From the IMG/VR virus record IMGVR_UViG_3300031884_000939, positions 94,514-158,513 of that record: a stretch of DNA of 64,000 bases. One strand, 5' to 3'. The stretch's first letter is position 1; the number at the start of each line of letters is the position of its first letter. Position numbers and translations under genes: made by a program. Source of the DNA: a virus. The notes beneath the pieces were generated by a model, which worked only from the letters and a program-made list of their open reading frames with translations, was not told the origin of the DNA and searched no databases. Below, piece by piece: positions 1 to 64,000 of the stretch.

Positions 1-603
1 TTTAAGTCCTTCCCAATCACATTTAGGACTTACGTAATTTTCGTCCCATGGCGCTGTGTCATTACAGCCACTATGATCCCAAAACTTATCTTCGGAGTGT
101 TCATCAACTAATTGTTCGAATGCCCATATTTCTTCGTTAAGCACCCAGTCCCAACGGTCATGTAGTGTTGTATCTTCATCGCCCATGTCTACAGCGTGTG
201 CGTTAACCTCTACACCTTTTTTCTTACGACGCTGACCTTTTTTGTAGCCTTCAGATTGTAAGTGTACCGGTACATCTTCGTCGTCGACATATGGACTACC
301 ATGCTTAGTATCACGTAACTGTTTGAGCATAGGTAGTATGACATCAGCTAATGTATGATCCATTGACCAAGTGTCCCAAAAGTCAATCTTGATATAAGAC
401 CAGCGTGGGTGGACTGTGTCTAGGAACTTTTGCCATAGTTGGCAAATAGGATCTAATATCTTAACCCAAGTTCCATATACAGGTTTATACGCTACATCGT
501 GGTCATAAAAGACTCCATCGTCCTTTTCCCAAAAGCAAACTCGCTTGAGAATATGATACGGGCTTACCCAGTGATTACGATACTTACTTGTCCAAATTTT
601 CAT
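1..603 (-). CDS. Conserved phage hypothetical protein, running off the window edge
   Basis: Manually translated open frame from ATG at 603 (MKIWTSKYRNHW...IDFWDTWSMDHTLADVILPMLKQLRDTKHGSPYVDDEDVP). I recognise this motif from large myophage hypotheticals. Not in the ORF track. Confidence 0.7.
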   Translation of the reverse strand, partial: MKIWTSKYRNHWVSPYHILKRVCFWEKDDGVFYDHDVAYKPVYGTWVKILDPICQLWQKFLDTVHPRWSYIKIDFWDTWSMDHTLADVILPMLKQLRDTKHGSPYVDDEDVPVHLQSEGYKKGQRRKKKGVEVNAHAVDMGDEDTTLHDRWDWVLNEEIWAFEQLVDEHSEDKFWDHSGCNDTAPWDENYVSPKCDWEGLK

Positions 604-784
604 TTTTGTATTCCTTGATATAATCTTTTAAAATTTGTTCAACCAACTGATTTAGTGTAATATCTTGTTCATGAGCATATAACATAAGCTGATACAACTC
701 TTCGCGATCTAATCGTAGTTCAACAATTTCGCTACCATCTAACGGGTCATCTATACTTGTTAAATCAATATCTGTCATTACCAA
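584..784 (-). CDS. Small protein, possible ribbon-helix-helix/HicB-like DNA binder
   Basis: Pattern L..LM..AHEQDITLNQLVEQIL. Confidence 0.5.
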   Translation of the reverse strand: MVMTDIDLTSIDDPLDGSEIVELRLDREELYQLMLYAHEQDITLNQLVEQILKDYIKEYKNENLDK

Positions 785-960
785 CTCCCGTCATCTATCC
801 ATAGTCTTACTGTTAAAAACAACCAACTAACGTACCAAGTACGTTCATTAGGTCCTGCCCATTCATCTGTAAACGCTCTGCCACCTTGTGGCATATAACG
901 CCAGTGTAATGGATTAACTGTTATTATAACAGACATTCCCGAGTAAGTCAACCATTTCAT
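778..960 (-). CDS. Hypothetical protein
   Basis: ORF overlapping both neighbours in a coupled operon. Confidence 0.55.
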   Translation of the reverse strand: MKWLTYSGMSVIITVNPLHWRYMPQGGRAFTDEWAGPNERTWYVSWLFLTVRLWIDDGSW

Positions 961-1379
961 TTGTATTCCTTATCTAATTTGGTACTAGTTAATTCAGCTA
1001 GTACTTGGAACTTATCCCATGCTTCTTTAACTGCTGGGCGCTTGGCCAACTCGGTATCAGGTAACACGGTTTCTAGCCAAATCTCAGATCTGCGTGTGCT
1101 GTGTGCGCCAAACTTACGAGGTTGGTGTAGCTTGCCGGAATCGTATAGTTCCATCGATATAGCTCTAAAAGCCAATTTGTGTTTATCGGTTGGGTAGTGT
1201 TGCCACTCCGGACTACTCCAACTTTGACGAGCATGATATCCTTGCCAAATGTCTTCCCACTCCTCATCGATATGTGGATCAAAATTAGTACGAGCAATAA
1301 CAACCAATACATCGTCAATGTCCACAACCCCTTCGTAGAGATCAACTAAACATCGACTATAACTTAATCCTACTTTCAT
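957..1379 (-). CDS. Hypothetical phage protein
   Basis: 140-aa ORF with overlapping start/stop junctions. Confidence 0.65.
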   Translation of the reverse strand: MKVGLSYSRCLVDLYEGVVDIDDVLVVIARTNFDPHIDEEWEDIWQGYHARQSWSSPEWQHYPTDKHKLAFRAISMELYDSGKLHQPRKFGAHSTRRSEIWLETVLPDTELAKRPAVKEAWDKFQVLAELTSTKLDKEYK

Positions 1380-2299
1380 TACACCTCCAAATATTGTAAT
1401 TTAAACCAATCAGCACTTGCTTCATGGCCAACATAGCCTCGTGGGTTACATACTACTCTAGTATCGCCAATCCAATAGTTAAAATTAAAATGCGTGTGTC
1501 CATGTAGCCAATACTTAATCTGTGGCCTAGCTTCAATAAAATCATCCAAGTTACTACGAAAAGCAGCGTTTAGTAAGTTACCTTTATATACATCTGCTAC
1601 GCTTAACTCAGACGGACAATGATGACCAACAACAATATAACTGCCGGGATCGCGTGTAACATGGTCAACATAGGCTAACATTTTCTTATGGTCAACCACG
1701 CTATCTTCAGGAGTCCATCGAGCCGGCTCTTCTTTGCTCTTGTAGCCAATATTGATCATGGCACCTGTGGCATCTTTGCTATACTGCCCACCGTTACGAC
1801 CATCATCGGTCCACAAAGGATTCTTTTCGTAGATAGGAACATTCCGCACAACCATTCTATTGCTGTTTAACACTTCGCGGAAATCATTCATAGATCCTTG
1901 AGCATAATTCATAGCTAACGAATCCTCATTGTTCATGTCGGTCCATAGTGTACCACCAATAAATGTATGATCCATATGAGTCCAACACTCTTTCTCAAGG
2001 ATATGTAAATTACCATAGTCCAAATGATACTTAAGAATGTTTTCAGTATGGGCAACATCTCCCGAGTAGTGTTCGTGATTGCCCATGATGTAAACTATAT
2101 GGGGAAACTCTCGACAAACATTGTCAAAAAACTGCCTGTACTCTTTAGCCAAATGCTTTAAGTAAGTGGGCCTACCATCTGTGAAGTGTTTAGCTACACA
2201 GATGTCGCCAGCAAGAACTAATACATCTGCCTGTTCTTCATTCTTGAGTTCAATAGGTCCGAACTCTAAATGGATATCACTTGCTAGAGCTAATTTCAA
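1379..2299 (-). CDS. Calcineurin-like metallophosphoesterase
   Basis: SDIHLE, LAGD, GNHE, GHH, HGHTH and NPRGY motifs. Confidence 0.9.
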   Translation of the reverse strand: MKLALASDIHLEFGPIELKNEEQADVLVLAGDICVAKHFTDGRPTYLKHLAKEYRQFFDNVCREFPHIVYIMGNHEHYSGDVAHTENILKYHLDYGNLHILEKECWTHMDHTFIGGTLWTDMNNEDSLAMNYAQGSMNDFREVLNSNRMVVRNVPIYEKNPLWTDDGRNGGQYSKDATGAMINIGYKSKEEPARWTPEDSVVDHKKMLAYVDHVTRDPGSYIVVGHHCPSELSVADVYKGNLLNAAFRSNLDDFIEARPQIKYWLHGHTHFNFNYWIGDTRVVCNPRGYVGHEASADWFKLQYLEV

Positions 2300-2633
2300 T
2301 TGTGACTTCCTTTAATTGTGTTTGTAGTTCTTTTACTAGGTCTTCGTCACCGCCTGCTAAGTAGGCTGTTTTATCCGGAAAGCGAGCTTTAATAGCATCG
2401 CGAAGTTCTGTTATTGTATTACCTTGACAAAGAAACTGTTTGTCTTCTTCACTATAACAATAGATTTGGCCGTTAACTCGTTCGACAGTAACCGGCATTA
2501 AAGTATCCGAGGCTTGCTTAATTTTAGAATCAATTTCTCCAATAACTTGGCGAACTACGCTTCTAATATAAACATATACAAATACAAATGTTAATCCAAT
2601 ACCGATTACAATTCCTAAAATAATATCGCTCAT
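2277..2633 (-). CDS. Membrane-anchored hypothetical protein
   Basis: N-terminal hydrophobic helix; FLCQG motif. Confidence 0.6.
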   Translation of the reverse strand: MSDIILGIVIGIGLTFVFVYVYIRSVVRQVIGEIDSKIKQASDTLMPVTVERVNGQIYCYSEEDKQFLCQGNTITELRDAIKARFPDKTAYLAGGDEDLVKELQTQLKEVTIEISSSK

Positions 2634-3148
2634 TTATCTAATCCTTTATCTTCTACACCTTGTTTATACCATTCAGTTAAGGGTTCTGGCTCTTCGTCAT
2701 CTTCCCAACCCCATTCATCTTTAACTTTATCTTTGTAGTACTCTGGTTCATTGGAACTATCTGTACATTCATCATCGAAGTACTCGCCATCGTATATAGC
2801 TGTTCCTACAAATCCTACTCCAGGCTCAAAGTAATCTAGCTGAAATGTTACATTGGGTTGACTTCTTGCCCAAGTTTCAAACGCTTGAACTGGAGGAGCC
2901 CATGCCGTACTAAAACTAAAACTAATCGAATCACCTTCTTCGTCGTCTAGATAACATTCGTTGATATCCCACTTGGTGCCCCAATTTTCTACATTCCAGC
3001 TATACCAGTCTTGGTCGTTTTCAAACTTAGGTTGTGGGACCATCCAGTTCAATAATTCTCCATCATCGCTTTCTATAATCTTTTTGATTTCATTAATTAC
3101 TTCTGCTGGACCACTAATAGTTGCTCTGTTATCACACCAATTAGGCAT
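2630..3148 (-). CDS. YubB/Api92-like ferredoxin-fold protein (DUF1281-like)
   Basis: MPNWCDN start, WYSWNVENWGTKWD, FSTAWAPP, YFEPG. Start moved to MPNWC. Confidence 0.8.
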   Translation of the reverse strand: MPNWCDNRATISGPAEVINEIKKIIESDDGELLNWMVPQPKFENDQDWYSWNVENWGTKWDINECYLDDEEGDSISFSFSTAWAPPVQAFETWARSQPNVTFQLDYFEPGVGFVGTAIYDGEYFDDECTDSSNEPEYYKDKVKDEWGWEDDEEPEPLTEWYKQGVEDKGLDK

Positions 3149-3602
3149 TCTTCTTCTCCTTGCGGTTTTCAAAATATTGTTCGTGTTGGACCCATTCATC
3201 ATTAACTAGGAATCCCCAGTCTCTTCTTTGCTTACCAGGCATAAACAATGTCCAACAAGTCTTACCTGGCTTCAACTCAATTCTATGATATGATTCTGCC
3301 GAACAAGTACGGAAGTGCCCTGGGCCACGCCATTTTTGTACTTCGCTAACCATTTCACCCATTTCATTAAAGTATGGGATCCATTCATAATAGCCACCCC
3401 ATAAAATTATTGTAGCATAGGGCCAAGGATGATCATGAACATCATCTGGATCGCCCTTTAGGAACTTGTGTAGGAATATATTAAATGGAAAGTGCTTACG
3501 ATCCTTTAGGAACAAATAATATCGTTCCAAATAAGGTTCGTTATCTTGCCTGTCCAAAATAACACGGTATTTACCTAATCGTTCGAATAGTTTTTTAAGC
3601 AT
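3141..3602 (-). CDS. Cupin-fold conserved phage protein
   Basis: PYLERYYL, LHKFLKGD...HDHPW, YHRIEL, WTLF...RDWGF. ATG lies 6 nt after a consensus -10 box. Confidence 0.7.
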   Translation of the reverse strand: MLKKLFERLGKYRVILDRQDNEPYLERYYLFLKDRKHFPFNIFLHKFLKGDPDDVHDHPWPYATIILWGGYYEWIPYFNEMGEMVSEVQKWRGPGHFRTCSAESYHRIELKPGKTCWTLFMPGKQRRDWGFLVNDEWVQHEQYFENRKEKKNA

Positions 3603-3608
3603 ACAATG

Positions 3609-3637
3609 ATTATACCTTAAAATCAATTACTTGTCAA
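3609..3637 (-). promoter_or_regulatory. Perfect sigma70 promoter, probably giving a leaderless mRNA
   Basis: TTGACA-N17-TATAAT then 6 nt to ATG at 3602. Confidence 0.85.
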
Positions 3638-3639
3638 TG

Positions 3640-3666
3640 AAAAAGCCCCAGGGATTGGGGCTTTTT
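3640..3666. terminator. Intrinsic terminator, possibly bidirectional
   Basis: AAAAAGCCCCA-GGGAT-TGGGGCTTTTT. Confidence 0.8.
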
Positions 3667-3703
3667 GGTTTTAAATGCCGCCGAACGGGGCATTTAGGTG
3701 TGA

Positions 3704-3973
3704 TTACAAGCCTACAGCAAGAGCGCGGTAGCCAGCAGCGATCAACTCGCGTGATGGTTTGGTCAATGCGTATTCAGTTACTTGAATGCCATTACCAGCC
3801 TTACGGTTGATAGTAGCTACAGCAAAACCATTGTGGCGAATGCGTGAAACTTCAGCGGCCAAGTTCTTGATGCCAAAACGCTTTTGTGCTACAGAAGCTG
3901 TAACAACTTCACCTGCTTGAAGAGCTGTTTGGAGTTTAAATGTTTTTGTATCGCGTGAATATTGATATTTCAT
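3704..3973 (-). CDS. Winged helix-turn-helix-like small protein
   Basis: L..GEVVT...AQKRFGIKNLAAEVSRIRHNGFAV pattern; AAGGA RBS. Confidence 0.6.
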   Translation of the reverse strand: MKYQYSRDTKTFKLQTALQAGEVVTASVAQKRFGIKNLAAEVSRIRHNGFAVATINRKAGNGIQVTEYALTKPSRELIAAGYRALAVGL

Positions 3974-4151
3974 GTTTATTGTATCCTTTCTTAGTAGTAA
4001 TAAACGGTAGTTGATTTTACACAACTTAGAACTAGTATACACTCACTAACTTAATAAAACAAGTGAAACGGCGCACTAAATTGGTTAATTCTGCCAAAAA
4101 CCGCTATACAGCGTTTTAACTAAATAATAAAGCTAACCAAGGATAACATAG

Positions 4152-6248
4152 ATGTCCCAAATTATTATTAACACCGGAAATATTGCCAATGATGGCACTG
4201 GTGACCCGCTACGTACCGCATTTAATGATGTAAATAACAATTTTACACAGGTTTTTAGTGCCGGCCCGGTAGGTAGTAACATAGCAATCGCTAACAATAC
4301 TATCCAAACTACCAATACAAATGGTAATTTAATCCTTGCTACAAATGGTGTAGGAGTTGTTGTTCCGGCGGCTAATTTTGTTCCAGATAGACCAAACACT
4401 CGTTCTATTGGTACTTCAGCAGACCGTTTTTCTACAGTTTACGCCCAATATCTTAATGCCAATTCAGGTACATTTAGTGGTAACATTTATGCTGGAAATA
4501 TGCATTTTACTGGCAATGTTGTTACAGTTAACTACTCTACAGCAAATATTGGAAACCTTAATCTTACATTAGCGGCCAACGCTTCTAATGCCGCATTAGC
4601 TAATGGCGCTGGTATTATAGTTGCTAATGCCAATGCTAACTTAATTTATAATTACAGTTCTAATTCTTGGGATAGCTCAATTGCTATTACAGCCCCAACC
4701 TTTATTGGCGATGGCGCAAATTTAACCAATGTTGTTGCTAATGTTAATGCTATTAATTTATTAGGCAACACATTAAGTTCATCTGTTGTATATTCAAATT
4801 TAACTAGTTTTGGAAGTGTAACTAGTTTATCAGCTATAGGTGATATATCAACTACAGGTAATGTTTATGCTAACGCAATCGTTGGCAATACTATCTTTGG
4901 TGCTCTTAATGGCGACGGTAGTAACATTACTAATATTACGGCTAATGCTATTGTAGGTAATGTTCCATTTGCTCTTAATGCTAACTCAGCTTATACAGCT
5001 AACTTAGCAGCACTAGCCACACAAGCTATCAATGCCGACACAGCATTGTTTGCCATTAATGCTAACTTAGCAGCATTTTCTAATGTAGCAACTTCAGCAC
5101 AAACAGCTAACAGTTCTCATTACTCTATTCAATCAGACAATGCTAACTCTGCTGTTGTAGCAGGTATGGCTTATGAATTATCTCCTAGTGCTAATGTGTC
5201 CTTAACTGGAAACATTCAAGTTGGAGGCATTTTAACTAACGGTTATTACTATGCTAACGGTACACCATTTACTGGTGCTACTAGTAATGTTTCTAATTTA
5301 GTTAATGGCAATGCTATTTTTAGTTTAACATCAGATGGCGTGTTAAATCTTCCAGTAGGGCATAGTTATTCATACAATGCTACCCTTACTGGCTATGGCA
5401 GCAACACAGCCCAAATACATTTTAATTTAGTTTGCGATCAATCAGGCACACAAACTGAATGGCAAGCAGGAATTACCAATCCAGGTAACGGATATTCTGT
5501 AGGCCAAACATTTACATACGATTCTACATTCATAGGAATACCTAACGCATCTGTTAGTATCGAAGTCGCAAGTGTAAACGGATCTGGCGGAGTTACTAAT
5601 TTAGCATTTACACAACCTCCATTATATCCACCTAGCTTTTATCAATCAAATTCATTTATAGCGTTAGAAGCTAATACACAGCGTTGGACTTTTGGATTAA
5701 ATGGCAACTTAACATTGCCGGCCACTATAACTGGCTTGGCTACTGCTGTCACACTTAACGCTGGCCTCACAGTAGGCTACTCCACAGCGGCCAACGTGCC
5801 AACCATTGCTGACACAGGTACAGGCACAGGCCTAACTGTTGACATCATAGCCGATAGTGGCAACGCTGGTTCAATTACTAGTGTCACCCTTAATCAGCGT
5901 GGCCAAGGCTATGCGCCGGGTGATCAGTTAACTATTAATCAGCCCAGCAGTACTGGCAACGGTGAGTTAACTGTTGTGGCAGTCGAGACTGTCAATCCTA
6001 GCATTAACTATGCTAACGGTCAACCATATGGTGGTAGTGGTAACTTTACAGGTAATATTAATGCTGTTAATGTTACAGCTACCGGTAATGTTAGTGCTGG
6101 CAATTTATATATTGGTAACACACTTTTTACAAGAACACTTTTAGTAGGAACATGGACTGCCCCAGTTACTGTGCCGCTAGCAAGTAATAATAGTTTTAAT
6201 GTTTTAACTGCTAATGGCAGTTCTAACATCGTGGTATATACAACTTAA
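4152..6248 (+). CDS. Tail fibre/baseplate-associated structural protein
   Basis: N-terminal INTGNIANDGTGDPLRTAFNDVNNNF resembles the T4 gp9/gp10-type motif; Asn/Gly/Thr-rich; TAAATA upstream. Confidence 0.75.
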   Translation: MSQIIINTGNIANDGTGDPLRTAFNDVNNNFTQVFSAGPVGSNIAIANNTIQTTNTNGNLILATNGVGVVVPAANFVPDRPNTRSIGTSADRFSTVYAQYLNANSGTFSGNIYAGNMHFTGNVVTVNYSTANIGNLNLTLAANASNAALANGAGIIVANANANLIYNYSSNSWDSSIAITAPTFIGDGANLTNVVANVNAINLLGNTLSSSVVYSNLTSFGSVTSLSAIGDISTTGNVYANAIVGNTIFGALNGDGSNITNITANAIVGNVPFALNANSAYTANLAALATQAINADTALFAINANLAAFSNVATSAQTANSSHYSIQSDNANSAVVAGMAYELSPSANVSLTGNIQVGGILTNGYYYANGTPFTGATSNVSNLVNGNAIFSLTSDGVLNLPVGHSYSYNATLTGYGSNTAQIHFNLVCDQSGTQTEWQAGITNPGNGYSVGQTFTYDSTFIGIPNASVSIEVASVNGSGGVTNLAFTQPPLYPPSFYQSNSFIALEANTQRWTFGLNGNLTLPATITGLATAVTLNAGLTVGYSTAANVPTIADTGTGTGLTVDIIADSGNAGSITSVTLNQRGQGYAPGDQLTINQPSSTGNGELTVVAVETVNPSINYANGQPYGGSGNFTGNINAVNVTATGNVSAGNLYIGNTLFTRTLLVGTWTAPVTVPLASNNSFNVLTANGSSNIVVYTT

Positions 6249-6268
6249 TTCACTAGGAAATAATAGCA

Positions 6269-9200
6269 ATGGCAAACCAAATCCCATTAATCGTAAATGC
6301 TGGCGCAGGTCAGATACAACAATTAGCAACAGAGGATAATCTTTCTGTTACTGCTAATGTTGTTACAGGTAATATTTTAGCAGGTGGCTACTTTTACGCA
6401 AACGGACAACCGTTTAGTGGCGGCGGCAATGCTACTCCAGGCGGCAGCAACACACAAGTTCAGTTTAATCTTGATGGCGCATTTGCTGGCGACTCTAGCT
6501 TTACATATGATAGTGCTAATGCCGCTAATGGCTTAATACTACAATCATCATTTGTAGCCAACCCAGGCGCTAGTATTTTAGAAGTACACGGGTTAAGCGC
6601 ATATATGGGCGAAGTAGCCGGAGGTGGTATTGAGGTTAATGCTGCTACTCACACAACTACTATTAGTACTCCTGCTACAAATATTACCGGCGATGTATCT
6701 GCCGCAGGCAATATTACTGGCAATTTTATTATTGGAGATGGTTCTCAGTTAACTAATCTTCCGTCAAGTACTCCTACAAATATTCAATATGGCACAACTA
6801 CAGTGGCTATTGACGCTCCAAGTGGTAATGTTTATATTCAAGTAGATGACAATCCAATTTGGACATTTAATTCTGATGCCACACTTACTGCTCCTGGCAC
6901 AATAATTGCTCAAGAATTAAATGCTGGCGACTACACATATGGAACTTCTGGCGATGCGTTTTTCCATTCTAATATTAGTGGAACTAGTATAGGCGTTACT
7001 GGTGGTGGTGGCATTGCCGTTGATGGTGGCGGCATCAGTATTGGTGGCACAGGCGGAGCAAACATTTTTGGTATTGCTAATGCTAACATTATTATTGGTG
7101 GTCCTTATACACAATCCGTTAATGTATTAACTCCTATCAATGCTACTAATAGTATCACAGCTACAAATTTTTATGGTACTGATATTTCAGCTTCGGGTAA
7201 TATTACTAGTGATGGCAAAGTTATTACAGTAGCTAGCAACTTATCAGATGGCGCAGTATCTGGTGCTGGATTAATTGCTGGAGCAAATACTGCTACTATT
7301 CTTTATGACAATAGCGTGTTTGGTTGGACAGTAAATCAAGGTTGGCACCCAGCGGCTAATGCAACATATAACTTAGGTCGTCCAACTCGTTATTGGAATA
7401 ATCTTTATTCAGTTAATGTTACAGCTGATAACATGGATATTGTCGACGGGCTTGCTAGTAATTCTATTACTTCTGGATCATTCTTATTAGCTAATGCGGG
7501 CAATTCAACTACTAGTATAATTCAACAAAATCAAAATCCTCCATTAGGTTCAGAGGCATTTGGTATTGAGTTATTAACCACTGCTAATGATAACCCTGGT
7601 GTTTACAGTAGTGTTTCTGCTGGGCCAGACTATGTTTCATTACAAAGTAGTAATGCTGGTAATGCTAATGTAACATTACAAGGTGGATATGGTATTACAC
7701 TTAATACAAGTAATGCTACAGGCGGTGGACAACAAACTTGGACCTTTACAGAAGGCGGTCAATTCCTTGCTGCCGGAGATGTTAGCACAACAGGTAATGT
7801 ATTAGCTCAAGGAGTAGTTTCTGCTACTGGCAATATTATTACTGACGGATACTTTGTTGGTAACTTTGCTGGTAACATTACAGGTAATATTGTTGTTCCT
7901 GGTTCAAATACACAAGTATTGTTTAACACAAACGGTAATGTTGATGCTGTTGGTGGATTAACTTATAACAAAGATTCAAACACATTAACAATTTTAGGTG
8001 TTGTAAGTGCTCAAGGCGATGTATTTGGAGCTACTATTAATGGCAATGGTGCTAACTTAACTAGCTTGTATAGTACTGTTGATGTCATTGCTCTTGGTAG
8101 AAATGCTGGCGGCGGCTCTTATGCTAATTCCATATCAATTGGTGTTGGTTCAGGTGACCAAGGAGCAAACTCAGTAGCAGTTGGTCCTTACAGTGGCGCT
8201 AATGCTCAAGGCAGTTATAGTGTAGCAATTGGTCGTAGCGCAGCTTATTCAGCTCAAGGAAATATTGCTATTGCTATTGGTCGCGGCGCTGGATGGGGCA
8301 ACCAAAGTGACGAAGCGATTTCGATTGGTTATGGAGCAGGTAATTCAACACAAGGGTACCAAGCTATTTCCATTGGTTCAAATGCGGGTGCTAATTCACA
8401 AACTGATAACGCTATATCAATTGGTTCAGCGGCTGGTTTTGAAACACAAGGCGAATTTTCAATTGGTATTGGACATATAGCAGGCGGATATTTCCAAGGA
8501 CCACAAGCTATTGCGATTGGTTTATCAGCAGGTAATACTACGCAAGGCGCAAATGCTATAGCGTTAGGATGGATAGCTGGTAATATTAACCAAGGCAGTG
8601 ATGGCATTGCTATTGGTACTAACGCTGGTAACAGTAATCAAGGCGTTGGAGCTGTTGCTATCGGCCGCTGGGCAGGCAATGGTAATCAAGGTATTAACTC
8701 TGTAGCACTTGGCCGCAATGCTGGTAATGTTAGTCAAGGTATAGAAGCTGTAGCTGTTGGTCATAGTGCTGGTAATACTACACAAGGTAATGCGGCAGTA
8801 GCCGTTGGTTGGCAAGCAGGTTATATCAGTCAAGCTGATTATTCTGTAGCGATTGGCGCTTATGCTGGTAACCTTAACATGGGTGCTAACGCTGTAGCCA
8901 TTGGATCCTTTGCTGGATATCCAAATTCAGCTAATAACTCTATTGCTATTAACGGCAATCCAACTCCATTAGATGCGCCTAACGCAGGCTTTTATGTAGC
9001 TCCAGTTCGCAATGACACAGGTAATGTAACTAATGTCGTTTATTACAATACTTTAACTAATGAAGTTACATATGGTCCAACAACCATTGGTAGCTCAATT
9101 GTTAATGGTAATAGTAATGTTTCTATTAGTACTGCTGGTGGCAACATCGACCTCAATGTAAATGGAAATCCATTTGGTAGTTTAGGATTTGGTGTTGCTT

Positions 9201-9991
9201 TAGGATACAATGCTGGCGGATCAGGAAATACAGCATTCCAAGAATCAGGCATTGCTATTGGTACGAGTGCTGGTAATACTAGCCAAGGCATACATAGTAT
9301 TGCTATTGGTTGGAATACTGGTGAATATCTACAAGGTAATAGTGCCGTAGCTATTGGAGAAAACGCTGGTTACGCACAACAGGGCGATTTTGCTATTGCC
9401 ATTGGGGCAGTAGCTGGTCGTGCGTTACAAGGTGCTAATGCTATTGCTTTCGGTACTCGAGCTGGATTAGAAGGCCAAGGAGCTTATGCTATTGCTATTG
9501 GTGCCGAGGCTGCTTCAAATAATCAACCTGTTAATAGTATTGCTATCGTAGCATCTGGTGTTGACCCAGTGCCAACTAACTCAGGATTGTATATTGATCC
9601 AGTTCGCAATGACACAGGCAATGTAACTAACGCTGTTTACTATAATACAACAACTAAAGAAGTTACATATGGCCCAGCGGGTGGCGGATCTAGTGTGGCC
9701 GAAGCGGCATTTACTATCCAATCATCTGACTTTAATGCGGTAGTTGGCAATAGATATGGAGTAGACACTACTAGTAATCCAGTAACAGCCACATTAACTG
9801 CGTTTCCTATAACAGGAACTGCTGTGTTCTTTGCTGATGCAGGCGGAGCATTTGCCACAAATAATTTAACAATTAACCCAGTAGGGCGAACCATTATGGG
9901 TTCAAGTGGCAACTATGTTGTTAATACTAACAATAATAGTTTTGGCTTGTTCTGGAATGGAACAACATGGCGCACATATAGTAATGTTTAA
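6269..9991 (+). CDS. Long tail-fibre/adhesin with YadA-head-like repeats
   Basis: Many 14-aa QG..AIAIG..AG repeats in two blocks; duplicated PVRNDTGNVTN.VYYNT.T.EVTYGP module; C-terminal YGVDT...NNLTINP...W domain typical of phage fibres. Confidence 0.8.
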   Translation: MANQIPLIVNAGAGQIQQLATEDNLSVTANVVTGNILAGGYFYANGQPFSGGGNATPGGSNTQVQFNLDGAFAGDSSFTYDSANAANGLILQSSFVANPGASILEVHGLSAYMGEVAGGGIEVNAATHTTTISTPATNITGDVSAAGNITGNFIIGDGSQLTNLPSSTPTNIQYGTTTVAIDAPSGNVYIQVDDNPIWTFNSDATLTAPGTIIAQELNAGDYTYGTSGDAFFHSNISGTSIGVTGGGGIAVDGGGISIGGTGGANIFGIANANIIIGGPYTQSVNVLTPINATNSITATNFYGTDISASGNITSDGKVITVASNLSDGAVSGAGLIAGANTATILYDNSVFGWTVNQGWHPAANATYNLGRPTRYWNNLYSVNVTADNMDIVDGLASNSITSGSFLLANAGNSTTSIIQQNQNPPLGSEAFGIELLTTANDNPGVYSSVSAGPDYVSLQSSNAGNANVTLQGGYGITLNTSNATGGGQQTWTFTEGGQFLAAGDVSTTGNVLAQGVVSATGNIITDGYFVGNFAGNITGNIVVPGSNTQVLFNTNGNVDAVGGLTYNKDSNTLTILGVVSAQGDVFGATINGNGANLTSLYSTVDVIALGRNAGGGSYANSISIGVGSGDQGANSVAVGPYSGANAQGSYSVAIGRSAAYSAQGNIAIAIGRGAGWGNQSDEAISIGYGAGNSTQGYQAISIGSNAGANSQTDNAISIGSAAGFETQGEFSIGIGHIAGGYFQGPQAIAIGLSAGNTTQGANAIALGWIAGNINQGSDGIAIGTNAGNSNQGVGAVAIGRWAGNGNQGINSVALGRNAGNVSQGIEAVAVGHSAGNTTQGNAAVAVGWQAGYISQADYSVAIGAYAGNLNMGANAVAIGSFAGYPNSANNSIAINGNPTPLDAPNAGFYVAPVRNDTGNVTNVVYYNTLTNEVTYGPTTIGSSIVNGNSNVSISTAGGNIDLNVNGNPFGSLGFGVALGYNAGGSGNTAFQESGIAIGTSAGNTSQGIHSIAIGWNTGEYLQGNSAVAIGENAGYAQQGDFAIAIGAVAGRALQGANAIAFGTRAGLEGQGAYAIAIGAEAASNNQPVNSIAIVASGVDPVPTNSGLYIDPVRNDTGNVTNAVYYNTTTKEVTYGPAGGGSSVAEAAFTIQSSDFNAVVGNRYGVDTTSNPVTATLTAFPITGTAVFFADAGGAFATNNLTINPVGRTIMGSSGNYVVNTNNNSFGLFWNGTTWRTYSNV

Positions 9992-10016
9992 TAAATATAC
10001 AAAAGGAAATTAAATC

Positions 10017-10424
10017 ATGGTAGCACCATTACAAATCGGACCAGGAATTAACATAGGACCAGGAATTAACATAGGAGCAGGAGCAGCTCCTATTACAGGC
10101 GGAACAATCACTTATCTTGAAATGAATCCGCCAGTTATCCCAGGGAACCAATTAGAAGATACTACTGCTACAGTTAACGGATCAGTTGGCTTTACTATTA
10201 ACGATCTTACTAAAACAGGAGTAGCAGTATCTAACCTTACACCATCTAATAATACATTCTTTAGTAATCAAGGCACGGGATATTTTGCTGCTTCATTTGG
10301 GCCAGGAAGTACTCATGCTACAGCTATAGTACAAATAGTAAATGTCAGTGGCGGCTTAGTATTCTACATTGACCATACCATAGGTTATCCAGCAACATTT
10401 AACTATCCATTTGTGATAGCATAA
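10017..10424 (+). CDS. Putative virion protein with a Gly-Ile leader (IGPGINIGPGINIG)
   Basis: AAGGA RBS, TAAATA upstream, leader shared with 10536 and 11400. Confidence 0.65.
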   Translation: MVAPLQIGPGINIGPGINIGAGAAPITGGTITYLEMNPPVIPGNQLEDTTATVNGSVGFTINDLTKTGVAVSNLTPSNNTFFSNQGTGYFAASFGPGSTHATAIVQIVNVSGGLVFYIDHTIGYPATFNYPFVIA

Positions 10425-10436
10425 GGAAAATAAATC

Positions 10437-10526
10437 ATGTATACAACAGCAAATCCAAAACCCGGCGACCCAGGCTTCTGGGAGTGGCATAGAACTAACA
10501 ACCCACCAACATTTCCAAAACCTTAA
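10437..10526 (+). CDS. 29-aa Pro-rich micropeptide (MYTTANPKPGDPGFWEWHRTNNPPTFPKP)
   Basis: RBS AAGGAAAATAAATC-ATG is nearly identical to that of the 10017 gene; fills the gap between two genes. Confidence 0.55.
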   Translation: MYTTANPKPGDPGFWEWHRTNNPPTFPKP

Positions 10527-10535
10527 GGACAAATT

Positions 10536-11171
10536 ATGTCACAACCATTTACAATAGGCGGCGGTATCGAAATAGGCGGTGGCATTAGTGTTGGGCAACC
10601 TTCAACTCCCCCAGGCCCTACGGTAACAGGAGTTAATCCTAATTTTGGATATGCCAACGGCAATACTTATGTTGAAGTGTATGGTACTTTATTAGATACA
10701 GTTACATCGTGCTCAATTGGTGGTATTGTTCAAACTCAATTTGTATGTTTTGGTAATCCTACCTTGGCTTATATATTTCAAACAGAACCAGGAGTTGCTG
10801 GCACTGGATTAAGTGTAGAAGTTACCAATCCAGATGGAACAAGTGTTCCAAATACATTGTGGACTTGCTTACCTGCAGTACCTTTCCCAACAGTTACTTC
10901 GATTAGCCCTAATAACGGACCTGCGGCCGGCGGAACACCAGTAACTATCACTGGATCAGGATTTACAGCAGGAGACGATTATAATACCTATCCTCAGTTT
11001 GGGGATCTGCTTGGGTCATGCAGTTTAGCCAATGTTACTATAGATTCAACGACGCAGATATCCGGAATCACTAATCCATTTCCACCAGGTGTATATAATG
11101 TACTGGTTACGACTCCGGCTACTGGTCCAGCTAATCCAGCTACATTAACCAATGGTTGGACTTATACTTAA
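10536..11171 (+). CDS. Tandem IPT/TIG (Ig-like) domain protein with Gly-Ile leader
   Basis: PTVTGVNPNFG..NGNT.V.VYG and PTVTSISPNNGPAAGGTPVTITGSGF motifs. Confidence 0.8.
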   Translation: MSQPFTIGGGIEIGGGISVGQPSTPPGPTVTGVNPNFGYANGNTYVEVYGTLLDTVTSCSIGGIVQTQFVCFGNPTLAYIFQTEPGVAGTGLSVEVTNPDGTSVPNTLWTCLPAVPFPTVTSISPNNGPAAGGTPVTITGSGFTAGDDYNTYPQFGDLLGSCSLANVTIDSTTQISGITNPFPPGVYNVLVTTPATGPANPATLTNGWTYT

Positions 11172-11323
11172 CATCCGCATTAATATGCCCGCTGGCACGG
11201 TTCCAACTGTAAAAAATCCTAGGCCATTAACTACCCACTAAATAATATTAGCAACATACACTCGTGACTTAGTTGAGTATAAAATTAAGCTGGTGGGTCG
11301 GTAAACTCGGTAATAATAAAACC

Positions 11324-11348
11324 AAAAAGCACCTTACGGTGCTTTTTT
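11324..11348 (+). terminator. Intrinsic terminator
   Basis: AAAAAGCACC-TTAC-GGTGCTTTTTT. Confidence 0.8.
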
Positions 11349-11399
11349 GTTGACTTTTAACTTTAGCTAAATACATTATAAGTTTAAAGGATAACAATC

Positions 11400-12473
11400 A
11401 TGGTAGCACCATTACAAATTGGCGGTGGAATTAATATAGGCGGTGGAATTAGTGTTGGCCCAGCGGGCCCAGGACCTGCGACTATCCCAATCTTAGATAT
11501 AACAGGACATACATTTGGCCAACCATTTGCTGACGTTACATTTGACATAACCAGTGATGGCGGCAGTCCTATAATTGAAGCCGGAGTCATCTGGGGATTG
11601 CCCGGGCAGACAACTTATGCTATCAGCGTAGATAGTTGTGTGACAACTAGCACTACTTCAGAAAGAAAAGCTGTACGAAGCGGCGACGATTGTGGAAATC
11701 CAATACTTACTGGAATTACCGGATCACAAACAGTTGGCTTTAACGCTAGTGAATTTCTATATGAATCTATCAATGCAGTCGCTTATGCTATCAATTCAGT
11801 AGGTATATCATATAGTCCCACAGTACTAACTTGGGTTCCTACTATTTGTTTAGCTGAAGGAACATTGATCACATTAGCAGATGAAAGTACAAAACCCATT
11901 GAAAATATTCTAATGTCAGACGTGATTCGAGTTTGGGATTTTGATAAAGGTGTATTTGCTTCAGCCAAACCGTTATGGATCAAACAAAAAGAAACAACTA
12001 TGCGGTATAACTTACTAACATTTAGTGATGGAACAACACTTAAAACTATTGAACAGCACAGAATTTTTAATAAGGAAGCTGGAGCATTTACTTACCCAAT
12101 GACTGATGATACTCCTATTGGCACTACAACTATTAATGTATTGGGCAATGAGATTACATTAGTTGATAAGTGTGTTATGATTGACACAGTTAATTACTAC
12201 AATGTAATTACAGAACACTACCTAAACTTATATGCTGACGGCATTTTAACCAGTATGCGTTATAACAACATCTATCCTATTGTTAATATGAAGTTTGTCA
12301 AAGACTCTCGTCAACTGCGTAAGCGTAACGAGTTTGTTGGTATAGACCAGCGTTGGATTGATGGGTTGCGATTAACAGAGCAAACAATACCATTAGCAGC
12401 TATTAAACGATACACACAGCGACTAGAGTACACAGACGCTAATCAGCAGATAATAAAGGAAACAATATCATGA
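11400..12473 (+). CDS. Hint (intein/hedgehog-like) domain protein with Gly-Ile leader and FN3-like N-terminal part
   Basis: CLAEGTLITLAD block A, LKTIEQHRIF block B, YYNVITEHYLNLYADGILTS blocks F/G without His-Asn. Confidence 0.8.
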   Translation: MVAPLQIGGGINIGGGISVGPAGPGPATIPILDITGHTFGQPFADVTFDITSDGGSPIIEAGVIWGLPGQTTYAISVDSCVTTSTTSERKAVRSGDDCGNPILTGITGSQTVGFNASEFLYESINAVAYAINSVGISYSPTVLTWVPTICLAEGTLITLADESTKPIENILMSDVIRVWDFDKGVFASAKPLWIKQKETTMRYNLLTFSDGTTLKTIEQHRIFNKEAGAFTYPMTDDTPIGTTTINVLGNEITLVDKCVMIDTVNYYNVITEHYLNLYADGILTSMRYNNIYPIVNMKFVKDSRQLRKRNEFVGIDQRWIDGLRLTEQTIPLAAIKRYTQRLEYTDANQQIIKETIS

Positions 12474-12476
12474 CAG

Positions 12477-12812
12477 CTACTGCTCAATATGACGACATTT
12501 GCCCCTAAATTTATATCCTGGACAAGAGCATTGACTTACACCGTTTACTTCAGTAATGGTATATTTTTCTCCCTTGCTTCCTAACACAATTTTAACAAAG
12601 CCTTCTGGAATTACTTCCTTAGGAATAAAGTTCCAAGTATTATTGATCTCTTTAAATTTGCGACGACTAGCACTAAAGGGTAATGGGTTATTGAATTCTT
12701 TAATCTCGCCTGTACTCTTTTTTACATAAGCAAACATCTTATCTTTGCTGTCATTAACAAAGTAAACATGATTAGGCAAGTCCCAATCGGTTACTTCCTT
12801 TATTGTTTTCAT
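12477..12812 (-). CDS. SWIM zinc-finger protein
   Basis: GSKGEKY...CSCPGYKFRGKCRH. Confidence 0.8.
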   Translation of the reverse strand: MKTIKEVTDWDLPNHVYFVNDSKDKMFAYVKKSTGEIKEFNNPLPFSASRRKFKEINNTWNFIPKEVIPEGFVKIVLGSKGEKYTITEVNGVSQCSCPGYKFRGKCRHIEQ

Positions 12813-13153
12813 CCTGTTACTCTTTCGTTAGGTTTATAATCACGCACCATTTTAACTAAACGATCGCGATGTAGCGTAATACACTCCACTACACGATCAT
12901 AAGCGTCTGCTGAGTGCCCGCCAATATGCCAAGCATATTCAAACATTGGCGTATGATAACCCATCTTCCAATCATAAATTGAAGCAATGGTGCCATCTTC
13001 AAACTTTAATGCCCATTCACAACTAGACTTATCCAAGTCAGCGTTAGGACCAACATCAGGGCGACCAAATATCTCTACAAGTTCAGAAAATGTAATTGGG
13101 AACTCACCCTTTGAACTAGTCATATTAACATTAGCTCGATTAGTAAATTTCAT
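12809..13153 (-). CDS. Conserved phage hypothetical protein
   Basis: LVEIFGRP...EW..ASIYDWK...WHIGG motif. Confidence 0.65.
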   Translation of the reverse strand: MKFTNRANVNMTSSKGEFPITFSELVEIFGRPDVGPNADLDKSSCEWALKFEDGTIASIYDWKMGYHTPMFEYAWHIGGHSADAYDRVVECITLHRDRLVKMVRDYKPNERVTG

Positions 13154-13544
13154 CTTCTTCTTCCTCTTCTTCAATATTCTCGTCACTAGTATCAATAACT
13201 ACGCTACCAAATCTAATTACACCGCCTGCACTAAATGTACTAAAGTCTTGTAGAAATTCAATTACGCGACCACTACCCAAATTCTCAATCTCTGACGGGG
13301 CGATATCTTTAACATTAATACAACCAATTAGGCCAGCATCTACTGGATACTTGTTACCTTGCTCGTCAACGTAAGTGCCATCACCATACTTGGTAGTAAA
13401 TGTAGCAAAACGAGTACCATCTTTAAGATTAAACTCGCCGTCTAGTACATTGTTGTCACTACAAGTTAAACTACAAAACTCGTCCCACCGATCGTTTAGG
13501 ACATAACAAAGATCGCCAATATAGAATGTTCCAGCTTTCATCAT
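13140..13544 (-). CDS. Conserved phage hypothetical protein
   Basis: YIGDLCYVL, TKYGDGTY.D, VDAGLIGC motifs; acidic tail. Confidence 0.7.
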   Translation of the reverse strand: MMKAGTFYIGDLCYVLNDRWDEFCSLTCSDNNVLDGEFNLKDGTRFATFTTKYGDGTYVDEQGNKYPVDAGLIGCINVKDIAPSEIENLGSGRVIEFLQDFSTFSAGGVIRFGSVVIDTSDENIEEEEEEDEIY

Positions 13545-13708
13545 TGCTTAATCTCCAAAATATCATCTATCGCAAAATTATCACCATCATAAGGCTCGCC
13601 AATATTAGCCGTACCCGACATAACCATGTCGCGGGCTTGATCTTCTGACTCAGCTTCCACAGTAAACCGATAACAAACTGTTTCGCTACAAAGAATTTCA
13701 AATTTCAT
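13541..13708 (-). CDS. Small protein with VEAESEDQA motif (DpnD/PcfM-like)
   Basis: F.VEAESEDQARD motif. Confidence 0.5.
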   Translation of the reverse strand: MKFEILCSETVCYRFTVEAESEDQARDMVMSGTANIGEPYDGDNFAIDDILEIKQ

Positions 13709-13905
13709 ACTGTTACCATCTCCCAATTATAAATCCTGCGTTCCATTTCAGCGTTAATAACATCACGGATCAATGCTTCCACTGTATCGACTGAATCACA
13801 ACGATTAAATGTTTCAGCAAGGCCTTCTAATTCTTTAGTAGGCATTGCCTTAACCATTGCTTGATATTGTGCTTTAGTTGGGATTTTATTGTAGGATGAT
13901 TTCAT
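13705..13905 (-). CDS. Hypothetical early protein
   Basis: AAGGAG RBS; in an operon behind an early promoter. Confidence 0.55.
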   Translation of the reverse strand: MKSSYNKIPTKAQYQAMVKAMPTKELEGLAETFNRCDSVDTVEALIRDVINAEMERRIYNWEMVTV

Positions 13906-13915
13906 TAAGTTCTCC

Positions 13916-14197
13916 TTATTCAGACAAGTTAATAATACGAGCGTCATATTCCATGAAGCTCACTTGCATTGGGACGAACACTTCTTTAGTAACACGACCA
14001 CCATAACCAAATGCTGTATATTCTTTATTGTCAAACACATCTTTAGTAACACGGATTTTGAAAGCCTTGTAACCTTGACTGTTGTCAATAGCTAAAACTT
14101 TACCTTCTACGAAACAGTCACTACGACCAATCATTGGCTTAAAGTCATAAGCACGGATAGTTTGACCAACTTTAGCGATATTTTGGAATTTCAACAT
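13916..14197 (-). CDS. Conserved early phage protein (SH3-like)
   Basis: VGQTIRAYDFKPM...CFVEGKV; RBS and promoter upstream. Confidence 0.65.
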   Translation of the reverse strand: MLKFQNIAKVGQTIRAYDFKPMIGRSDCFVEGKVLAIDNSQGYKAFKIRVTKDVFDNKEYTAFGYGGRVTKEVFVPMQVSFMEYDARIINLSE

Positions 14198-14202
14198 TTA
14201 AT

Positions 14203-14258
14203 GCTCCTTTTCATTTACTATACATGCAGTATAGCTGATTGGCAATTTCTCGTCAACC
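14203..14258 (-). promoter_or_regulatory. Early sigma70 promoter with conserved ATAGTAAA leader
   Basis: GGTTGACG-N17-TATACT-N6-ATAGTAAATG...AAGGAG. Confidence 0.8.
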
Positions 14259-14310
14259 AAAATCTACTCGGAGCAGACCCATATAGATAGGGCCTAGTTT
14301 CGTTGTTTTC

Positions 14311-15375
14311 TTACAACAAACCGTACTTTTTGAGGATTTCCAGGGATTTTATAGCTGAATTAGCCCAAGAGTACTTAGACCTTATGATTTCACTGTTTTT
14401 AGCGGCTTGAACGCTAAGACTAGCATAATTGTCATATGCTTGTTTAATTGCTGTGGCTATGCTGTCTACACTACTGACTGCCCACTTACCATAGTTACCA
14501 TCGGGTGCTGGATAAAACTCTTGATATTCAGGACAAGCGATAGGTTCTAACTCATAAGGAACTAATACGCAAGATGATTTAATATCTTGTATAAACTCTG
14601 TTTGTCCCGAATGATATGTAGTAATTAATGGTAGCCCACAAGCCGCGGCTTCAATTAAAGGTAAGCCCCAACCTTCTGCCTTTGACGGAAATAAGAATAC
14701 ATCAGCTGACCTATACAAGTTAGATAAGTCTTCGATAGTTCTGTGTCCCCATATCAATTTAATATTGTTCGCACCTGTGCTTGCTATCTTAGCATCTAGC
14801 TCTGCTTTCTTTGATTCAACATTACGGAAGAAGTCAGATTTGATTACTAACTCTACATTGGGATTATTACCAAATACACGAGCAAAAGCATCAATACTTT
14901 CTTCAACTGACTTACGCATTTCGTATTTGCCAATCAATAAGAATCTAAACTTATCGTGCGTAGGTTTGAAATAAGGATGAAAGGTATTACCATCAACACC
15001 TTCAGGTACAACATCAATTTGAATAGGTTTTAATCCATTCTCTAAAGACATCTTGCGACCCCATTCAGTTGGCAGCCATAGTTGATGCTTTTTCATTATG
15101 TCTAACAACTTAGGTGGAATAACTGTAGATTCAAACACGCACCAATTAATATTATTGCCGTTGAAGTATTCATTTAGGTTAGCACATACAAAAGCAATAT
15201 TGATATCGCCCTGTTTACTAGCCGATGCCGCAACTTTGATAGCTTCCTGATTTTGGAAGTCAACTAATTCAAGAACAGGCTTCATGCCTTTAATTTCAGC
15301 AATAGCTTTGGAGTAGTGATGGAAGTGTGTACCAATGCCGCTATCATTGGCTTGGCCTATAAGTCTAATCTTCAT
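14311..15375 (-). CDS. Glycosyltransferase family 4 (GT-B)
   Basis: RK, ADVFLFPSKAEGWGLPLIEAAACGLPLITT. Confidence 0.9.
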   Translation of the reverse strand: MKIRLIGQANDSGIGTHFHHYSKAIAEIKGMKPVLELVDFQNQEAIKVAASASKQGDINIAFVCANLNEYFNGNNINWCVFESTVIPPKLLDIMKKHQLWLPTEWGRKMSLENGLKPIQIDVVPEGVDGNTFHPYFKPTHDKFRFLLIGKYEMRKSVEESIDAFARVFGNNPNVELVIKSDFFRNVESKKAELDAKIASTGANNIKLIWGHRTIEDLSNLYRSADVFLFPSKAEGWGLPLIEAAACGLPLITTYHSGQTEFIQDIKSSCVLVPYELEPIACPEYQEFYPAPDGNYGKWAVSSVDSIATAIKQAYDNYASLSVQAAKNSEIIRSKYSWANSAIKSLEILKKYGLL

Positions 15376-15388
15376 TAAACTTAATTAG

Positions 15389-16516
15389 TTAAGATAATTG
15401 TTCCCAGGATAAAAACTGTGCGTTCTTCAGGGATTGGACACGGGCTGTTGGATTAGTTTCAAAGATACCATTAGCATAACGAACATGGATTTCTACTTGT
15501 GCGTTTTCTTCTGAGTCTTTCATACCAATCAATGCTATGAACTTCATTGTTGCGCCTTCCGGAGCGGCAAACACAACATCTTTAAGTGTTAAGTCAGCTA
15601 CGTCATCGATGGATGGAACATAGTACACATGACTTGGGTTAACATAAAAGAAAGGACGCTTAACAAACTTAACTAGCTTGGCCGCTGTACCACCTTGTGA
15701 TAAGTGTGCTTTCATAATGGCTGTAAACTTCTCGGCAATAGCTTCAACTAATGGCGCCATTAAACCTTTTTGGGTAGCATAATTAGCTACAAACCAATCA
15801 CCAAATGCTCGTTGCCAATAAGCATTCTTTTCCATGTCAGCCATAATCTCTTGGCTAGTTCCTACTTTTTGATTCTTGCCGTTACAAGTAAACTTCTTAG
15901 TCTTAGGATCAAATACAACATAATATTTGGCTGTATCTTTGCCGCCAACAGGAACACCTGGATTCTTTTGTGCTAACTGTAACACTTGGGTGAACACACC
16001 TTTTTTCCAAGAAAGATATTCTGGACGAGCATAGCGTAAGAAAGCATCGCCGCCTACTTCTAAACCTAAGTCCTTAGGACTAGGATTGTTTAATGTAATA
16101 CCAGACTTTTCTTTAATTGATACCCCGGATATAGTGCTACCAACGAACTCAATATCAGCACTTGTTTCTGGATTAATATTTGCTCCGCCTGCCCAATCAA
16201 ACTGATCAACTACTTCACCCACTTCAACTAACTTATTAACTACGATAGGCTTAACAGTAGCTTGGGCATAATCATACCAACGCTTTAACAGTTCAGGATT
16301 ATATGCCGGTGCTAACAACTTTTTAATGTCATTATATGTATTTTGTGGATTGGCTAGCATACTAGGAGGAATACTGCGCTCAGGTTTGCTAGGATCAAAC
16401 TTATCAACATTAGCACTACAAAAGCTCAATAACATTCCTATTTCGGAGTTATAACGAACAGCATCGGACTTGCCGCCTTCGTTTAATTGTTCGTCTTGGA
16501 ATTCAAATAATCTCAT
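15389..16516 (-). CDS. Putative PD-(D/E)xK restriction-like endonuclease with capsid-targeting-like N-terminus
   Basis: E...ADIEF.....GVSIK catalytic-like motif; MRLFEFQDEQLNE start; CTAAATA 7 nt before ATG. Confidence 0.5.
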   Translation of the reverse strand: MRLFEFQDEQLNEGGKSDAVRYNSEIGMLLSFCSANVDKFDPSKPERSIPPSMLANPQNTYNDIKKLLAPAYNPELLKRWYDYAQATVKPIVVNKLVEVGEVVDQFDWAGGANINPETSADIEFVGSTISGVSIKEKSGITLNNPSPKDLGLEVGGDAFLRYARPEYLSWKKGVFTQVLQLAQKNPGVPVGGKDTAKYYVVFDPKTKKFTCNGKNQKVGTSQEIMADMEKNAYWQRAFGDWFVANYATQKGLMAPLVEAIAEKFTAIMKAHLSQGGTAAKLVKFVKRPFFYVNPSHVYYVPSIDDVADLTLKDVVFAAPEGATMKFIALIGMKDSEENAQVEIHVRYANGIFETNPTARVQSLKNAQFLSWEQLS

Positions 16517-16526
16517 GGTTATATAT

Positions 16527-17471
16527 TTAGCAATTCCAAATGTAAATCTTATCCTGTTTCTTTTTACCTTTTGCTTGCCCTAACTGCTGTAATAAATCCT
16601 CTTCCCCATGGCATGGAGTTAACCCATATTTGATAGCATCATCATACATTTTAGGGCTAATATTAAAGCATACAGTTCCGCCCTGCTTAATATTATCCAC
16701 ACATTTTTGCCACAAGGGAATAAAGAATCCTTCATAAAAGGCTTTATCGTTTTCCCAGGGCTTCATGTTCTTGTATAATTCCATATTAATATATGGCGGG
16801 CTAGTTAATACAAAATCATAATTAATTTTGGAGAAATCTACATCCAAGCAACTGTCCCAAATCATTTCTAATTTAGAGGGATTTTCCATAGAAAATAAGC
16901 CATTACCAAAGCTGACTTTATTATCTAAAAAGTCTATCATGCCGTCGTATGCTGGCTTCATATCTATATTAGTATCAATGCCCACATAGTCTATGCCTAA
17001 ACTCCATGCGCCCAACATACGGCCGCCCCAACCTGCTGTGGGATCTAATACTGCTGTAGCATTATATTTCTTATACAAGTATTTGGCTGTTACGGATTTA
17101 AACATAACAATCGAACCAGTATTAATTCTATAACATTCAAATATATTATTAGCAGGGACCTTGCCGCCTCTATTTCTTTTGCGAGTTTGTTCAATTAAGA
17201 AAGCCTTTTTAACAGGATCGGCCCACATCTCATATAATGTTTCCCTGGGCTTGCCTGAACGCTCTCTAGTACAATATAATAAATTAGGAAATTGAAAGTG
17301 ATAAAGGAAACGATTGCCAGCAAAGTTATTTTCGTTATTAATGCCGTCGTATTTGTTTAAATTAGCCAAATCTTTATTCAGCTCTATATCAGATATTTGT
17401 TTATGATTAACGATATCTTCTATAGTTACTAACTCTAAATGGTCATTAACAGTTCTTACTTTTTTATTCAT
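16527..17471 (-). CDS. Amino (m4C/m6A) DNA methyltransferase
   Basis: Motif I VLDPTAGWGGR...YVGID and motif IV TSPPY. Confidence 0.85.
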   Translation of the reverse strand: MNKKVRTVNDHLELVTIEDIVNHKQISDIELNKDLANLNKYDGINNENNFAGNRFLYHFQFPNLLYCTRERSGKPRETLYEMWADPVKKAFLIEQTRKRNRGGKVPANNIFECYRINTGSIVMFKSVTAKYLYKKYNATAVLDPTAGWGGRMLGAWSLGIDYVGIDTNIDMKPAYDGMIDFLDNKVSFGNGLFSMENPSKLEMIWDSCLDVDFSKINYDFVLTSPPYINMELYKNMKPWENDKAFYEGFFIPLWQKCVDNIKQGGTVCFNISPKMYDDAIKYGLTPCHGEEDLLQQLGQAKGKKKQDKIYIWNC

Positions 17472-17749
17472 TGCTTTTCAAACAACCATAAATCTTCAAA
17501 ATTGCCACCTTTCATCTTGGCCGCTTGGCGTCCTGTGGAAATGGCACTCCATTGTACTTTATAACGGCCTGTATTAGTTAAATGGCGACTAACAACCTCC
17601 ATCATATCTTCACTAATTGTAACATCTTCTTTGGTTTTAGTTGACCCGTCTACACTAATTGAATCAAAATTCAATCTAAGTTTAATTTCTTCATGGAGAG
17701 CTTGATTGCTCTCCATTAATCTGCCTTCATAGTATTCGTTGCTACCCAT
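17468..17749 (-). CDS. Hypothetical protein coupled to the methyltransferase
   Basis: ATGA overlap; TTGACA-N17-TATACT promoter at 17804-17776. Confidence 0.5.
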   Translation of the reverse strand: MGSNEYYEGRLMESNQALHEEIKLRLNFDSISVDGSTKTKEDVTISEDMMEVVSRHLTNTGRYKVQWSAISTGRQAAKMKGGNFEDLWLFEKQ

Positions 17750-17800
17750 ATGCTAATCCAATTAAGTAAAAGCATAGTATAGCACTCAATTTAACTATTG

Positions 17801-18022
17801 TCAAACATCTTCGCCTTTTAATATTCGCCATGCTTTGGGCTCTAATCGTACATACTGCCAAAACCATCGCTTAACTCGTTTGGAGTAGCGTAATCTAAAA
17901 TATCGCTTTTCGGTTCTAAACATAAACCCAAAGCTATCCTTGTCGGATAATGGATAAAAGGTTAGTCCGTTGTTTAAGTATTCGCCTTCTTGGTGTCGAA
18001 TATGTAAGTATCTCATGCCCAC
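17801..18022 (-). CDS. Hypothetical small basic protein
   Basis: Coupled ORF in the small-gene array. Confidence 0.5.
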   Translation of the reverse strand: MGMRYLHIRHQEGEYLNNGLTFYPLSDKDSFGFMFRTEKRYFRLRYSKRVKRWFWQYVRLEPKAWRILKGEDV

Positions 18023-18246
18023 CTTAACATAAACATTAGATAGGCTTGTTCACTGTCAAACATAATTTCATCGTATCCACTACCAGATCTGACAGATAAC
18101 CCGTGTGTTTCTTTAAGCCATTGATCTCTTTCAATGCTGTTATTAAATAACCAATCCCCGCGAGTAGCTGTCACACAATTTCGCATTGGGGCAATAATGT
18201 TAGATAGTCGTACAGAATACATTGTTTTTACCAACTCTTGGCGCAT
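18013..18246 (-). CDS. Small protein, LKW-motif family
   Basis: C-terminus FDSEQAYLMFMLRWA. Confidence 0.7.
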   Translation of the reverse strand: MRQELVKTMYSVRLSNIIAPMRNCVTATRGDWLFNNSIERDQWLKETHGLSVRSGSGYDEIMFDSEQAYLMFMLRWA

Positions 18247-18482
18247 AAGGCATAATGTACATATACCTTTTCTTCCATAAGAATAATGTTGTTGCTAAAA
18301 ACTGTCCCCCATCCATTCATGTTAGGATAATTTTCCTCTAGCCACTTTAATACATCGCAGTCGCCGTTAATGCGCCACAGTACTTGGTCTTCCCACTCTT
18401 TGGTTTCATTGTTCCATACTTTCTTTTTAGTAGCTCTGCGGCGCCATTGTTCTTCTTCTACATAATCAACCATAATATTCAC
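18228..18482 (-). CDS. Small protein, probable divergent LKW-family member
   Basis: WLEENY internal motif; C-terminus MEEKVYVHYAL. Confidence 0.55.
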   Translation of the reverse strand: MNIMVDYVEEEQWRRRATKKKVWNNETKEWEDQVLWRINGDCDVLKWLEENYPNMNGWGTVFSNNIILMEEKVYVHYALCAKSW

Positions 18483-18483
18483 A

Positions 18484-18723
18484 CTAACTCCATTTTAATA
18501 CAAACATTGTATAATTAGATTCAATCCTAAATGTAATATAAAAATAACTTTTATGATAATTTCTATTTAAACGGCCCCCGAATTCTAATAATTTACTATT
18601 AACTAGTTTACCCCAGTCGTCCCTATTTAATAATATACTGTCCTTATAATCAGGAAATACATAATTCATAAAATTATCCCACCACACGGGTTTTTCATTA
18701 CGGCCTAATTCAATACAAATCAT
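18484..18723 (-). CDS. Small protein, LKW-motif family
   Basis: C-terminus FRIESNYTMFVLKWS. Confidence 0.7.
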   Translation of the reverse strand: MICIELGRNEKPVWWDNFMNYVFPDYKDSILLNRDDWGKLVNSKLLEFGGRLNRNYHKSYFYITFRIESNYTMFVLKWS

Positions 18724-18896
18724 AATTAATATCCTTTATTTGGCGGCAGGCCTGCGTGGTTTACTATGATCCCTCCTTAATTCAATAAACAATCTATTGC
18801 GCCTATAATGAATTAAATCCATTATACTAGCAATTAAAAATGCCATAAAGATTAATCCCGTTAATATTGCAAGAATTAATATTAAAATAATTAAAA

Positions 18897-19118
18897 TTAA
18901 CTCCATTTTAATAAAAACATCATAGCGTCATGCTCTGTATTAAATTTAACCATAAAATCCCCGTCAATACCATTTTCAACGTCAATTATATTAAATTGAC
19001 TACAAAAATAATCGTGTTGAATTGGCATGGGTCGCCCAGTATCTGTTAATGAGCAAGCCGCACGATGAAATGCCCTAAAAGGAATTTGAATTTCTATCCC
19101 CATTTTAATAAAAACCAA
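18897..19118 (-). CDS. Small protein, LKW-motif family
   Basis: C-terminus FNTEHDAMMFLLKWS. Confidence 0.7.
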   Translation of the reverse strand: MVFIKMGIEIQIPFRAFHRAACSLTDTGRPMPIQHDYFCSQFNIIDVENGIDGDFMVKFNTEHDAMMFLLKWS

Positions 19119-19360
19119 GAATAATCTTTTTCTTTACGAAAATATAATTGAACTCCCACAGCCGTATGGGCAAAATTACCTGTACTTTCATAATGTGGGC
19201 GCCAACACCAACGAGGGTTATTTTTACGAGTAAATCCCTGGGAGCCTAAATTCTTCTGTAGCCAAGCAAAAATATCATCAACATAATTATCCTCGTCTTC
19301 AATTATATTAATAGCATAAGGCCAACGACGCTCTACTATTCTACGCTCGTGACTATTCAC
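19094..19360 (-). CDS. Small protein, LKW-motif family
   Basis: C-terminus FRKEKDYSWFLLKWG. Confidence 0.7.
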   Translation of the reverse strand: MNSHERRIVERRWPYAINIIEDEDNYVDDIFAWLQKNLGSQGFTRKNNPRWCWRPHYESTGNFAHTAVGVQLYFRKEKDYSWFLLKWG

Positions 19361-19361
19361 A

Positions 19362-19586
19362 TTAACCCCATTTTAACATAAACCAAGTATAATCTTCGTC
19401 ATGGTCAAAGATATATGTTATATTGCCGGGACCGTGTGAACCGTCAGGATCAACACGGCATTTAAATGCTTCACGCCACCGTTGACCATATTGGCGGGGA
19501 GTTTCCAATCGTGCTACAGGTAATGTTCTTTTGGCATTCCAATAAGCTCGATTAAAAGCATCATCTTTAATATTAACGCGAATCAT
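19362..19586 (-). CDS. Small protein, LKW-motif family
   Basis: C-terminus FDHDEDYTWFMLKWG. Confidence 0.7.
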   Translation of the reverse strand: MIRVNIKDDAFNRAYWNAKRTLPVARLETPRQYGQRWREAFKCRVDPDGSHGPGNITYIFDHDEDYTWFMLKWG

Positions 19587-19816
19587 ATATAAATTAATCC
19601 AAATAATGTGGCCATTCCAGGGTCTTTAAAACACATAGCAATATAAGCTATATTATTCTTTTTATATGTATAATGCTCATATTCAATATCTTCATGATAA
19701 TTACGGCCAGCTAACCAAGCAGACATATACCAATATTGATGCTTGTGCATTTCAATATGTACTTGATGGGGATAATGTATAGCTATATCTTTAACAATTA
19801 AATCGAAATTATTCAT
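19583..19816 (-). CDS. Small protein, LKW-motif family (variant)
   Basis: C-terminus FKDPGMATLFGLIY. Confidence 0.65.
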   Translation of the reverse strand: MNNFDLIVKDIAIHYPHQVHIEMHKHQYWYMSAWLAGRNYHEDIEYEHYTYKKNNIAYIAMCFKDPGMATLFGLIYI

Positions 19817-20177
19817 TTAAATCCTTTTCGAATCTAGCACGAACTAATGGCTCATTGGGTTGATCCCGCCTACTGCGTACATATATCTGCCCCTCGGGAT
19901 AATCCATGGTTAACTGCCAATTCAAATACTTTTTATTATACAAATCACGCTCTTTATATAACATAGCTGTGTATAAATCAGGTAATGTACTGAATTTAGG
20001 AGTAACAGCGTTAGGATTAATTAACGCATTAATTAAAATATCCTGTTGTATTCCTTTATAAGTTAATGGCTCGGAATCTACACGATCCCATAAACTATTG
20101 GGAATAGATTCACGAACAATATTAACTAAATCCTTTTCCCGCATAATAACAGTACGAACAATAGTTTTTATCCCCAT
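19809..20177 (-). CDS. Hypothetical protein
   Basis: Coupled ORF, 122 aa. Confidence 0.55.
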   Translation of the reverse strand: MGIKTIVRTVIMREKDLVNIVRESIPNSLWDRVDSEPLTYKGIQQDILINALINPNAVTPKFSTLPDLYTAMLYKERDLYNKKYLNWQLTMDYPEGQIYVRSRRDQPNEPLVRARFEKDLNE

Positions 20178-20389
20178 TTTAACTCCGCATATGATAGTAA
20201 TGATTCATTAATAAAAGTAAAATCTACACTAGCTGGGATAATATCGTCGTTGGTAAAATAATCCCCACGGCTACCATTATAACGCCAAGTAAAATCCACG
20301 CCAGCCTTAAGCCCCATAGACTTTAATTCTTCCACATAAGACATAGCTTCCATGGCATTCTTAACTGGTATAGACACATAATTAGGCAT
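20168..20389 (-). CDS. Small protein, LKW-motif family
   Basis: GVDFTWRY; C-terminus FINESLLSYAELKWG. Confidence 0.7.
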   Translation of the reverse strand: MPNYVSIPVKNAMEAMSYVEELKSMGLKAGVDFTWRYNGSRGDYFTNDDIIPASVDFTFINESLLSYAELKWG

Positions 20390-20401
20390 GGTTTTGCTAT
20401 A

Positions 20402-20427
20402 GAACTAGAGAACAAGCGCGAAGCGCA
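20402..20427 (+). repeat. Left copy of an inverted-repeat element containing GCGCGAAGCGC
   Basis: GAACTAGAGAACAAGCGCGAAGCGCA matches the reverse complement of 25645-25672 apart from a 2-nt indel. Confidence 0.8.
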
Positions 20428-20442
20428 CGTGCACGATAGATA

Positions 20443-20715
20443 TTATTCAATAACAATCTCCCCACCGTATTTTAGTATATAAAAGGATGCTAACTCCTCG
20501 GAATCAAACTCTACATAATGTAATTGATGTTGCTTAGGCCCACCAAACTTAATACGCCACCCCTCGCCCACAGCTAATACAGGATAATCAGAGCCAGATA
20601 TAATCGGCCCAACTAATTCAATTAATTCCTGCATAACCCTCTTAAGTTCACGCCTATACACACCATCGTCATATATCCCACTTAATCTATTAGTAATGGA
20701 AACGATGGTAGTCAT
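20443..20715 (-). CDS. Small protein, LKW-motif family
   Basis: GEGWRI; FDSEELASFYILKYG. Confidence 0.7.
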   Translation of the reverse strand: MTTIVSITNRLSGIYDDGVYRRELKRVMQELIELVGPIISGSDYPVLAVGEGWRIKFGGPKQHQLHYVEFDSEELASFYILKYGGEIVIE

Positions 20716-20866
20716 TATATGCTAAGTTAATTATCTTCACGAGAGTACACAAACAAGCAGACTAATCCCACTCCTGCCCAGCCCCAATGATTAATTACTA
20801 ACACAGATCCTGTAATAAACAATAACAAATTAATCCACTGTGGACTATAACTTATTTCATAACGAC

Positions 20867-21373
20867 TCATTTTTGATTCACTCCATAGTTTTGATAGGAA
20901 TTAGCTTGAGTAGCCGCATATCCTTGATTAGTATTCATATTAGCCGCATGATTAAATGCCTGTTGAGCTTGAGCATAGCTTTGAAGATTCTGTACTCTTT
21001 TCATGATATCATCCTCGGGATCATAATCAGCTTCTTTCTTTTTAAGCGCATCCATAGTACGATTGAGCTCATTACAATATTTGTCATATTGAATACTGAG
21101 TATAACAGTAATAAACTCTATAACATAATAAACATACATGAATACAATAGACGCTAATATAACAACATCAGAATGTACACTAAACACGATATTAATTCCT
21201 ATGCCTATAAGTGTTAATAGTATGCCAGTGACAGCAAAGCGTCCTAGTGTGTATAGTACAAACAACCCTGTTTCATAGCGTAGTCCATGCTTATACCATA
21301 TAAAATGCGCTCTTGGGAATGAAATAATGTTATTACCAATTTTACGCAATAGCCATAACGCAAAGTTTTTCAT
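20867..21373 (-). CDS. Membrane protein with two predicted TM helices
   Basis: Hydrophobic segments and a Gln/Asn-rich tail. Confidence 0.55.
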   Translation of the reverse strand: MKNFALWLLRKIGNNIISFPRAHFIWYKHGLRYETGLFVLYTLGRFAVTGILLTLIGIGINIVFSVHSDVVILASIVFMYVYYVIEFITVILSIQYDKYCNELNRTMDALKKKEADYDPEDDIMKRVQNLQSYAQAQQAFNHAANMNTNQGYAATQANSYQNYGVNQK

Positions 21374-21828
21374 AGTGTGTATCCTAGTTAATAATGCTAT
21401 TATTATAACATAATACGAATAAATGAACAATCTTTTTGATATGGCTAGCTAACCATACGAGCCGGAACCGTTTAATATAGCTAGTGTAAAGGATAGTTAA
21501 GGGAATTATAGTAAATGGTACAGAAATAAAGGATACAAGGCCGAATATTTAGTGTGTGAAAAAAATGGTGATTTTACAGAATATAAGAAAAGATTCAATC
21601 TTTATGGTTAGTAAGACATAGTGAAGAAAGTGTCAAAACCTTCGGCCCTCGGGGCGAGCAATGGCGAAAACGGCCTATACATCGCCTACTATCACCTTGA
21701 TACCGTTTCCATATCCCTTATCCGCATAGTCTCCTACTGTATAACACCCTTTTCTACGGTTATCGCCAGGTTCTCGGCTATACTATACACTACCCAACCT
21801 TAGTATAGCCTTGACCCCGAGCTAACAA

Positions 21829-22995
21829 CTACTTCTTAGGGGCTTGCTGTACGGTAACTGAACCTTGCACTGCAGCGTTTTGACTTTGTGTATCTTGACG
21901 CCAATTACCCCATGCTTGACCCAGCTTTTGATTAAAACTATCACTATGACGGTTTCTAAACAGTATTAACACTAGTTCATGATTAGGGTCTACCCACGCT
22001 TTTTGGCCATACATACCTAACCATACATATCCATTCTTAATGACAGGATGTGTCCATACTCCAGTGCCATAACCAAAGTATATGCCGGCTTCTTCAGGTT
22101 TCACTACAGTATGTGTAGCATTTAGCATATATTCCTGTAAACACTTTCCATTAGCGCCTTTAATAGTATCCAATCCATATTGTGCCAAGTGTGCCCAATC
22201 AGTTAATGTAGCGGATAATCCATAGGATGTATTAATACGATTATCCTTGTCCCTAAACCAATCCATGGGCTGTTCTGTGTGGCTTTTATTAACTAGTTCA
22301 CGCATATAGTATTCAGTACCTTTTAAGTGGTCCAATACTAATCCTAATGCGCTGGTATTCAAGTTATCATATGTATAATCATGGTCATAACTTTTGAGGT
22401 TTTTGGGATTATTCATTAGGTCTGTTTGACTACTAAACTGTTTAGTTAATAGCCAAAAGTCCCCAGGGTTTTCACCGGTTCCTTGGCGGTCTGGGCCCGG
22501 GGCTCCTGATGTCATGGATAGTAATTGGGCTATAGTAGCACGGCCATACGCATTGTTTTTAAGCTCGGGCGCATATGATTCCGCGGTGTCATTTAGTGAT
22601 TTAATATCGCCCCGACATAGTGCTTGACCCACTAATAAATTGGTTACGCCCTTGGCCAAACTCCATCCGAGGTATTGTGTGTTTATGTCCTTGTTACGCT
22701 CATATACTATAGTGCCGTGATCCAATAGTATCATGGATAAGTTATTGGGATCCTCTTCATACATCGTGTCCATACGAGCTTTAACTTGGGGGCTCAATTG
22801 CTCCTTGTCCCTAGCTAATGCCTCAGGTTTAGTGGGCTCAAATGTTATATGATTTAAGTCATGGCTAACACCGCCCTCCATCATATAGTATGTGGATACA
22901 CCCTTACCGTCTGGGGTAAAGTTTAAATCTGAGCCCGGCACTAATGCTAGTGCATGGCCAGCATATAATAACAGTAATAATAGCCATTTATTCAT
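21829..22995 (-). CDS. Secreted serine hydrolase of the beta-lactamase class C/PBP fold
   Basis: Signal peptide (ALA), S-x-x-K (WSLAKG), LLSMTSG, Y-x-N (YDN), GYG..W...GMYGQ...DP. Confidence 0.85.
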   Translation of the reverse strand: MNKWLLLLLLYAGHALALVPGSDLNFTPDGKGVSTYYMMEGGVSHDLNHITFEPTKPEALARDKEQLSPQVKARMDTMYEEDPNNLSMILLDHGTIVYERNKDINTQYLGWSLAKGVTNLLVGQALCRGDIKSLNDTAESYAPELKNNAYGRATIAQLLSMTSGAPGPDRQGTGENPGDFWLLTKQFSSQTDLMNNPKNLKSYDHDYTYDNLNTSALGLVLDHLKGTEYYMRELVNKSHTEQPMDWFRDKDNRINTSYGLSATLTDWAHLAQYGLDTIKGANGKCLQEYMLNATHTVVKPEEAGIYFGYGTGVWTHPVIKNGYVWLGMYGQKAWVDPNHELVLILFRNRHSDSFNQKLGQAWGNWRQDTQSQNAAVQGSVTVQQAPKK

Positions 22996-23003
22996 ATTAA
23001 TTC

Positions 23004-23237
23004 CTAGTAGTAACAAACATGGCTAGAACCATGCCTAGAATCCATAGGGCCAGGATAGTTAACAGCTAGACGAGTCTTATATAACTGTGTAGCCAAGTTA
23101 ATCTGCTCATGAGTAAAGCCATAGTCATATATGCCGTTAGGTCCGTAGAAGTCCAGCATATAATTAGTAAAGTTATTAGTATAATCAAACCCTAGAGGAG
23201 TCATGCCATATAATGCTTCAACTTGTGGGGTCTTCAT
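23004..23237 (-). CDS. Hypothetical early protein
   Basis: FYGPNGIY motif; TAATG coupling. Confidence 0.55.
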   Translation of the reverse strand: MKTPQVEALYGMTPLGFDYTNNFTNYMLDFYGPNGIYDYGFTHEQINLATQLYKTRLAVNYPGPMDSRHGSSHVCYY

Positions 23238-23410
23238 TATACTATCTCCTTGATGGGGAACTTCGCCTGTATGACATGGAATGCTATCATGGTACGCTCA
23301 CTGTATAGCCTACGGCCATGTTTAGCGATATCTCTAACAATATCCGGGGCGGTCCAGCCTATGAATGCCGCTTCTTTTTTAATCTGTTTAATGGCAGTTT
23401 CTAGCTTCAT
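23237..23410 (-). CDS. Hypothetical early protein
   Basis: MKLETAIKQIKKEA start with AAGGA RBS. Confidence 0.55.
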   Translation of the reverse strand: MKLETAIKQIKKEAAFIGWTAPDIVRDIAKHGRRLYSERTMIAFHVIQAKFPIKEIV

Positions 23411-23411
23411 A

Positions 23412-23558
23412 TTAGTATATTTCCTTTGCATGTTTTCGTATAATGCGGCGGCCTAATGCGAGATTATCAGCCAATTTTAACGCTTGTTTTTTGCTAGGAG
23501 CAAACACTAGCTGCTCTATAGTTTCATCAATAGTAACCACTGTTAATCGATATGGCAT
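23412..23558 (-). CDS. 48-aa early microprotein
   Basis: Manually translated; TAATG coupling; GAGG RBS. Confidence 0.5.
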   Translation of the reverse strand: MPYRLTVVTIDETIEQLVFAPSKKQALKLADNLALGRRIIRKHAKEIY

Positions 23559-23680
23559 TATAGTGCCTCGTATAAGTGTGCGAATGCTTCCGGGCTAACA
23601 TAGTCTTTAACATAGATATAGATATCTACAATGTCATAGCCTGTGAGCTTCATGCGTACAATCTCTGCGTTAACATCCAT
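23558..23680 (-). CDS. 40-aa early microprotein, paralogue of 57044-57178
   Basis: AAGGAG RBS, TAATG coupling, shared EI...K..G..I.D.YIY.KDY motif. Confidence 0.6.
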   Translation of the reverse strand: MDVNAEIVRMKLTGYDIVDIYIYVKDYVSPEAFAHLYEAL

Positions 23681-23844
23681 TATAGTTGCTCCTTGATAGT
23701 TGCGATTAGTGCGCGAATGCGCTGGTTGTCTGAACAGTCCTCACGGTTCTGATTAACACGAACTGACAAGAGTTCACGCAGGGCCTCTAGGGTTAGCTCT
23801 GCTTGCCTAGGGGTAATGTCTAACTTAACTCTCTGTGCTATCAT
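23680..23844 (-). CDS. 54-aa early microprotein
   Basis: AGGAG RBS directly behind an early promoter. Confidence 0.6.
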   Translation of the reverse strand: MIAQRVKLDITPRQAELTLEALRELLSVRVNQNREDCSDNQRIRALIATIKEQL

Positions 23845-23852
23845 TTATTAGT

Positions 23853-23911
23853 GCTCCTGCTTATTGTTTACTATATACATAGTATAACGCCAAGGGCATT
23901 GTATGTCAACC
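23853..23911 (-). promoter_or_regulatory. Early sigma70 promoter with conserved leader
   Basis: GGTTGACA-N17-TATACT-N6-ATAGTAAACAA...AGGAG. Confidence 0.8.
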
Positions 23912-23914
23912 AAA

Positions 23915-24360
23915 AGGATTGATTATGGCATCTGCCTGGGCCCCAACACACGGTTAGCCTAACTATATTATAACATCTTATTAGAGCTTAGTCAACCCCC
24001 TGGGCCTTGCCATACTGTGGGGTAGGTTAGCCATAATATCATAGCTGTTTTTAGGGCCCAAAATAGGGTGTATATTATACAGGTTTTTAGGGCTTTTGTC
24101 AAGTGGCCTAGGCTTGCCATTCAAGATTATTTTGAGCAACCATGGGGTGGGGGGTCTAAAAACTTCGGGTACCCCCGGTAGGTCTATTAAGCTACAATAC
24201 AAAGTGTAAAGTTGGAAAAGGCGCCAATTTTATTTCGTATTATTCTGCCCTAATATAAGCCCACCATACCCCCAGGTCTTAAAACTTCACCACCTTTATT
24301 TTTCCGGGGTTTTCAAAAATTTGCACAAAATTTTTTTTTATCTTCTGTGCATATAGACCT
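23915..24360. other. Non-coding low-complexity segment; candidate genome end/packaging site or replication origin
   Basis: G/C runs (GGGGTGGGGGG, TACCCCCGG, TACCCCCAGG), A/T runs, no credible ORF. Confidence 0.35.
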
Positions 24361-24378
24361 GGTTATAAATATATCTCT

Positions 24379-24819
24379 ATGTTCTATATTATAACCTTTT
24401 TCGGCTGGACACTATATCTATACTGTTTACACCGTATAGCACACTCTGGATCAATACCCTTTTTACGGCGTGCTCACATGGCACATCATGCTCAAATACG
24501 TATAAAGGGTACTACTCACTGGCATTATACTAACTTATTCTTATATACAGATACTTGGGCTGTAACTAGGGATATGTGGGTTACTGAGATTATTCCCACT
24601 ATTATATTTGCTATAGTATTCAATGCTTACTGGTTATTGGGTTTATACTATATATGGGCTGCGTTTTTACAAGAACCATTAGAGCATAATCCCAAATTAG
24701 GTATATTCCCATTTACTAGTGGAGTATGGCATTTAAAGCATCATAGTAATGTATATTGTAACTATGGATTATTCTTCCCTATATGGGATAAGTTGTTTAA
24801 TACTGAATCTAAGTTATAA
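24379..24819 (+). CDS. Sterol desaturase/fatty acid hydroxylase family protein
   Basis: His boxes HRIAH, HMAHH, EH, HLKHH; NYGLFFPIWDKLF; TATAAATA just upstream. Confidence 0.85.
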   Translation: MFYIITFFGWTLYLYCLHRIAHSGSIPFLRRAHMAHHAQIRIKGTTHWHYTNLFLYTDTWAVTRDMWVTEIIPTIIFAIVFNAYWLLGLYYIWAAFLQEPLEHNPKLGIFPFTSGVWHLKHHSNVYCNYGLFFPIWDKLFNTESKL

Positions 24820-24851
24820 CTTATACGAGCTTTAGTATATACACTATCCAT

Positions 24852-25073
24852 TTAGTCATGTTCCATACCCACTATATCCAATATAGTAGCATACTCATAT
24901 CCCAAGTTCTTATTACCCGTATGGCGCAGTCTTCTATATACATCCTGATTAACTAGTAGTTCATCATTAATGCTATACTGTGGTTCTAGTGTATAATAGG
25001 GTTCCCAATGGCCAGGAGTCACTACTAGGGTTACAACCTTTTTGGGTATGCTGGTTATTTTAGGTATTGCCAT
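24852..25073 (-). CDS. Hypothetical protein
   Basis: Coupled small ORF. Confidence 0.45.
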   Translation of the reverse strand: MAIPKITSIPKKVVTLVVTPGHWEPYYTLEPQYSINDELLVNQDVYRRLRHTGNKNLGYEYATILDIVGMEHD

Positions 25074-25299
25074 ATTTCAATCTTATTAGTATTGCGTATT
25101 GTTCGTTATCCACTTCTAGACGCCATTCGGAATGTTGTCGTTTCCAATTACTAGCATCTTTAATATATTCATTGTATAAGCGCCATCCCACTCCACCTAT
25201 ACTATCATGTAAGTAATAGCGCCTAGGACTTATGTTACTGTGACAGTAATTAGCTATGTCCTCTTTGCGTATATGTTGGGGAATCTCAATCGTTGTCAT
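25060..25299 (-). CDS. Small protein, LKW-motif family
   Basis: GGVGWRL; VDNEQYAILIRLKYG. Confidence 0.65.
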   Translation of the reverse strand: MTTIEIPQHIRKEDIANYCHSNISPRRYYLHDSIGGVGWRLYNEYIKDASNWKRQHSEWRLEVDNEQYAILIRLKYGNT

Positions 25300-25427
25300 G
25301 TTGTTTAAGTTTATCCCACATACGCTGTTTATTCAGTTTACGCTTACGTATATAGTTGTCCACAGTACTAGCTATAATACCCATAGTAGCACCCAGTACA
25401 GCCGCTATTACTCCTATAATTAATTCA

Positions 25428-25631
25428 CTAGTATTCATTATACGCCAACATAAAGGTCATTGCTAGTTGCTCACTAGTATAGTACAAGGTACGACCCCGC
25501 ATTAGTAAGGGTATATCCAATCTTTCATGTATATCATATATGTCGCTGGCGTGTACTATATCCAATGTGAGTCTATATGGATACAAGGGTAATCCCGGTA
25601 ATTGGTCAGATTGTAATCGTTCTAATATCAT
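25428..25631 (-). CDS. Small protein, LKW-motif family (variant)
   Basis: C-terminus YTSEQLAMTFMLAY. Confidence 0.6.
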   Translation of the reverse strand: MILERLQSDQLPGLPLYPYRLTLDIVHASDIYDIHERLDIPLLMRGRTLYYTSEQLAMTFMLAYNEY

Positions 25632-25644
25632 GTGTCTACCGCGC

Positions 25645-25672
25645 TGCGCTTCGCGCTTGTGTTCTCTAGTTC
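25645..25672 (-). repeat. Right copy of the inverted-repeat element containing GCGCGAAGCGC
   Basis: Minus strand reads GAACTAGAGAACACAAGCGCGAAGCGCA. Confidence 0.8.
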
Positions 25673-25677
25673 AATAG

Positions 25678-25956
25678 TCACGAATTCTTCAATAAATTCC
25701 ATGTAATTGATTGGGGTAGTGTAGTGCCTAATTGTATAGTACGTTCGGGCATGATTAGTGTACTCCAAGCGCCTTTCTTTACTTCGCCCTCGCGGGTTTT
25801 ATATGTATAGGTGTACAGTATTCTAATGCGGGCCCTACGTATACTACTAACTGTACCAATCTTAACTCCTTTTAAATATGAGGAGGTAAATGCTATGGGC
25901 TGTCCTAGTTCTATTAGTTGCCCCAAGCTGTCATAGTGTATATACTCTTTAACCAT
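25678..25956 (-). CDS. SH3/KOW-like small phage protein
   Basis: H.DSLGQLIELGQPIAF...KIGTV. Confidence 0.55.
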   Translation of the reverse strand: MVKEYIHYDSLGQLIELGQPIAFTSSYLKGVKIGTVSSIRRARIRILYTYTYKTREGEVKKGAWSTLIMPERTIQLGTTLPQSITWNLLKNS

Positions 25957-26145
25957 TACTTGCCTTTAATTAGTACAGGAGTTTTAATTAGTTTATCCAG
26001 GGGTTCATCTAATACTACTAAAATACCATACATAATGGCACCATATGCTATAAACAAAAATAGCAAACATAATACCATAATGACGTGTATCCTAGTGTTA
26101 GATTTCATAATAACATTATACAAGATTTAGTATTACTTGTCAAAT

Positions 26146-26254
26146 ACAACAGAACCCCTTTCGGGGCCATGTTGTCCTAGTATCTAGTCCACATCTAGGG
26201 TAGTGGATAGTAACCCCAAGTGACCAATTTGGGTGCCCACCAGACTTGGGCAAT
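26146..26254. ncRNA. Candidate structured RNA (chain of hairpins)
   Basis: Minus strand: TGCCCA/TGGGCA, CCCAA/TTGGG, TCCAC/GTGGA, CTAG/CTAG and ACAAC..CCCC-GAAA-GGGG..GTTGT stems, back to back in an intergenic gap. Confidence 0.4.
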
Positions 26255-26268
26255 TTATAAGGAGCGGT

Positions 26269-26502
26269 CTAATCCAAATATACTGTAAATGCTACTGCGT
26301 GTCTCTTAAGTGTATGACGATTATCTGTACCAATTCTGGGTCCGCGATATCTAATCCTTGGTTTATATCCCAAACTCTTTAATTGGTTGCGTGTAATATC
26401 TAACTGACTAATAGGTACATGATATAGTTTACGCTCAACAATATTAGTATATAATTCAGCGTACCCAGCAATAAATGCCGCTACCGTAAGTTCGCTATTC
26501 AT
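26269..26502 (-). CDS. Conserved early phage protein
   Basis: RIRYRGPR...TLKRHA..F.VY motif. Confidence 0.6.
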   Translation of the reverse strand: MNSELTVAAFIAGYAELYTNIVERKLYHVPISQLDITRNQLKSLGYKPRIRYRGPRIGTDNRHTLKRHAVAFTVYLD

Positions 26503-26503
26503 A

Positions 26504-26905
26504 TTACTCACCATCATAGCTTAAATGTTTATGCTTACGATTCCAAGCGTCACGCACCTTGCGAGCTTCTGCGGGAGTCATTATAGCACTGACTTCAACC
26601 TTGGCGCCTTGTAGTTCTTGACTAAACTTAGTGGGCACCTTAACTACTACTGTATTTTTGCGTACAGTTGCGCCACGAGCTTTGCCTACTAGTAAATTAG
26701 TAATTTCTGTACGACCGTTGTCAAAACCGCGTACTAGCAATTCTTTAATGGCACTATCCTTGTCCATGGGCTTGGTTAGTTTAATCATTTCAACTTCTGT
26801 ATGGCCCACTTTAACCAAGTGTAAAAAACGAGCATCACTAGTAGTAAAGCGCAATTTAAGCTCACCGTTTAATCTGCTAACACCTGCGTATGTAAATTGT
26901 TTCAT
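26504..26905 (-). CDS. Conserved early phage protein
   Basis: FTYAGVSRLNGELKLRF...L.K.GHTEV..I.L.KPM.K; promoter at 26964-26936. Confidence 0.65.
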   Translation of the reverse strand: MKQFTYAGVSRLNGELKLRFTTSDARFLHLVKVGHTEVEMIKLTKPMDKDSAIKELLVRGFDNGRTEITNLLVGKARGATVRKNTVVVKVPTKFSQELQGAKVEVSAIMTPAEARKVRDAWNRKHKHLSYDGE

Positions 26906-26965
26906 TTATTGCTCCTATTTGTTTACTATAGAACTAGTATAAGTTAAATTGAATTACGTGTCAAC

Positions 26966-27142
26966 CTAGCTGTTTACAGTACTGTAAGGGCTATAATCTA
27001 CTTGGGCACCAATAGCATCTAGTTCTTCTAGAGCATCCATATGGGCATTCCAAACTCTTGCGAAATTTTCTGCTGAACCAAAGTTTTCTGTAATTAGTGC
27101 TCTGAACTCTGCGTCTAGTTCTTCTCTTGTTAATATTTTCAT
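26966..27142 (-). CDS. 58-aa early microprotein
   Basis: AAGGAG RBS; promoter GGTTGACT-N17-TATACT at 27203-27173. Confidence 0.55.
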   Translation of the reverse strand: MKILTREELDAEFRALITENFGSAENFARVWNAHMDALEELDAIGAQVDYSPYSTVNS

Positions 27143-27224
27143 TACTAACTCCTTTTTGTTTACTATAATGCTAGTATAGCAAAATTGGAATTAGTAGTCA
27201 ACCGCCCCTAAACTACAAGTGTTG

Positions 27225-27512
27225 TTATTCTACAACACCTATGATTTCTTCTTCTTTAAGCACCAAATAGTCTTGTCCATCTACTTTAACTGGAGTACCT
27301 GCGCCCGGGCCAAACATAATAACATCGCCTACTTTAACGGATAATGGAATTAATACACCTTGGGCTGTGACACGACCTGGGCCCGCGGATATAATAGTTC
27401 CTTGATTATTCTTTTCAGCATTACTATCGGGAATAATAAGTCCTGAGCTAGTTTTAGTTTCTGGAGGAGCACGATGTATTAGTACACGATCTGCTGTGGG
27501 ATTAAATGCCAT
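27225..27512 (-). CDS. groES: Co-chaperonin GroES
   Basis: PTADRVLI, TSSGLIIPD, AGPG, VKVGD.I.F, YLVLKEEEIIGVVE. Confidence 0.95.
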   Translation of the reverse strand: MAFNPTADRVLIHRAPPETKTSSGLIIPDSNAEKNNQGTIISAGPGRVTAQGVLIPLSVKVGDVIMFGPGAGTPVKVDGQDYLVLKEEEIIGVVE

Positions 27513-27513
27513 G

Positions 27514-28137
27514 TTATACTCTCTTTTCTACAATTTTATCGGCTAGGCCATATTCGACTGCTTCTTGAGCAGATAGGAATGTATCATGCTTCATAGCTTG
27601 ATACAGTTCATCATAACTTTTGCCTGCGGTATTATGTTTAACATACAATTCGGTTAAGCGTTGGTTAATGCGCTTGGATTCTTCAAAAGTACGGCGAGCA
27701 TCTTCAAACTCTAACTCTTGTACATGAACAGAACCCGAAGTACCAGGAGTACCTGAACTTACACGGTGAATCATAGTGCGTGACTCTGGCAATACTAATC
27801 GTTTACCTGGAGCGCCAGCTTGTGCTAAAAATGAACCCATTGAGCAAGCCTGACCTAATACAATAGTGGACACATCTGGTTTAATAAACTGCATAGTGTC
27901 ATAGATAGCTAATCCAGCGGTAACTAGTCCGCCTGGGCTGTTAATATAAAACAAGATATCACTGTCTGGATCTTCTGCTTCTAAAAATAGCATTTGTGCT
28001 ACAATTAAACTGGCTGTGTGTTCACTTACCGCTTGGTCCAACATTACAATACGATCTTTAAGTAATCGACTATAAATGTCGTAACTGCGTTCACCTTTTG
28101 CGGTCTGCTCAACCACCATTGGAATCAAACTTGGCAT
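27514..28137 (-). CDS. clpP: ATP-dependent Clp protease proteolytic subunit
   Basis: [46 protein letters not shown]. Confidence 0.95.
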
Positions 28138-28199
28138 ACTAATCCTTTATGTTTATAATATTACTATTATACTTTCAAGGACTGGCTGTGTCAAGTCTT

Positions 28200-28925
28200 T
28201 TAATAAGTTAAATGGGTATTTGTTTTGAATGGCTTGCCAATTGCCGCATATTCTAATTGCTTAAGAACCTTTTGCTTCATTTGGCGAACTTTGATATGGT
28301 CGTGATTGTAATCAAAACTCTTTAGAAATCTAGCAAAAGTAGACTTCCTAACACGGCGAGGAATTGTATCCATATAGTTACTAATTGCCGCAGGATTGTA
28401 ACCAAATTTATCAATTAACTCGCAAGCAATATTAAACGAGTGGGCGCCCATTTCATCGCGATGTCCATAGTACTCTTGGTCAACCTTTTGCTTGCGTAGC
28501 TCTGCGGTGGATTCGTATCCTGGAATGTCTTTAAAGTTTCTGCTGCGATACTGTCGCATATGAATGATTTCATGTAGTATAGTATCAGCAAATATTGAAC
28601 AAAGACGCTGCCAACGATATTCAGTTATCTTAACTTCTCTATCATGTGGATGGTAACTTAATACTACCTCGATAAAACGCTTCTTACCACGCTTGTCCAG
28701 TACGCTGTCATAACTACCACCCATATAAGGAAATCCGCGATCCTGGGTCGGATCATACTGTTGCTTTTTAATACTAACTGGTAACTTGGATTTGATGTGC
28801 TTACTTAGAATACGGTGTAGGGAATTTAGGGGTAGTTTTTGACCAACAATATCTTTCCCAGCACCGTACAACATACTGTATAGATTATTGCGATCCAGCA
28901 AACTCCAGTTAAAATCCTTACGCAT
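28200..28925 (-). CDS. HExxH zinc-metallopeptidase-like protein
   Basis: TILHEIIHMRQ...YYG..DEM.AH. Confidence 0.6.
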   Translation of the reverse strand: MRKDFNWSLLDRNNLYSMLYGAGKDIVGQKLPLNSLHRILSKHIKSKLPVSIKKQQYDPTQDRGFPYMGGSYDSVLDKRGKKRFIEVVLSYHPHDREVKITEYRWQRLCSIFADTILHEIIHMRQYRSRNFKDIPGYESTAELRKQKVDQEYYGHRDEMGAHSFNIACELIDKFGYNPAAISNYMDTIPRRVRKSTFARFLKSFDYNHDHIKVRQMKQKVLKQLEYAAIGKPFKTNTHLTY

Positions 28926-28977
28926 TTGACTCCCCGATTGGACTTTAGTATTTAGCTAAAATCCGGGGGAATTTAAG

Positions 28978-30081
28978 TTAGTTAGAACACTGGGATTTTG
29001 GCACCAATTTCAGCTGAGTTTGTGAGGCTAAATTCATTTGCTCGGGTGTAGTTCTTAGCTGTATAGCTAACTCCCGGGAAAAGTTGCCATTTATGTTAAT
29101 ATCAGGAGATCCATAGTTTCTAATATTAACAAAGTACTTGCCATCTGTCCAGCCATTTTCCTGATGGTCCAACACAGGCCAATAGAAACATTCCCTGTGC
29201 ATAACTTGGTTTTGATTAGTAAGTACTGTAAGTTCGATAGCAGGGTTGGATAATATCATAGTATTGATTAAGGCATTGGCTCTTGCTACATCACTGAATC
29301 CTAACTTACCTCCGTTACCTCCCATAAACCCACCTGTGGCTATTGCGATAACTGCGGCATTCTGATTACAGTTACCCCAGCATGATCCTGCTCGTGGATC
29401 TTGGGCCGTTGCCTTAAGAGCTTCCCACAATGAATTTAAGTAATCGCGATTCCAACTTAACTTAAATGGGATAACCAATGTGCCATTGCGATTGTTGTCA
29501 AACTTTAATTGTGCTGGTTGTAATTCAATATTCATACCACGACGATAAAAATCGTTTAGTACTATACCTACTAACCTATCGCCTTGACTTCTTTCATACT
29601 GTAATGTGCTTAGTTGTGCCGCGGCCTTGGCGCCTTCTAAGTCCCCAGATACTTTACTTTCGTTTAATAGTCTGTTGGCAATGGCACTCTTTTTAATCCA
29701 AACTTTCATCTTAGTTTGGTATCCGTTATTGGATGGTTCTTGATTTACTATTTCGTATCGGGTAACATAGCCACTAGCATAACTGATAATTTCATCTCTA
29801 GTTAAATGACTATTGTTAACTTCGGTTTCAGATGCTATTACGGATCCCACTGCTTGCTCAACGGCTATACGAAATCCGTTTAGTCTAGATTCTTCTAGTG
29901 TAGCGCCTTCGCCAGCTACTTCGATATAATAAGTCTTTTCGCCTTCCCAGATGATCCACTGACCTAGCGATATAATAATACCTAATGGGTTAGGCATTAG
30001 CATGGCACCAGTAAAAGCAAACTGCGCTTGTGCTGAAGCAATTAAGCCAACACAAGCGAGTCCTGCTAAGATGCGACGCAT
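28978..30081 (-). CDS. Exported protein with LPP20/FlgT-N-like domain
   Basis: Signal peptide AQA; GEG.T.EES..N.FR.AVEQAVGSVI.SETEV...I..Y.SGYV..YEI. Confidence 0.55.
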   Translation of the reverse strand: MRRILAGLACVGLIASAQAQFAFTGAMLMPNPLGIIISLGQWIIWEGEKTYYIEVAGEGATLEESRLNGFRIAVEQAVGSVIASETEVNNSHLTRDEIISYASGYVTRYEIVNQEPSNNGYQTKMKVWIKKSAIANRLLNESKVSGDLEGAKAAAQLSTLQYERSQGDRLVGIVLNDFYRRGMNIELQPAQLKFDNNRNGTLVIPFKLSWNRDYLNSLWEALKATAQDPRAGSCWGNCNQNAAVIAIATGGFMGGNGGKLGFSDVARANALINTMILSNPAIELTVLTNQNQVMHRECFYWPVLDHQENGWTDGKYFVNIRNYGSPDININGNFSRELAIQLRTTPEQMNLASQTQLKLVPKSQCSN

Positions 30082-30082
30082 C

Positions 30083-30799
30083 TTACATTGCCATCAGTTT
30101 GCCGATTTCAAGACGGGCGGCGTTGTTTTTCTTGTCCCAACGCATTACAACCTTAACTGCTTTACCATCGTCGATAACTGTGCCTTCTTTAAGATACAGT
30201 CCACTAAGGATACCGCGGTTGGAGTTAGTAATTGTAGTACTCAACTTAGAAGCAATTTTAAGAGCATTGTTTCTAATAGCCGCATTTTCTTTACTATCAG
30301 TGCCACCATTAGTAACGGCTGAATCATCATCAGAAGCAATTAAGTCATCGGCTGTACCAGTATTGCCTTGGGTAGTAGGTTTGTTAGTAGAAAACTTATT
30401 ACTGTTATTATCCTGTGCGTGTTCCAAGTTTTCGGAAATCATAGTAACAGAAGTTTTAGAAGCAATCGTTTCTTTGTTAATAAAATCGTTTAATGATTTT
30501 TTAGCTTCTAGTTCTGCCGCACGAAACGCTTCGCGAGCTGAGTTATGTGACCCACCCCATGTAGGAGCATAGCCACTTACTTCTACTGCTTCGATCTGTC
30601 CACTTAGATTATAAATGATCTTAACACCATCTCGTTTAAAATCATTTACTGCTACTCGTTGATCCGAGATAGGCGCACTAGCATTAGAGCCTGGTTCAAT
30701 ACCTGCGCCACTACTTAAACTATTAGATGGAGCAGAACCACAACCTACTAATGTAGTTACTAAGCCAGCCATTGCCAAAATTAAAATTCTTTGTTTCAT
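30083..30799 (-). CDS. LPP20-like outer-membrane lipoprotein
   Basis: Lipobox LVGC; A.RAAELEAKKSL.DFI...; GILSGL. Confidence 0.6.
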   Translation of the reverse strand: MKQRILILAMAGLVTTLVGCGSAPSNSLSSGAGIEPGSNASAPISDQRVAVNDFKRDGVKIIYNLSGQIEAVEVSGYAPTWGGSHNSAREAFRAAELEAKKSLNDFINKETIASKTSVTMISENLEHAQDNNSNKFSTNKPTTQGNTGTADDLIASDDDSAVTNGGTDSKENAAIRNNALKIASKLSTTITNSNRGILSGLYLKEGTVIDDGKAVKVVMRWDKKNNAARLEIGKLMAM

Positions 30800-30878
30800 A
30801 ATTAACCTCAAGGTTTGTTATACTTTACATAGTATAGCACCGTAGGGTATCAAAGTCAATTGATTTTGGAGCCAAAAT

Positions 30879-30902
30879 AAAAGCCCCAATTAAGGGGCTT
30901 TT
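30879..30902. terminator. Intrinsic terminator
   Basis: AAAAGCCCC-AATTAA-GGGGCTTTT. Confidence 0.8.
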
Positions 30903-30918
30903 GGTAAAGTAAAATTAA

Positions 30919-31170
30919 TTACTTAACAGCTTTAGTAAAAGACTTAACTGCGTCTTCAGCTTGTGTCTTAACGATAGCTGTGATTGATTCGATTGCTGAT
31001 AACTGAGCACGAACGAAATCACTAGCGTCAGAAGTAAAACTAACCAAAGTCTTACTGAGTTCAGCTGGTTGTACATAAGCCAAAATAGCTTGTGTGTTCT
31101 TTTCAGCTTGGTCAATGAACTTAGCTGGGTTCAATGCTTCTTTTAATGTATCAAAGTTAAATGTATTCAT
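30919..31170 (-). CDS. Phasin-like amphipathic helical protein
   Basis: Ala/Lys/Thr-rich helical sequence; strong RBS; TGC-Nn-GCA palindromes upstream. Confidence 0.4.
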   Translation of the reverse strand: MNTFNFDTLKEALNPAKFIDQAEKNTQAILAYVQPAELSKTLVSFTSDASDFVRAQLSAIESITAIVKTQAEDAVKSFTKAVK

Positions 31171-31229
31171 GGTAAATCTCCTTAAAATTAAGCGAGGTTT
31201 TTGTTAGCCCGAACCATTCGGCACTAACC
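31171..31229 (-). promoter_or_regulatory. Structured 5'-UTR (hairpin plus ROSE-like anti-SD), copy 1
   Basis: GTTAG-TG-CCGAA-TGG-TTCGG-G-CTAAC, then CTCGCTTAA..TTAAGGAG. Confidence 0.65.
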
Positions 31230-31244
31230 TTTCTCACAAGTATT

Positions 31245-31292
31245 TATATTGCGACGCAATATATAATATATATCTATTATATTGCGACCGCA
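31245..31292. promoter_or_regulatory. PhaR-like operator boxes
   Basis: Perfect palindrome TATATTGCG-A-CGCAATATA (31245-31263) and TGCGACCGCA (31283-31292). Confidence 0.5.
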
Positions 31293-31319
31293 CATTTTTT
31301 TCAAGCCTATTTGGCTACT

Positions 31320-32027
31320 TTAATTACGGAGTTTTGCCAATCCCAAACCGCGGAATAATTGGATATATGCCCACCCTAAATCAAACTCAAACCATTTACG
31401 GCTTAGTTTTGGGTTAGCTGGATCTGCGTGGTGGTTATTGTGTAATTCTTCGCCACCGATTATAATACCCCATGGTGAAAAATTAGTACTAAAGTCCTGG
31501 GTTTGTTTATTGCGATAACCCCACCAATGTCCCAATCCATTTACTACTCCAGCCGCCCAGAATGGAATCCACAACATTTGAATGCCCCAAACTAAGAATC
31601 CCCAGCCCTGGAATAATATTACATTGATAACCAACATTATCATAATACCTAGCCGACTATGTGGAGTATAAACTATTTGTTCTATAGTATCTTCTGGCGT
31701 TCCTGATCCATAAGCCCGTACCATTGTTTTATCTTTACTAGCACGATTATAAAGCAATGCGCCCTTAAAGAACACAGTCCAAAAACCAAAGATGTGCGGG
31801 CTATGTGGATCACCTTCTGCGTCATCGAACCTGTGATGTTTGCGATGTATAGCTACCCATTGTTTAGTAACCATACCCGTTGTCAGCCATAGCCAAAAAC
31901 GCATAAAATGTTCTAACACAGGATTGAATATTAATCCTTTGTGAGCTTGTCCACGATGTAAAAATACTGTAACGCAAACAATAGTGATATGTGTTACTAT
32001 TAAGGTATAGAGTAATATAAGCATCAA
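31320..32027 (-). CDS. Delta-9 acyl-CoA/acyl-lipid desaturase (DesA-like)
   Basis: His boxes HRGQAH, HRKHH, HNNHH; DPHSP; GGEELH; FDLGW.YI. Confidence 0.9.
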   Translation of the reverse strand: MMLILLYTLIVTHITIVCVTVFLHRGQAHKGLIFNPVLEHFMRFWLWLTTGMVTKQWVAIHRKHHRFDDAEGDPHSPHIFGFWTVFFKGALLYNRASKDKTMVRAYGSGTPEDTIEQIVYTPHSRLGIMIMLVINVILFQGWGFLVWGIQMLWIPFWAAGVVNGLGHWWGYRNKQTQDFSTNFSPWGIIIGGEELHNNHHADPANPKLSRKWFEFDLGWAYIQLFRGLGLAKLRN

Positions 32028-32031
32028 GTAC

Positions 32032-32586
32032 TTAGCCCAAATCAGCGTAAGGCGCCCAAAGATTCTGTAAATTTAAAAAGAATATATTCTTATTAGTAGT
32101 AACAGCTTCTTGAGCGTATGTAAGCATACTTGGTGGCGGTATATGCGTTACAACTTCAGCATCACCGTGATCCTCGTGTACTTCTAAACCATGTTTATTA
32201 GCCAAGTGCTTCATAGCACTATTGCGGTTCAAACAATGTAGGTATAATGTATTAAATCCGCGATTGCGAATCCAAGTAATAGCTTCTTCCATAAGTTGAT
32301 CTGCTATACCCCGATGTTGTTCTTCTTCGGCAACCATAATACCAAACTCCATATCCCGTTCAGATATTCTAGCCATATGGATAACCCCTACCCATTTGTT
32401 ACCTTTTGTAGCTACTAGGAAGTAATGCTCGTCAGGATTAGCCAATATACGATCTATTAAATTGGCGATAAAGTCAGGACTAGTAGCTATACCAAAATAG
32501 GTAGCTAGAGTTTCTGGGGATTTCTCCCGCAACCAGTCTCCATATAAATGAAAATCCTGCATAGGTAAAAAGCGTGTGGCTAACAT
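32032..32586 (-). CDS. GNAT acetyltransferase
   Basis: EFGIMV...QHRGIA..LM..A; HCLNRNSAMKHLANKHG. Confidence 0.85.
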   Translation of the reverse strand: MLATRFLPMQDFHLYGDWLREKSPETLATYFGIATSPDFIANLIDRILANPDEHYFLVATKGNKWVGVIHMARISERDMEFGIMVAEEEQHRGIADQLMEEAITWIRNRGFNTLYLHCLNRNSAMKHLANKHGLEVHEDHGDAEVVTHIPPPSMLTYAQEAVTTNKNIFFLNLQNLWAPYADLG

Positions 32587-32587
32587 A

Positions 32588-32677
32588 TTAATAGTTGTGA
32601 TATTGGGTACGAGCTTTAGCCGCTTCTAAACGAGCTTCTAAAAATGCTTGCCAAAGATTCTTTAATAGCTTCTTCAT
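32588..32677 (-). CDS. 29-aa amphipathic micropeptide
   Basis: MKKLLKNLWQAFLEARLEAAKARTQYHNY fits exactly between its neighbours. Confidence 0.5.
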   Translation of the reverse strand: MKKLLKNLWQAFLEARLEAAKARTQYHNY

Positions 32678-32678
32678 T

Positions 32679-32819
32679 TTATAAACCGCGATATTCAAAG
32701 TATTTGACCCAATACTCAACTTCAGCATGGGACTTTGGTTCTTTAGCATTGATAAATTGCTCCAAAGCAGTTGGTTGTTTTGCGAAGAACTGGGTAAGTT
32801 CCTTTAATAGTTTTGTCAT
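32679..32819 (-). CDS. 46-aa protein, DUF3563-like
   Basis: LEQFINAKEPKSHAEVEYWVKYF; AAGGAG RBS. Confidence 0.55.
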   Translation of the reverse strand: MTKLLKELTQFFAKQPTALEQFINAKEPKSHAEVEYWVKYFEYRGL

Positions 32820-32928
32820 TTTGTGACTCCTTTTTGATGTTCTCAGTGTTTCTACTGAGTACTTTTATTTATGCTGTGCCGCCGCATAGAATATTAAAGT
32901 TTTATTACAATACCTTATAAGTATTGCT

Positions 32929-33393
32929 ATGGAATTATGTAAATTACCTAACTGCAATAAGCCTGTAAAAAACTATTGTACTCATTTTTGCTGTAAATCT
33001 CACGCCGCTAAGTATGGCGGTTTATCGCGGTATCAAGGCTATCCAAAGTTACCAGTTATAGATAACCGTATAAGACCAGCAGATTATGTATCACAATTCT
33101 CATTACCATACAAGGACAGATTACCCGAAGTAAAAGGTAAATGGGTAGCCTACGTAACCGCTAGACAGCAACGAATAAAACAAGCTACACCGCAATGGGC
33201 AGATCTTGAAATTATACGGTCGACTTATGTAAAGGCTCAAGAGCTTACAAAACAAACTGGAATACCGCACGAAGTAGACCATATTATTCCTATCAAAGGG
33301 GAATATGTATCAGGGCTTCATGTACCAGCAAATTTACAAATACTAACAGAGTACGAAAATCAATCCAAAACTAACAAGTTTAAAGTAGAATAA
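32929..33393 (+). CDS. HNH endonuclease
   Basis: ATPQWAD, HEVDHIIPIKG..VSGLHVPANLQILT..EN.SK.NK; N-terminal Cys cluster. Confidence 0.9.
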   Translation: MELCKLPNCNKPVKNYCTHFCCKSHAAKYGGLSRYQGYPKLPVIDNRIRPADYVSQFSLPYKDRLPEVKGKWVAYVTARQQRIKQATPQWADLEIIRSTYVKAQELTKQTGIPHEVDHIIPIKGEYVSGLHVPANLQILTEYENQSKTNKFKVE

Positions 33394-33426
33394 TAGGCAT
33401 ACTAAATAATGAACAAGGAGAACACT

Positions 33427-33585
33427 ATGTTATCATTTATTAAGAAGTTATTTGGCTCTAAGCCAGCAGTTAAAGCCGCACCTTATAAAGTTGAGGCTCC
33501 TGTAGCTGAATCAAAGCCAGCTAAGGCTAAAAAGGCTACTGTTAAAAAAGCTACTACACGTAAGCCAAAAGCCCCTAAGGCTTAA
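33427..33585 (+). CDS. Lys/Ala/Pro-rich histone H1-like small protein
   Basis: MLSFIKKLFG...APYKVEAP...KKATVKKATTRKPKAPKA; CTAAATA and AAGGAG upstream. Confidence 0.65.
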   Translation: MLSFIKKLFGSKPAVKAAPYKVEAPVAESKPAKAKKATVKKATTRKPKAPKA

Positions 33586-33872
33586 TGGTTTAAGAAGTAC
33601 CGGATTAATCCTATACTGTCAATAGTAACTAGGAAGGCGGAGTTTGCGAGTAATCCAAAACTCCGTCTAGTCCAACAAGCCCATGCGCTGGCACAACACC
33701 CAGCAATAAAAATACTATAAAGTGGGACCACTGGAATAACAGGAACGGTTATAGCAAATATAACGGCTGATATTACACTACACGACCACGCAAATACTTC
33801 GGCAAAGAATCTAATTCGATTGCTTTTAAAATCAGTTTTGATATACTGCCAACTGTTTGTAATCCATTCCAT
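33582..33872 (-). CDS. Small three-TM membrane protein
   Basis: Hydrophobic helices. Confidence 0.6.
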   Translation of the reverse strand: MEWITNSWQYIKTDFKSNRIRFFAEVFAWSCSVISAVIFAITVPVIPVVPLYSIFIAGCCASAWACWTRRSFGLLANSAFLVTIDSIGLIRYFLNH

Positions 33873-33873
33873 A

Positions 33874-34101
33874 CTATAACCATTTCAATCTAAAATATGT
33901 TGCGTCACTAGGGTTTTCAAATTTAAAAACAAATCCTTCTGTTCCTTTGTAGCCATGTAAATGATATCTGCCGCCCGGGGCTTCGGCAATCCATGCTAGT
34001 ATTTCTCTAATAGGAAAATAAGGTGCGTGGGTTATTTCGTCCCACATTATAATAACCTCTGTCCATTCAGGATATGGATATGTATAATCTATTTTTTCCA
34101 C
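33874..34101 (-). CDS. Small protein, LKW-motif family
   Basis: C-terminus FKFENPSDATYFRLKWL. Confidence 0.7.
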   Translation of the reverse strand: MEKIDYTYPYPEWTEVIIMWDEITHAPYFPIREILAWIAEAPGGRYHLHGYKGTEGFVFKFENPSDATYFRLKWL

Positions 34102-35117
34102 TGTTCGTACAACGATTGGCTTGCTAAATTCTTACCTTTCGATTCGCACATAATATCGAAATTATCTAAGAATGTAAGAGCCCATTCGTTAGTAGCTGTG
34201 TTCCAGTAAAAGTCTGAATGGGCTCTTAGTTTTTGTTTTTTGTAACCGGACTCTAAGAGCGTACCCATACTAGGCGGGGTGGATGTATTATGTCCAACAA
34301 GTACATCCTCTCTACTTACGGAGTAATGGCAAGTAGGACGAGAACCGCGCCAACTATCGCACACACGGCTAACTCTAGGATCTCGCGGTTGGATATATTC
34401 TCCCTCTCGGATCCAATGGTGGTGAATGTCAAGTACAATAGGTACAATGTCACTAATAGTAAGGCAATCATCTAACCCCCAGGCGTTTTCTTCGTTTTCG
34501 ATGGTGATACAGTTACGAGCTTCAAGTGACAATTTTTTGTAGGCTTGTCTAATACCTTCTGGCCCTTGACGACCTGAGATGTGTACGTTAATCTTATAAT
34601 CTTGGAATCTTTTTCCGAAACCCATCCAACGGACCATATCTGCATGATATTCAAATTCCTTTATCGATTGTTCAACAATACCTGGATTGCTACTGGCAAG
34701 AACAGTGAACTGACCAGGATGGAAGCTGAGGCGAATATTGCGAGCCCTAGCAATGTCTCCCACTTGTGCGAAGTGTCTTTCTGCGTATGCCTTGACATCG
34801 GACCTCTGCCAAAAATACGACCAATTGGCATGAGTATAAGCAGGAAGCAAGTCACTGCTGAGACGTACCATACGAAGTGATTCATGTAAATTTCCAACTC
34901 GTTCCACCAACTTTCTTGTTGCTTCAATGTTTTGGACCATTAGGTCCCATAGTTTTTGTTCTGCTACATCACGACTCTGCTTATTCAGCCAAGTAATTGT
35001 AGTACTACCTGTATTGTATTGTTTAGCGTCATCTTTTGGTTTGATGCCAGTTACCTGATCAGGAGTATCAATCCATTTACAAGCAAAGCCAATGTGTGGT
35101 ATAGTCTTAGTCGTCAT
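34089..35117 (-). CDS. uvsE: UV-damage endonuclease
   Basis: IGFACK, RLSSD, RLSFHPGQF.VL.S, EFEYH, TIEN.E, LDIHHH, HYS, AHSDFY, CESK.K. Confidence 0.92.
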   Translation of the reverse strand: MTTKTIPHIGFACKWIDTPDQVTGIKPKDDAKQYNTGSTTITWLNKQSRDVAEQKLWDLMVQNIEATRKLVERVGNLHESLRMVRLSSDLLPAYTHANWSYFWQRSDVKAYAERHFAQVGDIARARNIRLSFHPGQFTVLASSNPGIVEQSIKEFEYHADMVRWMGFGKRFQDYKINVHISGRQGPEGIRQAYKKLSLEARNCITIENEENAWGLDDCLTISDIVPIVLDIHHHWIREGEYIQPRDPRVSRVCDSWRGSRPTCHYSVSREDVLVGHNTSTPPSMGTLLESGYKKQKLRAHSDFYWNTATNEWALTFLDNFDIMCESKGKNLASQSLYEQWKK

Positions 35118-35148
35118 GTTACAATAATACTATAACACGAATTAATTG

Positions 35149-35709
35149 TCAATCGTTTAGGATCTTTAAGACATTTTCAAAAGAGTCTTTGCCAATATTT
35201 GGTAATTCGGCTAACTCTGGCATAAAGTCATTAGGATGATCAACTACAATCCATTGTACATGGGGTGTTGATTTAATTGCTTGGGTAACCAAACCGCGAT
35301 AGTTTCGAGCTTTAACTTCCTCGAACTTGTCAGCTAATTTTTCTTTTTCGGTCCAATCAAATCCTATTAACAGCACTACATCGCAGATACTTGCGGCTAA
35401 ATTCATAGCAACGATTTCATCTTGATTGTTAACATCATGCCCTAAAAAATCGCCTTCGTATAATCTTACACCTTGAGGACGATTCAGTGATGTATAAGCC
35501 GAATTTGGAATATAAAAATTACAAGTAGCTTGAAAGGCTCTTTTAATCAATTCTTGTGCTTTGGTAACATCGTGACAAATAACATTATCAGTATTATATG
35601 CTCGCCAAGTTTTCCAAGAACCCCAAAATGCTCCGCCACGCTTCATACGCATGATATCAGCAGTAGGATCTAATACAAGATTGTCAGCAAGTACCCATTG
35701 AATATTCAT
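35149..35709 (-). CDS. Conserved hypothetical protein (Rossmann-like)
   Basis: AMNLAA...DVVLLIGFD motif; CTAAGTA upstream. Confidence 0.55.
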   Translation of the reverse strand: MNIQWVLADNLVLDPTADIMRMKRGGAFWGSWKTWRAYNTDNVICHDVTKAQELIKRAFQATCNFYIPNSAYTSLNRPQGVRLYEGDFLGHDVNNQDEIVAMNLAASICDVVLLIGFDWTEKEKLADKFEEVKARNYRGLVTQAIKSTPHVQWIVVDHPNDFMPELAELPNIGKDSFENVLKILND

Positions 35710-35802
35710 ACATTTACTTAGTTAAAAATATAATATAGGTACTTTATTCAGTACCATTTGAACCCGAAATCTAGCTAAATATTTGTTACATTGGAGACAC
35801 AT

Positions 35803-36060
35803 ATGAAAGACTTTTTAACACACGACGAGCGCATTGAAGAAGGTACAGCATTACGAGATTTGGAAAGAAAAGTCCATTGGCTAATGTTTCAATTGGCCCA
35901 AGCAGGACTCGCTACAGATTTAGCTGGCAGCTCATATGCGTTCCCAGATGATTTAAATAAACAAGATATTCAAAATGATGCTATGGCAGTTGCTATGAAT
36001 GCTCAGCACGATAATGGACTCACCGCTGGGTGTGGCGCATTACAAAATAATCAAGAATAA
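35803..36060 (+). CDS. Hypothetical protein co-transcribed with the cyclase
   Basis: CTAAATA promoter, GGAG RBS, stop 1 nt before the cyclase ATG. Confidence 0.6.
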   Translation: MKDFLTHDERIEEGTALRDLERKVHWLMFQLAQAGLATDLAGSSYAFPDDLNKQDIQNDAMAVAMNAQHDNGLTAGCGALQNNQE

Positions 36061-36061
36061 A

Positions 36062-38110
36062 ATGCTTCGCAAACTTTTACTCAGTCCATGGACTGCGTTA
36101 ATTACTGTAGGATTAATTACAGCTCTCCGTATTGCCGATCCTACATTTGTCGAATCAGTTCGACTACGCTATTTTGATACCTTAGTTACTAGTAAGGCAC
36201 CAGAAGTTATTGGCGTTCATGTTGTAAACATAGATGAAAAGGCATTAGAAAAATATGGACAATTTCCTTTCAGTCGGGATATCTACGGACGCATTATCTC
36301 CGATCTTTATAATCGCAACGCTGGTCTTGTTGTGTTCAATATTCTTACTCCTGATGGTGATCGTATGGGCAGGGATGGAGCGTATGTACAAGCATTGGGA
36401 AGGTTCCCATCAATTCTGCCAAACTTGGGTTCATCTCAAAATCGCAACAAAGCGAAAGTTCCGGGATCCGTTGTAATAGGTCCTTACAATAATCAAATAG
36501 TAGAATACCCAGGGATCATTGCTAACATACCTGCTGTAGAAAATGCTGCCGCCGGTGTTGGTATTGTAAACACTTTTCCTGAGATAGACGGAGTAGTACG
36601 CCGTGCCCCATTAGTAATTGCTAGTCAAGGTAAATTATATCCTAGTTTAGCTATGGAAACATTACGAGTGGCTGGAGCCGATACTACCTTCCAAGTTAAG
36701 CTCAACGAGAACGGTGTTGAGAAAATGCGTATTCCTGCGTTTGGTCCTATCGCGACAGACAGTCTAAGTCGTATATGGATTGATTGGAGTATGGTTCCCG
36801 AAGTTCATAGCCTTACTGACTTACCTAAAGATTTTGATGGCGAGATAGTCATTGTTGGCGTAAGTGCCGCAGGTCTCGCTAATCCAGTAGCGACAAGTAA
36901 GGGCGAGATGTTGCCACAAGAATTACAAGCGGCTGTACTAGGTACGGTTATTGCTAATAAAGATCGACCAGTTATCACTCGTCCAGATTGGGCTGATGGA
37001 GCAGAAGTCATTGGTTTAGTTATATTAGCTTTGGTATTATTATTTTTAACAAGGTATGTGTATGTTGGACTTATTGCTAGTATTAGTTTCATTGTTCTTC
37101 TTTTGTGTGCTGGGCACTACAGTTATTCGCTTTATAGCTACTTACTTGATGTTACTATTCCTGTCGGTGGTCTTATACTCGTATCTCTTCACGCCTATGG
37201 GGTTAAATTTGTAAGCGAGTTCTTACAGAAGCAAGCAATCAAGAAACAGTTTGCTGGATATGCTAGTCCGACTGTAGTTAAGTTGTTACAAGAAAATCCA
37301 GACTTAATCAAGAAGGGTATCAAGCGTGAAGTATCTATCTGCTTTAGTGACCTTCGTGGCTTTACTCCGTTAGGCGAATCGTTTGGTGATGATGTAGGCG
37401 GACTTACTCGAGTTATGAATGGCTACATGGATGCAATTACACAACCTATCCTAGAAGCTAACGGTATGGTTATTAAGTACATTGGTGATGCGTCAATGCA
37501 CATACACAATGCTCCTATCGATGATCCGGATCATCCTAAGACTGCGGTAGCAGTTGGATTAAAGATGGTCAAGGCTGTTAAGGAATATAGTAAACAGTTA
37601 GAGGCACAAGGTCGTCCTGGTGTTAAGATGGGTGCTGGTATTAACACAGGCTTAGGCTACATTGGCGAAATGGGCTCTACTCAGCGTCACAGTTACGATG
37701 TACTGGGCGATGCTGTATCAACTACAGCTCGTATCGAAAGTAAGTGTAAAGAATATGGATGTGTATTATTGGTTGGAGAAGAAACTGTTAAGCGTTGTGC
37801 GGACGATTACTTCTTTTTAAAGATTGACGACTTGACTGTCAAAGGTAAAAGTGTCGGAGTTGGTATCTACACAGTACTAGATGATGTTACGCCTGAATAT
37901 GTCTTAGCTGGTAAAACACATGATAAAATGCATCAACTATATAGACTTCAAAAGTTTGATGCGGCTATTATATTATGCCAAGAACTTAAAGCAGAGTTCG
38001 ATGGCAAGATGTCAGTTTATTATGATATGTGGATTGAGCGTTGTGAGTTCCAGAAGACGCAGGACCTGCCCGAAGATTGGAACGGCGTCTTCATTGCGAC
38101 TAGCAAATAA
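36062..38110 (+). CDS. CHASE2-domain class III adenylate cyclase
   Basis: CHASE2 (VNIDEKAL..YGQFPFSR, EIDGVVRR.PL); three TM helices; FSDLRGFT, KYIGDA, GINTG..GEMGS.R.SYDVLGDAV..ARIE; C-terminal PEDWNGVF. Confidence 0.92.
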   Translation: MLRKLLLSPWTALITVGLITALRIADPTFVESVRLRYFDTLVTSKAPEVIGVHVVNIDEKALEKYGQFPFSRDIYGRIISDLYNRNAGLVVFNILTPDGDRMGRDGAYVQALGRFPSILPNLGSSQNRNKAKVPGSVVIGPYNNQIVEYPGIIANIPAVENAAAGVGIVNTFPEIDGVVRRAPLVIASQGKLYPSLAMETLRVAGADTTFQVKLNENGVEKMRIPAFGPIATDSLSRIWIDWSMVPEVHSLTDLPKDFDGEIVIVGVSAAGLANPVATSKGEMLPQELQAAVLGTVIANKDRPVITRPDWADGAEVIGLVILALVLLFLTRYVYVGLIASISFIVLLLCAGHYSYSLYSYLLDVTIPVGGLILVSLHAYGVKFVSEFLQKQAIKKQFAGYASPTVVKLLQENPDLIKKGIKREVSICFSDLRGFTPLGESFGDDVGGLTRVMNGYMDAITQPILEANGMVIKYIGDASMHIHNAPIDDPDHPKTAVAVGLKMVKAVKEYSKQLEAQGRPGVKMGAGINTGLGYIGEMGSTQRHSYDVLGDAVSTTARIESKCKEYGCVLLVGEETVKRCADDYFFLKIDDLTVKGKSVGVGIYTVLDDVTPEYVLAGKTHDKMHQLYRLQKFDAAIILCQELKAEFDGKMSVYYDMWIERCEFQKTQDLPEDWNGVFIATSK

Positions 38111-38323
38111 TTAAGCGTAATCCGGAACCTGTGGGTGAGAACCGTCGATAATTTCTGTATGTTGAATTTCGCCTGATTCTGCATCATAAATTTTAAAACT
38201 ATGCGGACCACGATTGTAAGCCAATGCTTTAGCTTCTTCATGTGAGTCAGCAAAATGTTCTTCTGTAAACAAACGACCATCGAACCATGTGAATAATTTT
38301 ACTTTGTGTTTTTTGTGTGACAT
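38111..38323 (-). CDS. Hypothetical protein
   Basis: AAGGA RBS, 70 aa. Confidence 0.6.
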   Translation of the reverse strand: MSHKKHKVKLFTWFDGRLFTEEHFADSHEEAKALAYNRGPHSFKIYDAESGEIQHTEIIDGSHPQVPDYA

Positions 38324-38334
38324 TTTTATTTCCT

Positions 38335-39387
38335 TTATTGTTTAAAATACTTAGTCCAAACTTTGCGAGTTTGGGTCGTATAGTTGGTTAATTTGCGTTG
38401 ATTTAACCATACATTAACTTGTGGCATAACATAGCTTCTGTACAGCTTGTTAGCTATATCGTGACTATTAGTTGGATCAGCATTAAAATAATTACTGCTC
38501 CAAGGAATCTCGACACTACCTACTAACGGAACTCCTTGACTAACTAAGTCAGCACCTACAATGTTAAATGTTTCACTAAAACTAACTTGTAATCCAATGT
38601 CCATTTGAGCACAAATTTTTAAGAAATCTTCTCTAGGACACCATTGATGATTAATCATTTCATGTCCTGTTCCTGCTAATTGCTCAAACAAACCTTTGAG
38701 ATTATTAAGAACAGGGCTACCATTCATTTCGATACGACCAGCATTAACATGGAATCGTAATTTTTTGCCAATGCGCCCAGCAAACTCCAAAGCAGCAAAT
38801 GCTTGCAACAAGTGATTTTTTAATGGGCGGATAGCTCCAAAACATCCAACATCAACATAATCTTTATCTTTGTTAAATTGTTTGGTTACATAATCTTGTG
38901 GATAAAAGTTGGGTTGATATAATACACGGGACCATGTTTGCTGATTGGTCCAGTTATTGCGTACTTGCAAGTAGTTGCGTATTTCTTGTAGCATTCTTGG
39001 AGCATTACAAGAAATGTACACATTCTTAAATGTAGTATAATCACCTACCCAATTTAGGGCATTTCCCTCACCTGCCATAAAAGGCATTTCAGAATGTAAG
39101 CGAATGATCCACTTTACTGTAGGATGTAATTTTTGTAAAATAACAAACTTGCTAGGCACCGACCAAAGTGCTTCAATAATTACGTGTGTTGGCTTGTGTT
39201 TAGTCACTAGTCGATCAATACAGTTATTATCAATAGCAACTTCGAGCACACTATCTAAACCAGCTTCTGTCATCATGTTGTTCATAAAACTAGCAGAATT
39301 ATATAAGCCTGTGGATAACCCCACATGACTGTGTAGCGACGCAGAGTAATCTTCTCTTCGCTTGAGTATGAATAGTGTTTTTGTCAT
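38335..39387 (-). CDS. Divergent GT-B glycosyltransferase
   Basis: GCFGAIRPLKN; DIGLQVSFSETFNIVGAD..S.GVP. Confidence 0.75.
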   Translation of the reverse strand: MTKTLFILKRREDYSASLHSHVGLSTGLYNSASFMNNMMTEAGLDSVLEVAIDNNCIDRLVTKHKPTHVIIEALWSVPSKFVILQKLHPTVKWIIRLHSEMPFMAGEGNALNWVGDYTTFKNVYISCNAPRMLQEIRNYLQVRNNWTNQQTWSRVLYQPNFYPQDYVTKQFNKDKDYVDVGCFGAIRPLKNHLLQAFAALEFAGRIGKKLRFHVNAGRIEMNGSPVLNNLKGLFEQLAGTGHEMINHQWCPREDFLKICAQMDIGLQVSFSETFNIVGADLVSQGVPLVGSVEIPWSSNYFNADPTNSHDIANKLYRSYVMPQVNVWLNQRKLTNYTTQTRKVWTKYFKQ

Positions 39388-39457
39388 TTCGCTGTATGCA
39401 TTAAGAATAATATACAGCTATTTAGTATTATAGCAAAAATTGAAGATTAAATATTTG

Positions 39458-39772
39458 TTACGCACTACCGCCGGAGGCTTCGTTATCGTTTGATGTTTTA
39501 TTGATTTCTGTTTCTGCTTGTACTCGTTCTGCTTCAATACTTTTGCCGCGCAGGTGTAATACAGTATTAACTTTTTGATTTAATCGAATCAAATCATTGT
39601 CCAACATACGGATGCGGTCGATAAGAGCAATAAGAACTGTGTTAGCATCATTGATTACAGGTTTGATTTCTTTGGTTGCCCATTCCCAAACCATGTGAAT
39701 GATAAAGCCCATACCAACCGCCATAACGATTGGGAATCCATATTTGCTAATTGCGTCTGCTATTCCGCCCAT
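39458..39772 (-). CDS. Single-TM coiled-coil protein (YvrJ/holin-like), paralogue A
   Basis: YGFPIV TM segment, then LIDRIRMLDNDLIRL. Confidence 0.6.
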   Translation of the reverse strand: MGGIADAISKYGFPIVMAVGMGFIIHMVWEWATKEIKPVINDANTVLIALIDRIRMLDNDLIRLNQKVNTVLHLRGKSIEAERVQAETEINKTSNDNEASGGSA

Positions 39773-39870
39773 TTTTTCTTCTCTCTTTGATTTCTTGATT
39801 ACAAATTTTTATATACATCTCTAGCCACTTATGTCTGTTAATAACATAGTTGGCTCGATTATATGGCCAT

Positions 39871-40071
39871 TCAACTACCTTGTTCATTCTTAGCCGCACC
39901 ATCTTCTAAAAACTTAACCAACGGGTCTATTTTAATTAACAGTTGCCGACCATTTACATTTACAAACTTAAATAAATCTCCTGATTTCCAACCTAGCTTG
40001 TCAGTGTTAAGCTCTTCGTCTAATACGATTTTATCTTTAGTTAAGTACCACTGGTAATCGTAGTGAAACAT
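39871..40071 (-). CDS. Small AbrB-like hypothetical protein
   Basis: LGWKSGD.F motif. Confidence 0.45.
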   Translation of the reverse strand: MFHYDYQWYLTKDKIVLDEELNTDKLGWKSGDLFKFVNVNGRQLLIKIDPLVKFLEDGAAKNEQGS

Positions 40072-40352
40072 TAATCTCTTCTCGCATCTGTTTTACCGTC
40101 GGCACGACTAATACGATCCACATCTGGGCGTAAACCTAATGCATTGCTAACTACTGTATCGATACGGATGACATCATGGTTCATAGTTTTAACACGGTTG
40201 TCTAATGCTGTAATAATGCCAGCCATACTTTTTACTGCGGATAACACTCCAGCTAATAATAGCTTAATTGTAAGATACACAAAATAGCCGCCAGCTAGCG
40301 CCGCAACGACTGGAAAACCTAGATCACCTACGATCTTGAATACTTCATTCAT
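40071..40352 (-). CDS. Single-TM coiled-coil protein (YvrJ/holin-like), paralogue B
   Basis: LGFPVV TM segment, then LDNRVKTMNHDVIRID. Confidence 0.6.
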   Translation of the reverse strand: MNEVFKIVGDLGFPVVAALAGGYFVYLTIKLLLAGVLSAVKSMAGIITALDNRVKTMNHDVIRIDTVVSNALGLRPDVDRISRADGKTDARRD

Positions 40353-40385
40353 TATAACCCCTTATTATTTTTATTATACTACTAT

Positions 40386-41174
40386 TTAGTTGCCCTGGCG
40401 TACAGTTACCGTTCCGCAGGTAGTTACACAAGTTTGGGTAATACTATAATTTTGACCTCCAGTTTGAGTTAAATTCACACTAGCAGGAGCGCCAGCGTTT
40501 ATTAAGGTTATACTAGCACTATTAGGAGTACTACCGCTTTGATTTACAATAGCACTATTTCCATTTCCGGATTCTGATACATTTAAGTAATGACCAGCTG
40601 ATCCAGATTGCGTGGCTGATACTGTATTACTATTTCCATTAACGCTAGCAAATAGTTGCATTCTTGCCGTACCTGTTTGGGTAATCCCAACTGTGTTTAA
40701 GTCGCCTATAATATTTAAAGTTGCTGATTGGCCAGAGTTTGATGTAGTATTTTGTTGACTCGTAGTAATCATATTATCTGATCCATTAACATAAACATAT
40801 TGATAATGGCCACCAACATCGAGCCCAGTTGATAGTCCAACAACATCTGTTCCTTGGTTTAAATTTAAAATATTCCCAGGACCAATAACTGTCATATCAA
40901 TTTTATTTTTACCAGTGTTAGCAATTGGATCACCTTGTCTTGTTGTGATTTGATTTGCGCCACCACTAACTACAGCAATATGCGTACTTGAATTGAGAGT
41001 ATTGCCGCTTGCTCCTTCTAGAATATTGCTTGTACCGTTTTGTATAAGATTATAAGTGTCGCCTGTACCTATTTGATTAATATAGATAGAATTTGTGGTA
41101 ATAGGTTGTGAATGTGCCATAGGACTACAATATCCTAACCCAGCAACAAGAATGATTAATAAAAATTTTACCAC
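40386..41174 (-). CDS. Secreted curlin-repeat protein (CsgA/CsgB-like)
   Basis: Signal peptide; repeated Q-x-G-x-x-N units (INQIGTGD, LIQNGTSN, ATQSG, VNQSG, LTQTG); terminal CxxxC. Confidence 0.75.
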   Translation of the reverse strand: MVKFLLIILVAGLGYCSPMAHSQPITTNSIYINQIGTGDTYNLIQNGTSNILEGASGNTLNSSTHIAVVSGGANQITTRQGDPIANTGKNKIDMTVIGPGNILNLNQGTDVVGLSTGLDVGGHYQYVYVNGSDNMITTSQQNTTSNSGQSATLNIIGDLNTVGITQTGTARMQLFASVNGNSNTVSATQSGSAGHYLNVSESGNGNSAIVNQSGSTPNSASITLINAGAPASVNLTQTGGQNYSITQTCVTTCGTVTVRQGN

Positions 41175-41854
41175 GATTTACTAACTCCTAACACCCAAGC
41201 GTTGCGATATAACTCATGCCCATCGACTGTATTAACTGTTTTAAAGTCTGCGCTTAGACCGCTGTTCCAATAATATGAAACAGATACATCTACGTCAAAT
41301 ATGTTATATGTAGGGCCAACTCGCCAGTCAGTGTAACTTAACCACGTAACAGGACTAACTGTTCGGCCAGCATGACTTACTAGTGTTATCTCTTTTATAG
41401 GCAAATAATTGTCTACGCTGTAATATTGTGTGCCTACAGTATTAGCAACACCAAACTCATTAGTTAAACTGCGATAATATTTAAATGTAAAATAAGGAAC
41501 ACGTAACTGAGCAAAAACTTCATTAGTATAATAGTTAGTAGCTCCAGGATAGTTATAAGTGTAATCCCCTACAAATATTTTTACATCATCATTAAATTTA
41601 TAATGATAGCCACCATACACATCAGCTTCTCCGCCGATACCATTATTGTATTCCTGTTTGCTTACTGTATTAAGTTTATTGCCCAACCATACTCCGCTAT
41701 CGTCACGATATTCTATTTGACTAGCTATACTTGGCGCCATATTAGATTGACTAACACCACGGAATCTATAATCGCTAACTACTCCTTCGGTTATATCAAT
41801 TGTACCTGCGTAGACAGGAGAACAAAATAATAAAATTAATAATATTCGTTTCAT
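41168..41854 (-). CDS. Outer-membrane beta-barrel (TorF-family putative porin)
   Basis: Signal peptide; SDYRFRGVSQS, EADVYGGY, Y.DW.VG; aromatic C-terminal residue. Confidence 0.8.
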   Translation of the reverse strand: MKRILLILLFCSPVYAGTIDITEGVVSDYRFRGVSQSNMAPSIASQIEYRDDSGVWLGNKLNTVSKQEYNNGIGGEADVYGGYHYKFNDDVKIFVGDYTYNYPGATNYYTNEVFAQLRVPYFTFKYYRSLTNEFGVANTVGTQYYSVDNYLPIKEITLVSHAGRTVSPVTWLSYTDWRVGPTYNIFDVDVSVSYYWNSGLSADFKTVNTVDGHELYRNAWVLGVSKSW

Positions 41855-41855
41855 A

Positions 41856-43016
41856 TTAGTTCTGCTTCGTTGTTATAAAAGTATTGCCACCTTGATTAAC
41901 ACGGTTAGTAATTGTTACATTGCCCGCCTGTGTTTGGCTAATAGTACTATTTTGTCCATGTGGGGTTGTAACGCAACTAGTATTACTATTAGCATCTCCT
42001 CGACATAACTGTACTGATATTGGATCTACTGTGGCTACCACACCAGTTTTACTATTGTAATCGGGTAACAGTTGATTTTTAGGAGGCGCAAGCAAATTAC
42101 CAAATTCTTGTGCTAGCTGTTCATTCATTAATTGTAATATACTTTCAAGAAAATCTTGGTCTAATAAATTACGCTGTAAGGCATTAGAATATATTTGATT
42201 GTTTTCAGCGGCTAGTACACTACTTAAATCAACTCCTTGTAAAAAATTTTGACTTAAGGCCGTAACATTTTGATGCTTTTCGTCATCTCTTTCTTTTGTC
42301 GCATTTTTAATTTCTTGTGGAGGTGCTAATATTAATATGTTACTTATTGCGTCTTCTGATAGATGTAATGTTGTTGGTTTTGTCGGAGCGACATTTCGAG
42401 CTACCACTTTGGTTCCTTGAAATGGTTGATCTAATAATACACTACCCGCTTCATTAATAACTTCAATTTTTCCAGTTTTACACAAACGCTCTATTTCGTC
42501 TGGAAGCATATCTTTACGAGGGCAAGACGGTAATAAAATAACAGTACTTGCGCCAAGCTCATCTACTGTAGCGGTAAAGTCAGTACCCCGGACAGCCACA
42601 GTAGCAGTAGGAGTATTAATAGCCACGCTATTAGGATTGTTGTGAGCAATGGCACCACTAGCGTATCGAACAGTACCCGAAGCCATGTTAAGAGCCAGTT
42701 TACCAACTCCTTTACTTTTTGGATCATATACGAATTCATCAATAACGAGTTTAGAATTTTCATTTACTTGTACTTTTGTATCGTCGGCGAAAACAATTAC
42801 AACTTTACCTTGTTTCGTGTTTATTGCGTCGGCCATCTCCACCCCAGTCCCCTTTGTCCCGGGTAGAGTCGTCTTGGCTCTTTGAATCTGAGCTGGATTG
42901 TTTACTTGTTCGGTAATAGTTCCTATTGCGGCTTCGCAGTTCGTGTAAGTATTGAACAAGCCCACGCAAAACATGACTATCCATAATTTTAATCTCCCTT
43001 TTCGAACCAATAACAT
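41856..43016 (-). CDS. FecR-domain exported protein with a curlin-like C-terminal tail (exact start uncertain)
   Basis: D.I.T...I.F.DDT.V.V.ENSKLVIDEFVYDP, G..RYASG, TPTATVAVRGTDF. Confidence 0.85.
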   Translation of the reverse strand: MLLVRKGRLKLWIVMFCVGLFNTYTNCEAAIGTITEQVNNPAQIQRAKTTLPGTKGTGVEMADAINTKQGKVVIVFADDTKVQVNENSKLVIDEFVYDPKSKGVGKLALNMASGTVRYASGAIAHNNPNSVAINTPTATVAVRGTDFTATVDELGASTVILLPSCPRKDMLPDEIERLCKTGKIEVINEAGSVLLDQPFQGTKVVARNVAPTKPTTLHLSEDAISNILILAPPQEIKNATKERDDEKHQNVTALSQNFLQGVDLSSVLAAENNQIYSNALQRNLLDQDFLESILQLMNEQLAQEFGNLLAPPKNQLLPDYNSKTGVVATVDPISVQLCRGDANSNTSCVTTPHGQNSTISQTQAGNVTITNRVNQGGNTFITTKQN

Positions 43017-43162
43017 TTTTGTAATTCTCTCATTAATTGGTCTTTCGATTCGTGTGTAAGTCTGTGGGCTAATTCTACAAAGTCCACGGCTCTACTAGCA
43101 ACATTAGACTGACCATCGCTCCACTGTTGATATACTGTTTTTAGGAAACGAAGGTCTGCCAT
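42989..43162 (-). CDS. 57-aa hypothetical protein inside the curli-like operon
   Basis: ATG 1 nt after the curlin stop. Confidence 0.45.
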   Translation of the reverse strand: MADLRFLKTVYQQWSDGQSNVASRAVDFVELAHRLTHESKDQLMRELQKCYWFEKGD

Positions 43163-43163
43163 A

Positions 43164-44069
43164 TTAATGATGTTGTACGATTGTCCAGTTGTTACTACCA
43201 CCACTACTTTGAATATTTGTGGTATTATTACCTGTTGTGGCACTTTGGGTAACATTAAATGTATTGCCGCTTCCAGTCAATCCTAGCACAAAAGTATTAT
43301 CTGCTGTGCCTGTTTGACTAGCTGTAAGACTATTGCTAGATCCTGTTAAAGAACCAACAACAGATATTCCAGTAGCATTATATCCGCCTACAGTAATAGT
43401 ATCACCATTTGTTCCACCGGTTTGTGTAATGCCAAAAGTATTACTTGCTCCAGTGCTATTTAATGTAACTGCTGCGTTAGTAGCTACAGTAGTTGAGTTA
43501 CCTTGAACAAGATTTAAACTATTATTGCCACCGCCGTTCATTACAATGGTATCAGCATTACTTGTGCCATATATACTAGCAACTACAGAATTATATGTTC
43601 CACCAGCAGTAGTAGCTGTGAAGTTATTTCCTGTACCTAATAAATTAATATTTAAATTAGAATAATTGCCAGTTTGTGTTACTGCGATATTATTACTTGC
43701 GCTAGTATCAGAGCCATCGTTATTACTATTAATAACAGCGGTAGCATTATTACCTGTTACAGAGTAACTATAATTGTTACCGGTTAATCCATTAGCTACA
43801 CTTGTTTGTATTCCAAATTGTAATGTATTACCAGTACCAATTTGACTAACTGATACGATATTATTGTTACCAACAATAACGGCTGGCGTGGTAGCACTTG
43901 TACCTGTGCCTTGTACGCCTTCTACTGCGTTTCCTGCGCCATCTTGTGTAACAGAAATACTACTGTTACCTCCTGATTGATTAATGTAGATGGTATTATC
44001 AGCACCAAACACATTTAAACTTGCTACAGCTAGCATTGTTATTATTGTTTTCGCTAGGTTTATTTTCAT
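43164..44069 (-). CDS. Secreted curlin-repeat protein (major curlin-like)
   Basis: Signal peptide; N.IYINQSG, VTQDGAGN, VSQIGTGN, VTQTGN, LLGTGNN, ASQTG, LTGSGN repeats; very few charged residues. Confidence 0.78.
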   Translation of the reverse strand: MKINLAKTIITMLAVASLNVFGADNTIYINQSGGNSSISVTQDGAGNAVEGVQGTGTSATTPAVIVGNNNIVSVSQIGTGNTLQFGIQTSVANGLTGNNYSYSVTGNNATAVINSNNDGSDTSASNNIAVTQTGNYSNLNINLLGTGNNFTATTAGGTYNSVVASIYGTSNADTIVMNGGGNNSLNLVQGNSTTVATNAAVTLNSTGASNTFGITQTGGTNGDTITVGGYNATGISVVGSLTGSSNSLTASQTGTADNTFVLGLTGSGNTFNVTQSATTGNNTTNIQSSGGSNNWTIVQHH

Positions 44070-44096
44070 TTTACTTCTTCCTTTGGTCTTAGACCA

Positions 44097-45059
44097 TTAT
44101 TTTACAATTCCTATTTTTGCCTCTACATCTGCTGGTAAACTCGGATTTTTAGACATACCGAGTGGAATTGTTGCGGTGCCGTTTGCTTCTGGATTTGGAA
44201 CTACTGGTGCTACTTGGACATAATCCCAAACACCTTTGCGTTGCCCTTCTTTAATTAATTCTACTACACTTGATTCAATAGTTGTTTTAAGTGCTATTGT
44301 TGTAGCTTCGTTAATTGTTAATCCAGATTCAAATTGAAATATTGCTGCTGCCGCATCTGTTGCGCCGTTGTTACTAGCGCCTACTTGTTTAACTATACTG
44401 CTTATGCCACCTGGATCAATACTTTTAAAAATGGCAATACTATCTGCGGTACTGTAAACAATCTTTGTAACGGTTACCGACGCTAAGATTTTACCAGTGT
44501 TTACACTTACTGCTCGTAAACTAATTGTAATAATATCTTTACTGTATTGAGTCGATGGGCCAATACCTAGGAAATTATATCCAATGCCCCCTGACTCTAA
44601 CCCAGTGTCGTAACCAATAATCCCACCTTCAATAATAACTCCAGCAAATTGTAGTGGCATTAATTTCTGTGCGTCTTTACCTTCATAGGCTTGGCGCATC
44701 TGTGTAATAATTAATCTTTCTTTAGTAAGCGCATCAATATTACCGCGCTCGACTACTTCAAACCATTGACCTTTACCTACATCTTGTAAGGCACGAATCA
44801 GTAAAGCATCTCCGCCTTGTGTAACCGCTGTACTAAAACTAGCAATACCCGGAACGGCTTTACGCTGTCCAGTTTTATCAGCGAACTGATATACTGCTAC
44901 AGTAAGTTTGCCTTTGGCTGGAGGAGGTACAGCATCAAATTCTTTTTGTAGTTCATTTTTAGGAATTTGCGGTTTATGATCCGGGACACCAATTTTCTGG
45001 CCTATAGCACAACCAGATAACATAACGATTAAGACTAATGTAGGAAATAATTTACGCAT
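44097..45059 (-). CDS. csgG: Curli secretion channel CsgG-like lipoprotein
   Basis: Lipobox LSGC; VAVYQFADKTGQRK, FSTAVTQG, WFEVVER..IDALTKER.II, IIEGGIIGYD, LRAVSVNTG.IL. Confidence 0.92.
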   Translation of the reverse strand: MRKLFPTLVLIVMLSGCAIGQKIGVPDHKPQIPKNELQKEFDAVPPPAKGKLTVAVYQFADKTGQRKAVPGIASFSTAVTQGGDALLIRALQDVGKGQWFEVVERGNIDALTKERLIITQMRQAYEGKDAQKLMPLQFAGVIIEGGIIGYDTGLESGGIGYNFLGIGPSTQYSKDIITISLRAVSVNTGKILASVTVTKIVYSTADSIAIFKSIDPGGISSIVKQVGASNNGATDAAAAIFQFESGLTINEATTIALKTTIESSVVELIKEGQRKGVWDYVQVAPVVPNPEANGTATIPLGMSKNPSLPADVEAKIGIVK

Positions 45060-45526
45060 TATTGACCGCTTCCTGTGATATTAAATGAGCCAAGCGGAAC
45101 ATTAATTGTAGTAATATTTCCTACATTGTCTGTTACTTGAAGTTGAATTACCGATCCAGTATTAGTCCAGAAAATTGTATTGCCTTGAAAATTCATTTGT
45201 CCGCTAGTAGAGCTTCCACCGGCAAACATAGCTGTAGCTAAATTTTGACTAATCTGTGCGTAAATGCGAGATTCAAGATTAGTTAAAAATTGATTGATTG
45301 GTGTGTTAGCGGCGTCAGCTTTTGCTTGGGCTTGGGCTGCAATTAGAGCCTGTTGAATTGCCTGTGAACGAGCATATTGTTCGTTTTCTAAAGCCATTTG
45401 AAATGAGCCGTAACCGTTTCCGTTAAGACTTGGGCTTTTAAATTGATAATCCGCTATAGGCGTTGCGACGGCTTGTAAGGAGATCGCAGATAAACATAGC
45501 AGAGTCGTTCTTATTATTATTTTCAT
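45059..45526 (-). CDS. csgF: Curli assembly protein CsgF-like
   Basis: Signal peptide; YQFKSPSLNG.GY...EN; F..NLESRIYAQIS; TTINVP; directly upstream of csgG. Confidence 0.8.
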   Translation of the reverse strand: MKIIIRTTLLCLSAISLQAVATPIADYQFKSPSLNGNGYGSFQMALENEQYARSQAIQQALIAAQAQAKADAANTPINQFLTNLESRIYAQISQNLATAMFAGGSSTSGQMNFQGNTIFWTNTGSVIQLQVTDNVGNITTINVPLGSFNITGSGQ

Positions 45527-45620
45527 ACTCTCGCTCCTACTATTATTTAACAGTAAAAAGCAAGTAGTTAAGTTATGTTATAACTTGTTCTAGAGCAAAA
45601 GGTTAGCTCTGGGGAGAATG

Positions 45621-45971
45621 TTATTTTGCTATAATTCCTGTCCAGGACTCGTCTGGCTCGTTTTCTTTGTATTCTATAAGGCGTTTAGCAAGGATTTCAT
45701 AGAAGGTATCAACTTGTTTGCCCCAGAAGCCCATTAAATGTCCAATGGCTTGAGTACAGAAATCCCAGTTACGCTTACGATATTGCTCCATCATATCAGA
45801 ATGAAGTTTTTTGAATTTGTCAGCTTTAGGCAGTTCTTCAAGGGGTATATTTTCGATAATACAGTACACAGTAATGGGAGTACTGCTTTTAATAGTAACG
45901 GTATCTAACTCAAGTACAATATACTTCTCGCTAAGTTGTTCTGCTTCGCTGGTGCCAAAAATAATATTCAA
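45621..45971 (-). CDS. Stand-alone homologue of the cyclase C-terminal helical (TPR-like) domain
   Basis: LELDTVTIK...VYCI...YRKRNWD...FYE....R....PDESWTGII aligns by eye with cyclase LKIDDLTVK...IYTV...YRLQKFD...YYD....R....PEDWNGVF. Confidence 0.65.
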   Translation of the reverse strand: MNIIFGTSEAEQLSEKYIVLELDTVTIKSSTPITVYCIIENIPLEELPKADKFKKLHSDMMEQYRKRNWDFCTQAIGHLMGFWGKQVDTFYEILAKRLIEYKENEPDESWTGIIAK

Positions 45972-45997
45972 TCTGTATCTCCTGTTAAATAATTATC

Positions 45998-46786
45998 ATG
46001 ATATTCAACTTTGATTTAATTTCCGACATCCACAGAGAAACTTGGGCAAACTTTGATTGGGAAGGTCAACCGACTGCGCCATATTGTATTGTAGCAGGTG
46101 ATATAGCAAGAGACCGAGCATTAGTAATAGATACCTTAGAACAACTTAGCGAAGTATATCAAGGAGTGTTTTACATTGACGGTAATGATGAACATAAAGA
46201 TTACGGCGAAGATTTAGGTCGTAGTTATGCTGAATTAAATGATTTAATAAAAGCAATGCCCAAGGTTGTGTATATGCAAGACAATGTTGTAATCATAAAT
46301 GGTATTGCTATTGTAGCAACAAATGGGTGGTGGACTTACGACTTTGATTGTAACTTAGAATTAGATCAATCAATACAGTGGGTACAACAGAAAGATAGTA
46401 TTACACAGGAAGCGGCGATAAACATCAATGGTGTAGGGTACAACGATGCGGGATACATGGCAAATGGTGTACAAAAATTACAAGCCCACAGGGATGTCAA
46501 AGCAATCATCATGGTAACGCATACCGTGCCCCGAGCAGAAATTATCGAACATGATTTAGAATTAATTGATACTTGGCGATTTAACTCTATGGGCAATAGT
46601 CATATGACTAATGCGTTACGAGAAGACTTAGAGCATAAAGTTAAACTTTGGTGTTTTGGTCATTATCATAGACCAGTTGATACTATAATCGATGGTATTA
46701 GATATGTTAGCAATCCTCGGGGAAGAGGCGATACTCAATATTCTCAAGTGGCCTACTATCCCAAAAGAATTAGCGTAAAAATTTAA
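45998..46786 (+). CDS. Calcineurin-like metallophosphoesterase
   Basis: SDIH, VAGD, GNDEH, TH, FGHYH, NPRG. Confidence 0.85.
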   Translation: MIFNFDLISDIHRETWANFDWEGQPTAPYCIVAGDIARDRALVIDTLEQLSEVYQGVFYIDGNDEHKDYGEDLGRSYAELNDLIKAMPKVVYMQDNVVIINGIAIVATNGWWTYDFDCNLELDQSIQWVQQKDSITQEAAININGVGYNDAGYMANGVQKLQAHRDVKAIIMVTHTVPRAEIIEHDLELIDTWRFNSMGNSHMTNALREDLEHKVKLWCFGHYHRPVDTIIDGIRYVSNPRGRGDTQYSQVAYYPKRISVKI

Positions 46787-47091
46787 ACAGTTTCTGGTTC
46801 TAGTTTAATCTGTAACGGCATATCTTGTGACCGAGCACAAACTGTAACTTCAATACCTTTTTGTTCAGCTACTTCGTATGGCAATACTGCTACTACTGCT
46901 GATCCAGCTTCGTGAATATCTTGAGTAATCTTTACCGCAGAGTCTGGTGTGTAATCAAAAAAGTTCATTAAAGATTCGATAACAAATTCCATAGTTGTGC
47001 CGGTATCATTTAAATAGATAACTTTAAACATAGGTGGTTCTTTAAGTTCATTATTAACTTGTATTTGTGTAACGATATCTGCTTGTGACAT
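46783..47091 (-). CDS. clpS: Clp protease adaptor ClpS
   Basis: PPMFKVIYLND..TTMEFVI..L..FF, IHEAG.AVV...YEVAE.K, PLQ..LEP. Confidence 0.92.
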   Translation of the reverse strand: MSQADIVTQIQVNNELKEPPMFKVIYLNDTGTTMEFVIESLMNFFDYTPDSAVKITQDIHEAGSAVVAVLPYEVAEQKGIEVTVCARSQDMPLQIKLEPETV

Positions 47092-47152
47092 ACTATTCCT
47101 TTGTTTTTAGTAGGGGGCATAATTGCCCCCGTACTGTATTTACTATATTATA

Positions 47153-47593
47153 TTACGATTCGTATGTAATAGCAATAGTTTTAGGCTGAAGTGCTTCAGG
47201 AATATGGCGCTCTAACTTAACCGTTAAGATACCATTCTTTACCGATGCTGTAATTACTTCTACATGATCGGCTAAACTGAATGTACGGATAAAGCGTCTG
47301 TCACTAATACCTTTGTGTGTATATTCTACACCTTCTGGTAATTCTTCTGGTAACTTTTCGCCAGTAATAACCAAATTACTATCACGAACTGCTACTTCGA
47401 TTTCACCTTGAGTAAATCCAGCTACAGCCACTTGAACTTCAAACGTGTTCTCGCCGGTTTTCAAAATGTTATATGGCGGATAGTTTTGTGTACTAGCCGT
47501 ATCAATTTGATTAATAATTCGATCAAATAGTTTATCGACTCCGATAGAGTTACGATAGAATGGGTTTAAATCTAATGCTGTGAGTTTAGTCAT
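47153..47593 (-). CDS. Small heat-shock protein (IbpA/Hsp20 family)
   Basis: NYPPYNI, AVAGF, HKGIS.R.F.RTFSLA, A..KNGIL.V.L. Confidence 0.93.
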   Translation of the reverse strand: MTKLTALDLNPFYRNSIGVDKLFDRIINQIDTASTQNYPPYNILKTGENTFEVQVAVAGFTQGEIEVAVRDSNLVITGEKLPEELPEGVEYTHKGISDRRFIRTFSLADHVEVITASVKNGILTVKLERHIPEALQPKTIAITYES

Positions 47594-47651
47594 TTTATTC
47601 TCCTTAATTAAGCAAGACTAATGTGTGGGCCCGACTATCGGCACCCACACT
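47594..47651 (-). promoter_or_regulatory. Structured 5'-UTR (hairpin plus ROSE-like anti-SD), copy 2
   Basis: GTGTGGG-TG-CCGA-TAG-TCGG-G-CCCACAC, then CTTGCTTAATTAAGGAG. Confidence 0.7.
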
Positions 47652-47658
47652 ATTTTTA

Positions 47659-49557
47659 CTACTTTTCAGTAAAGTCAGCGTCTACGACATTGTCGTCATC
47701 GGCTGGCTTAGCTGACTCTTGTGGCTCAGCAGCAGGTTGTGCTGCTTGTGCCTTTGCTTCTTGAATAGCCTGCGAGGCTGTTATTAAAGCGGTTACTGCC
47801 TTTTGGATTTCGTCCCTATCAGTACCTTTGACTGCTTCTTCTACAGCCTTGATAGCTGTGTTGATATCGTCAATTTGTGTACCGCTAAGGCTACTGCTAG
47901 TTTCATCTAGGTCCTTACGGATCTCGTGTACCATAGCATCAGCAGAGTTGCGAGCTTGGATGAGTTCAACTTGTTTCTTATCATCTTCCGCATTAGCTTC
48001 TGCTTCTTTAATCATCTTTTGAATTTCATCATCTGACAATCCTGAGTTTGCTTTAATAGTAATCTTGTTTTCTTTGCCTGTGGTTTTATCCTTGGCTTTA
48101 ACACTTAAGATACCATTTGCGTCAATATCAAGCTCAACGTCAATTTGTGGTTGACCTCGGCGTTGTGGCTGGATGCCTTCTAAACTAAACTCGCCTAAGA
48201 GTTTATTGTAAGAGCATAACTCGCGCTCGCCTTGATAAACTTTAATTGTAACTGCTGGTTGGTTATCTTCGGCAGTACTAAACACTTGATTAGCCTTAGT
48301 AGGAATCGTAGTGTTCTTTTTAATCAACTTAGTCATTACACCGCCCATAGTTTCAATGCCTAATGACAATGGGGTAACATCAAGTAACAATACGTCTGTA
48401 CGGTCGCCGCCTAATACAGCACCTTGAATAGCCGCACCAGCCGCTACTGCTTCGTCTGGATTAACATCTTTGCGTGGTGCTTTACCAAACAGCTTCTCAA
48501 CTGTTTCTTGTACTTTAGGCATACGAGTCATGCCACCAACAAGAATAACCTCGTCGATATCGCTGTTACTTACACCCGCATCAGACATGGCAGTCTTACA
48601 TGGGCCTACGGAACGTTGAATCAATTCATCAACTAAACTTTCAAATTTAGCACGAGAGATGGTAACATTCAAATGCTTAGGACCACTTGCGTCTGCTGTA
48701 ACATATGGTAAGTTAACAGTAGTAGACTGTGCTGAAGACAATTCAATCTTAGCTTTTTCTGCGGCATCTTTCAAACGCTGTAATGCTAACACATCACTTT
48801 TAAGGTCACATCCAGATTCTTTCTTAAACTCATCACAGAGGTAATCCATAATGCGTTGGTCAAAGTCTTCGCCGCCCAAGAATGTATCGCCGTTAGTTGA
48901 CAATACTTCAATCTGCTTGTCGCCATCCACATTGGCAATTTCGATAATGGACACATCAAATGTACCACCACCTAAGTCATACACGGCAATTTTACGATCC
49001 TTAGTACTTGCTTTATCAACGCCATATGCTAGTGCGGCCGCTGTTGGCTCGTTGATAATGCGTAGAACTTCTAAGCCCGCAATTTTACCTGCGTCTTTGG
49101 TAGCTTGTCTTTGGCTGTCATTGAAGTATGCTGGTACAGTGATAACGGCTTGTGTAACTGTCTCACCTAAATAGTCTTCGGCAGTTTTTTTCATCTTACG
49201 CAATACTTCAGCAGATACTTGTGGTGGTGCCAAATCTTGGCCATTTGCTTGAATCCAAGCATCACCATTATCAGCTTCGATAATTTTGTAAGGCATCAAG
49301 TTGATGTCTTTTTGTACAGCTTCTTCTTTAAATTTACGACCAATCAAACGCTTTGCAGCATAGATTGTGTTCGATGGGTTTGTAACTGATTGGCGTTTAG
49401 CTGTAGCACCAACTAATACTTCGTCGGCTGTATAGGCGACAATACTTGGTGTAGTTCTAGCACCTTCTGCGTTTTCAATTACTTTTGGAATGTTATTTTC
49501 GATTACGGAAACACAGGAATTTGTAGTTCCCAAATCTATGCCGATGATTTTGCTCAT
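47659..49557 (-). CDS. dnaK: Chaperone DnaK (Hsp70)
   Basis: [55 protein letters not shown]. Confidence 0.98.
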
Positions 49558-49627
49558 GTTGTTTTCTCCTTTAATTAAGCAAGTAACTTCTTACGAACCC
49601 AAACTACGGCATTCGTAGAAGTATTTA
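49558..49627 (-). promoter_or_regulatory. TAAATA promoter plus structured 5'-UTR, copy 3
   Basis: TAAATA; CTTCT-ACGAA-TG-CC..GG-G-TTCGT-A-AGAAG; then CTTGCTTAATTAAAGGAG. Confidence 0.65.
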
Positions 49628-49669
49628 TGGTACTACAAAATCATTATATACAAATATTATTCGGTTAAG

Positions 49670-50032
49670 TTAAGCATTTCTGATAACCAGTTTAGCTTTA
49701 ATTTTAGTAGGGCTAAAATGTTTCTTTACTACCTTTTCTGCCGTTTTTGGATTAAACTTTTTACAGCTAAACACATCAATGTATGCCGTTCTATCTTGAT
49801 CCATAAAGTGTCCAGTAATGTTACTAGTTTGTATTAGCTGAACTAAACTGTATCCACTGTTTGGATGTCCATCGAGCAAATACTTAATTACTGGTTTGCC
49901 CACTGCTTCCATTTTAATTTGCTCTACCAAGTCTTTGATAAACTCTTTTAATTTAGCTTTACTATTGATATTGTCATTCATGCCTTGGCAATCCAGCATT
50001 AGGTGGTAACCCCATGGTTTGATTTTTTTCAT
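49670..50032 (-). CDS. speD: S-adenosylmethionine decarboxylase proenzyme
   Basis: WGYHLMLDC, GYSLVQLIQTSNITGHF, YIDVFSCKKF. Confidence 0.85.
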   Translation of the reverse strand: MKKIKPWGYHLMLDCQGMNDNINSKAKLKEFIKDLVEQIKMEAVGKPVIKYLLDGHPNSGYSLVQLIQTSNITGHFMDQDRTAYIDVFSCKKFNPKTAEKVVKKHFSPTKIKAKLVIRNA

Positions 50033-50254
50033 TTAAAATAATTTTTTAGGTAATTGTTGATCGCGGAGTTTTTTGCGCCATCTAGCTTTGGCAGCGCCTT
50101 TTTTACGCTTGCGTTCAGTAGTTGGTTTTTCGTAAGTTTCACGGGCACGAAGGTCATCAAGTAATCCAGATTCCTGGACTTTCTTTTTGAATTTTCTGAG
50201 GGCTTTTTCGACGTTGCCGTCTTTAACTAATACCCCTTTACCGTAATACGTCAT
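50033..50254 (-). CDS. rpsU: Ribosomal protein bS21
   Basis: V...[15 protein letters not shown]....[20 protein letters not shown]. Confidence 0.93.
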
Positions 50255-51441
50255 TCATTCTCCTGAGCAAGTGTTCTAGGAGTATTTACTAGATTTGACG
50301 TAATTGAGACGGTTTTTATACTTTGCTTACGATAGCGTGGCAAATCGTACATATGGGGTAGCAATATGCGTTCTAATTCAGAATGTAGGCCACGAGCCCC
50401 AGTTTTTGTTTTTAAAGTGCGTTCAGCTATAAGATCCAATGATTCATCTTCAAAATATAGTTCTACGCCATCTTGATCAAATAGCCACTGATACTGCTCT
50501 ACAAAATTGTGTTTAATATCGACTAAAATACTAATTAGCTGTTCTTTGGTCAACCCGTGTAACGATACAGAACTGCTAAAGCGACCAATAAATTCTGGAA
50601 TCATGCCATACTTGACTAAATCGTCTGGAGTTACTATTTCGTTGTCTACGCTTAAATCTGTAGTAAGATTTGCCCCAAACCCCATAGCGGTTCCTTGGAT
50701 ACGATTTTTAACTATTTTTTCTAGTCCCACAAATGCGCCGCCAGCGATGAATAAAATATTAGTGGTGTCAACTTCTATAGTAGCTTCAGTTTTTCTGCCG
50801 CCAGTAGGGTTAATTTTAATTTTAGTACCTTCTACTAATTTAAGCAAGGCCTGCTGAACACCTTCGCCTGATACATCACGACTAACCGTAGCGGATTCGG
50901 ACTTGCGAGCAATTTTATCAATCTCGTCTAGGAAGATAATGCCACGCTGAGTGCGCTCAAGGTCATTATCAGCATTTTGATATAATCTTAAAATAACGCT
51001 ATCAACATCGTCGCCGACATATCCAGCTTCAGTTAATGTAGTAGCGTCGGCTATTACGAATGGGACATTTAAATATTCTGCTAAGGTTTTTGCTAATAAT
51101 GTTTTACCGGTGCCTGTCGGCCCAATCATTAATATATTAGATTTAGCAACTTCGTTGTCTGCGCTACTAATTCTTTTATAATGATTAGTAATTGCTACAG
51201 ATAACACAATCTTGGCTTCGGGTTGACCAACTACATACTGGTCGAGATATTCTTTAATCTCGCGAGGATTAGGAATTTCTATTGTTGAAGAAGATTTAGC
51301 AGAATGCTTTTTATCTTTTAATAGTTTATCGCAAAAGGTTACACATTCGCTACATATAGCAACTTCGTGTCCTACAATTAGTCTACCTACGGAACTTTTA
51401 TGTTTTCCGCAAAATGAACAGTGATCAATTTTTTCTGACAT
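50251..51441 (-). CDS. clpX: ATP-dependent Clp protease ATPase subunit
   Basis: CSFCG...CSEC zinc finger, [44 protein letters not shown] loop, GARGL. Confidence 0.96.
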
Positions 51442-51442
51442 A

Positions 51443-52966
51443 TTATCCTAAATCGGTAGAGGTTTTAAGTTTTTCTGAAATGCGTTCGCGTTCAATATCA
51501 CTTAACAAATCAGGATCGTATTCTCCTGATCCAATTTTTTCAATAAGATGGTCGATATAAGCTGTATCGTAAATATAACTATCACTTAGATTTTTATTTA
51601 CTTTGATCCACTGAGTACCGTTATATTTAAATAACTGACTTGGAAGATTGTCTACTCTAAGAAACATATCTCCTTTTTTAGCTGTTTTAGGAAACTCTGT
51701 TCCGAATCCTTGTACTTCACCAGATGTTGGTTCGTTATCTGCTTCTAGGGATAATTTAAGATTAAGTAAATCTCTATTACTTAAATTTAGAGTCTCAACA
51801 TGGTCAGGATGTTCCCACGGTAGTTCAGAAATTTCTCCGCTAGCAACCTGGTTAATATATTCTTTATATGACTTATCAGGATTTTGAGATTTCCAAACTC
51901 GCATAGCGTGTTGCTGTATTTCATTACCATAAGGTTCTACATCATCTTCGATTATCACTGCTTCTTCTTTTTTCTCGATATCAGGAAACATCCATCCCAC
52001 TGGATGCGGGTCTTTGTGTAAAGGTATATTATCATTACTATTAGAATTAGTAACGCCCTTACTTAATATATCATCGGCTTCGTATTTTGATTCTAGCGGA
52101 ATCTCGACTTCATCAAACACTGGAATGTCGCCATCTGCTTCTTCGTCTTCTTCTTCTTCGTCTTCTTCTTCTTCGTCTTCTTCTTTGCGCTCTAAATTAA
52201 ACAAATCAATTCCGTGTTCCCATTCAAGCGATTTAGTAGCGGCTAGTAATAATGTTAATGCTAGTGGATCGAATACTGCTACAATAAGAATAATAACCCA
52301 GCGTACTGCGTGTTCTAATAAGTTAGCGTCTGGATTATCGCCATATACCATAGCGGCAATATATTTGATAGGACCAACTTCAGCATCTACTTTTCTTATC
52401 TCTGCTCTAATTGGGGCAGCCTGCTCATTAAGTTGGCTAATCTTTTTCTGGTCGGCTTCGATTTCAGCCGCGATACGCTTGCGTTCAGCCTGTTGACTTT
52501 TGCGAATCGCAATCGCCTTATCAGCACCTTGCTCACTCGTAGACCTGCCCAACACTTGGTCAACACCAGCATCGAGCTGAGCAAGCGCCTTGCGGTTACT
52601 TTCGATATTTTCTTTTGAGGTTTTAATCTTCTCATCATATATTGCTACCTTACTTTGCACATCGCCTGATACTAAACCCTGGTCTGAGTGGGCTTTACTT
52701 AAGAATCCAAATACGCCCATCGAAGTTAAGAACATAAGAACTACTACTGCTGAACATAGATAAACTTTATATTGTATTTCTGCTCGGTCCCAGTATTTGT
52801 GTAGCCATAGTGTAGTAACAATCTTGCCGACTTCTAGTGATCCGCCCATAATAACAATAGGCCAAAATGCGGCGGCGAAAATTGCTGTTAATCCCAGGAT
52901 GGAATAGATAGCGGCACTTAAACTAATAATAAGTGCAGTTGCGAGGGTTATATATCCAAATATCAT
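51443..52966 (-). CDS. Multi-TM coiled-coil membrane protein with acidic tract
   Basis: LEVGK, TSMGVFGFLSKAH, EVGPIKYIA, FDPLA motifs; poly-E/D; C-terminal GDMFLRVD..P..LFKYNG..W. Confidence 0.7.
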   Translation of the reverse strand: MIFGYITLATALIISLSAAIYSILGLTAIFAAAFWPIVIMGGSLEVGKIVTTLWLHKYWDRAEIQYKVYLCSAVVVLMFLTSMGVFGFLSKAHSDQGLVSGDVQSKVAIYDEKIKTSKENIESNRKALAQLDAGVDQVLGRSTSEQGADKAIAIRKSQQAERKRIAAEIEADQKKISQLNEQAAPIRAEIRKVDAEVGPIKYIAAMVYGDNPDANLLEHAVRWVIILIVAVFDPLALTLLLAATKSLEWEHGIDLFNLERKEEDEEEEDEEEEDEEADGDIPVFDEVEIPLESKYEADDILSKGVTNSNSNDNIPLHKDPHPVGWMFPDIEKKEEAVIIEDDVEPYGNEIQQHAMRVWKSQNPDKSYKEYINQVASGEISELPWEHPDHVETLNLSNRDLLNLKLSLEADNEPTSGEVQGFGTEFPKTAKKGDMFLRVDNLPSQLFKYNGTQWIKVNKNLSDSYIYDTAYIDHLIEKIGSGEYDPDLLSDIERERISEKLKTSTDLG

Positions 52967-52974
52967 TTAATTAT

Positions 52975-53376
52975 TTAGCGCCATATTCTATGTTTTTCTG
53001 CTACCCATTCCTGCCCGTCGTAGTCGGATATAACCCAATCAACACCAGCAGGAACTTCTACTACTTTAAGTTTAGCAAATACACCGTTGGCTTTGCTACC
53101 TAAACGGCGAACAACTGCTACCAAACAAGGGTCATCTCGATCAATATCATACGGATGGAACTCTGTATCGTTTACTATAATACGATTTCCTAATCGAGTT
53201 TGTGTATCTCTATCGCCCTGCGGTTCTTCGGTGTAATCAATACCAGCTAGTTCAAGGTACATTATTGTGGCTTCTTTACTGAGGCCAAATCCTCCAAAAG
53301 CCTTATTGATAACTATTTTTTGAACACCCCGTAATTGTTTGAGTAGTTCTTCGTGTTCTGGATTTATTTCTGCCAT
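52975..53376 (-). CDS. Conserved phage hypothetical protein
   Basis: KIVIN..FGGFGLS.EA...RDDP.LV.VV..LG.KANG.FA.LKVVE.P...W.I.DYDG.EW. Confidence 0.75.
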   Translation of the reverse strand: MAEINPEHEELLKQLRGVQKIVINKAFGGFGLSKEATIMYLELAGIDYTEEPQGDRDTQTRLGNRIIVNDTEFHPYDIDRDDPCLVAVVRRLGSKANGVFAKLKVVEVPAGVDWVISDYDGQEWVAEKHRIWR

Positions 53377-53585
53377 TTACTAACAGTAAGATTATAGTCT
53401 CGTTCAGCGTGTACTAATCGATTTTCTAAATTTGCTAATCTACGCTCAACACGAATTTGCCTAGCAATTAATAATGCCACTGCTATAACCACACCAGTGA
53501 ACATCAATCCCCAGCCAGCAACTAACCCATAGGTCCAAAACCATAAATCATTAATGCCGCTAGTTAGTAGAGTTATTGGATTCAT
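53364..53585 (-). CDS. Small membrane protein
   Basis: TM helix plus coiled coil. Confidence 0.55.
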   Translation of the reverse strand: MNPITLLTSGINDLWFWTYGLVAGWGLMFTGVVIAVALLIARQIRVERRLANLENRLVHAERDYNLTVSKWQK

Positions 53586-53817
53586 TTAATTGCTTTCTTA
53601 GCTCTTTATTTTCTTCAACAAGTGTTTTTGTCAATTTTTTATAATACGCAATATCTTCTTGTAATGTCTTGTTCTGTGATTCGAGATGTTCACCGGTGTT
53701 AGCTTGCTCTTTGGGTGTGGTTACTCTGCCGCACAGGTAGCCAGCTAATATAGCAATGACCCAAAGAATATCAGTCATTCTGGTTTTCCGCCTGTACACG
53801 ATCCGCCAGAGAACCAA
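53560..53817 (-). CDS. Small TM plus coiled-coil protein
   Basis: Coupled ORF. Confidence 0.5.
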   Translation of the reverse strand: MVLWRIVYRRKTRMTDILWVIAILAGYLCGRVTTPKEQANTGEHLESQNKTLQEDIAYYKKLTKTLVEENKELRKQLNESNNSTN

Positions 53818-53969
53818 AGTTCTTCAGCTTGTTCACGATACTGTGCCAAGTCGTATTCATCCTTCTTAGCTTTGTATTCTGATTCAGTAAGAGCGTGCCA
53901 GCCGCAACATTTACCTGTAGGGCTACGACCGCATCCACATTGTCCAATTGTTCCTGGCTTAGGTTGCAT
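53775..53969 (-). CDS. CDGSH-like Cys/His metal-binding small protein
   Basis: CGCGRSPTGKCCGWH. Confidence 0.6.
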   Translation of the reverse strand: MQPKPGTIGQCGCGRSPTGKCCGWHALTESEYKAKKDEYDLAQYREQAEELWFSGGSCTGGKPE

Positions 53970-54178
53970 TATTCTTCCTTTGGTAGCTCTGTCGTTTCTT
54001 TAACAAGAGCCAAAAGTTCGTCAACAGTCTTAACCATAATTTTAGCAGTCTTGTATTCCTCATCAGAATCGCGACCACCAACTTCAATCATAAAACCGTT
54101 ATCGTACATATTAATTGTAAAATTTTCATTTACTATAGTAAGTTTATCGCCAACTTTTTGTATTTGTTTTTTTGCCAC
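53969..54178 (-). CDS. Conserved phage hypothetical protein
   Basis: FTINMYDNGFMIEVGGRD motif. Confidence 0.6.
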   Translation of the reverse strand: MAKKQIQKVGDKLTIVNENFTINMYDNGFMIEVGGRDSDEEYKTAKIMVKTVDELLALVKETTELPKEE

Positions 54179-54332
54179 TTTAATCCCCTTTGAATTTTGT
54201 TACAAACCAGCATACTATATAAATTATCGAAAGTGCGCCAGCCATAACAAGCAGAGCTTCGATTAACCAATTTTCAAGTACCATCTACTTCTCCCTAACG
54301 AATATAAATTATATACTCAAATAGCTCTAAGG

Positions 54333-54608
54333 TCAATCTAAAAGTTTGCCACTTACCTTGATTAATGCGCCTCGATATGTCCAATCTCCACCAACTTCAT
54401 CGTTTGGCCTGCCTTCTATTTTTTTAAAGGATGTATGTGGACGATTTTTGGCATCGATTACAAATTCTTTAAATTCTGTAGGAGTAAGTATAAATTCCTC
54501 AACTGGACCTAACTCTGCGTTTTTTAAACATTCGATTTCGAGTAGTTCAAAAATATTAAATTTTCTTCGTTTTACTTTCATTGATAATCCCTTGTCATTT
54601 GTGCCCAC
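54333..54608 (-). CDS. Hypothetical protein
   Basis: Coupled ORF. Confidence 0.5.
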   Translation of the reverse strand: MGTNDKGLSMKVKRRKFNIFELLEIECLKNAELGPVEEFILTPTEFKEFVIDAKNRPHTSFKKIEGRPNDEVGGDWTYRGALIKVSGKLLD

Positions 54609-54793
54609 ATCATCCAGGCTTTAAATCCTTCGTAGACTTTCGATGCTTCGTCAGCATCTTGCTCTACCTTAACACCACGAACCCAAAAACCACTAGGTCC
54701 TACTTTAAGCATTTCTTCGCCGGCCACCATACAAGTAATTGAGGCTGGGACATCATTGCGAAACATATACTCTTGTTGTATTTCTTCAGCCAT
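54578..54793 (-). CDS. Hypothetical protein
   Basis: EMLKVG..GFWVRGV motif. Confidence 0.55.
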   Translation of the reverse strand: MAEEIQQEYMFRNDVPASITCMVAGEEMLKVGPSGFWVRGVKVEQDADEASKVYEGFKAWMMWAQMTRDYQ

Positions 54794-54960
54794 TAATAAT
54801 TTTCCTTTACAACATAGTACTGTGGCTTCGGATATTTTTCCAGTAGTTCTTCTGCTTTAATATACTTGTTCATATCTGGTGCCGTGAAGAACATTTTGTC
54901 TAGCACTTTTTTATGCGTTGCTGTTTCTACTACTGTCAAATACCACGATTTCACTGCCAT
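54793..54960 (-). CDS. 55-aa hypothetical protein
   Basis: AAGGA RBS; TAATG coupling to the next gene. Confidence 0.55.
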   Translation of the reverse strand: MAVKSWYLTVVETATHKKVLDKMFFTAPDMNKYIKAEELLEKYPKPQYYVVKENY

Positions 54961-54972
54961 ATTATTTTCCTT

Positions 54973-56358
54973 TTATAATTTTTCACCAGGTTCGAATCCG
55001 CGGAATCGTACAAACCGTGGGAACCTTAAACTGTAGGTGCCGTCTTGGTTTTGTGTAACCGCATCAGCAGCCACTTCAACGACATCACCAATAAGCTGAT
55101 CAGCATTGTCCCAGTAACTAACCCTATCGTCATCAGTAAGCCCACTACCAACATTGACTCTAATGTTTCTATTATCATCTACACCTTCACAAATAAATGC
55201 GCCAAGTCTGCCCGCATTACGGCCTGTGCCTTCTTCTACACCAACAATGTTCAAATCTACAGTAATAACAGGCTTCCACTTCATCCAGAATGTTGAACGT
55301 TTACACTCGTATGGAGCATCAACATCCTTAATCATAATGCCTTCGAATCCTGCTACTACCGCATCGTTGGCAAATCTGCGTAATATATCATGCCCTTCAC
55401 TAATGCTAAGGTCAACTTCGATGCCATCCATTACTCGAATACAATCAGTATTGTACTCGAATACGCTACGATATTCTTCTAATATTTCCAATCGTTTATA
55501 TTGTTGAGCATTCCAATAACCACGCTCAAAGTCATCTAACGGAATAATATCAAATACAGAATAAACCATATCATTAGTTTCTACATTAGACTTCCGCTGG
55601 GCTTGCTTCATCAATGCTTGAAAACTTGCGCCAATTACTTCGCCATCTAATACAAATCCTGTTTTGTATTTAGAAAAGAGTTTAGCAAATTTATTTTTAT
55701 TTTCTTCTAGCGATTCTACAATATGCGGGAAGTTTTCAAACGGCTTGCCATTGCGACTGTATAAACTAATATTAGTCTTAGTTACGATTGCTAGTACACG
55801 AACGCCATCTAATTTTTCTTCAAGACGTTTAACGCCTTTCATTTTGCCCAGGTGTTTGTTTGAATCAGTGGCAAGTTGACATTCAAATACAGGAATAGCC
55901 CATTCAGTTTTGCCTAATACTTTATTAAGAGTGCGTTCTGTAATACCGCAACGTAAGTCCTTAATAAGAACACGACGGGCTAAGTTATTCCATTCTAATG
56001 AATCAAACTGCTCTGCTACTTCTTGAATCTTATCACGGGCCGCATGACCAGTAATACTGCGGGTTCGTAGTGCTTCGCACAACGCCCAAAACTTAGGCCA
56101 AGGGTTAACCTGGCCCGTGATGTTCTCAGTCTCTAGTACTTTTTTAACACCAAAGACATAATATGGATTGTATGCTTGATAACAGTTAAACAAGAAACAT
56201 TGAGCATTGGTACTGCCTAATTTTGCCGCCATCAGTGCTTTTTCAATTACAGATTCTTTATGTAATCGGCTGTCACTACTTTCTAAGTCGCGGATCCAAT
56301 CTGCCGCCAATTTAATCCCTTCGAAGTCTTTTAAAGCAAAGTCTATTGTCATACTCAT
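54973..56358 (-). CDS. ATP-dependent DNA ligase
   Basis: EEKLDGVR, SRNGK, LDGEV, VFDI, EGIMIK, W.KWKP, SLRFPRF. Confidence 0.95.
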   Translation of the reverse strand: MSMTIDFALKDFEGIKLAADWIRDLESSDSRLHKESVIEKALMAAKLGSTNAQCFLFNCYQAYNPYYVFGVKKVLETENITGQVNPWPKFWALCEALRTRSITGHAARDKIQEVAEQFDSLEWNNLARRVLIKDLRCGITERTLNKVLGKTEWAIPVFECQLATDSNKHLGKMKGVKRLEEKLDGVRVLAIVTKTNISLYSRNGKPFENFPHIVESLEENKNKFAKLFSKYKTGFVLDGEVIGASFQALMKQAQRKSNVETNDMVYSVFDIIPLDDFERGYWNAQQYKRLEILEEYRSVFEYNTDCIRVMDGIEVDLSISEGHDILRRFANDAVVAGFEGIMIKDVDAPYECKRSTFWMKWKPVITVDLNIVGVEEGTGRNAGRLGAFICEGVDDNRNIRVNVGSGLTDDDRVSYWDNADQLIGDVVEVAADAVTQNQDGTYSLRFPRFVRFRGFEPGEKL

Positions 56359-56359
56359 T

Positions 56360-56548
56360 TTATTTACTCAGCTTTTGCTGGTGCCTATATTCTCGTTTTA
56401 ACCAATATTTGTAACGCTTAATGTATTCTTCTAGTGGCATTGCTAACTCGCCCATTTCAGCGTGTTCATCTTTATTGTCCATCCATATATTTTGTAACCA
56501 CGCACGAAATGGATCTTGCTTCATGCTACCTCCGTTAACATAGACCAC
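56360..56548 (-). CDS. Hypothetical protein
   Basis: FRAWLQNIW...Y...YKYWLKREY. Confidence 0.55.
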   Translation of the reverse strand: MVYVNGGSMKQDPFRAWLQNIWMDNKDEHAEMGELAMPLEEYIKRYKYWLKREYRHQQKLSK

Positions 56549-56808
56549 ATTGCTGTTTTTTCTAAATCTTGTTCAAATTCAGGATATACTTTGTCTAAGT
56601 TTGCTTTATCAACACTAGCATATCCCTTGGCTGTTTTTTGCCTAATCAGTTTAATTAATCCGTATGAACTAATGTTAAGTGATTTAGTCTGTAGTTTCTT
56701 GCCACGACGACCCCAAAATGTAACATACTTAGCTGTACCGAGTTCAATGGCACCCCATACTTTATCGTGAGTATCTTCTTTACACCAACCGATAAATGCG
56801 TAGTTCAT
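56521..56808 (-). CDS. WGR-domain-like protein
   Basis: HDKVW...FWGRRG...K.AKGY. Confidence 0.65.
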   Translation of the reverse strand: MNYAFIGWCKEDTHDKVWGAIELGTAKYVTFWGRRGKKLQTKSLNISSYGLIKLIRQKTAKGYASVDKANLDKVYPEFEQDLEKTAMWSMLTEVA

Positions 56809-57044
56809 TTCAACTCCATGATATGTTTAATCACTTCGTTAGCTTCAGGAAAACCTTCGCGTTCTTTCTTAGCTACTACGGTATCAATCATGTCTAACTG
56901 CACTACATGAAGCCCACTGACAAAAGTCATAACATCTTCGGGTTTCATCTTGTAGGAGATTTTGTATTCTTTTGCGGCCTGCGCTTTTTCAACTTCGTTT
57001 TTTAACGCATCGTACCAAACAAATTTAGGAGTTTTCTTTTCCAT
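56805..57044 (-). CDS. Hypothetical protein
   Basis: Coupled ORF. Confidence 0.5.
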   Translation of the reverse strand: MEKKTPKFVWYDALKNEVEKAQAAKEYKISYKMKPEDVMTFVSGLHVVQLDMIDTVVAKKEREGFPEANEVIKHIMELK

Positions 57045-57178
57045 TAGTTGCTCTCCCAGACTGTTACAAGGTCTTCCAACTCAATATAGTCTTTGAAATA
57101 AATGTAAGTGTCTTCAATGCTACGACCACGAGCCTTACACTCAAGAATTTCTTCGTAGATTCTTTTAAATGCGCCCAT
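57044..57178 (-). CDS. 44-aa microprotein, paralogue of 23558-23680
   Basis: EILECKARGRSIEDTYIYFKDYI; TAATG coupling on both sides. Confidence 0.6.
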   Translation of the reverse strand: MGAFKRIYEEILECKARGRSIEDTYIYFKDYIELEDLVTVWESN

Positions 57179-57558
57179 TATGCTAGTTCCTTTGCTTGAC
57201 GATTAAACACAATTTCTGTGCTCTTAGAGTTCAGAACTTGGTCTTCCATTTCGGACCAGCTTATGTATGGCTCGCAGAAATAAATCTCTCCGTCAAACTT
57301 CAACTGTGACTTTTCGAAGTCTGACAAGTAGTCGTCCTCTTCGAAGGAGTAGCCCAAGATGTATTCGCGAGCACCAATGTCGTTAAACTCGACTCCGGCA
57401 ATGTTAATATAATCCTGTGGATCAGCAGTAGGGTCGACGCCAGTGATTTTGTATTCAGAACCACCTTTGAACTTCCAATATTGAGGGCATTCGCCTGTGC
57501 CGTCCCAATCATGGGCACCGTAGTTTTCCATGAATTGTGTGCGAATAACGAACATCAT
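57178..57558 (-). CDS. Conserved early phage protein
   Basis: TQFMENYGAHDWDG.GECPQYWKFKGG motif; promoter at 57618-57590. Confidence 0.7.
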   Translation of the reverse strand: MMFVIRTQFMENYGAHDWDGTGECPQYWKFKGGSEYKITGVDPTADPQDYINIAGVEFNDIGAREYILGYSFEEDDYLSDFEKSQLKFDGEIYFCEPYISWSEMEDQVLNSKSTEIVFNRQAKELA

Positions 57559-57623
57559 AATGTAGCTCCTTTTTATTAACTATACAAGTATTATAGCTAT
57601 ATTGGAATTATTTGTCAACCGAA

Positions 57624-57854
57624 TTACTTCTTTAGCATTTCTTTAATAGTTGCTTCGCGTTTCAATTGCTCTAAAATGATGGTGTAAAGCAAGTTTAGCA
57701 TGAACCCGCCAATTAAACAGCCACCTATAATTCCTAAAACATTAGGTGGAATGTAAGTGAACGCTAACTGAATTCCAATTATAGCTACAGCACTTATTAC
57801 TACAATACCCAATAAAATTGCTGCGGCTTTGATTTTGATATTTTTAATTTCCAT
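57624..57854 (-). CDS. Two-TM membrane protein
   Basis: Hydrophobic helices; promoter at 57932-57904. Confidence 0.55.
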   Translation of the reverse strand: MEIKNIKIKAAAILLGIVVISAVAIIGIQLAFTYIPPNVLGIIGGCLIGGFMLNLLYTIILEQLKREATIKEMLKK

Positions 57855-57928
57855 TTTGTACTTCCTTTCCGAAGATTCGTTAATTAATTACTACTATAAC
57901 TGCATTATACGACTAATTGATTTTCTTG

Positions 57929-58135
57929 TCAACCGGGCACTACATCATGGGTTACACGGATATTTGTAGGGGTTCCTAGCTTGACTTCGCGAGCTGGCTT
58001 ACACTCTGCTTTCATACTAGTAAACTTTTCAGCATAGTAAGCCTGTTTTTCTTGACAATGTTCTTGGCTCAAATATACCGAATGAACTGTATAATTGCCA
58101 GGATTTGCCATCCAAAATATTAATGCCCATTTCAT
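57929..58135 (-). CDS. Small protein with a Cys pair
   Basis: MKWALIF...C...C.P. Confidence 0.5.
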   Translation of the reverse strand: MKWALIFWMANPGNYTVHSVYLSQEHCQEKQAYYAEKFTSMKAECKPAREVKLGTPTNIRVTHDVVPG

Positions 58136-58656
58136 ATCATATCCTTACTTTTCGCATTATTATAAAACAAATGTCGGCCAATTGTCAATACGTGTTCTTC
58201 CGGATCCGCCCAACTTGGTCGTCGAATATAGTCTGCGTGGTAATATAAACTATCACTCAAACCTCGTACTCGTGTACCTTCTAATACTTCAATAGCAATA
58301 GACTTAGATTCTTCCCAAAGTGATTTCTCAGGCTTTGGTAACTTCTTTTGAAGTGTCCAACTAAATTGCTTTTTGGCATAGACTACTTTACATACATCCT
58401 TACCCCACTTACCGGTTTTCATTCTGTTAAGGGTAACATTGGCCACCGCATATTTTCCGGTTTTGTCTTCTCCACGAGCTTCGTAATAAATGTTCTTAGT
58501 TAAACACTCTACATCTTTTGGTGTGTATTTAACTACATATTTGGTTTGAATAATGTCGTCTAGCTTTTCTTCAATTCGATCCATACGCATTTCCGCACGA
58601 ATTAAAATTGCGCCTAAAATGACAACCGCGGCTACGGCTAGGATTCTGTTAAACAT
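58132..58656 (-). CDS. Cell-wall hydrolase (SleB/Hydrolase_2 family)
   Basis: CLTKNIYYEARGE...AVANVTLNR, C.VVY...QFSW, YYHADY..PSW, IGRHLFY. Confidence 0.92.
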   Translation of the reverse strand: MFNRILAVAAVVILGAILIRAEMRMDRIEEKLDDIIQTKYVVKYTPKDVECLTKNIYYEARGEDKTGKYAVANVTLNRMKTGKWGKDVCKVVYAKKQFSWTLQKKLPKPEKSLWEESKSIAIEVLEGTRVRGLSDSLYYHADYIRRPSWADPEEHVLTIGRHLFYNNAKSKDMI

Positions 58657-58665
58657 AATTAATCC

Positions 58666-58878
58666 TTAAACAAAATCAAAGGCGTATTCGCCAGTGTCGC
58701 CGATTGGACTAACTTGTACCTTGCCTAAACCCAATGTCTCGGACAATCTATGAAACACTTTACGAGCTTGTGCCTCAGTAATAGTACGAACAAACAAGGT
58801 ACCATTACAAAACTCTGTTTTCACAGATTCGTTTGTAAGTGTTACTTTAACTAATTGATCTACGATTGTTTCGAACAT
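58666..58878 (-). CDS. Early hypothetical protein
   Basis: NGTLFV...EYAFDF; promoter at 58937-58909. Confidence 0.6.
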   Translation of the reverse strand: MFETIVDQLVKVTLTNESVKTEFCNGTLFVRTITEAQARKVFHRLSETLGLGKVQVSPIGDTGEYAFDFV

Positions 58879-59010
58879 TTTTAACTCCAAATTGTTTACT
58901 ATGTTCATAGTATAGCATTTTGGTAATTGCTCGTCAACCAAAACAAAACCCCGCTAAAAAACGGGGTTCTGAGTGTTGTATTTCTACAACGGTAGGTACT
59001 TGCATGGGTG

Positions 59011-59961
59011 TTAAGTTACAATAGGCTGTGGGTATGGGTATTGCGCTGGCAGTAAATTTGCTTGAGGTAGTGGACTAGCTGGTTCTACAGGAATATTATT
59101 ACTGGTTGAAATACCAGTTGAGTTAATATTACTTTGACCTTGACGCATAGTAGCAATAATTGCCTGGCCACCGATAGTGTTTTTATCTGCTACGGCTTGT
59201 ATGAATTGTGCTGAGCCACCAGCGGCAGTATCTTGACCATAGCTAGGTAATGACAAAACAAAACTATAAATTGATGAAGTACTATTTGGTGTAAGGTTTG
59301 CGAAACTAACACTGGCACTTAATTGAATAGCCGTTTCTCTACTTAATTGAGTAGACATATTGTTCCAGTTTGTATTCAAGTTTGCTGTTTGTGTCGGATA
59401 AGCAGATATGATAGACGGAATAACAGTAGTAGTAGTTGCTGGAATCAAGCCAGGTCCTCCTATGTTGCCGGAAGATTCTTGGCCGCCAAATGCCGCTACA
59501 AGATTATCGTAAGTGCCAGCTGCTGCTCCGTCAGGAATTATAATAGGACCAGTTGGTGGGCCATAAGTTCCATTAGCAGTAGAAGTCATATCATTGTATA
59601 TGCCAGTTAAATTTGATAAGTTCATAGTACTAACAATGCTAACAGTATTAGCCATAGCGTTTGCTGAAACAACGCCAGCTACAGTTCCCATTGAATCATT
59701 GATAGTAACAGTTCCGTTCGGTCCTGTGCCTTTGCCTATTGCATTAACAACCGCATTGGCAGCCGCAGGAGATACTGCTGAGGTTTGTGCTGTGATTAAA
59801 GGCAACCCATAGTTTGTTTGAACATTAGAAACCGCTTGTGCTAATTGCGGTAAATTCATAAATGCTATATTTGTTATCTGTTGTAGTGCTGCAGACAAGG
59901 CTTTATTAGCTAATGCTTGGTCTGGTGGAATTATTTGACTTAATTTATCTAGTGCTGTCAT
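59011..59961 (-). CDS. Putative virion structural protein
   Basis: Ala/Thr/Asn-rich; GGQAIIATMRQG; downstream of the PAAR gene. Confidence 0.55.
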   Translation of the reverse strand: MTALDKLSQIIPPDQALANKALSAALQQITNIAFMNLPQLAQAVSNVQTNYGLPLITAQTSAVSPAAANAVVNAIGKGTGPNGTVTINDSMGTVAGVVSANAMANTVSIVSTMNLSNLTGIYNDMTSTANGTYGPPTGPIIIPDGAAAGTYDNLVAAFGGQESSGNIGGPGLIPATTTTVIPSIISAYPTQTANLNTNWNNMSTQLSRETAIQLSASVSFANLTPNSTSSIYSFVLSLPSYGQDTAAGGSAQFIQAVADKNTIGGQAIIATMRQGQSNINSTGISTSNNIPVEPASPLPQANLLPAQYPYPQPIVT

Positions 59962-60932
59962 GATAGTGAGCTTACTGCCACTTTTGGCAAATATTGTTGT
60001 AATGTAGAATTAACTGTACCGCCAGCGTTAATGTAGATATTTTGGGTTACTCCGTTTGTGCCAGTAACTGTTAAAGTCTGGAAACTATTAGGAAATATCT
60101 TGTAGGGATTTAATAAGTCAGCTAGCGTATTAATGTTTGGTGTTGTTACGCCAAATAATTTTAATATTTGTGTTAGCGGTGTACCAGTAATTTGCGTCAT
60201 AGCACTATACATGGCTTTTTGGTCTGCGTCTGATGCTGTTAGTGTTGGCGATGTTAAATTGACTACAGTATCAAGACTTACACCTGCGGTAGTAAAAGAT
60301 AAAGCAAGTTGTGGTGTAATGCCGCCAATTTTAGCTAGTTGCTTAACTAATGCTAACGGAGTTCCTAATTCTCCTAGATTACTTAAATCAATTAATCCGC
60401 CGAGTGCTACTAAATCTTTGCCCCATTGTTCAGTACAAATATTAACAGTAGTAATACCGCCACTAACCATATTGTCGGCTCCAGCATAAGTGCCACCTAA
60501 ATATGTTTGACTATTAATAGCTGAACTGATAAAACTGTTTGTTAAACCATTGTAGCCAACTAATGCTCCAAACCCTTGACAAAATTTAGTTAAATCTTTA
60601 TTTGCTCCGTGTATATCGGCACCTATATAAGAATACGCTGTTTGTTTTAATGTAGATGAAAATAAAGAACTACTAGTGTGCCCTGGATATGAATCACTTA
60701 ATGCTGGACAAGTATTTGATGCTAAATTATATAATTGTGCCGTTGTGTTTGCTGGCAGGGTAGAAGCCTTGGCAGCCACAATCGCTTCGTTTAATGCTAC
60801 TACAAATGGTTGACTTTCGTAAGAAGCTATATTTGTTAAAAATGCCGCATTAACACTTAGCCCCTGATTATATAATAAATTGGCAGTGGCTGTTATCTGA
60901 AAGGGTGATAATATACTTGGGCTTGTTGACAT
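59958..60932 (-). CDS. Putative virion structural protein
   Basis: DL..LG.LIDL.NL..LGTP, LADLLNP.KIFPNSF.TL; next to the PAAR gene. Confidence 0.55.
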   Translation of the reverse strand: MSTSPSILSPFQITATANLLYNQGLSVNAAFLTNIASYESQPFVVALNEAIVAAKASTLPANTTAQLYNLASNTCPALSDSYPGHTSSSLFSSTLKQTAYSYIGADIHGANKDLTKFCQGFGALVGYNGLTNSFISSAINSQTYLGGTYAGADNMVSGGITTVNICTEQWGKDLVALGGLIDLSNLGELGTPLALVKQLAKIGGITPQLALSFTTAGVSLDTVVNLTSPTLTASDADQKAMYSAMTQITGTPLTQILKLFGVTTPNINTLADLLNPYKIFPNSFQTLTVTGTNGVTQNIYINAGGTVNSTLQQYLPKVAVSSLS

Positions 60933-60933
60933 A

Positions 60934-61206
60934 TCAAGATTCTATATCAGGACTTCCTTGAATGCGTACATGACCACAGCTATCAACATCACCTACAAAT
61001 ATTACAGGCTTGCCTTTAATTGTAATTAATGATTGTGATGCTCGGCAATGTGCGTGTGTATGTTCGCCTTTAAAGTTTGTGTGGCATGACACAGGCGAAC
61101 CGTCAACTGCTACAGGTAAATTATTCAATCGTAAAGAAGGTTCGCCGGATATTACTTTTCCGCCGCCGCTGTTTACATCACCGACGCGAACCAATGCTCT
61201 AGTCAT
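60934..61206 (-). CDS. PAAR-like tail spike tip protein
   Basis: RVGD...GG.VI.G..S...N..PVA..G..V.CH...H...G.PV...GD...CGH...GS. Confidence 0.85.
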   Translation of the reverse strand: MTRALVRVGDVNSGGGKVISGEPSLRLNNLPVAVDGSPVSCHTNFKGEHTHAHCRASQSLITIKGKPVIFVGDVDSCGHVRIQGSPDIES

Positions 61207-61207
61207 T

Positions 61208-61510
61208 TTAACCCATTATAATTGATGGCTTACGAACTGGTTTAAGGCCAGTAGTTGCTTCTAAGTAATGATCTCCTACTTCTTCACGGGTAGAGCAAAT
61301 CATTGCTACTGCTGTTTTATTTATAGTCGCGTTTTCCTTGGGATCGCCCGTAAACACCGTATAGATAAGTTGGATGCCTTTTTCTGTAGGTACTGCGCTT
61401 AGAGGTTGAGCAATAATGTAACTATCTTCTGTAATCTCTACTACTTTACCTACGATTTCGTCTGCGTTGGTAAGTTTGAATGTGTAAACCTTGTCTTTTT
61501 CTACTATCAT
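61208..61510 (-). CDS. Conserved phage protein (Sm-like fold)
   Basis: TFKLTNADEIVGKV...Y.EATTG. Confidence 0.6.
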   Translation of the reverse strand: MIVEKDKVYTFKLTNADEIVGKVVEITEDSYIIAQPLSAVPTEKGIQLIYTVFTGDPKENATINKTAVAMICSTREEVGDHYLEATTGLKPVRKPSIIMG

Positions 61511-61511
61511 A

Positions 61512-61742
61512 TTATCCTTGGAAATGTTTGCGGAGTTCTGTAAACCCGCCAATGTAATTATCGTCTAAGAAGATCTGTGGTAAAGTTCTTGCGTTAGGTA
61601 CAGCTTCTAATAATTGCTCTTTGGTCCAAGTACCTTTCATGATATTGCGTTCTTCAAAATCGATACCTTTTGATTCCAATAATGCTTTTGCTTGTAGGCA
61701 GTAGGGGCAATTTTCTTTACTCCAAACTATTGCTTTTGTCAT
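61512..61742 (-). CDS. Glutaredoxin
   Basis: CPYC, TLPQIF, IGGF. Confidence 0.95.
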   Translation of the reverse strand: MTKAIVWSKENCPYCLQAKALLESKGIDFEERNIMKGTWTKEQLLEAVPNARTLPQIFLDDNYIGGFTELRKHFQG

Positions 61743-61753
61743 ATTTTTCCTTA

Positions 61754-62854
61754 TTATAAATTTGGTAATTCGTTGTAGTTTAATGAATCACTCATTAACC
61801 CAATAACATAGTTAGTCGATTCTGTTTCTTGTAAAGCAGATTGTTTGTTACTTACATTAACGTGTTTATTAAACCATGGAATAGGAGTTGTTTTAGGAGC
61901 AGGAGTTTGATACTTAATACCAACTTCCTTCAATGCGCCTAAGGCCGTAAAGTCAACAAATTCTTTTAAAATGTTGGCATTCAACCCAATAACTGGCCCT
62001 TTGTTAAACAAGTAGTCAGCCCATTGTTTTTCTTCACGGATAACATCTAAGTACAGTTGATATACTTCTTGTTCACATTCTACTTTAGCTTCGGCAAAAC
62101 GCGGATCTTCTTTAACTACCTGATTAATCATCCAAGCGGTCCAATCCTTGTGTAGGATTTCGTCTTGTAAGATTAAACTAATAATATTGCCGTTACCAAT
62201 AAAGATACGATTCTCAACCATTGCTAAGGATGTGGCGAACGATACCATAAAGCGGAATGCTTCTAATGCGTAACTAGCGTGTAATGCTAACCAAATAGCT
62301 TTAATATGTTCTTTTTCCGTCACCGTCTCGCCTAGTTCTTTACGACAGTTAATAACATGTAGGGCATCGTAGTAGTTTCCTACAGAGGATGCCATATCTA
62401 CGATTTCTTTTGTGTCGTGAATTGTATTGAACGCATCCTTAGGCACATTATAAATGTTACGAATAATGTGTGAATAGCTACGACTGTGAATGTTAGTTTC
62501 AAAGAATGTCCAAGCATACATTAGTGCTTCTAGTTCGGGAATACTACACACAGGTGTAAAGATTTGACATGGGCCGCGGCCTTGTAAACTGTCCAAGGCT
62601 GTTTGTCTGAGCAAGTTACTAGTAAAGATATGGCGTACCGTATCGCTTGCTTCTTTAAAATCGTTAGCATCTTTAGTCAAACTAATCTCTTCAGGAACCC
62701 AAAAGAATCCTCGTGCTTCTTGTTCAAACTTAGTAAGTTTATTATATTTTACTTCTTCGAAACGCTGAATAGTAACTGGGCCTGCTGGATCCAAAAACAT
62801 CTTACGACGCAAATAATCTGTTTTAGTACTTAAATTGTATTGTTCTTTACTCAT
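61754..62854 (-). CDS. nrdB: Ribonucleotide reductase class Ia beta subunit
   Basis: FFWVPEEISL, QTALDSLQGR, ETNIHSRSYSHII, ALE..RF.VSFA, DEILH, QETE. Confidence 0.95.
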   Translation of the reverse strand: MSKEQYNLSTKTDYLRRKMFLDPAGPVTIQRFEEVKYNKLTKFEQEARGFFWVPEEISLTKDANDFKEASDTVRHIFTSNLLRQTALDSLQGRGPCQIFTPVCSIPELEALMYAWTFFETNIHSRSYSHIIRNIYNVPKDAFNTIHDTKEIVDMASSVGNYYDALHVINCRKELGETVTEKEHIKAIWLALHASYALEAFRFMVSFATSLAMVENRIFIGNGNIISLILQDEILHKDWTAWMINQVVKEDPRFAEAKVECEQEVYQLYLDVIREEKQWADYLFNKGPVIGLNANILKEFVDFTALGALKEVGIKYQTPAPKTTPIPWFNKHVNVSNKQSALQETESTNYVIGLMSDSLNYNELPNL

Positions 62855-63395
62855 GCAAGTTGCCGCCTACAGGATAAGATGAACCAACAGGAGCATCAGT
62901 AACTACGGTAGTACCAACAGGAACTGCTTGCCCGGTCCAAGGTGATTCGTTTAACGGACCATAGCATTTGGCTATTGTAACCCCGTTAACCTTTTGTGGT
63001 TCTTTAACGCAAGGGAATGACCACATATTACTCATACCGCCTGTACCTGTAGTTGTAACAAAAGTTCTTGGTTGTGCTGGTAATACTTCCCAAGTAGGTG
63101 CTTGTGGATATTCAGACTTGTAAGCAAACAAGCTCCATACAGTTGCTACACCTTTAGGTGGCTTACAAGAACCATTCATCAGCTCTAAGTCAGCAATACT
63201 TTTGCCTGTAAGAACAGGGCATACTGCTACGCCTTGTTGATATGTCGCACCATTAACCGTCATAGTCTTGCCTGTTGGTGTCGCGGCACTGGCGCCACAG
63301 AACGCAAACTCACCTTCGCAAATAGCTAAGTTATGAGCTACTGCTGTGCCTGCTAGTAATACTAATGCTGTCGCTACGATATGTTTAAATTTCAT
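62847..63395 (-). CDS. Secreted Cys-rich hypothetical protein between nrdA and nrdB
   Basis: Signal peptide AVA; CEGEFAFC, CPVL, SNMWSFPC, CYGP. Confidence 0.65.
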   Translation of the reverse strand: MKFKHIVATALVLLAGTAVAHNLAICEGEFAFCGASAATPTGKTMTVNGATYQQGVAVCPVLTGKSIADLELMNGSCKPPKGVATVWSLFAYKSEYPQAPTWEVLPAQPRTFVTTTGTGGMSNMWSFPCVKEPQKVNGVTIAKCYGPLNESPWTGQAVPVGTTVVTDAPVGSSYPVGGNLHE

Positions 63396-63458
63396 TTTTC
63401 TTCCTTTAGTTCTTTCCATTCTAAATCTTCTATAGGAACCCAACCGTTCCTAAAATAT

Positions 63459-63546
63459 CTATTTCATCTTACATCTATCGAAGTGGAACCGCTTCATCGC
63501 TGGACCTCTTCCTTCTTTATTACAATGCGGGCATACACAATATTTC
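63459..63546 (-). pseudogene. Relic of a homing-endonuclease C-terminal zinc finger
   Basis: Fragment KYCVCPHCNKEGRGPAMKRFHFDRCKMK* with no good start, directly after the nrdA stop. Confidence 0.55.
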
Positions 63547-64000
63547 TTAGAGCTTACAGGCCAAACAGTCCTCTTCTCCTTCGTCAAAATCAATTACTTC
63601 AAGTTTAGTTTCTTCGGCATCAACACCTTTACTACCCTGTTTGTTTATGAGTGAGTAGTACATGGTTTTTAAACCAAACTTATGAGCTAACATTAAATTC
63701 TTAGCAATCAAGGTAGTAGGAACTTTTCTATCCAAAAAGTGAGCGGGGTTATAGAACGAATTTGTACTTAGGCTCTGATCCGTGTATGCCGCAATAACAG
63801 CCGCGGTTTTAAGATAATCGATACAATCTTTTTGATCCCACATAAGCTGATACTTTGATTTTAACTTATTGTATTCTGGAGCGACCTGAATCAATGACCC
63901 TGCTTTTGACTCTTTAACTGTAATAAGACTCATAGGCATCTCAATACCGTTAGTTGAGTTGATTACTACACTACTTGATTCTACGGGTGCCACAGCCATT
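63547..64000 (-). CDS. nrdA: Ribonucleotide reductase class Ia alpha subunit, C-terminal part
   Basis: MAVAPVESSS..NSTNGIE, DQSLSTN, GLKTMYY, terminal CLAC. Confidence 0.93.
   Translation of the reverse strand, partial: MAVAPVESSSVVINSTNGIEMPMSLITVKESKAGSLIQVAPEYNKLKSKYQLMWDQKDCIDYLKTAAVIAAYTDQSLSTNSFYNPAHFLDRKVPTTLIAKNLMLAHKFGLKTMYYSLINKQGSKGVDAEETKLEVIDFDEGEEDCLACKL

Follow-up and report, generated by a model that had tools for sequence, protein, structure and literature searches.

A probable freshwater, rearranged copy of the viral curli secretion-FecR-adenylate cyclase cassette in a large phage

Gene content of the locus

The window analyzed here forms the final 64 kb of a phage fragment of 158.5 kb from lake water, deposited in IMG/VR (record IMGVR_UViG_3300031884_000939). 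A phage-type ligase, an RNR subunit and an endolysin mark the record as phage, and its CheckV completeness is 45%; the genome is thus a large one, with 158.5 kb making up about 45% of it and contigs of relatives reaching up to 380 kb. Genes were called from an open reading frame (ORF) listing together with Pfam, and further families were assigned via PHROG and NCBIfam. By ORF listing and Pfam, we recovered every gene of the run named in an earlier note on this DNA, with its coordinates and domains, and likewise the CHASE2 class III cyclase, the stand-alone copy of its C-terminal domain and the metallophosphoesterase said to lie close by. The cassette genes are intact, with export signals or membrane segments in their products. 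The genes are as follows, with positions in the window:

36062..38110, plus strand: receptor-type class III nucleotide cyclase with CHASE2 (Pfam CHASE2 E 1.3e-34, Guanylate_cyc E 2.6e-16)
38111..38323, minus strand: 70-aa ORF, accessory neighbor (tblastn matches in L042, L043 and L046 only; no family match)
38335..39387, minus strand: 350-aa protein (p350), accessory neighbor (in 6 of 31 loci; no Pfam, PHROG or NCBIfam match)
39458..39772, minus strand: GFP-motif bitopic membrane protein, paralog group G2, 104 aa (phrog_18771 E 1.2e-27)
39871..40071, minus strand: 66-aa ORF (p66) between the two GFP genes (49-63% conserved in about ten loci; no family match)
40071..40352, minus strand: GFP-motif bitopic membrane protein, paralog group G1, 93 aa (phrog_18771 E 4.8e-32); the 'HK' of the published cassette
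40386..41174, minus strand: secreted curlin-repeat protein B, putative, 262 aa (Curlin_rpt 17.5 bits, under the cut-off)
41168..41854, minus strand: Gcw_chp/TorF-family outer-membrane barrel (Pfam E 1.1e-22; TIGR02001 78.5 bits, cut-off 47)
41856..43016, minus strand: exported FecR-fold protein (PF04773 E 1.7e-10)
42989..43162, minus strand: 57-aa ORF (p57) overlapping the FecR start, without export signal (48-79% conserved in a subset of close relatives; no family match)
43164..44069, minus strand: secreted curlin-repeat protein A, putative, 301 aa (Curlin_rpt 22.5 bits, cut-off 20.7)
44097..45059, minus strand: CsgG lipoprotein, outer-membrane channel (PF03783 E 2.1e-41; lipobox LSGC)
45059..45526, minus strand: CsgF, channel-cap and nucleation factor (PF10614 E 7.5e-14, model positions 5-132 of 132)
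45621..45971, minus strand: stand-alone homolog of the C-terminal ~115 residues of the cyclase, 116 aa (BLASTP E 1e-8)
45998..46786, plus strand: metallophosphoesterase, a neighbor probably outside the cassette (phrog_1649 E 1.4e-26; just below Pfam cut-offs)

The csgF stop overlaps the csgG start at 45059, so that the two genes adjoin, and csgG, curlin A, FecR and curlin B follow in that order, with p57 and the TorF-type barrel gene interleaved. The cyclase gene points the other way from the remaining cassette genes, an inversion also seen in L042 and L051. In the window, the strand difference and the 2.3 kb between it and curlin B mean that it is not transcribed together with the others.

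Co-inheritance and the published viral cassette

Synteny was assessed by tblastn on 77 IMG/VR loci, and counts were taken from those related phage loci that are distinct and span 14 kb or more (31 in all). CsgF, CsgG and FecR are each encoded in all 31, the CHASE2 cyclase in 28 and the GFP pair in 26. Typically, the tblastn matches lie on one strand in the order [GFP1 GFP2] CsgF CsgG curlin FecR curlin cyclase, and order and strand are alike in most loci, down to 31-38% protein identity. The cassette genes have been inherited together across deep divergence. This conserved synteny supports the proposal that the curli genes, FecR, the CHASE2 cyclase and the GFP membrane pair form a linked unit, and because co-occurrence is conserved in related phages, the objection that cyclase and FecR might fail to accompany csgG and csgF there falls away. 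Cultured T4-like phages also carry the cassette; Methylophilales phage Melnitz (gp97-104) and Pelagibacter phage HTVC008M (gp011-019) have the same gene order.

The earlier note was not aware of a description of the assembly as one system, but one exists: a viral T8SS-FecR-cyclase cluster with 'HK' has been described in pelagiphages (Wittmers et al. 2022, PMC9599517), and partial accounts of the viral curli region came before it (PMC7029224, PMC9004378). Like the published cassette, the window encodes two small membrane proteins, CsgF, CsgG, curlin, FecR, curlin and a CHASE2 cyclase; identity to Melnitz is 36-37% for CsgG and 50% for the cyclase, which is of the same Ser-for-Asn subtype (see below). 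Unlike the published examples, the window comes from lake water and from a much larger phage. Its cyclase gene is inverted and detached, whereas the published one ends the same operon, and its GFP genes follow curlin B, whereas their orthologs in Melnitz-type loci precede csgF. A TorF-type barrel gene has been inserted between FecR and curlin B, csgF is preceded by a free gene for the cyclase C-terminal domain, and several small ORFs are interleaved.

On balance, we favor the reading that the window holds a rearranged freshwater version of the viral type VIII secretion (curli)-FecR-adenylate cyclase cassette known from T4-like and podoviral aquatic phages, with a working model of two fused bacterial modules. 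The result for the window itself is mostly confirmatory, the cassette being already known and, among auxiliary modules of several genes in aquatic phages, one of the most widespread. We disfavor, as very unlikely, the view that the parts are independent, with curli genes, FecR/cyclase pair and GFP pair being separate auxiliary genes that have nothing in common but their location in a hypervariable region. The region has been called hypervariable (PMC7029224), and the window uses two strands and has unrelated ORFs inserted (p350, p66, p57 and the barrel), but order and adjacency are kept from 90% to ~31-38% identity in myoviruses and podoviruses alike (see also PMC9599517), and the FecR tail appears adapted to the curlins.

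Curli components

Compared with the canonical curli systems of Enterobacteria (csgBAC/csgDEFG), the window has the CsgG lipoprotein channel (E 5e-39 by phmmer against E. coli CsgG structures), CsgF, and secreted Q-x-G-x-x-N repeat proteins with a CsgA-like solenoid model. Curlins A and B are paralogous (E 7e-8); B, which ranges from 153 to 852 aa among relatives, ends in a C-terminal Cys loop and phi-x-phi-x-Q. The AF2 model of curlin A is a beta-solenoid (pLDDT 77.7) whose top structural match is the solved CsgA 8c50 (Z 24.1, with the next match at 16.1). Weak HMM scores together with this predicted fold suggest that the two proteins are curlins; the NCBIfam CsgA equivalog scores far under its cut-off on the curlin-like proteins. 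Differences from the canonical system include the length of the phage curlins, two to six times that of CsgA, a C-terminal extension on the window CsgG, and its constriction loop, which by eye reads Y51 to V and N55 to S with F56 retained. CsgE (PF10627) had no match within the 158.5 kb fragment (~45% complete), a control search in E. coli being positive, and neither CsgD nor CsgC was found among the cassette ORFs scanned. Since CsgE was not found, curlin secretion may not be ordered in the way it is in E. coli.

A pair of secreted curlin-repeat proteins whose predicted fold resembles that of CsgA, accompanied by CsgG and CsgF, is what one would expect if the cassette served chiefly to make fibers: a curli-like amyloid coat would keep neighboring host cells close ('sibling capture'), with FecR and the cyclase merely regulating it, an idea put forward in PMC7029224 and PMC9599517. 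However, no clumping was seen in Melnitz cultures by cytometry or TEM (Buchholz et al., PMC9004378), and the receptor cyclase and FecR found in nearly every copy would be left unexplained. We consider this account unlikely.

The cyclase and its free C-terminal domain

The cyclase consists of a TM segment, a periplasmic CHASE2 domain (~24-308), a TM bundle (309-380), the cyclase domain (420-610) and a conserved helical C-terminal domain ending in W-x-G...K. Alignments to PDB cyclases and motifs indicate that D430, K472, D476, D546 and R557 are kept; we take D430 and D476 to be the metal-binding Asp residues, K472 the substrate Lys, D546 part of the purine/adenine pocket and R557 the transition-state Arg. 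The transition-state Asn of the V-N-x-A-x-R motif is replaced by S553 in the window (A-V-S-T-T-A-R). The same Ser is present in the cyclases of Melnitz, L031, L021, L034, L046, L050 and L059, whereas the other phage cyclase subfamily and the bacterial homologs keep Asn. The substitution may lower or alter cyclase activity.

The 116-aa free domain has tblastn matches that land on cyclase C-termini of phages and bacteria, and free copies of this domain occur in about half of the loci. Neither a cNMP-binding domain nor a cAMP receptor turned up in the sequences searched, which were the fragment, the complete genomes of Melnitz and HTVC008M, and three large related contigs.

The FecR protein and bacterial relatives of the sensor half

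Alignment and an AF2 model divide the FecR protein into a signal peptide, a FecR beta domain, a helical linker and a curlin-like C-terminal beta unit. By Foldseek, the model of the FecR domain matches PupR/anti-sigma periplasmic signaling domains. The tail resembles curlin repeats beyond composition (mean z of 3 versus shuffles) and shares its phi-x-phi-x-Q end with curlin B; no such tail was found in the bacterial FecR partners compared. The CHASE2 cyclase and FecR genes lie less than 4 kb apart in the window and are adjacent or near-adjacent in relatives.

One search returned more than 6000 FecR-type relatives. We examined bacterial loci from Alphaproteobacteria, Myxococcota and other deltaproteobacteria, Planctomycetes, Omnitrophota, Elusimicrobia and Spirochaetes. 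In these, a full-length CHASE2 cyclase with 27-35% identity, C-terminal domain included, is encoded no more than ~2 kb from a FecR homolog. In SAR11, the CHASE2 partner of FecR has a SpoIIE output instead of a cyclase. These loci, together with the reported cAMP cluster of Campylobacterota (PMC9239204), confirm the earlier note's remark that CHASE2 cyclases of bacteria often have genes for FecR and outer-membrane proteins as neighbors; a FecR gene with a CHASE2 kinase is also known from a Burkholderia operon (PMC5192318), and in S. meliloti the NsrA outer-membrane barrel acts upstream of CHASE2 cyclases (PMC7529298).

The phage cassette and the bacterial clusters have three things in common: an exported FecR-domain protein goes with a CHASE2 receptor in the membrane, the cyclases are built alike down to the C-terminal W-x-G...K domain, and a component of the outer membrane is encoded alongside. 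The bacterial clusters differ in that a 440-490-aa TPR + SlipAM/DUF2860 (Slam-like) outer-membrane barrel is encoded directly upstream of FecR, a type of barrel gene that the phage cassette lacks, and in that the FecR protein is without the curlin-like tail. They have no curlins, CsgG and CsgF were never found at the FecR/CHASE2 loci examined (SAR11 included), and the GFP-motif pair is missing save in contigs that are probably mis-binned phage. Since the bacterial companion of FecR/CHASE2 is the TPR/Slam-like barrel and in no case CsgG, two modules seem to have been fused in the phage cassette.

The one bacterial case studied speaks against FecR as an input: in the S. meliloti clr-cyaD1-smc02177 region, signals were perceived without the FecR-domain gene beside cyaD1, which responded like a target of cAMP/Clr (PMC5498481), so that FecR may instead be an output.

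GFP-motif pair, barrel and metallophosphoesterase

The two GFP-motif membrane proteins are paralogous (pairwise E 1e-10). The 'histidine kinase' label given to them is unsupported, as they are 93 and 104 aa long and have no Pfam kinase domain at E<=10; across 45 members of the family there is no conserved His. Their own family, phrog_18771, has no assigned function, and the nearest named family, YvrJ (score 0.89), is a lead only.

The description of this pair as holin-like is not established, its sole backing being phrog_4898 'holin' at E 0.0086 and 0.0029. This bears on a further account, suggested for Melnitz (PMC9004378), in which CsgG/CsgF would form a gated outer-membrane channel or act in a pinholin-like way, the GFP pair would be holin/antiholin-like and the cyclase would signal lysis. 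The GFP proteins are indeed small and bitopic and weakly match the holin PHROG (E 0.003-0.009), but the match is not significant, and YvrJ offers little more. Moreover, an outer-membrane channel could not depolarize the inner membrane, a separate endolysin gene (58132-58656) lies 12 kb away and unlinked to the cassette, and a pore needs no curlin substrates. We therefore hold timing of lysis by this route to be highly doubtful.

The TorF-like barrel is not a general member of the cassette; it occurs among the loci only in the window and L004/L030 (1 of the 31 counted), and it has no profile similarity to the bacterial FecR-linked barrels (hhalign probability 0.6%). Nor does the metallophosphoesterase appear to belong to the circuit in which the earlier note had placed it: 3 of the 31 loci encode it, its family is a generic one among phages, and another paralog lies at 1379-2299. 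We rejected it as a CpdA-type cAMP phosphodiesterase, given its best NCBIfam match, a generic 'putative phosphoesterase' far under the cut-off, and its presence in so few loci.

A working model of two fused modules

What the cassette does in the infected cell we infer as follows; roles in sensing, aggregation or lysis timing are speculation. In the favored reading, the first module would be a minimal curli secretion set comprising a pore (CsgG), its cap (CsgF) and two curlin-repeat proteins as substrates, and the second an envelope sensor widespread in bacteria, which combines a CHASE2 receptor with a FecR-fold protein in the periplasm and a barrel in the outer membrane. The phages would have CsgG, CsgF and the curlins where bacteria have the barrel. 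FecR would be exported to the periplasm; there, the curlin-like strand at its C-terminus, a feature specific to the phages, probably tethers it to either the curlins or the pore, and its FecR domain is the likely point of contact with CHASE2. The cyclase would then set the level of cAMP or a related cNMP in the infected cell, and host proteins would presumably read the signal, given that no cNMP-binding domain was found in the phages examined. Both small GFP-motif proteins of the inner membrane would be obligate companions. Several findings weigh against this model: the position of the window cyclase on the other strand and at a distance, its Ser in place of the transition-state Asn, the failure to find CsgE or a cNMP-binding domain, and the behavior of the FecR-domain gene in S. 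meliloti.

A more specific version, which we regard as improbable, is a chimeric sensor in which the barrel has been swapped for the curli pore and fiber, FecR is tethered by its tail, and events at the surface set cAMP and with it the course or timing of infection, in a decision resembling lysis inhibition. Such events could be contact with virions, with cells or with proteins from lysed neighbors, as in the S. meliloti NsrA/CHASE2 system, which responds to free ribosomal protein uL2.

Hosts without curli and cyclases would gain from the cassette a new envelope structure and a source of second messenger. To the published picture, the present analysis adds the bacterial CHASE2-FecR-barrel ancestry of the sensor half, the curlin-like FecR tail, the unfounded 'kinase' label and the Ser-for-Asn replacement in the window cyclase, and the first three of these lead to hypotheses testable in cultured Melnitz/OM43 and HTVC008M/SAR11.

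Gene content and co-inheritance of the cassette

The earlier note had joined a curli secretion apparatus, a FecR protein and a CHASE2 adenylate cyclase into one signalling circuit, and ORF listing and Pfam confirmed that all the genes it named are present where it placed them. Using the CsgG and FecR proteins as queries, we fetched 77 IMG/VR loci, mapped all window proteins onto them and merged those that overlapped, leaving 31 distinct loci of at least 14 kb. CsgF, CsgG and FecR are each found in 31 of 31, the CHASE2 cyclase (window 36062-38110, plus strand) in 28, the pair of GFP-motif membrane proteins in 26, and recognisable curlins A and B in 26 and 24, respectively. Because the loci were baited with CsgG or FecR, the informative counts are those of the cyclase and the GFP-motif pair. 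The commonest layout is a single co-directional run, [GFP1 GFP2] CsgF CsgG curlin FecR curlin cyclase, and is kept from about 90% to 31-38% protein identity; an inverted cyclase is common only to the window and its closest backbone relatives, phage loci L042 and L051. The canonical order also occurs in the cultured phages Melnitz (OM43 host) and HTVC008M (SAR11 host), whose records annotate the genes accordingly. At one phage locus (L060:14101-16765) the cyclase gene is apparently in two pieces, one for the CHASE2 half, of 333 aa, and one for the cyclase/C-terminal half, of 365 aa.

The core cassette genes are tightly co-inherited. In the window they are intact, the cyclase has the topology of a receptor-cyclase, and export signals are present in CsgF, CsgG (with a lipobox), both curlins, FecR and the Gcw_chp/TorF-type barrel protein (41168-41854). 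A lack of co-occurrence in related phages was the outcome that the earlier note had set against its own reading; the genes do co-occur, in the 31 loci as in Melnitz and HTVC008M, so the reading is not contradicted on this point, and the synteny supports a functional linkage of the cassette parts.

Two neighbouring genes do not belong to this set. The metallophosphoesterase, proposed as a circuit member, is found in 3 of 31 loci, all nearest relatives, and belongs to a common phage family (phrog_1649); the family search gave no evidence for its suggested role as a cAMP phosphodiesterase. A second metallophosphoesterase of the same PHROG lies at window 1379-2299 (E 8.7e-47). The TorF-type barrel is a rare insertion, present in one of the 31 loci (the L004/L030 contig).

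Relation to published phage clusters

The assembly had been thought undescribed as one phage system, a view that does not hold, since the cluster is already published (PMC9599517). In pelagimyophages, csgF/csgG and the genes around them were reported by Zaragoza-Solas et al. 2020 (PMC7029224), and Buchholz et al. 2022 considered the Melnitz pore (PMC9004378). The whole cluster, in pelagiphages of both podoviral and myoviral type, was set out by Wittmers et al. 2022 and comprises 'HK', CsgF, CsgG, CsgA/B, FecR, a second CsgA/B and an adenylate cyclase (PMC9599517). The same study reported co-variation of the cluster between ocean stations and suggested that it originated in Alphaproteobacteria (PMC9599517). 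The window is a freshwater, rearranged member of this published phage cassette. The present analysis adds four points: the sensor half has bacterial ancestry, FecR carries a tail specific to the phages, the kinase label is unsupported, and the cyclase comes in two subtypes.

The published 'HK' (kinase) label applies to the GFP-motif proteins, which form two orthologous groups of about 90-130 residues. Their G-F-P motif begins a membrane helix, and a conserved L..R......D.IR helix follows. The label is unsupported: the family alignment contains no conserved His, and no kinase domain was found even at E<=10. The earlier note had called the pair holin-like; the holin PHROG match is only marginal, and the proteins have a PHROG of their own without assigned function. 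In the protein atlas, the GFP-motif protein falls in nameless viral clusters, with YvrJ as a sub-threshold lead.

Curlin-like proteins

Scores against Curlin_rpt are weak: protein A reaches 22.5 bits and protein B 17.5 bits, with a cut-off of 20.7. Q-x-G-x-x-N repeats are visible with periods of about 11 and 22 residues, and the two proteins are paralogous (E 7e-8). A Foldseek comparison of the AlphaFold model of curlin A (pLDDT 77.7) with the PDB gave nothing at E<=0.001, and it took a wider structural search, over 48,161 PDB representatives, to reach the best match, the solved curli subunit CsgA of Pontibacter korlensis (8c50, Z 24.1, 23% identity); the next matches are generic beta-helices at Z 16. 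The curlin identity thus rests on the weak profile scores, the visible repeats, the A/B paralogy and the model match to CsgA taken together. Among relatives, curlin B orthologs (L016, L031, L050, L072 and others) span 153 to 852 residues, and C-terminal extensions spread CsgG over 268 to 434 residues, while curlin A, CsgF and FecR are much more uniform in length.

The FecR protein and its phage-specific tail

In the FecR alignment the FecR domain is highly conserved, the linker variable and the C-terminal unit again conserved, ending in N-R-x-N-x-G-G-N-T-x-I-T-x-x-Q-N, in which the Gln is invariant. The AlphaFold model (pLDDT 73.7) shows, in order, a signal helix, a confident beta domain, a low-confidence helical linker and a six-strand C-terminal beta unit. 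In structure searches its beta domain aligns with periplasmic signalling domains, those of PupR and of an anti-sigma factor from Bacteroidetes (E 3e-4 to 1e-3). The tail resembles the curlins: with an HMM of the FecR tail, real phage curlins outscore their own shuffles (mean z 3), 19 of 35 scoring above all 20 of their shuffles, and a phi-x-phi-x-Q-x-x C-terminus is common to the FecR tail and curlin B. The bacterial FecR partners lack the tail. As a lead only, the C-terminal unit shows weak structural similarity to the domain by which an RTX adhesin is anchored at the surface (5ix9, E 9e-3). In a separate homologue search with FecR, the top 120 matches were all phage-like metagenome proteins.

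Bacterial relatives of the sensor half

When one genome per prokaryote species was scanned with the phage FecR alignment and then by tblastn, two classes of locus emerged, whole phage cassettes and true bacterial loci. The former (L081-L086 and L091) carry the complete cassette including the GFP-motif pair, in MAGs filed as Flavobacteriaceae, Luteolibacter, Rhodobacteraceae, Legionellales, Pirellulales and Rickettsiales. They are probably phage DNA mis-binned into bacterial genomes, and so should not be taken for bacterial curli-cyclase operons.

The true bacterial loci are many and come from Alphaproteobacteria, Myxococcota and other deltaproteobacteria, Planctomycetes, Omnitrophota, Elusimicrobia and Spirochaetes. 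Here no more than about 2 kb separates the FecR homolog from a full-length CHASE2 cyclase (27-35% identity, C-terminal domain included), and the gene directly upstream of FecR encodes a protein of 440-490 aa that combines TPR repeats with a barrel of the SlipAM/DUF2860 type. These trios agree with published clusters: one from Campylobacterota groups a CHASE2 cyclase with a phosphodiesterase, a FecR-domain protein and a TPR protein (PMC9239204), and a Burkholderia operon joins FecR to a CHASE2 kinase (PMC5192318). CsgG and CsgF were found in none of the true bacterial FecR-CHASE2 loci. Whereas the bacterial clusters have the TPR and barrel protein upstream of FecR, the phage cassette has the curli apparatus, and it therefore reads as a fusion in which this apparatus replaces the barrel. 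The window's TorF-type barrel was considered as a remnant of the bacterial TPR barrel partner and rejected at the sequence level (hhalign probability 0.6%).

SAR11 single-cell genomes contain the same trio with a SpoIIE/PP2C output in place of the cyclase. Two Pelagibacteraceae loci (L106:8614-10498 and L121:6584-11542) have the CHASE2-SpoIIE(PP2C) receptor, DUF2860/SlipAM-type barrel and FecR-domain protein side by side. It follows that the hosts of pelagiphages with the cassette have a related sensor of their own, whose working the phage FecR or cyclase might disturb.

Cyclase subtypes

The phage cyclase alignment contains two subtypes. The first, to which HTVC008M, L013, L042, L051 and others belong, shows the complete canonical residue set, with Thr and V-N-L-A-S-R-L-E. 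In the second, seen in the window, Melnitz, L021, L031 and others, both Asp, the Lys and the Arg are retained; the purine-pocket residue is Asp (D546 in the window), and Ser takes the place of the transition-state Asn (S553 in the window), a change that may alter catalysis. Subtype does not track the genome backbone: L042 and L051, closest to the window in backbone, have the canonical Asn type, and the window cyclase is nearest to those of L040/L076 (78-79%). This mismatch and affinity suggest, from sequence comparison, that alleles have been exchanged within the cassette. A 116-aa protein encoded upstream of csgF (45621-45971) is homologous to the last ~115 cyclase residues (E 1e-8); in the protein atlas it falls in nameless viral clusters, with Guanylate_cyc as a sub-threshold lead.

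Proposed mechanism

We propose that CsgG and CsgF would build an outer-membrane channel exporting both curlin-repeat proteins. FecR would remain periplasmic, its tail joining the curlins or the channel and its FecR domain touching the CHASE2 domain, and the cyclase would then shift cAMP levels in the infected cell. The signal would presumably be read by host proteins; no cNMP-binding domain was found in this fragment, the complete Melnitz and HTVC008M genomes or three large related contigs. In S. meliloti, the outer-membrane protein NsrA acts upstream of the CHASE2 cyclases CyaK and CyaD1/D2 (PMC7529298), and this system responds to free ribosomal protein uL2 in cell extracts (PMC7529298, PMC13001267). 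By analogy with this precedent, it is conceivable that the phage cassette senses lysed neighbours. Caution comes from the same species, where the FecR-domain gene beside cyaD1 is dispensable for signal perception and is itself cAMP-regulated (PMC5498481).

Source phage and flanking genes

The window forms the final 64 kb of a single IMG/VR virus record of 158,513 bp, which CheckV estimated to be about 45% complete. Relatives of the FecR protein sit on contigs of up to about 380 kb, and the window stretch was found again in some twenty lake-water/freshwater metagenome runs; the run search listed no RNA data set. The window also encodes a phage-type DNA ligase, an RNR small subunit, an endolysin and tail-like proteins. 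Together these observations indicate that the genome belongs to a freshwater phage of very large size. T4 portal, tail tube and Gp23 families were not found in the 158.5 kb fragment, in searches whose controls were uninformative; the structural genes probably lie on the missing half of the genome. By megablast the 11 kb cassette region had no match in cultured phages, its relatives there being detectable at the protein level only. The T4 late-promoter motif TATAAATA occurs at three sites in 64 kb, below chance expectation, with none inside the cassette, and sigma-70 promoter and terminator scans gave counts at chance level.

A chaperone/protease block (46783-51441) adjoins the cassette:

46783-47091, ClpS
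47153-47593, HSP20
47659-49557, DnaK
50251-51441, ClpX-like AAA+ protein with zinc finger

ClpS flanks the cassette in 18 and HSP20 in 19 of the 31 related loci; the block is a frequent neighbour and a separate chaperone module outside the cassette. On the other side, a UvdE UV-damage endonuclease (34089-35117, E 8.6e-42) lies just upstream of the cyclase gene, and a beta-lactamase-fold protein (21829-23016, E 1.4e-20) is encoded further upstream.
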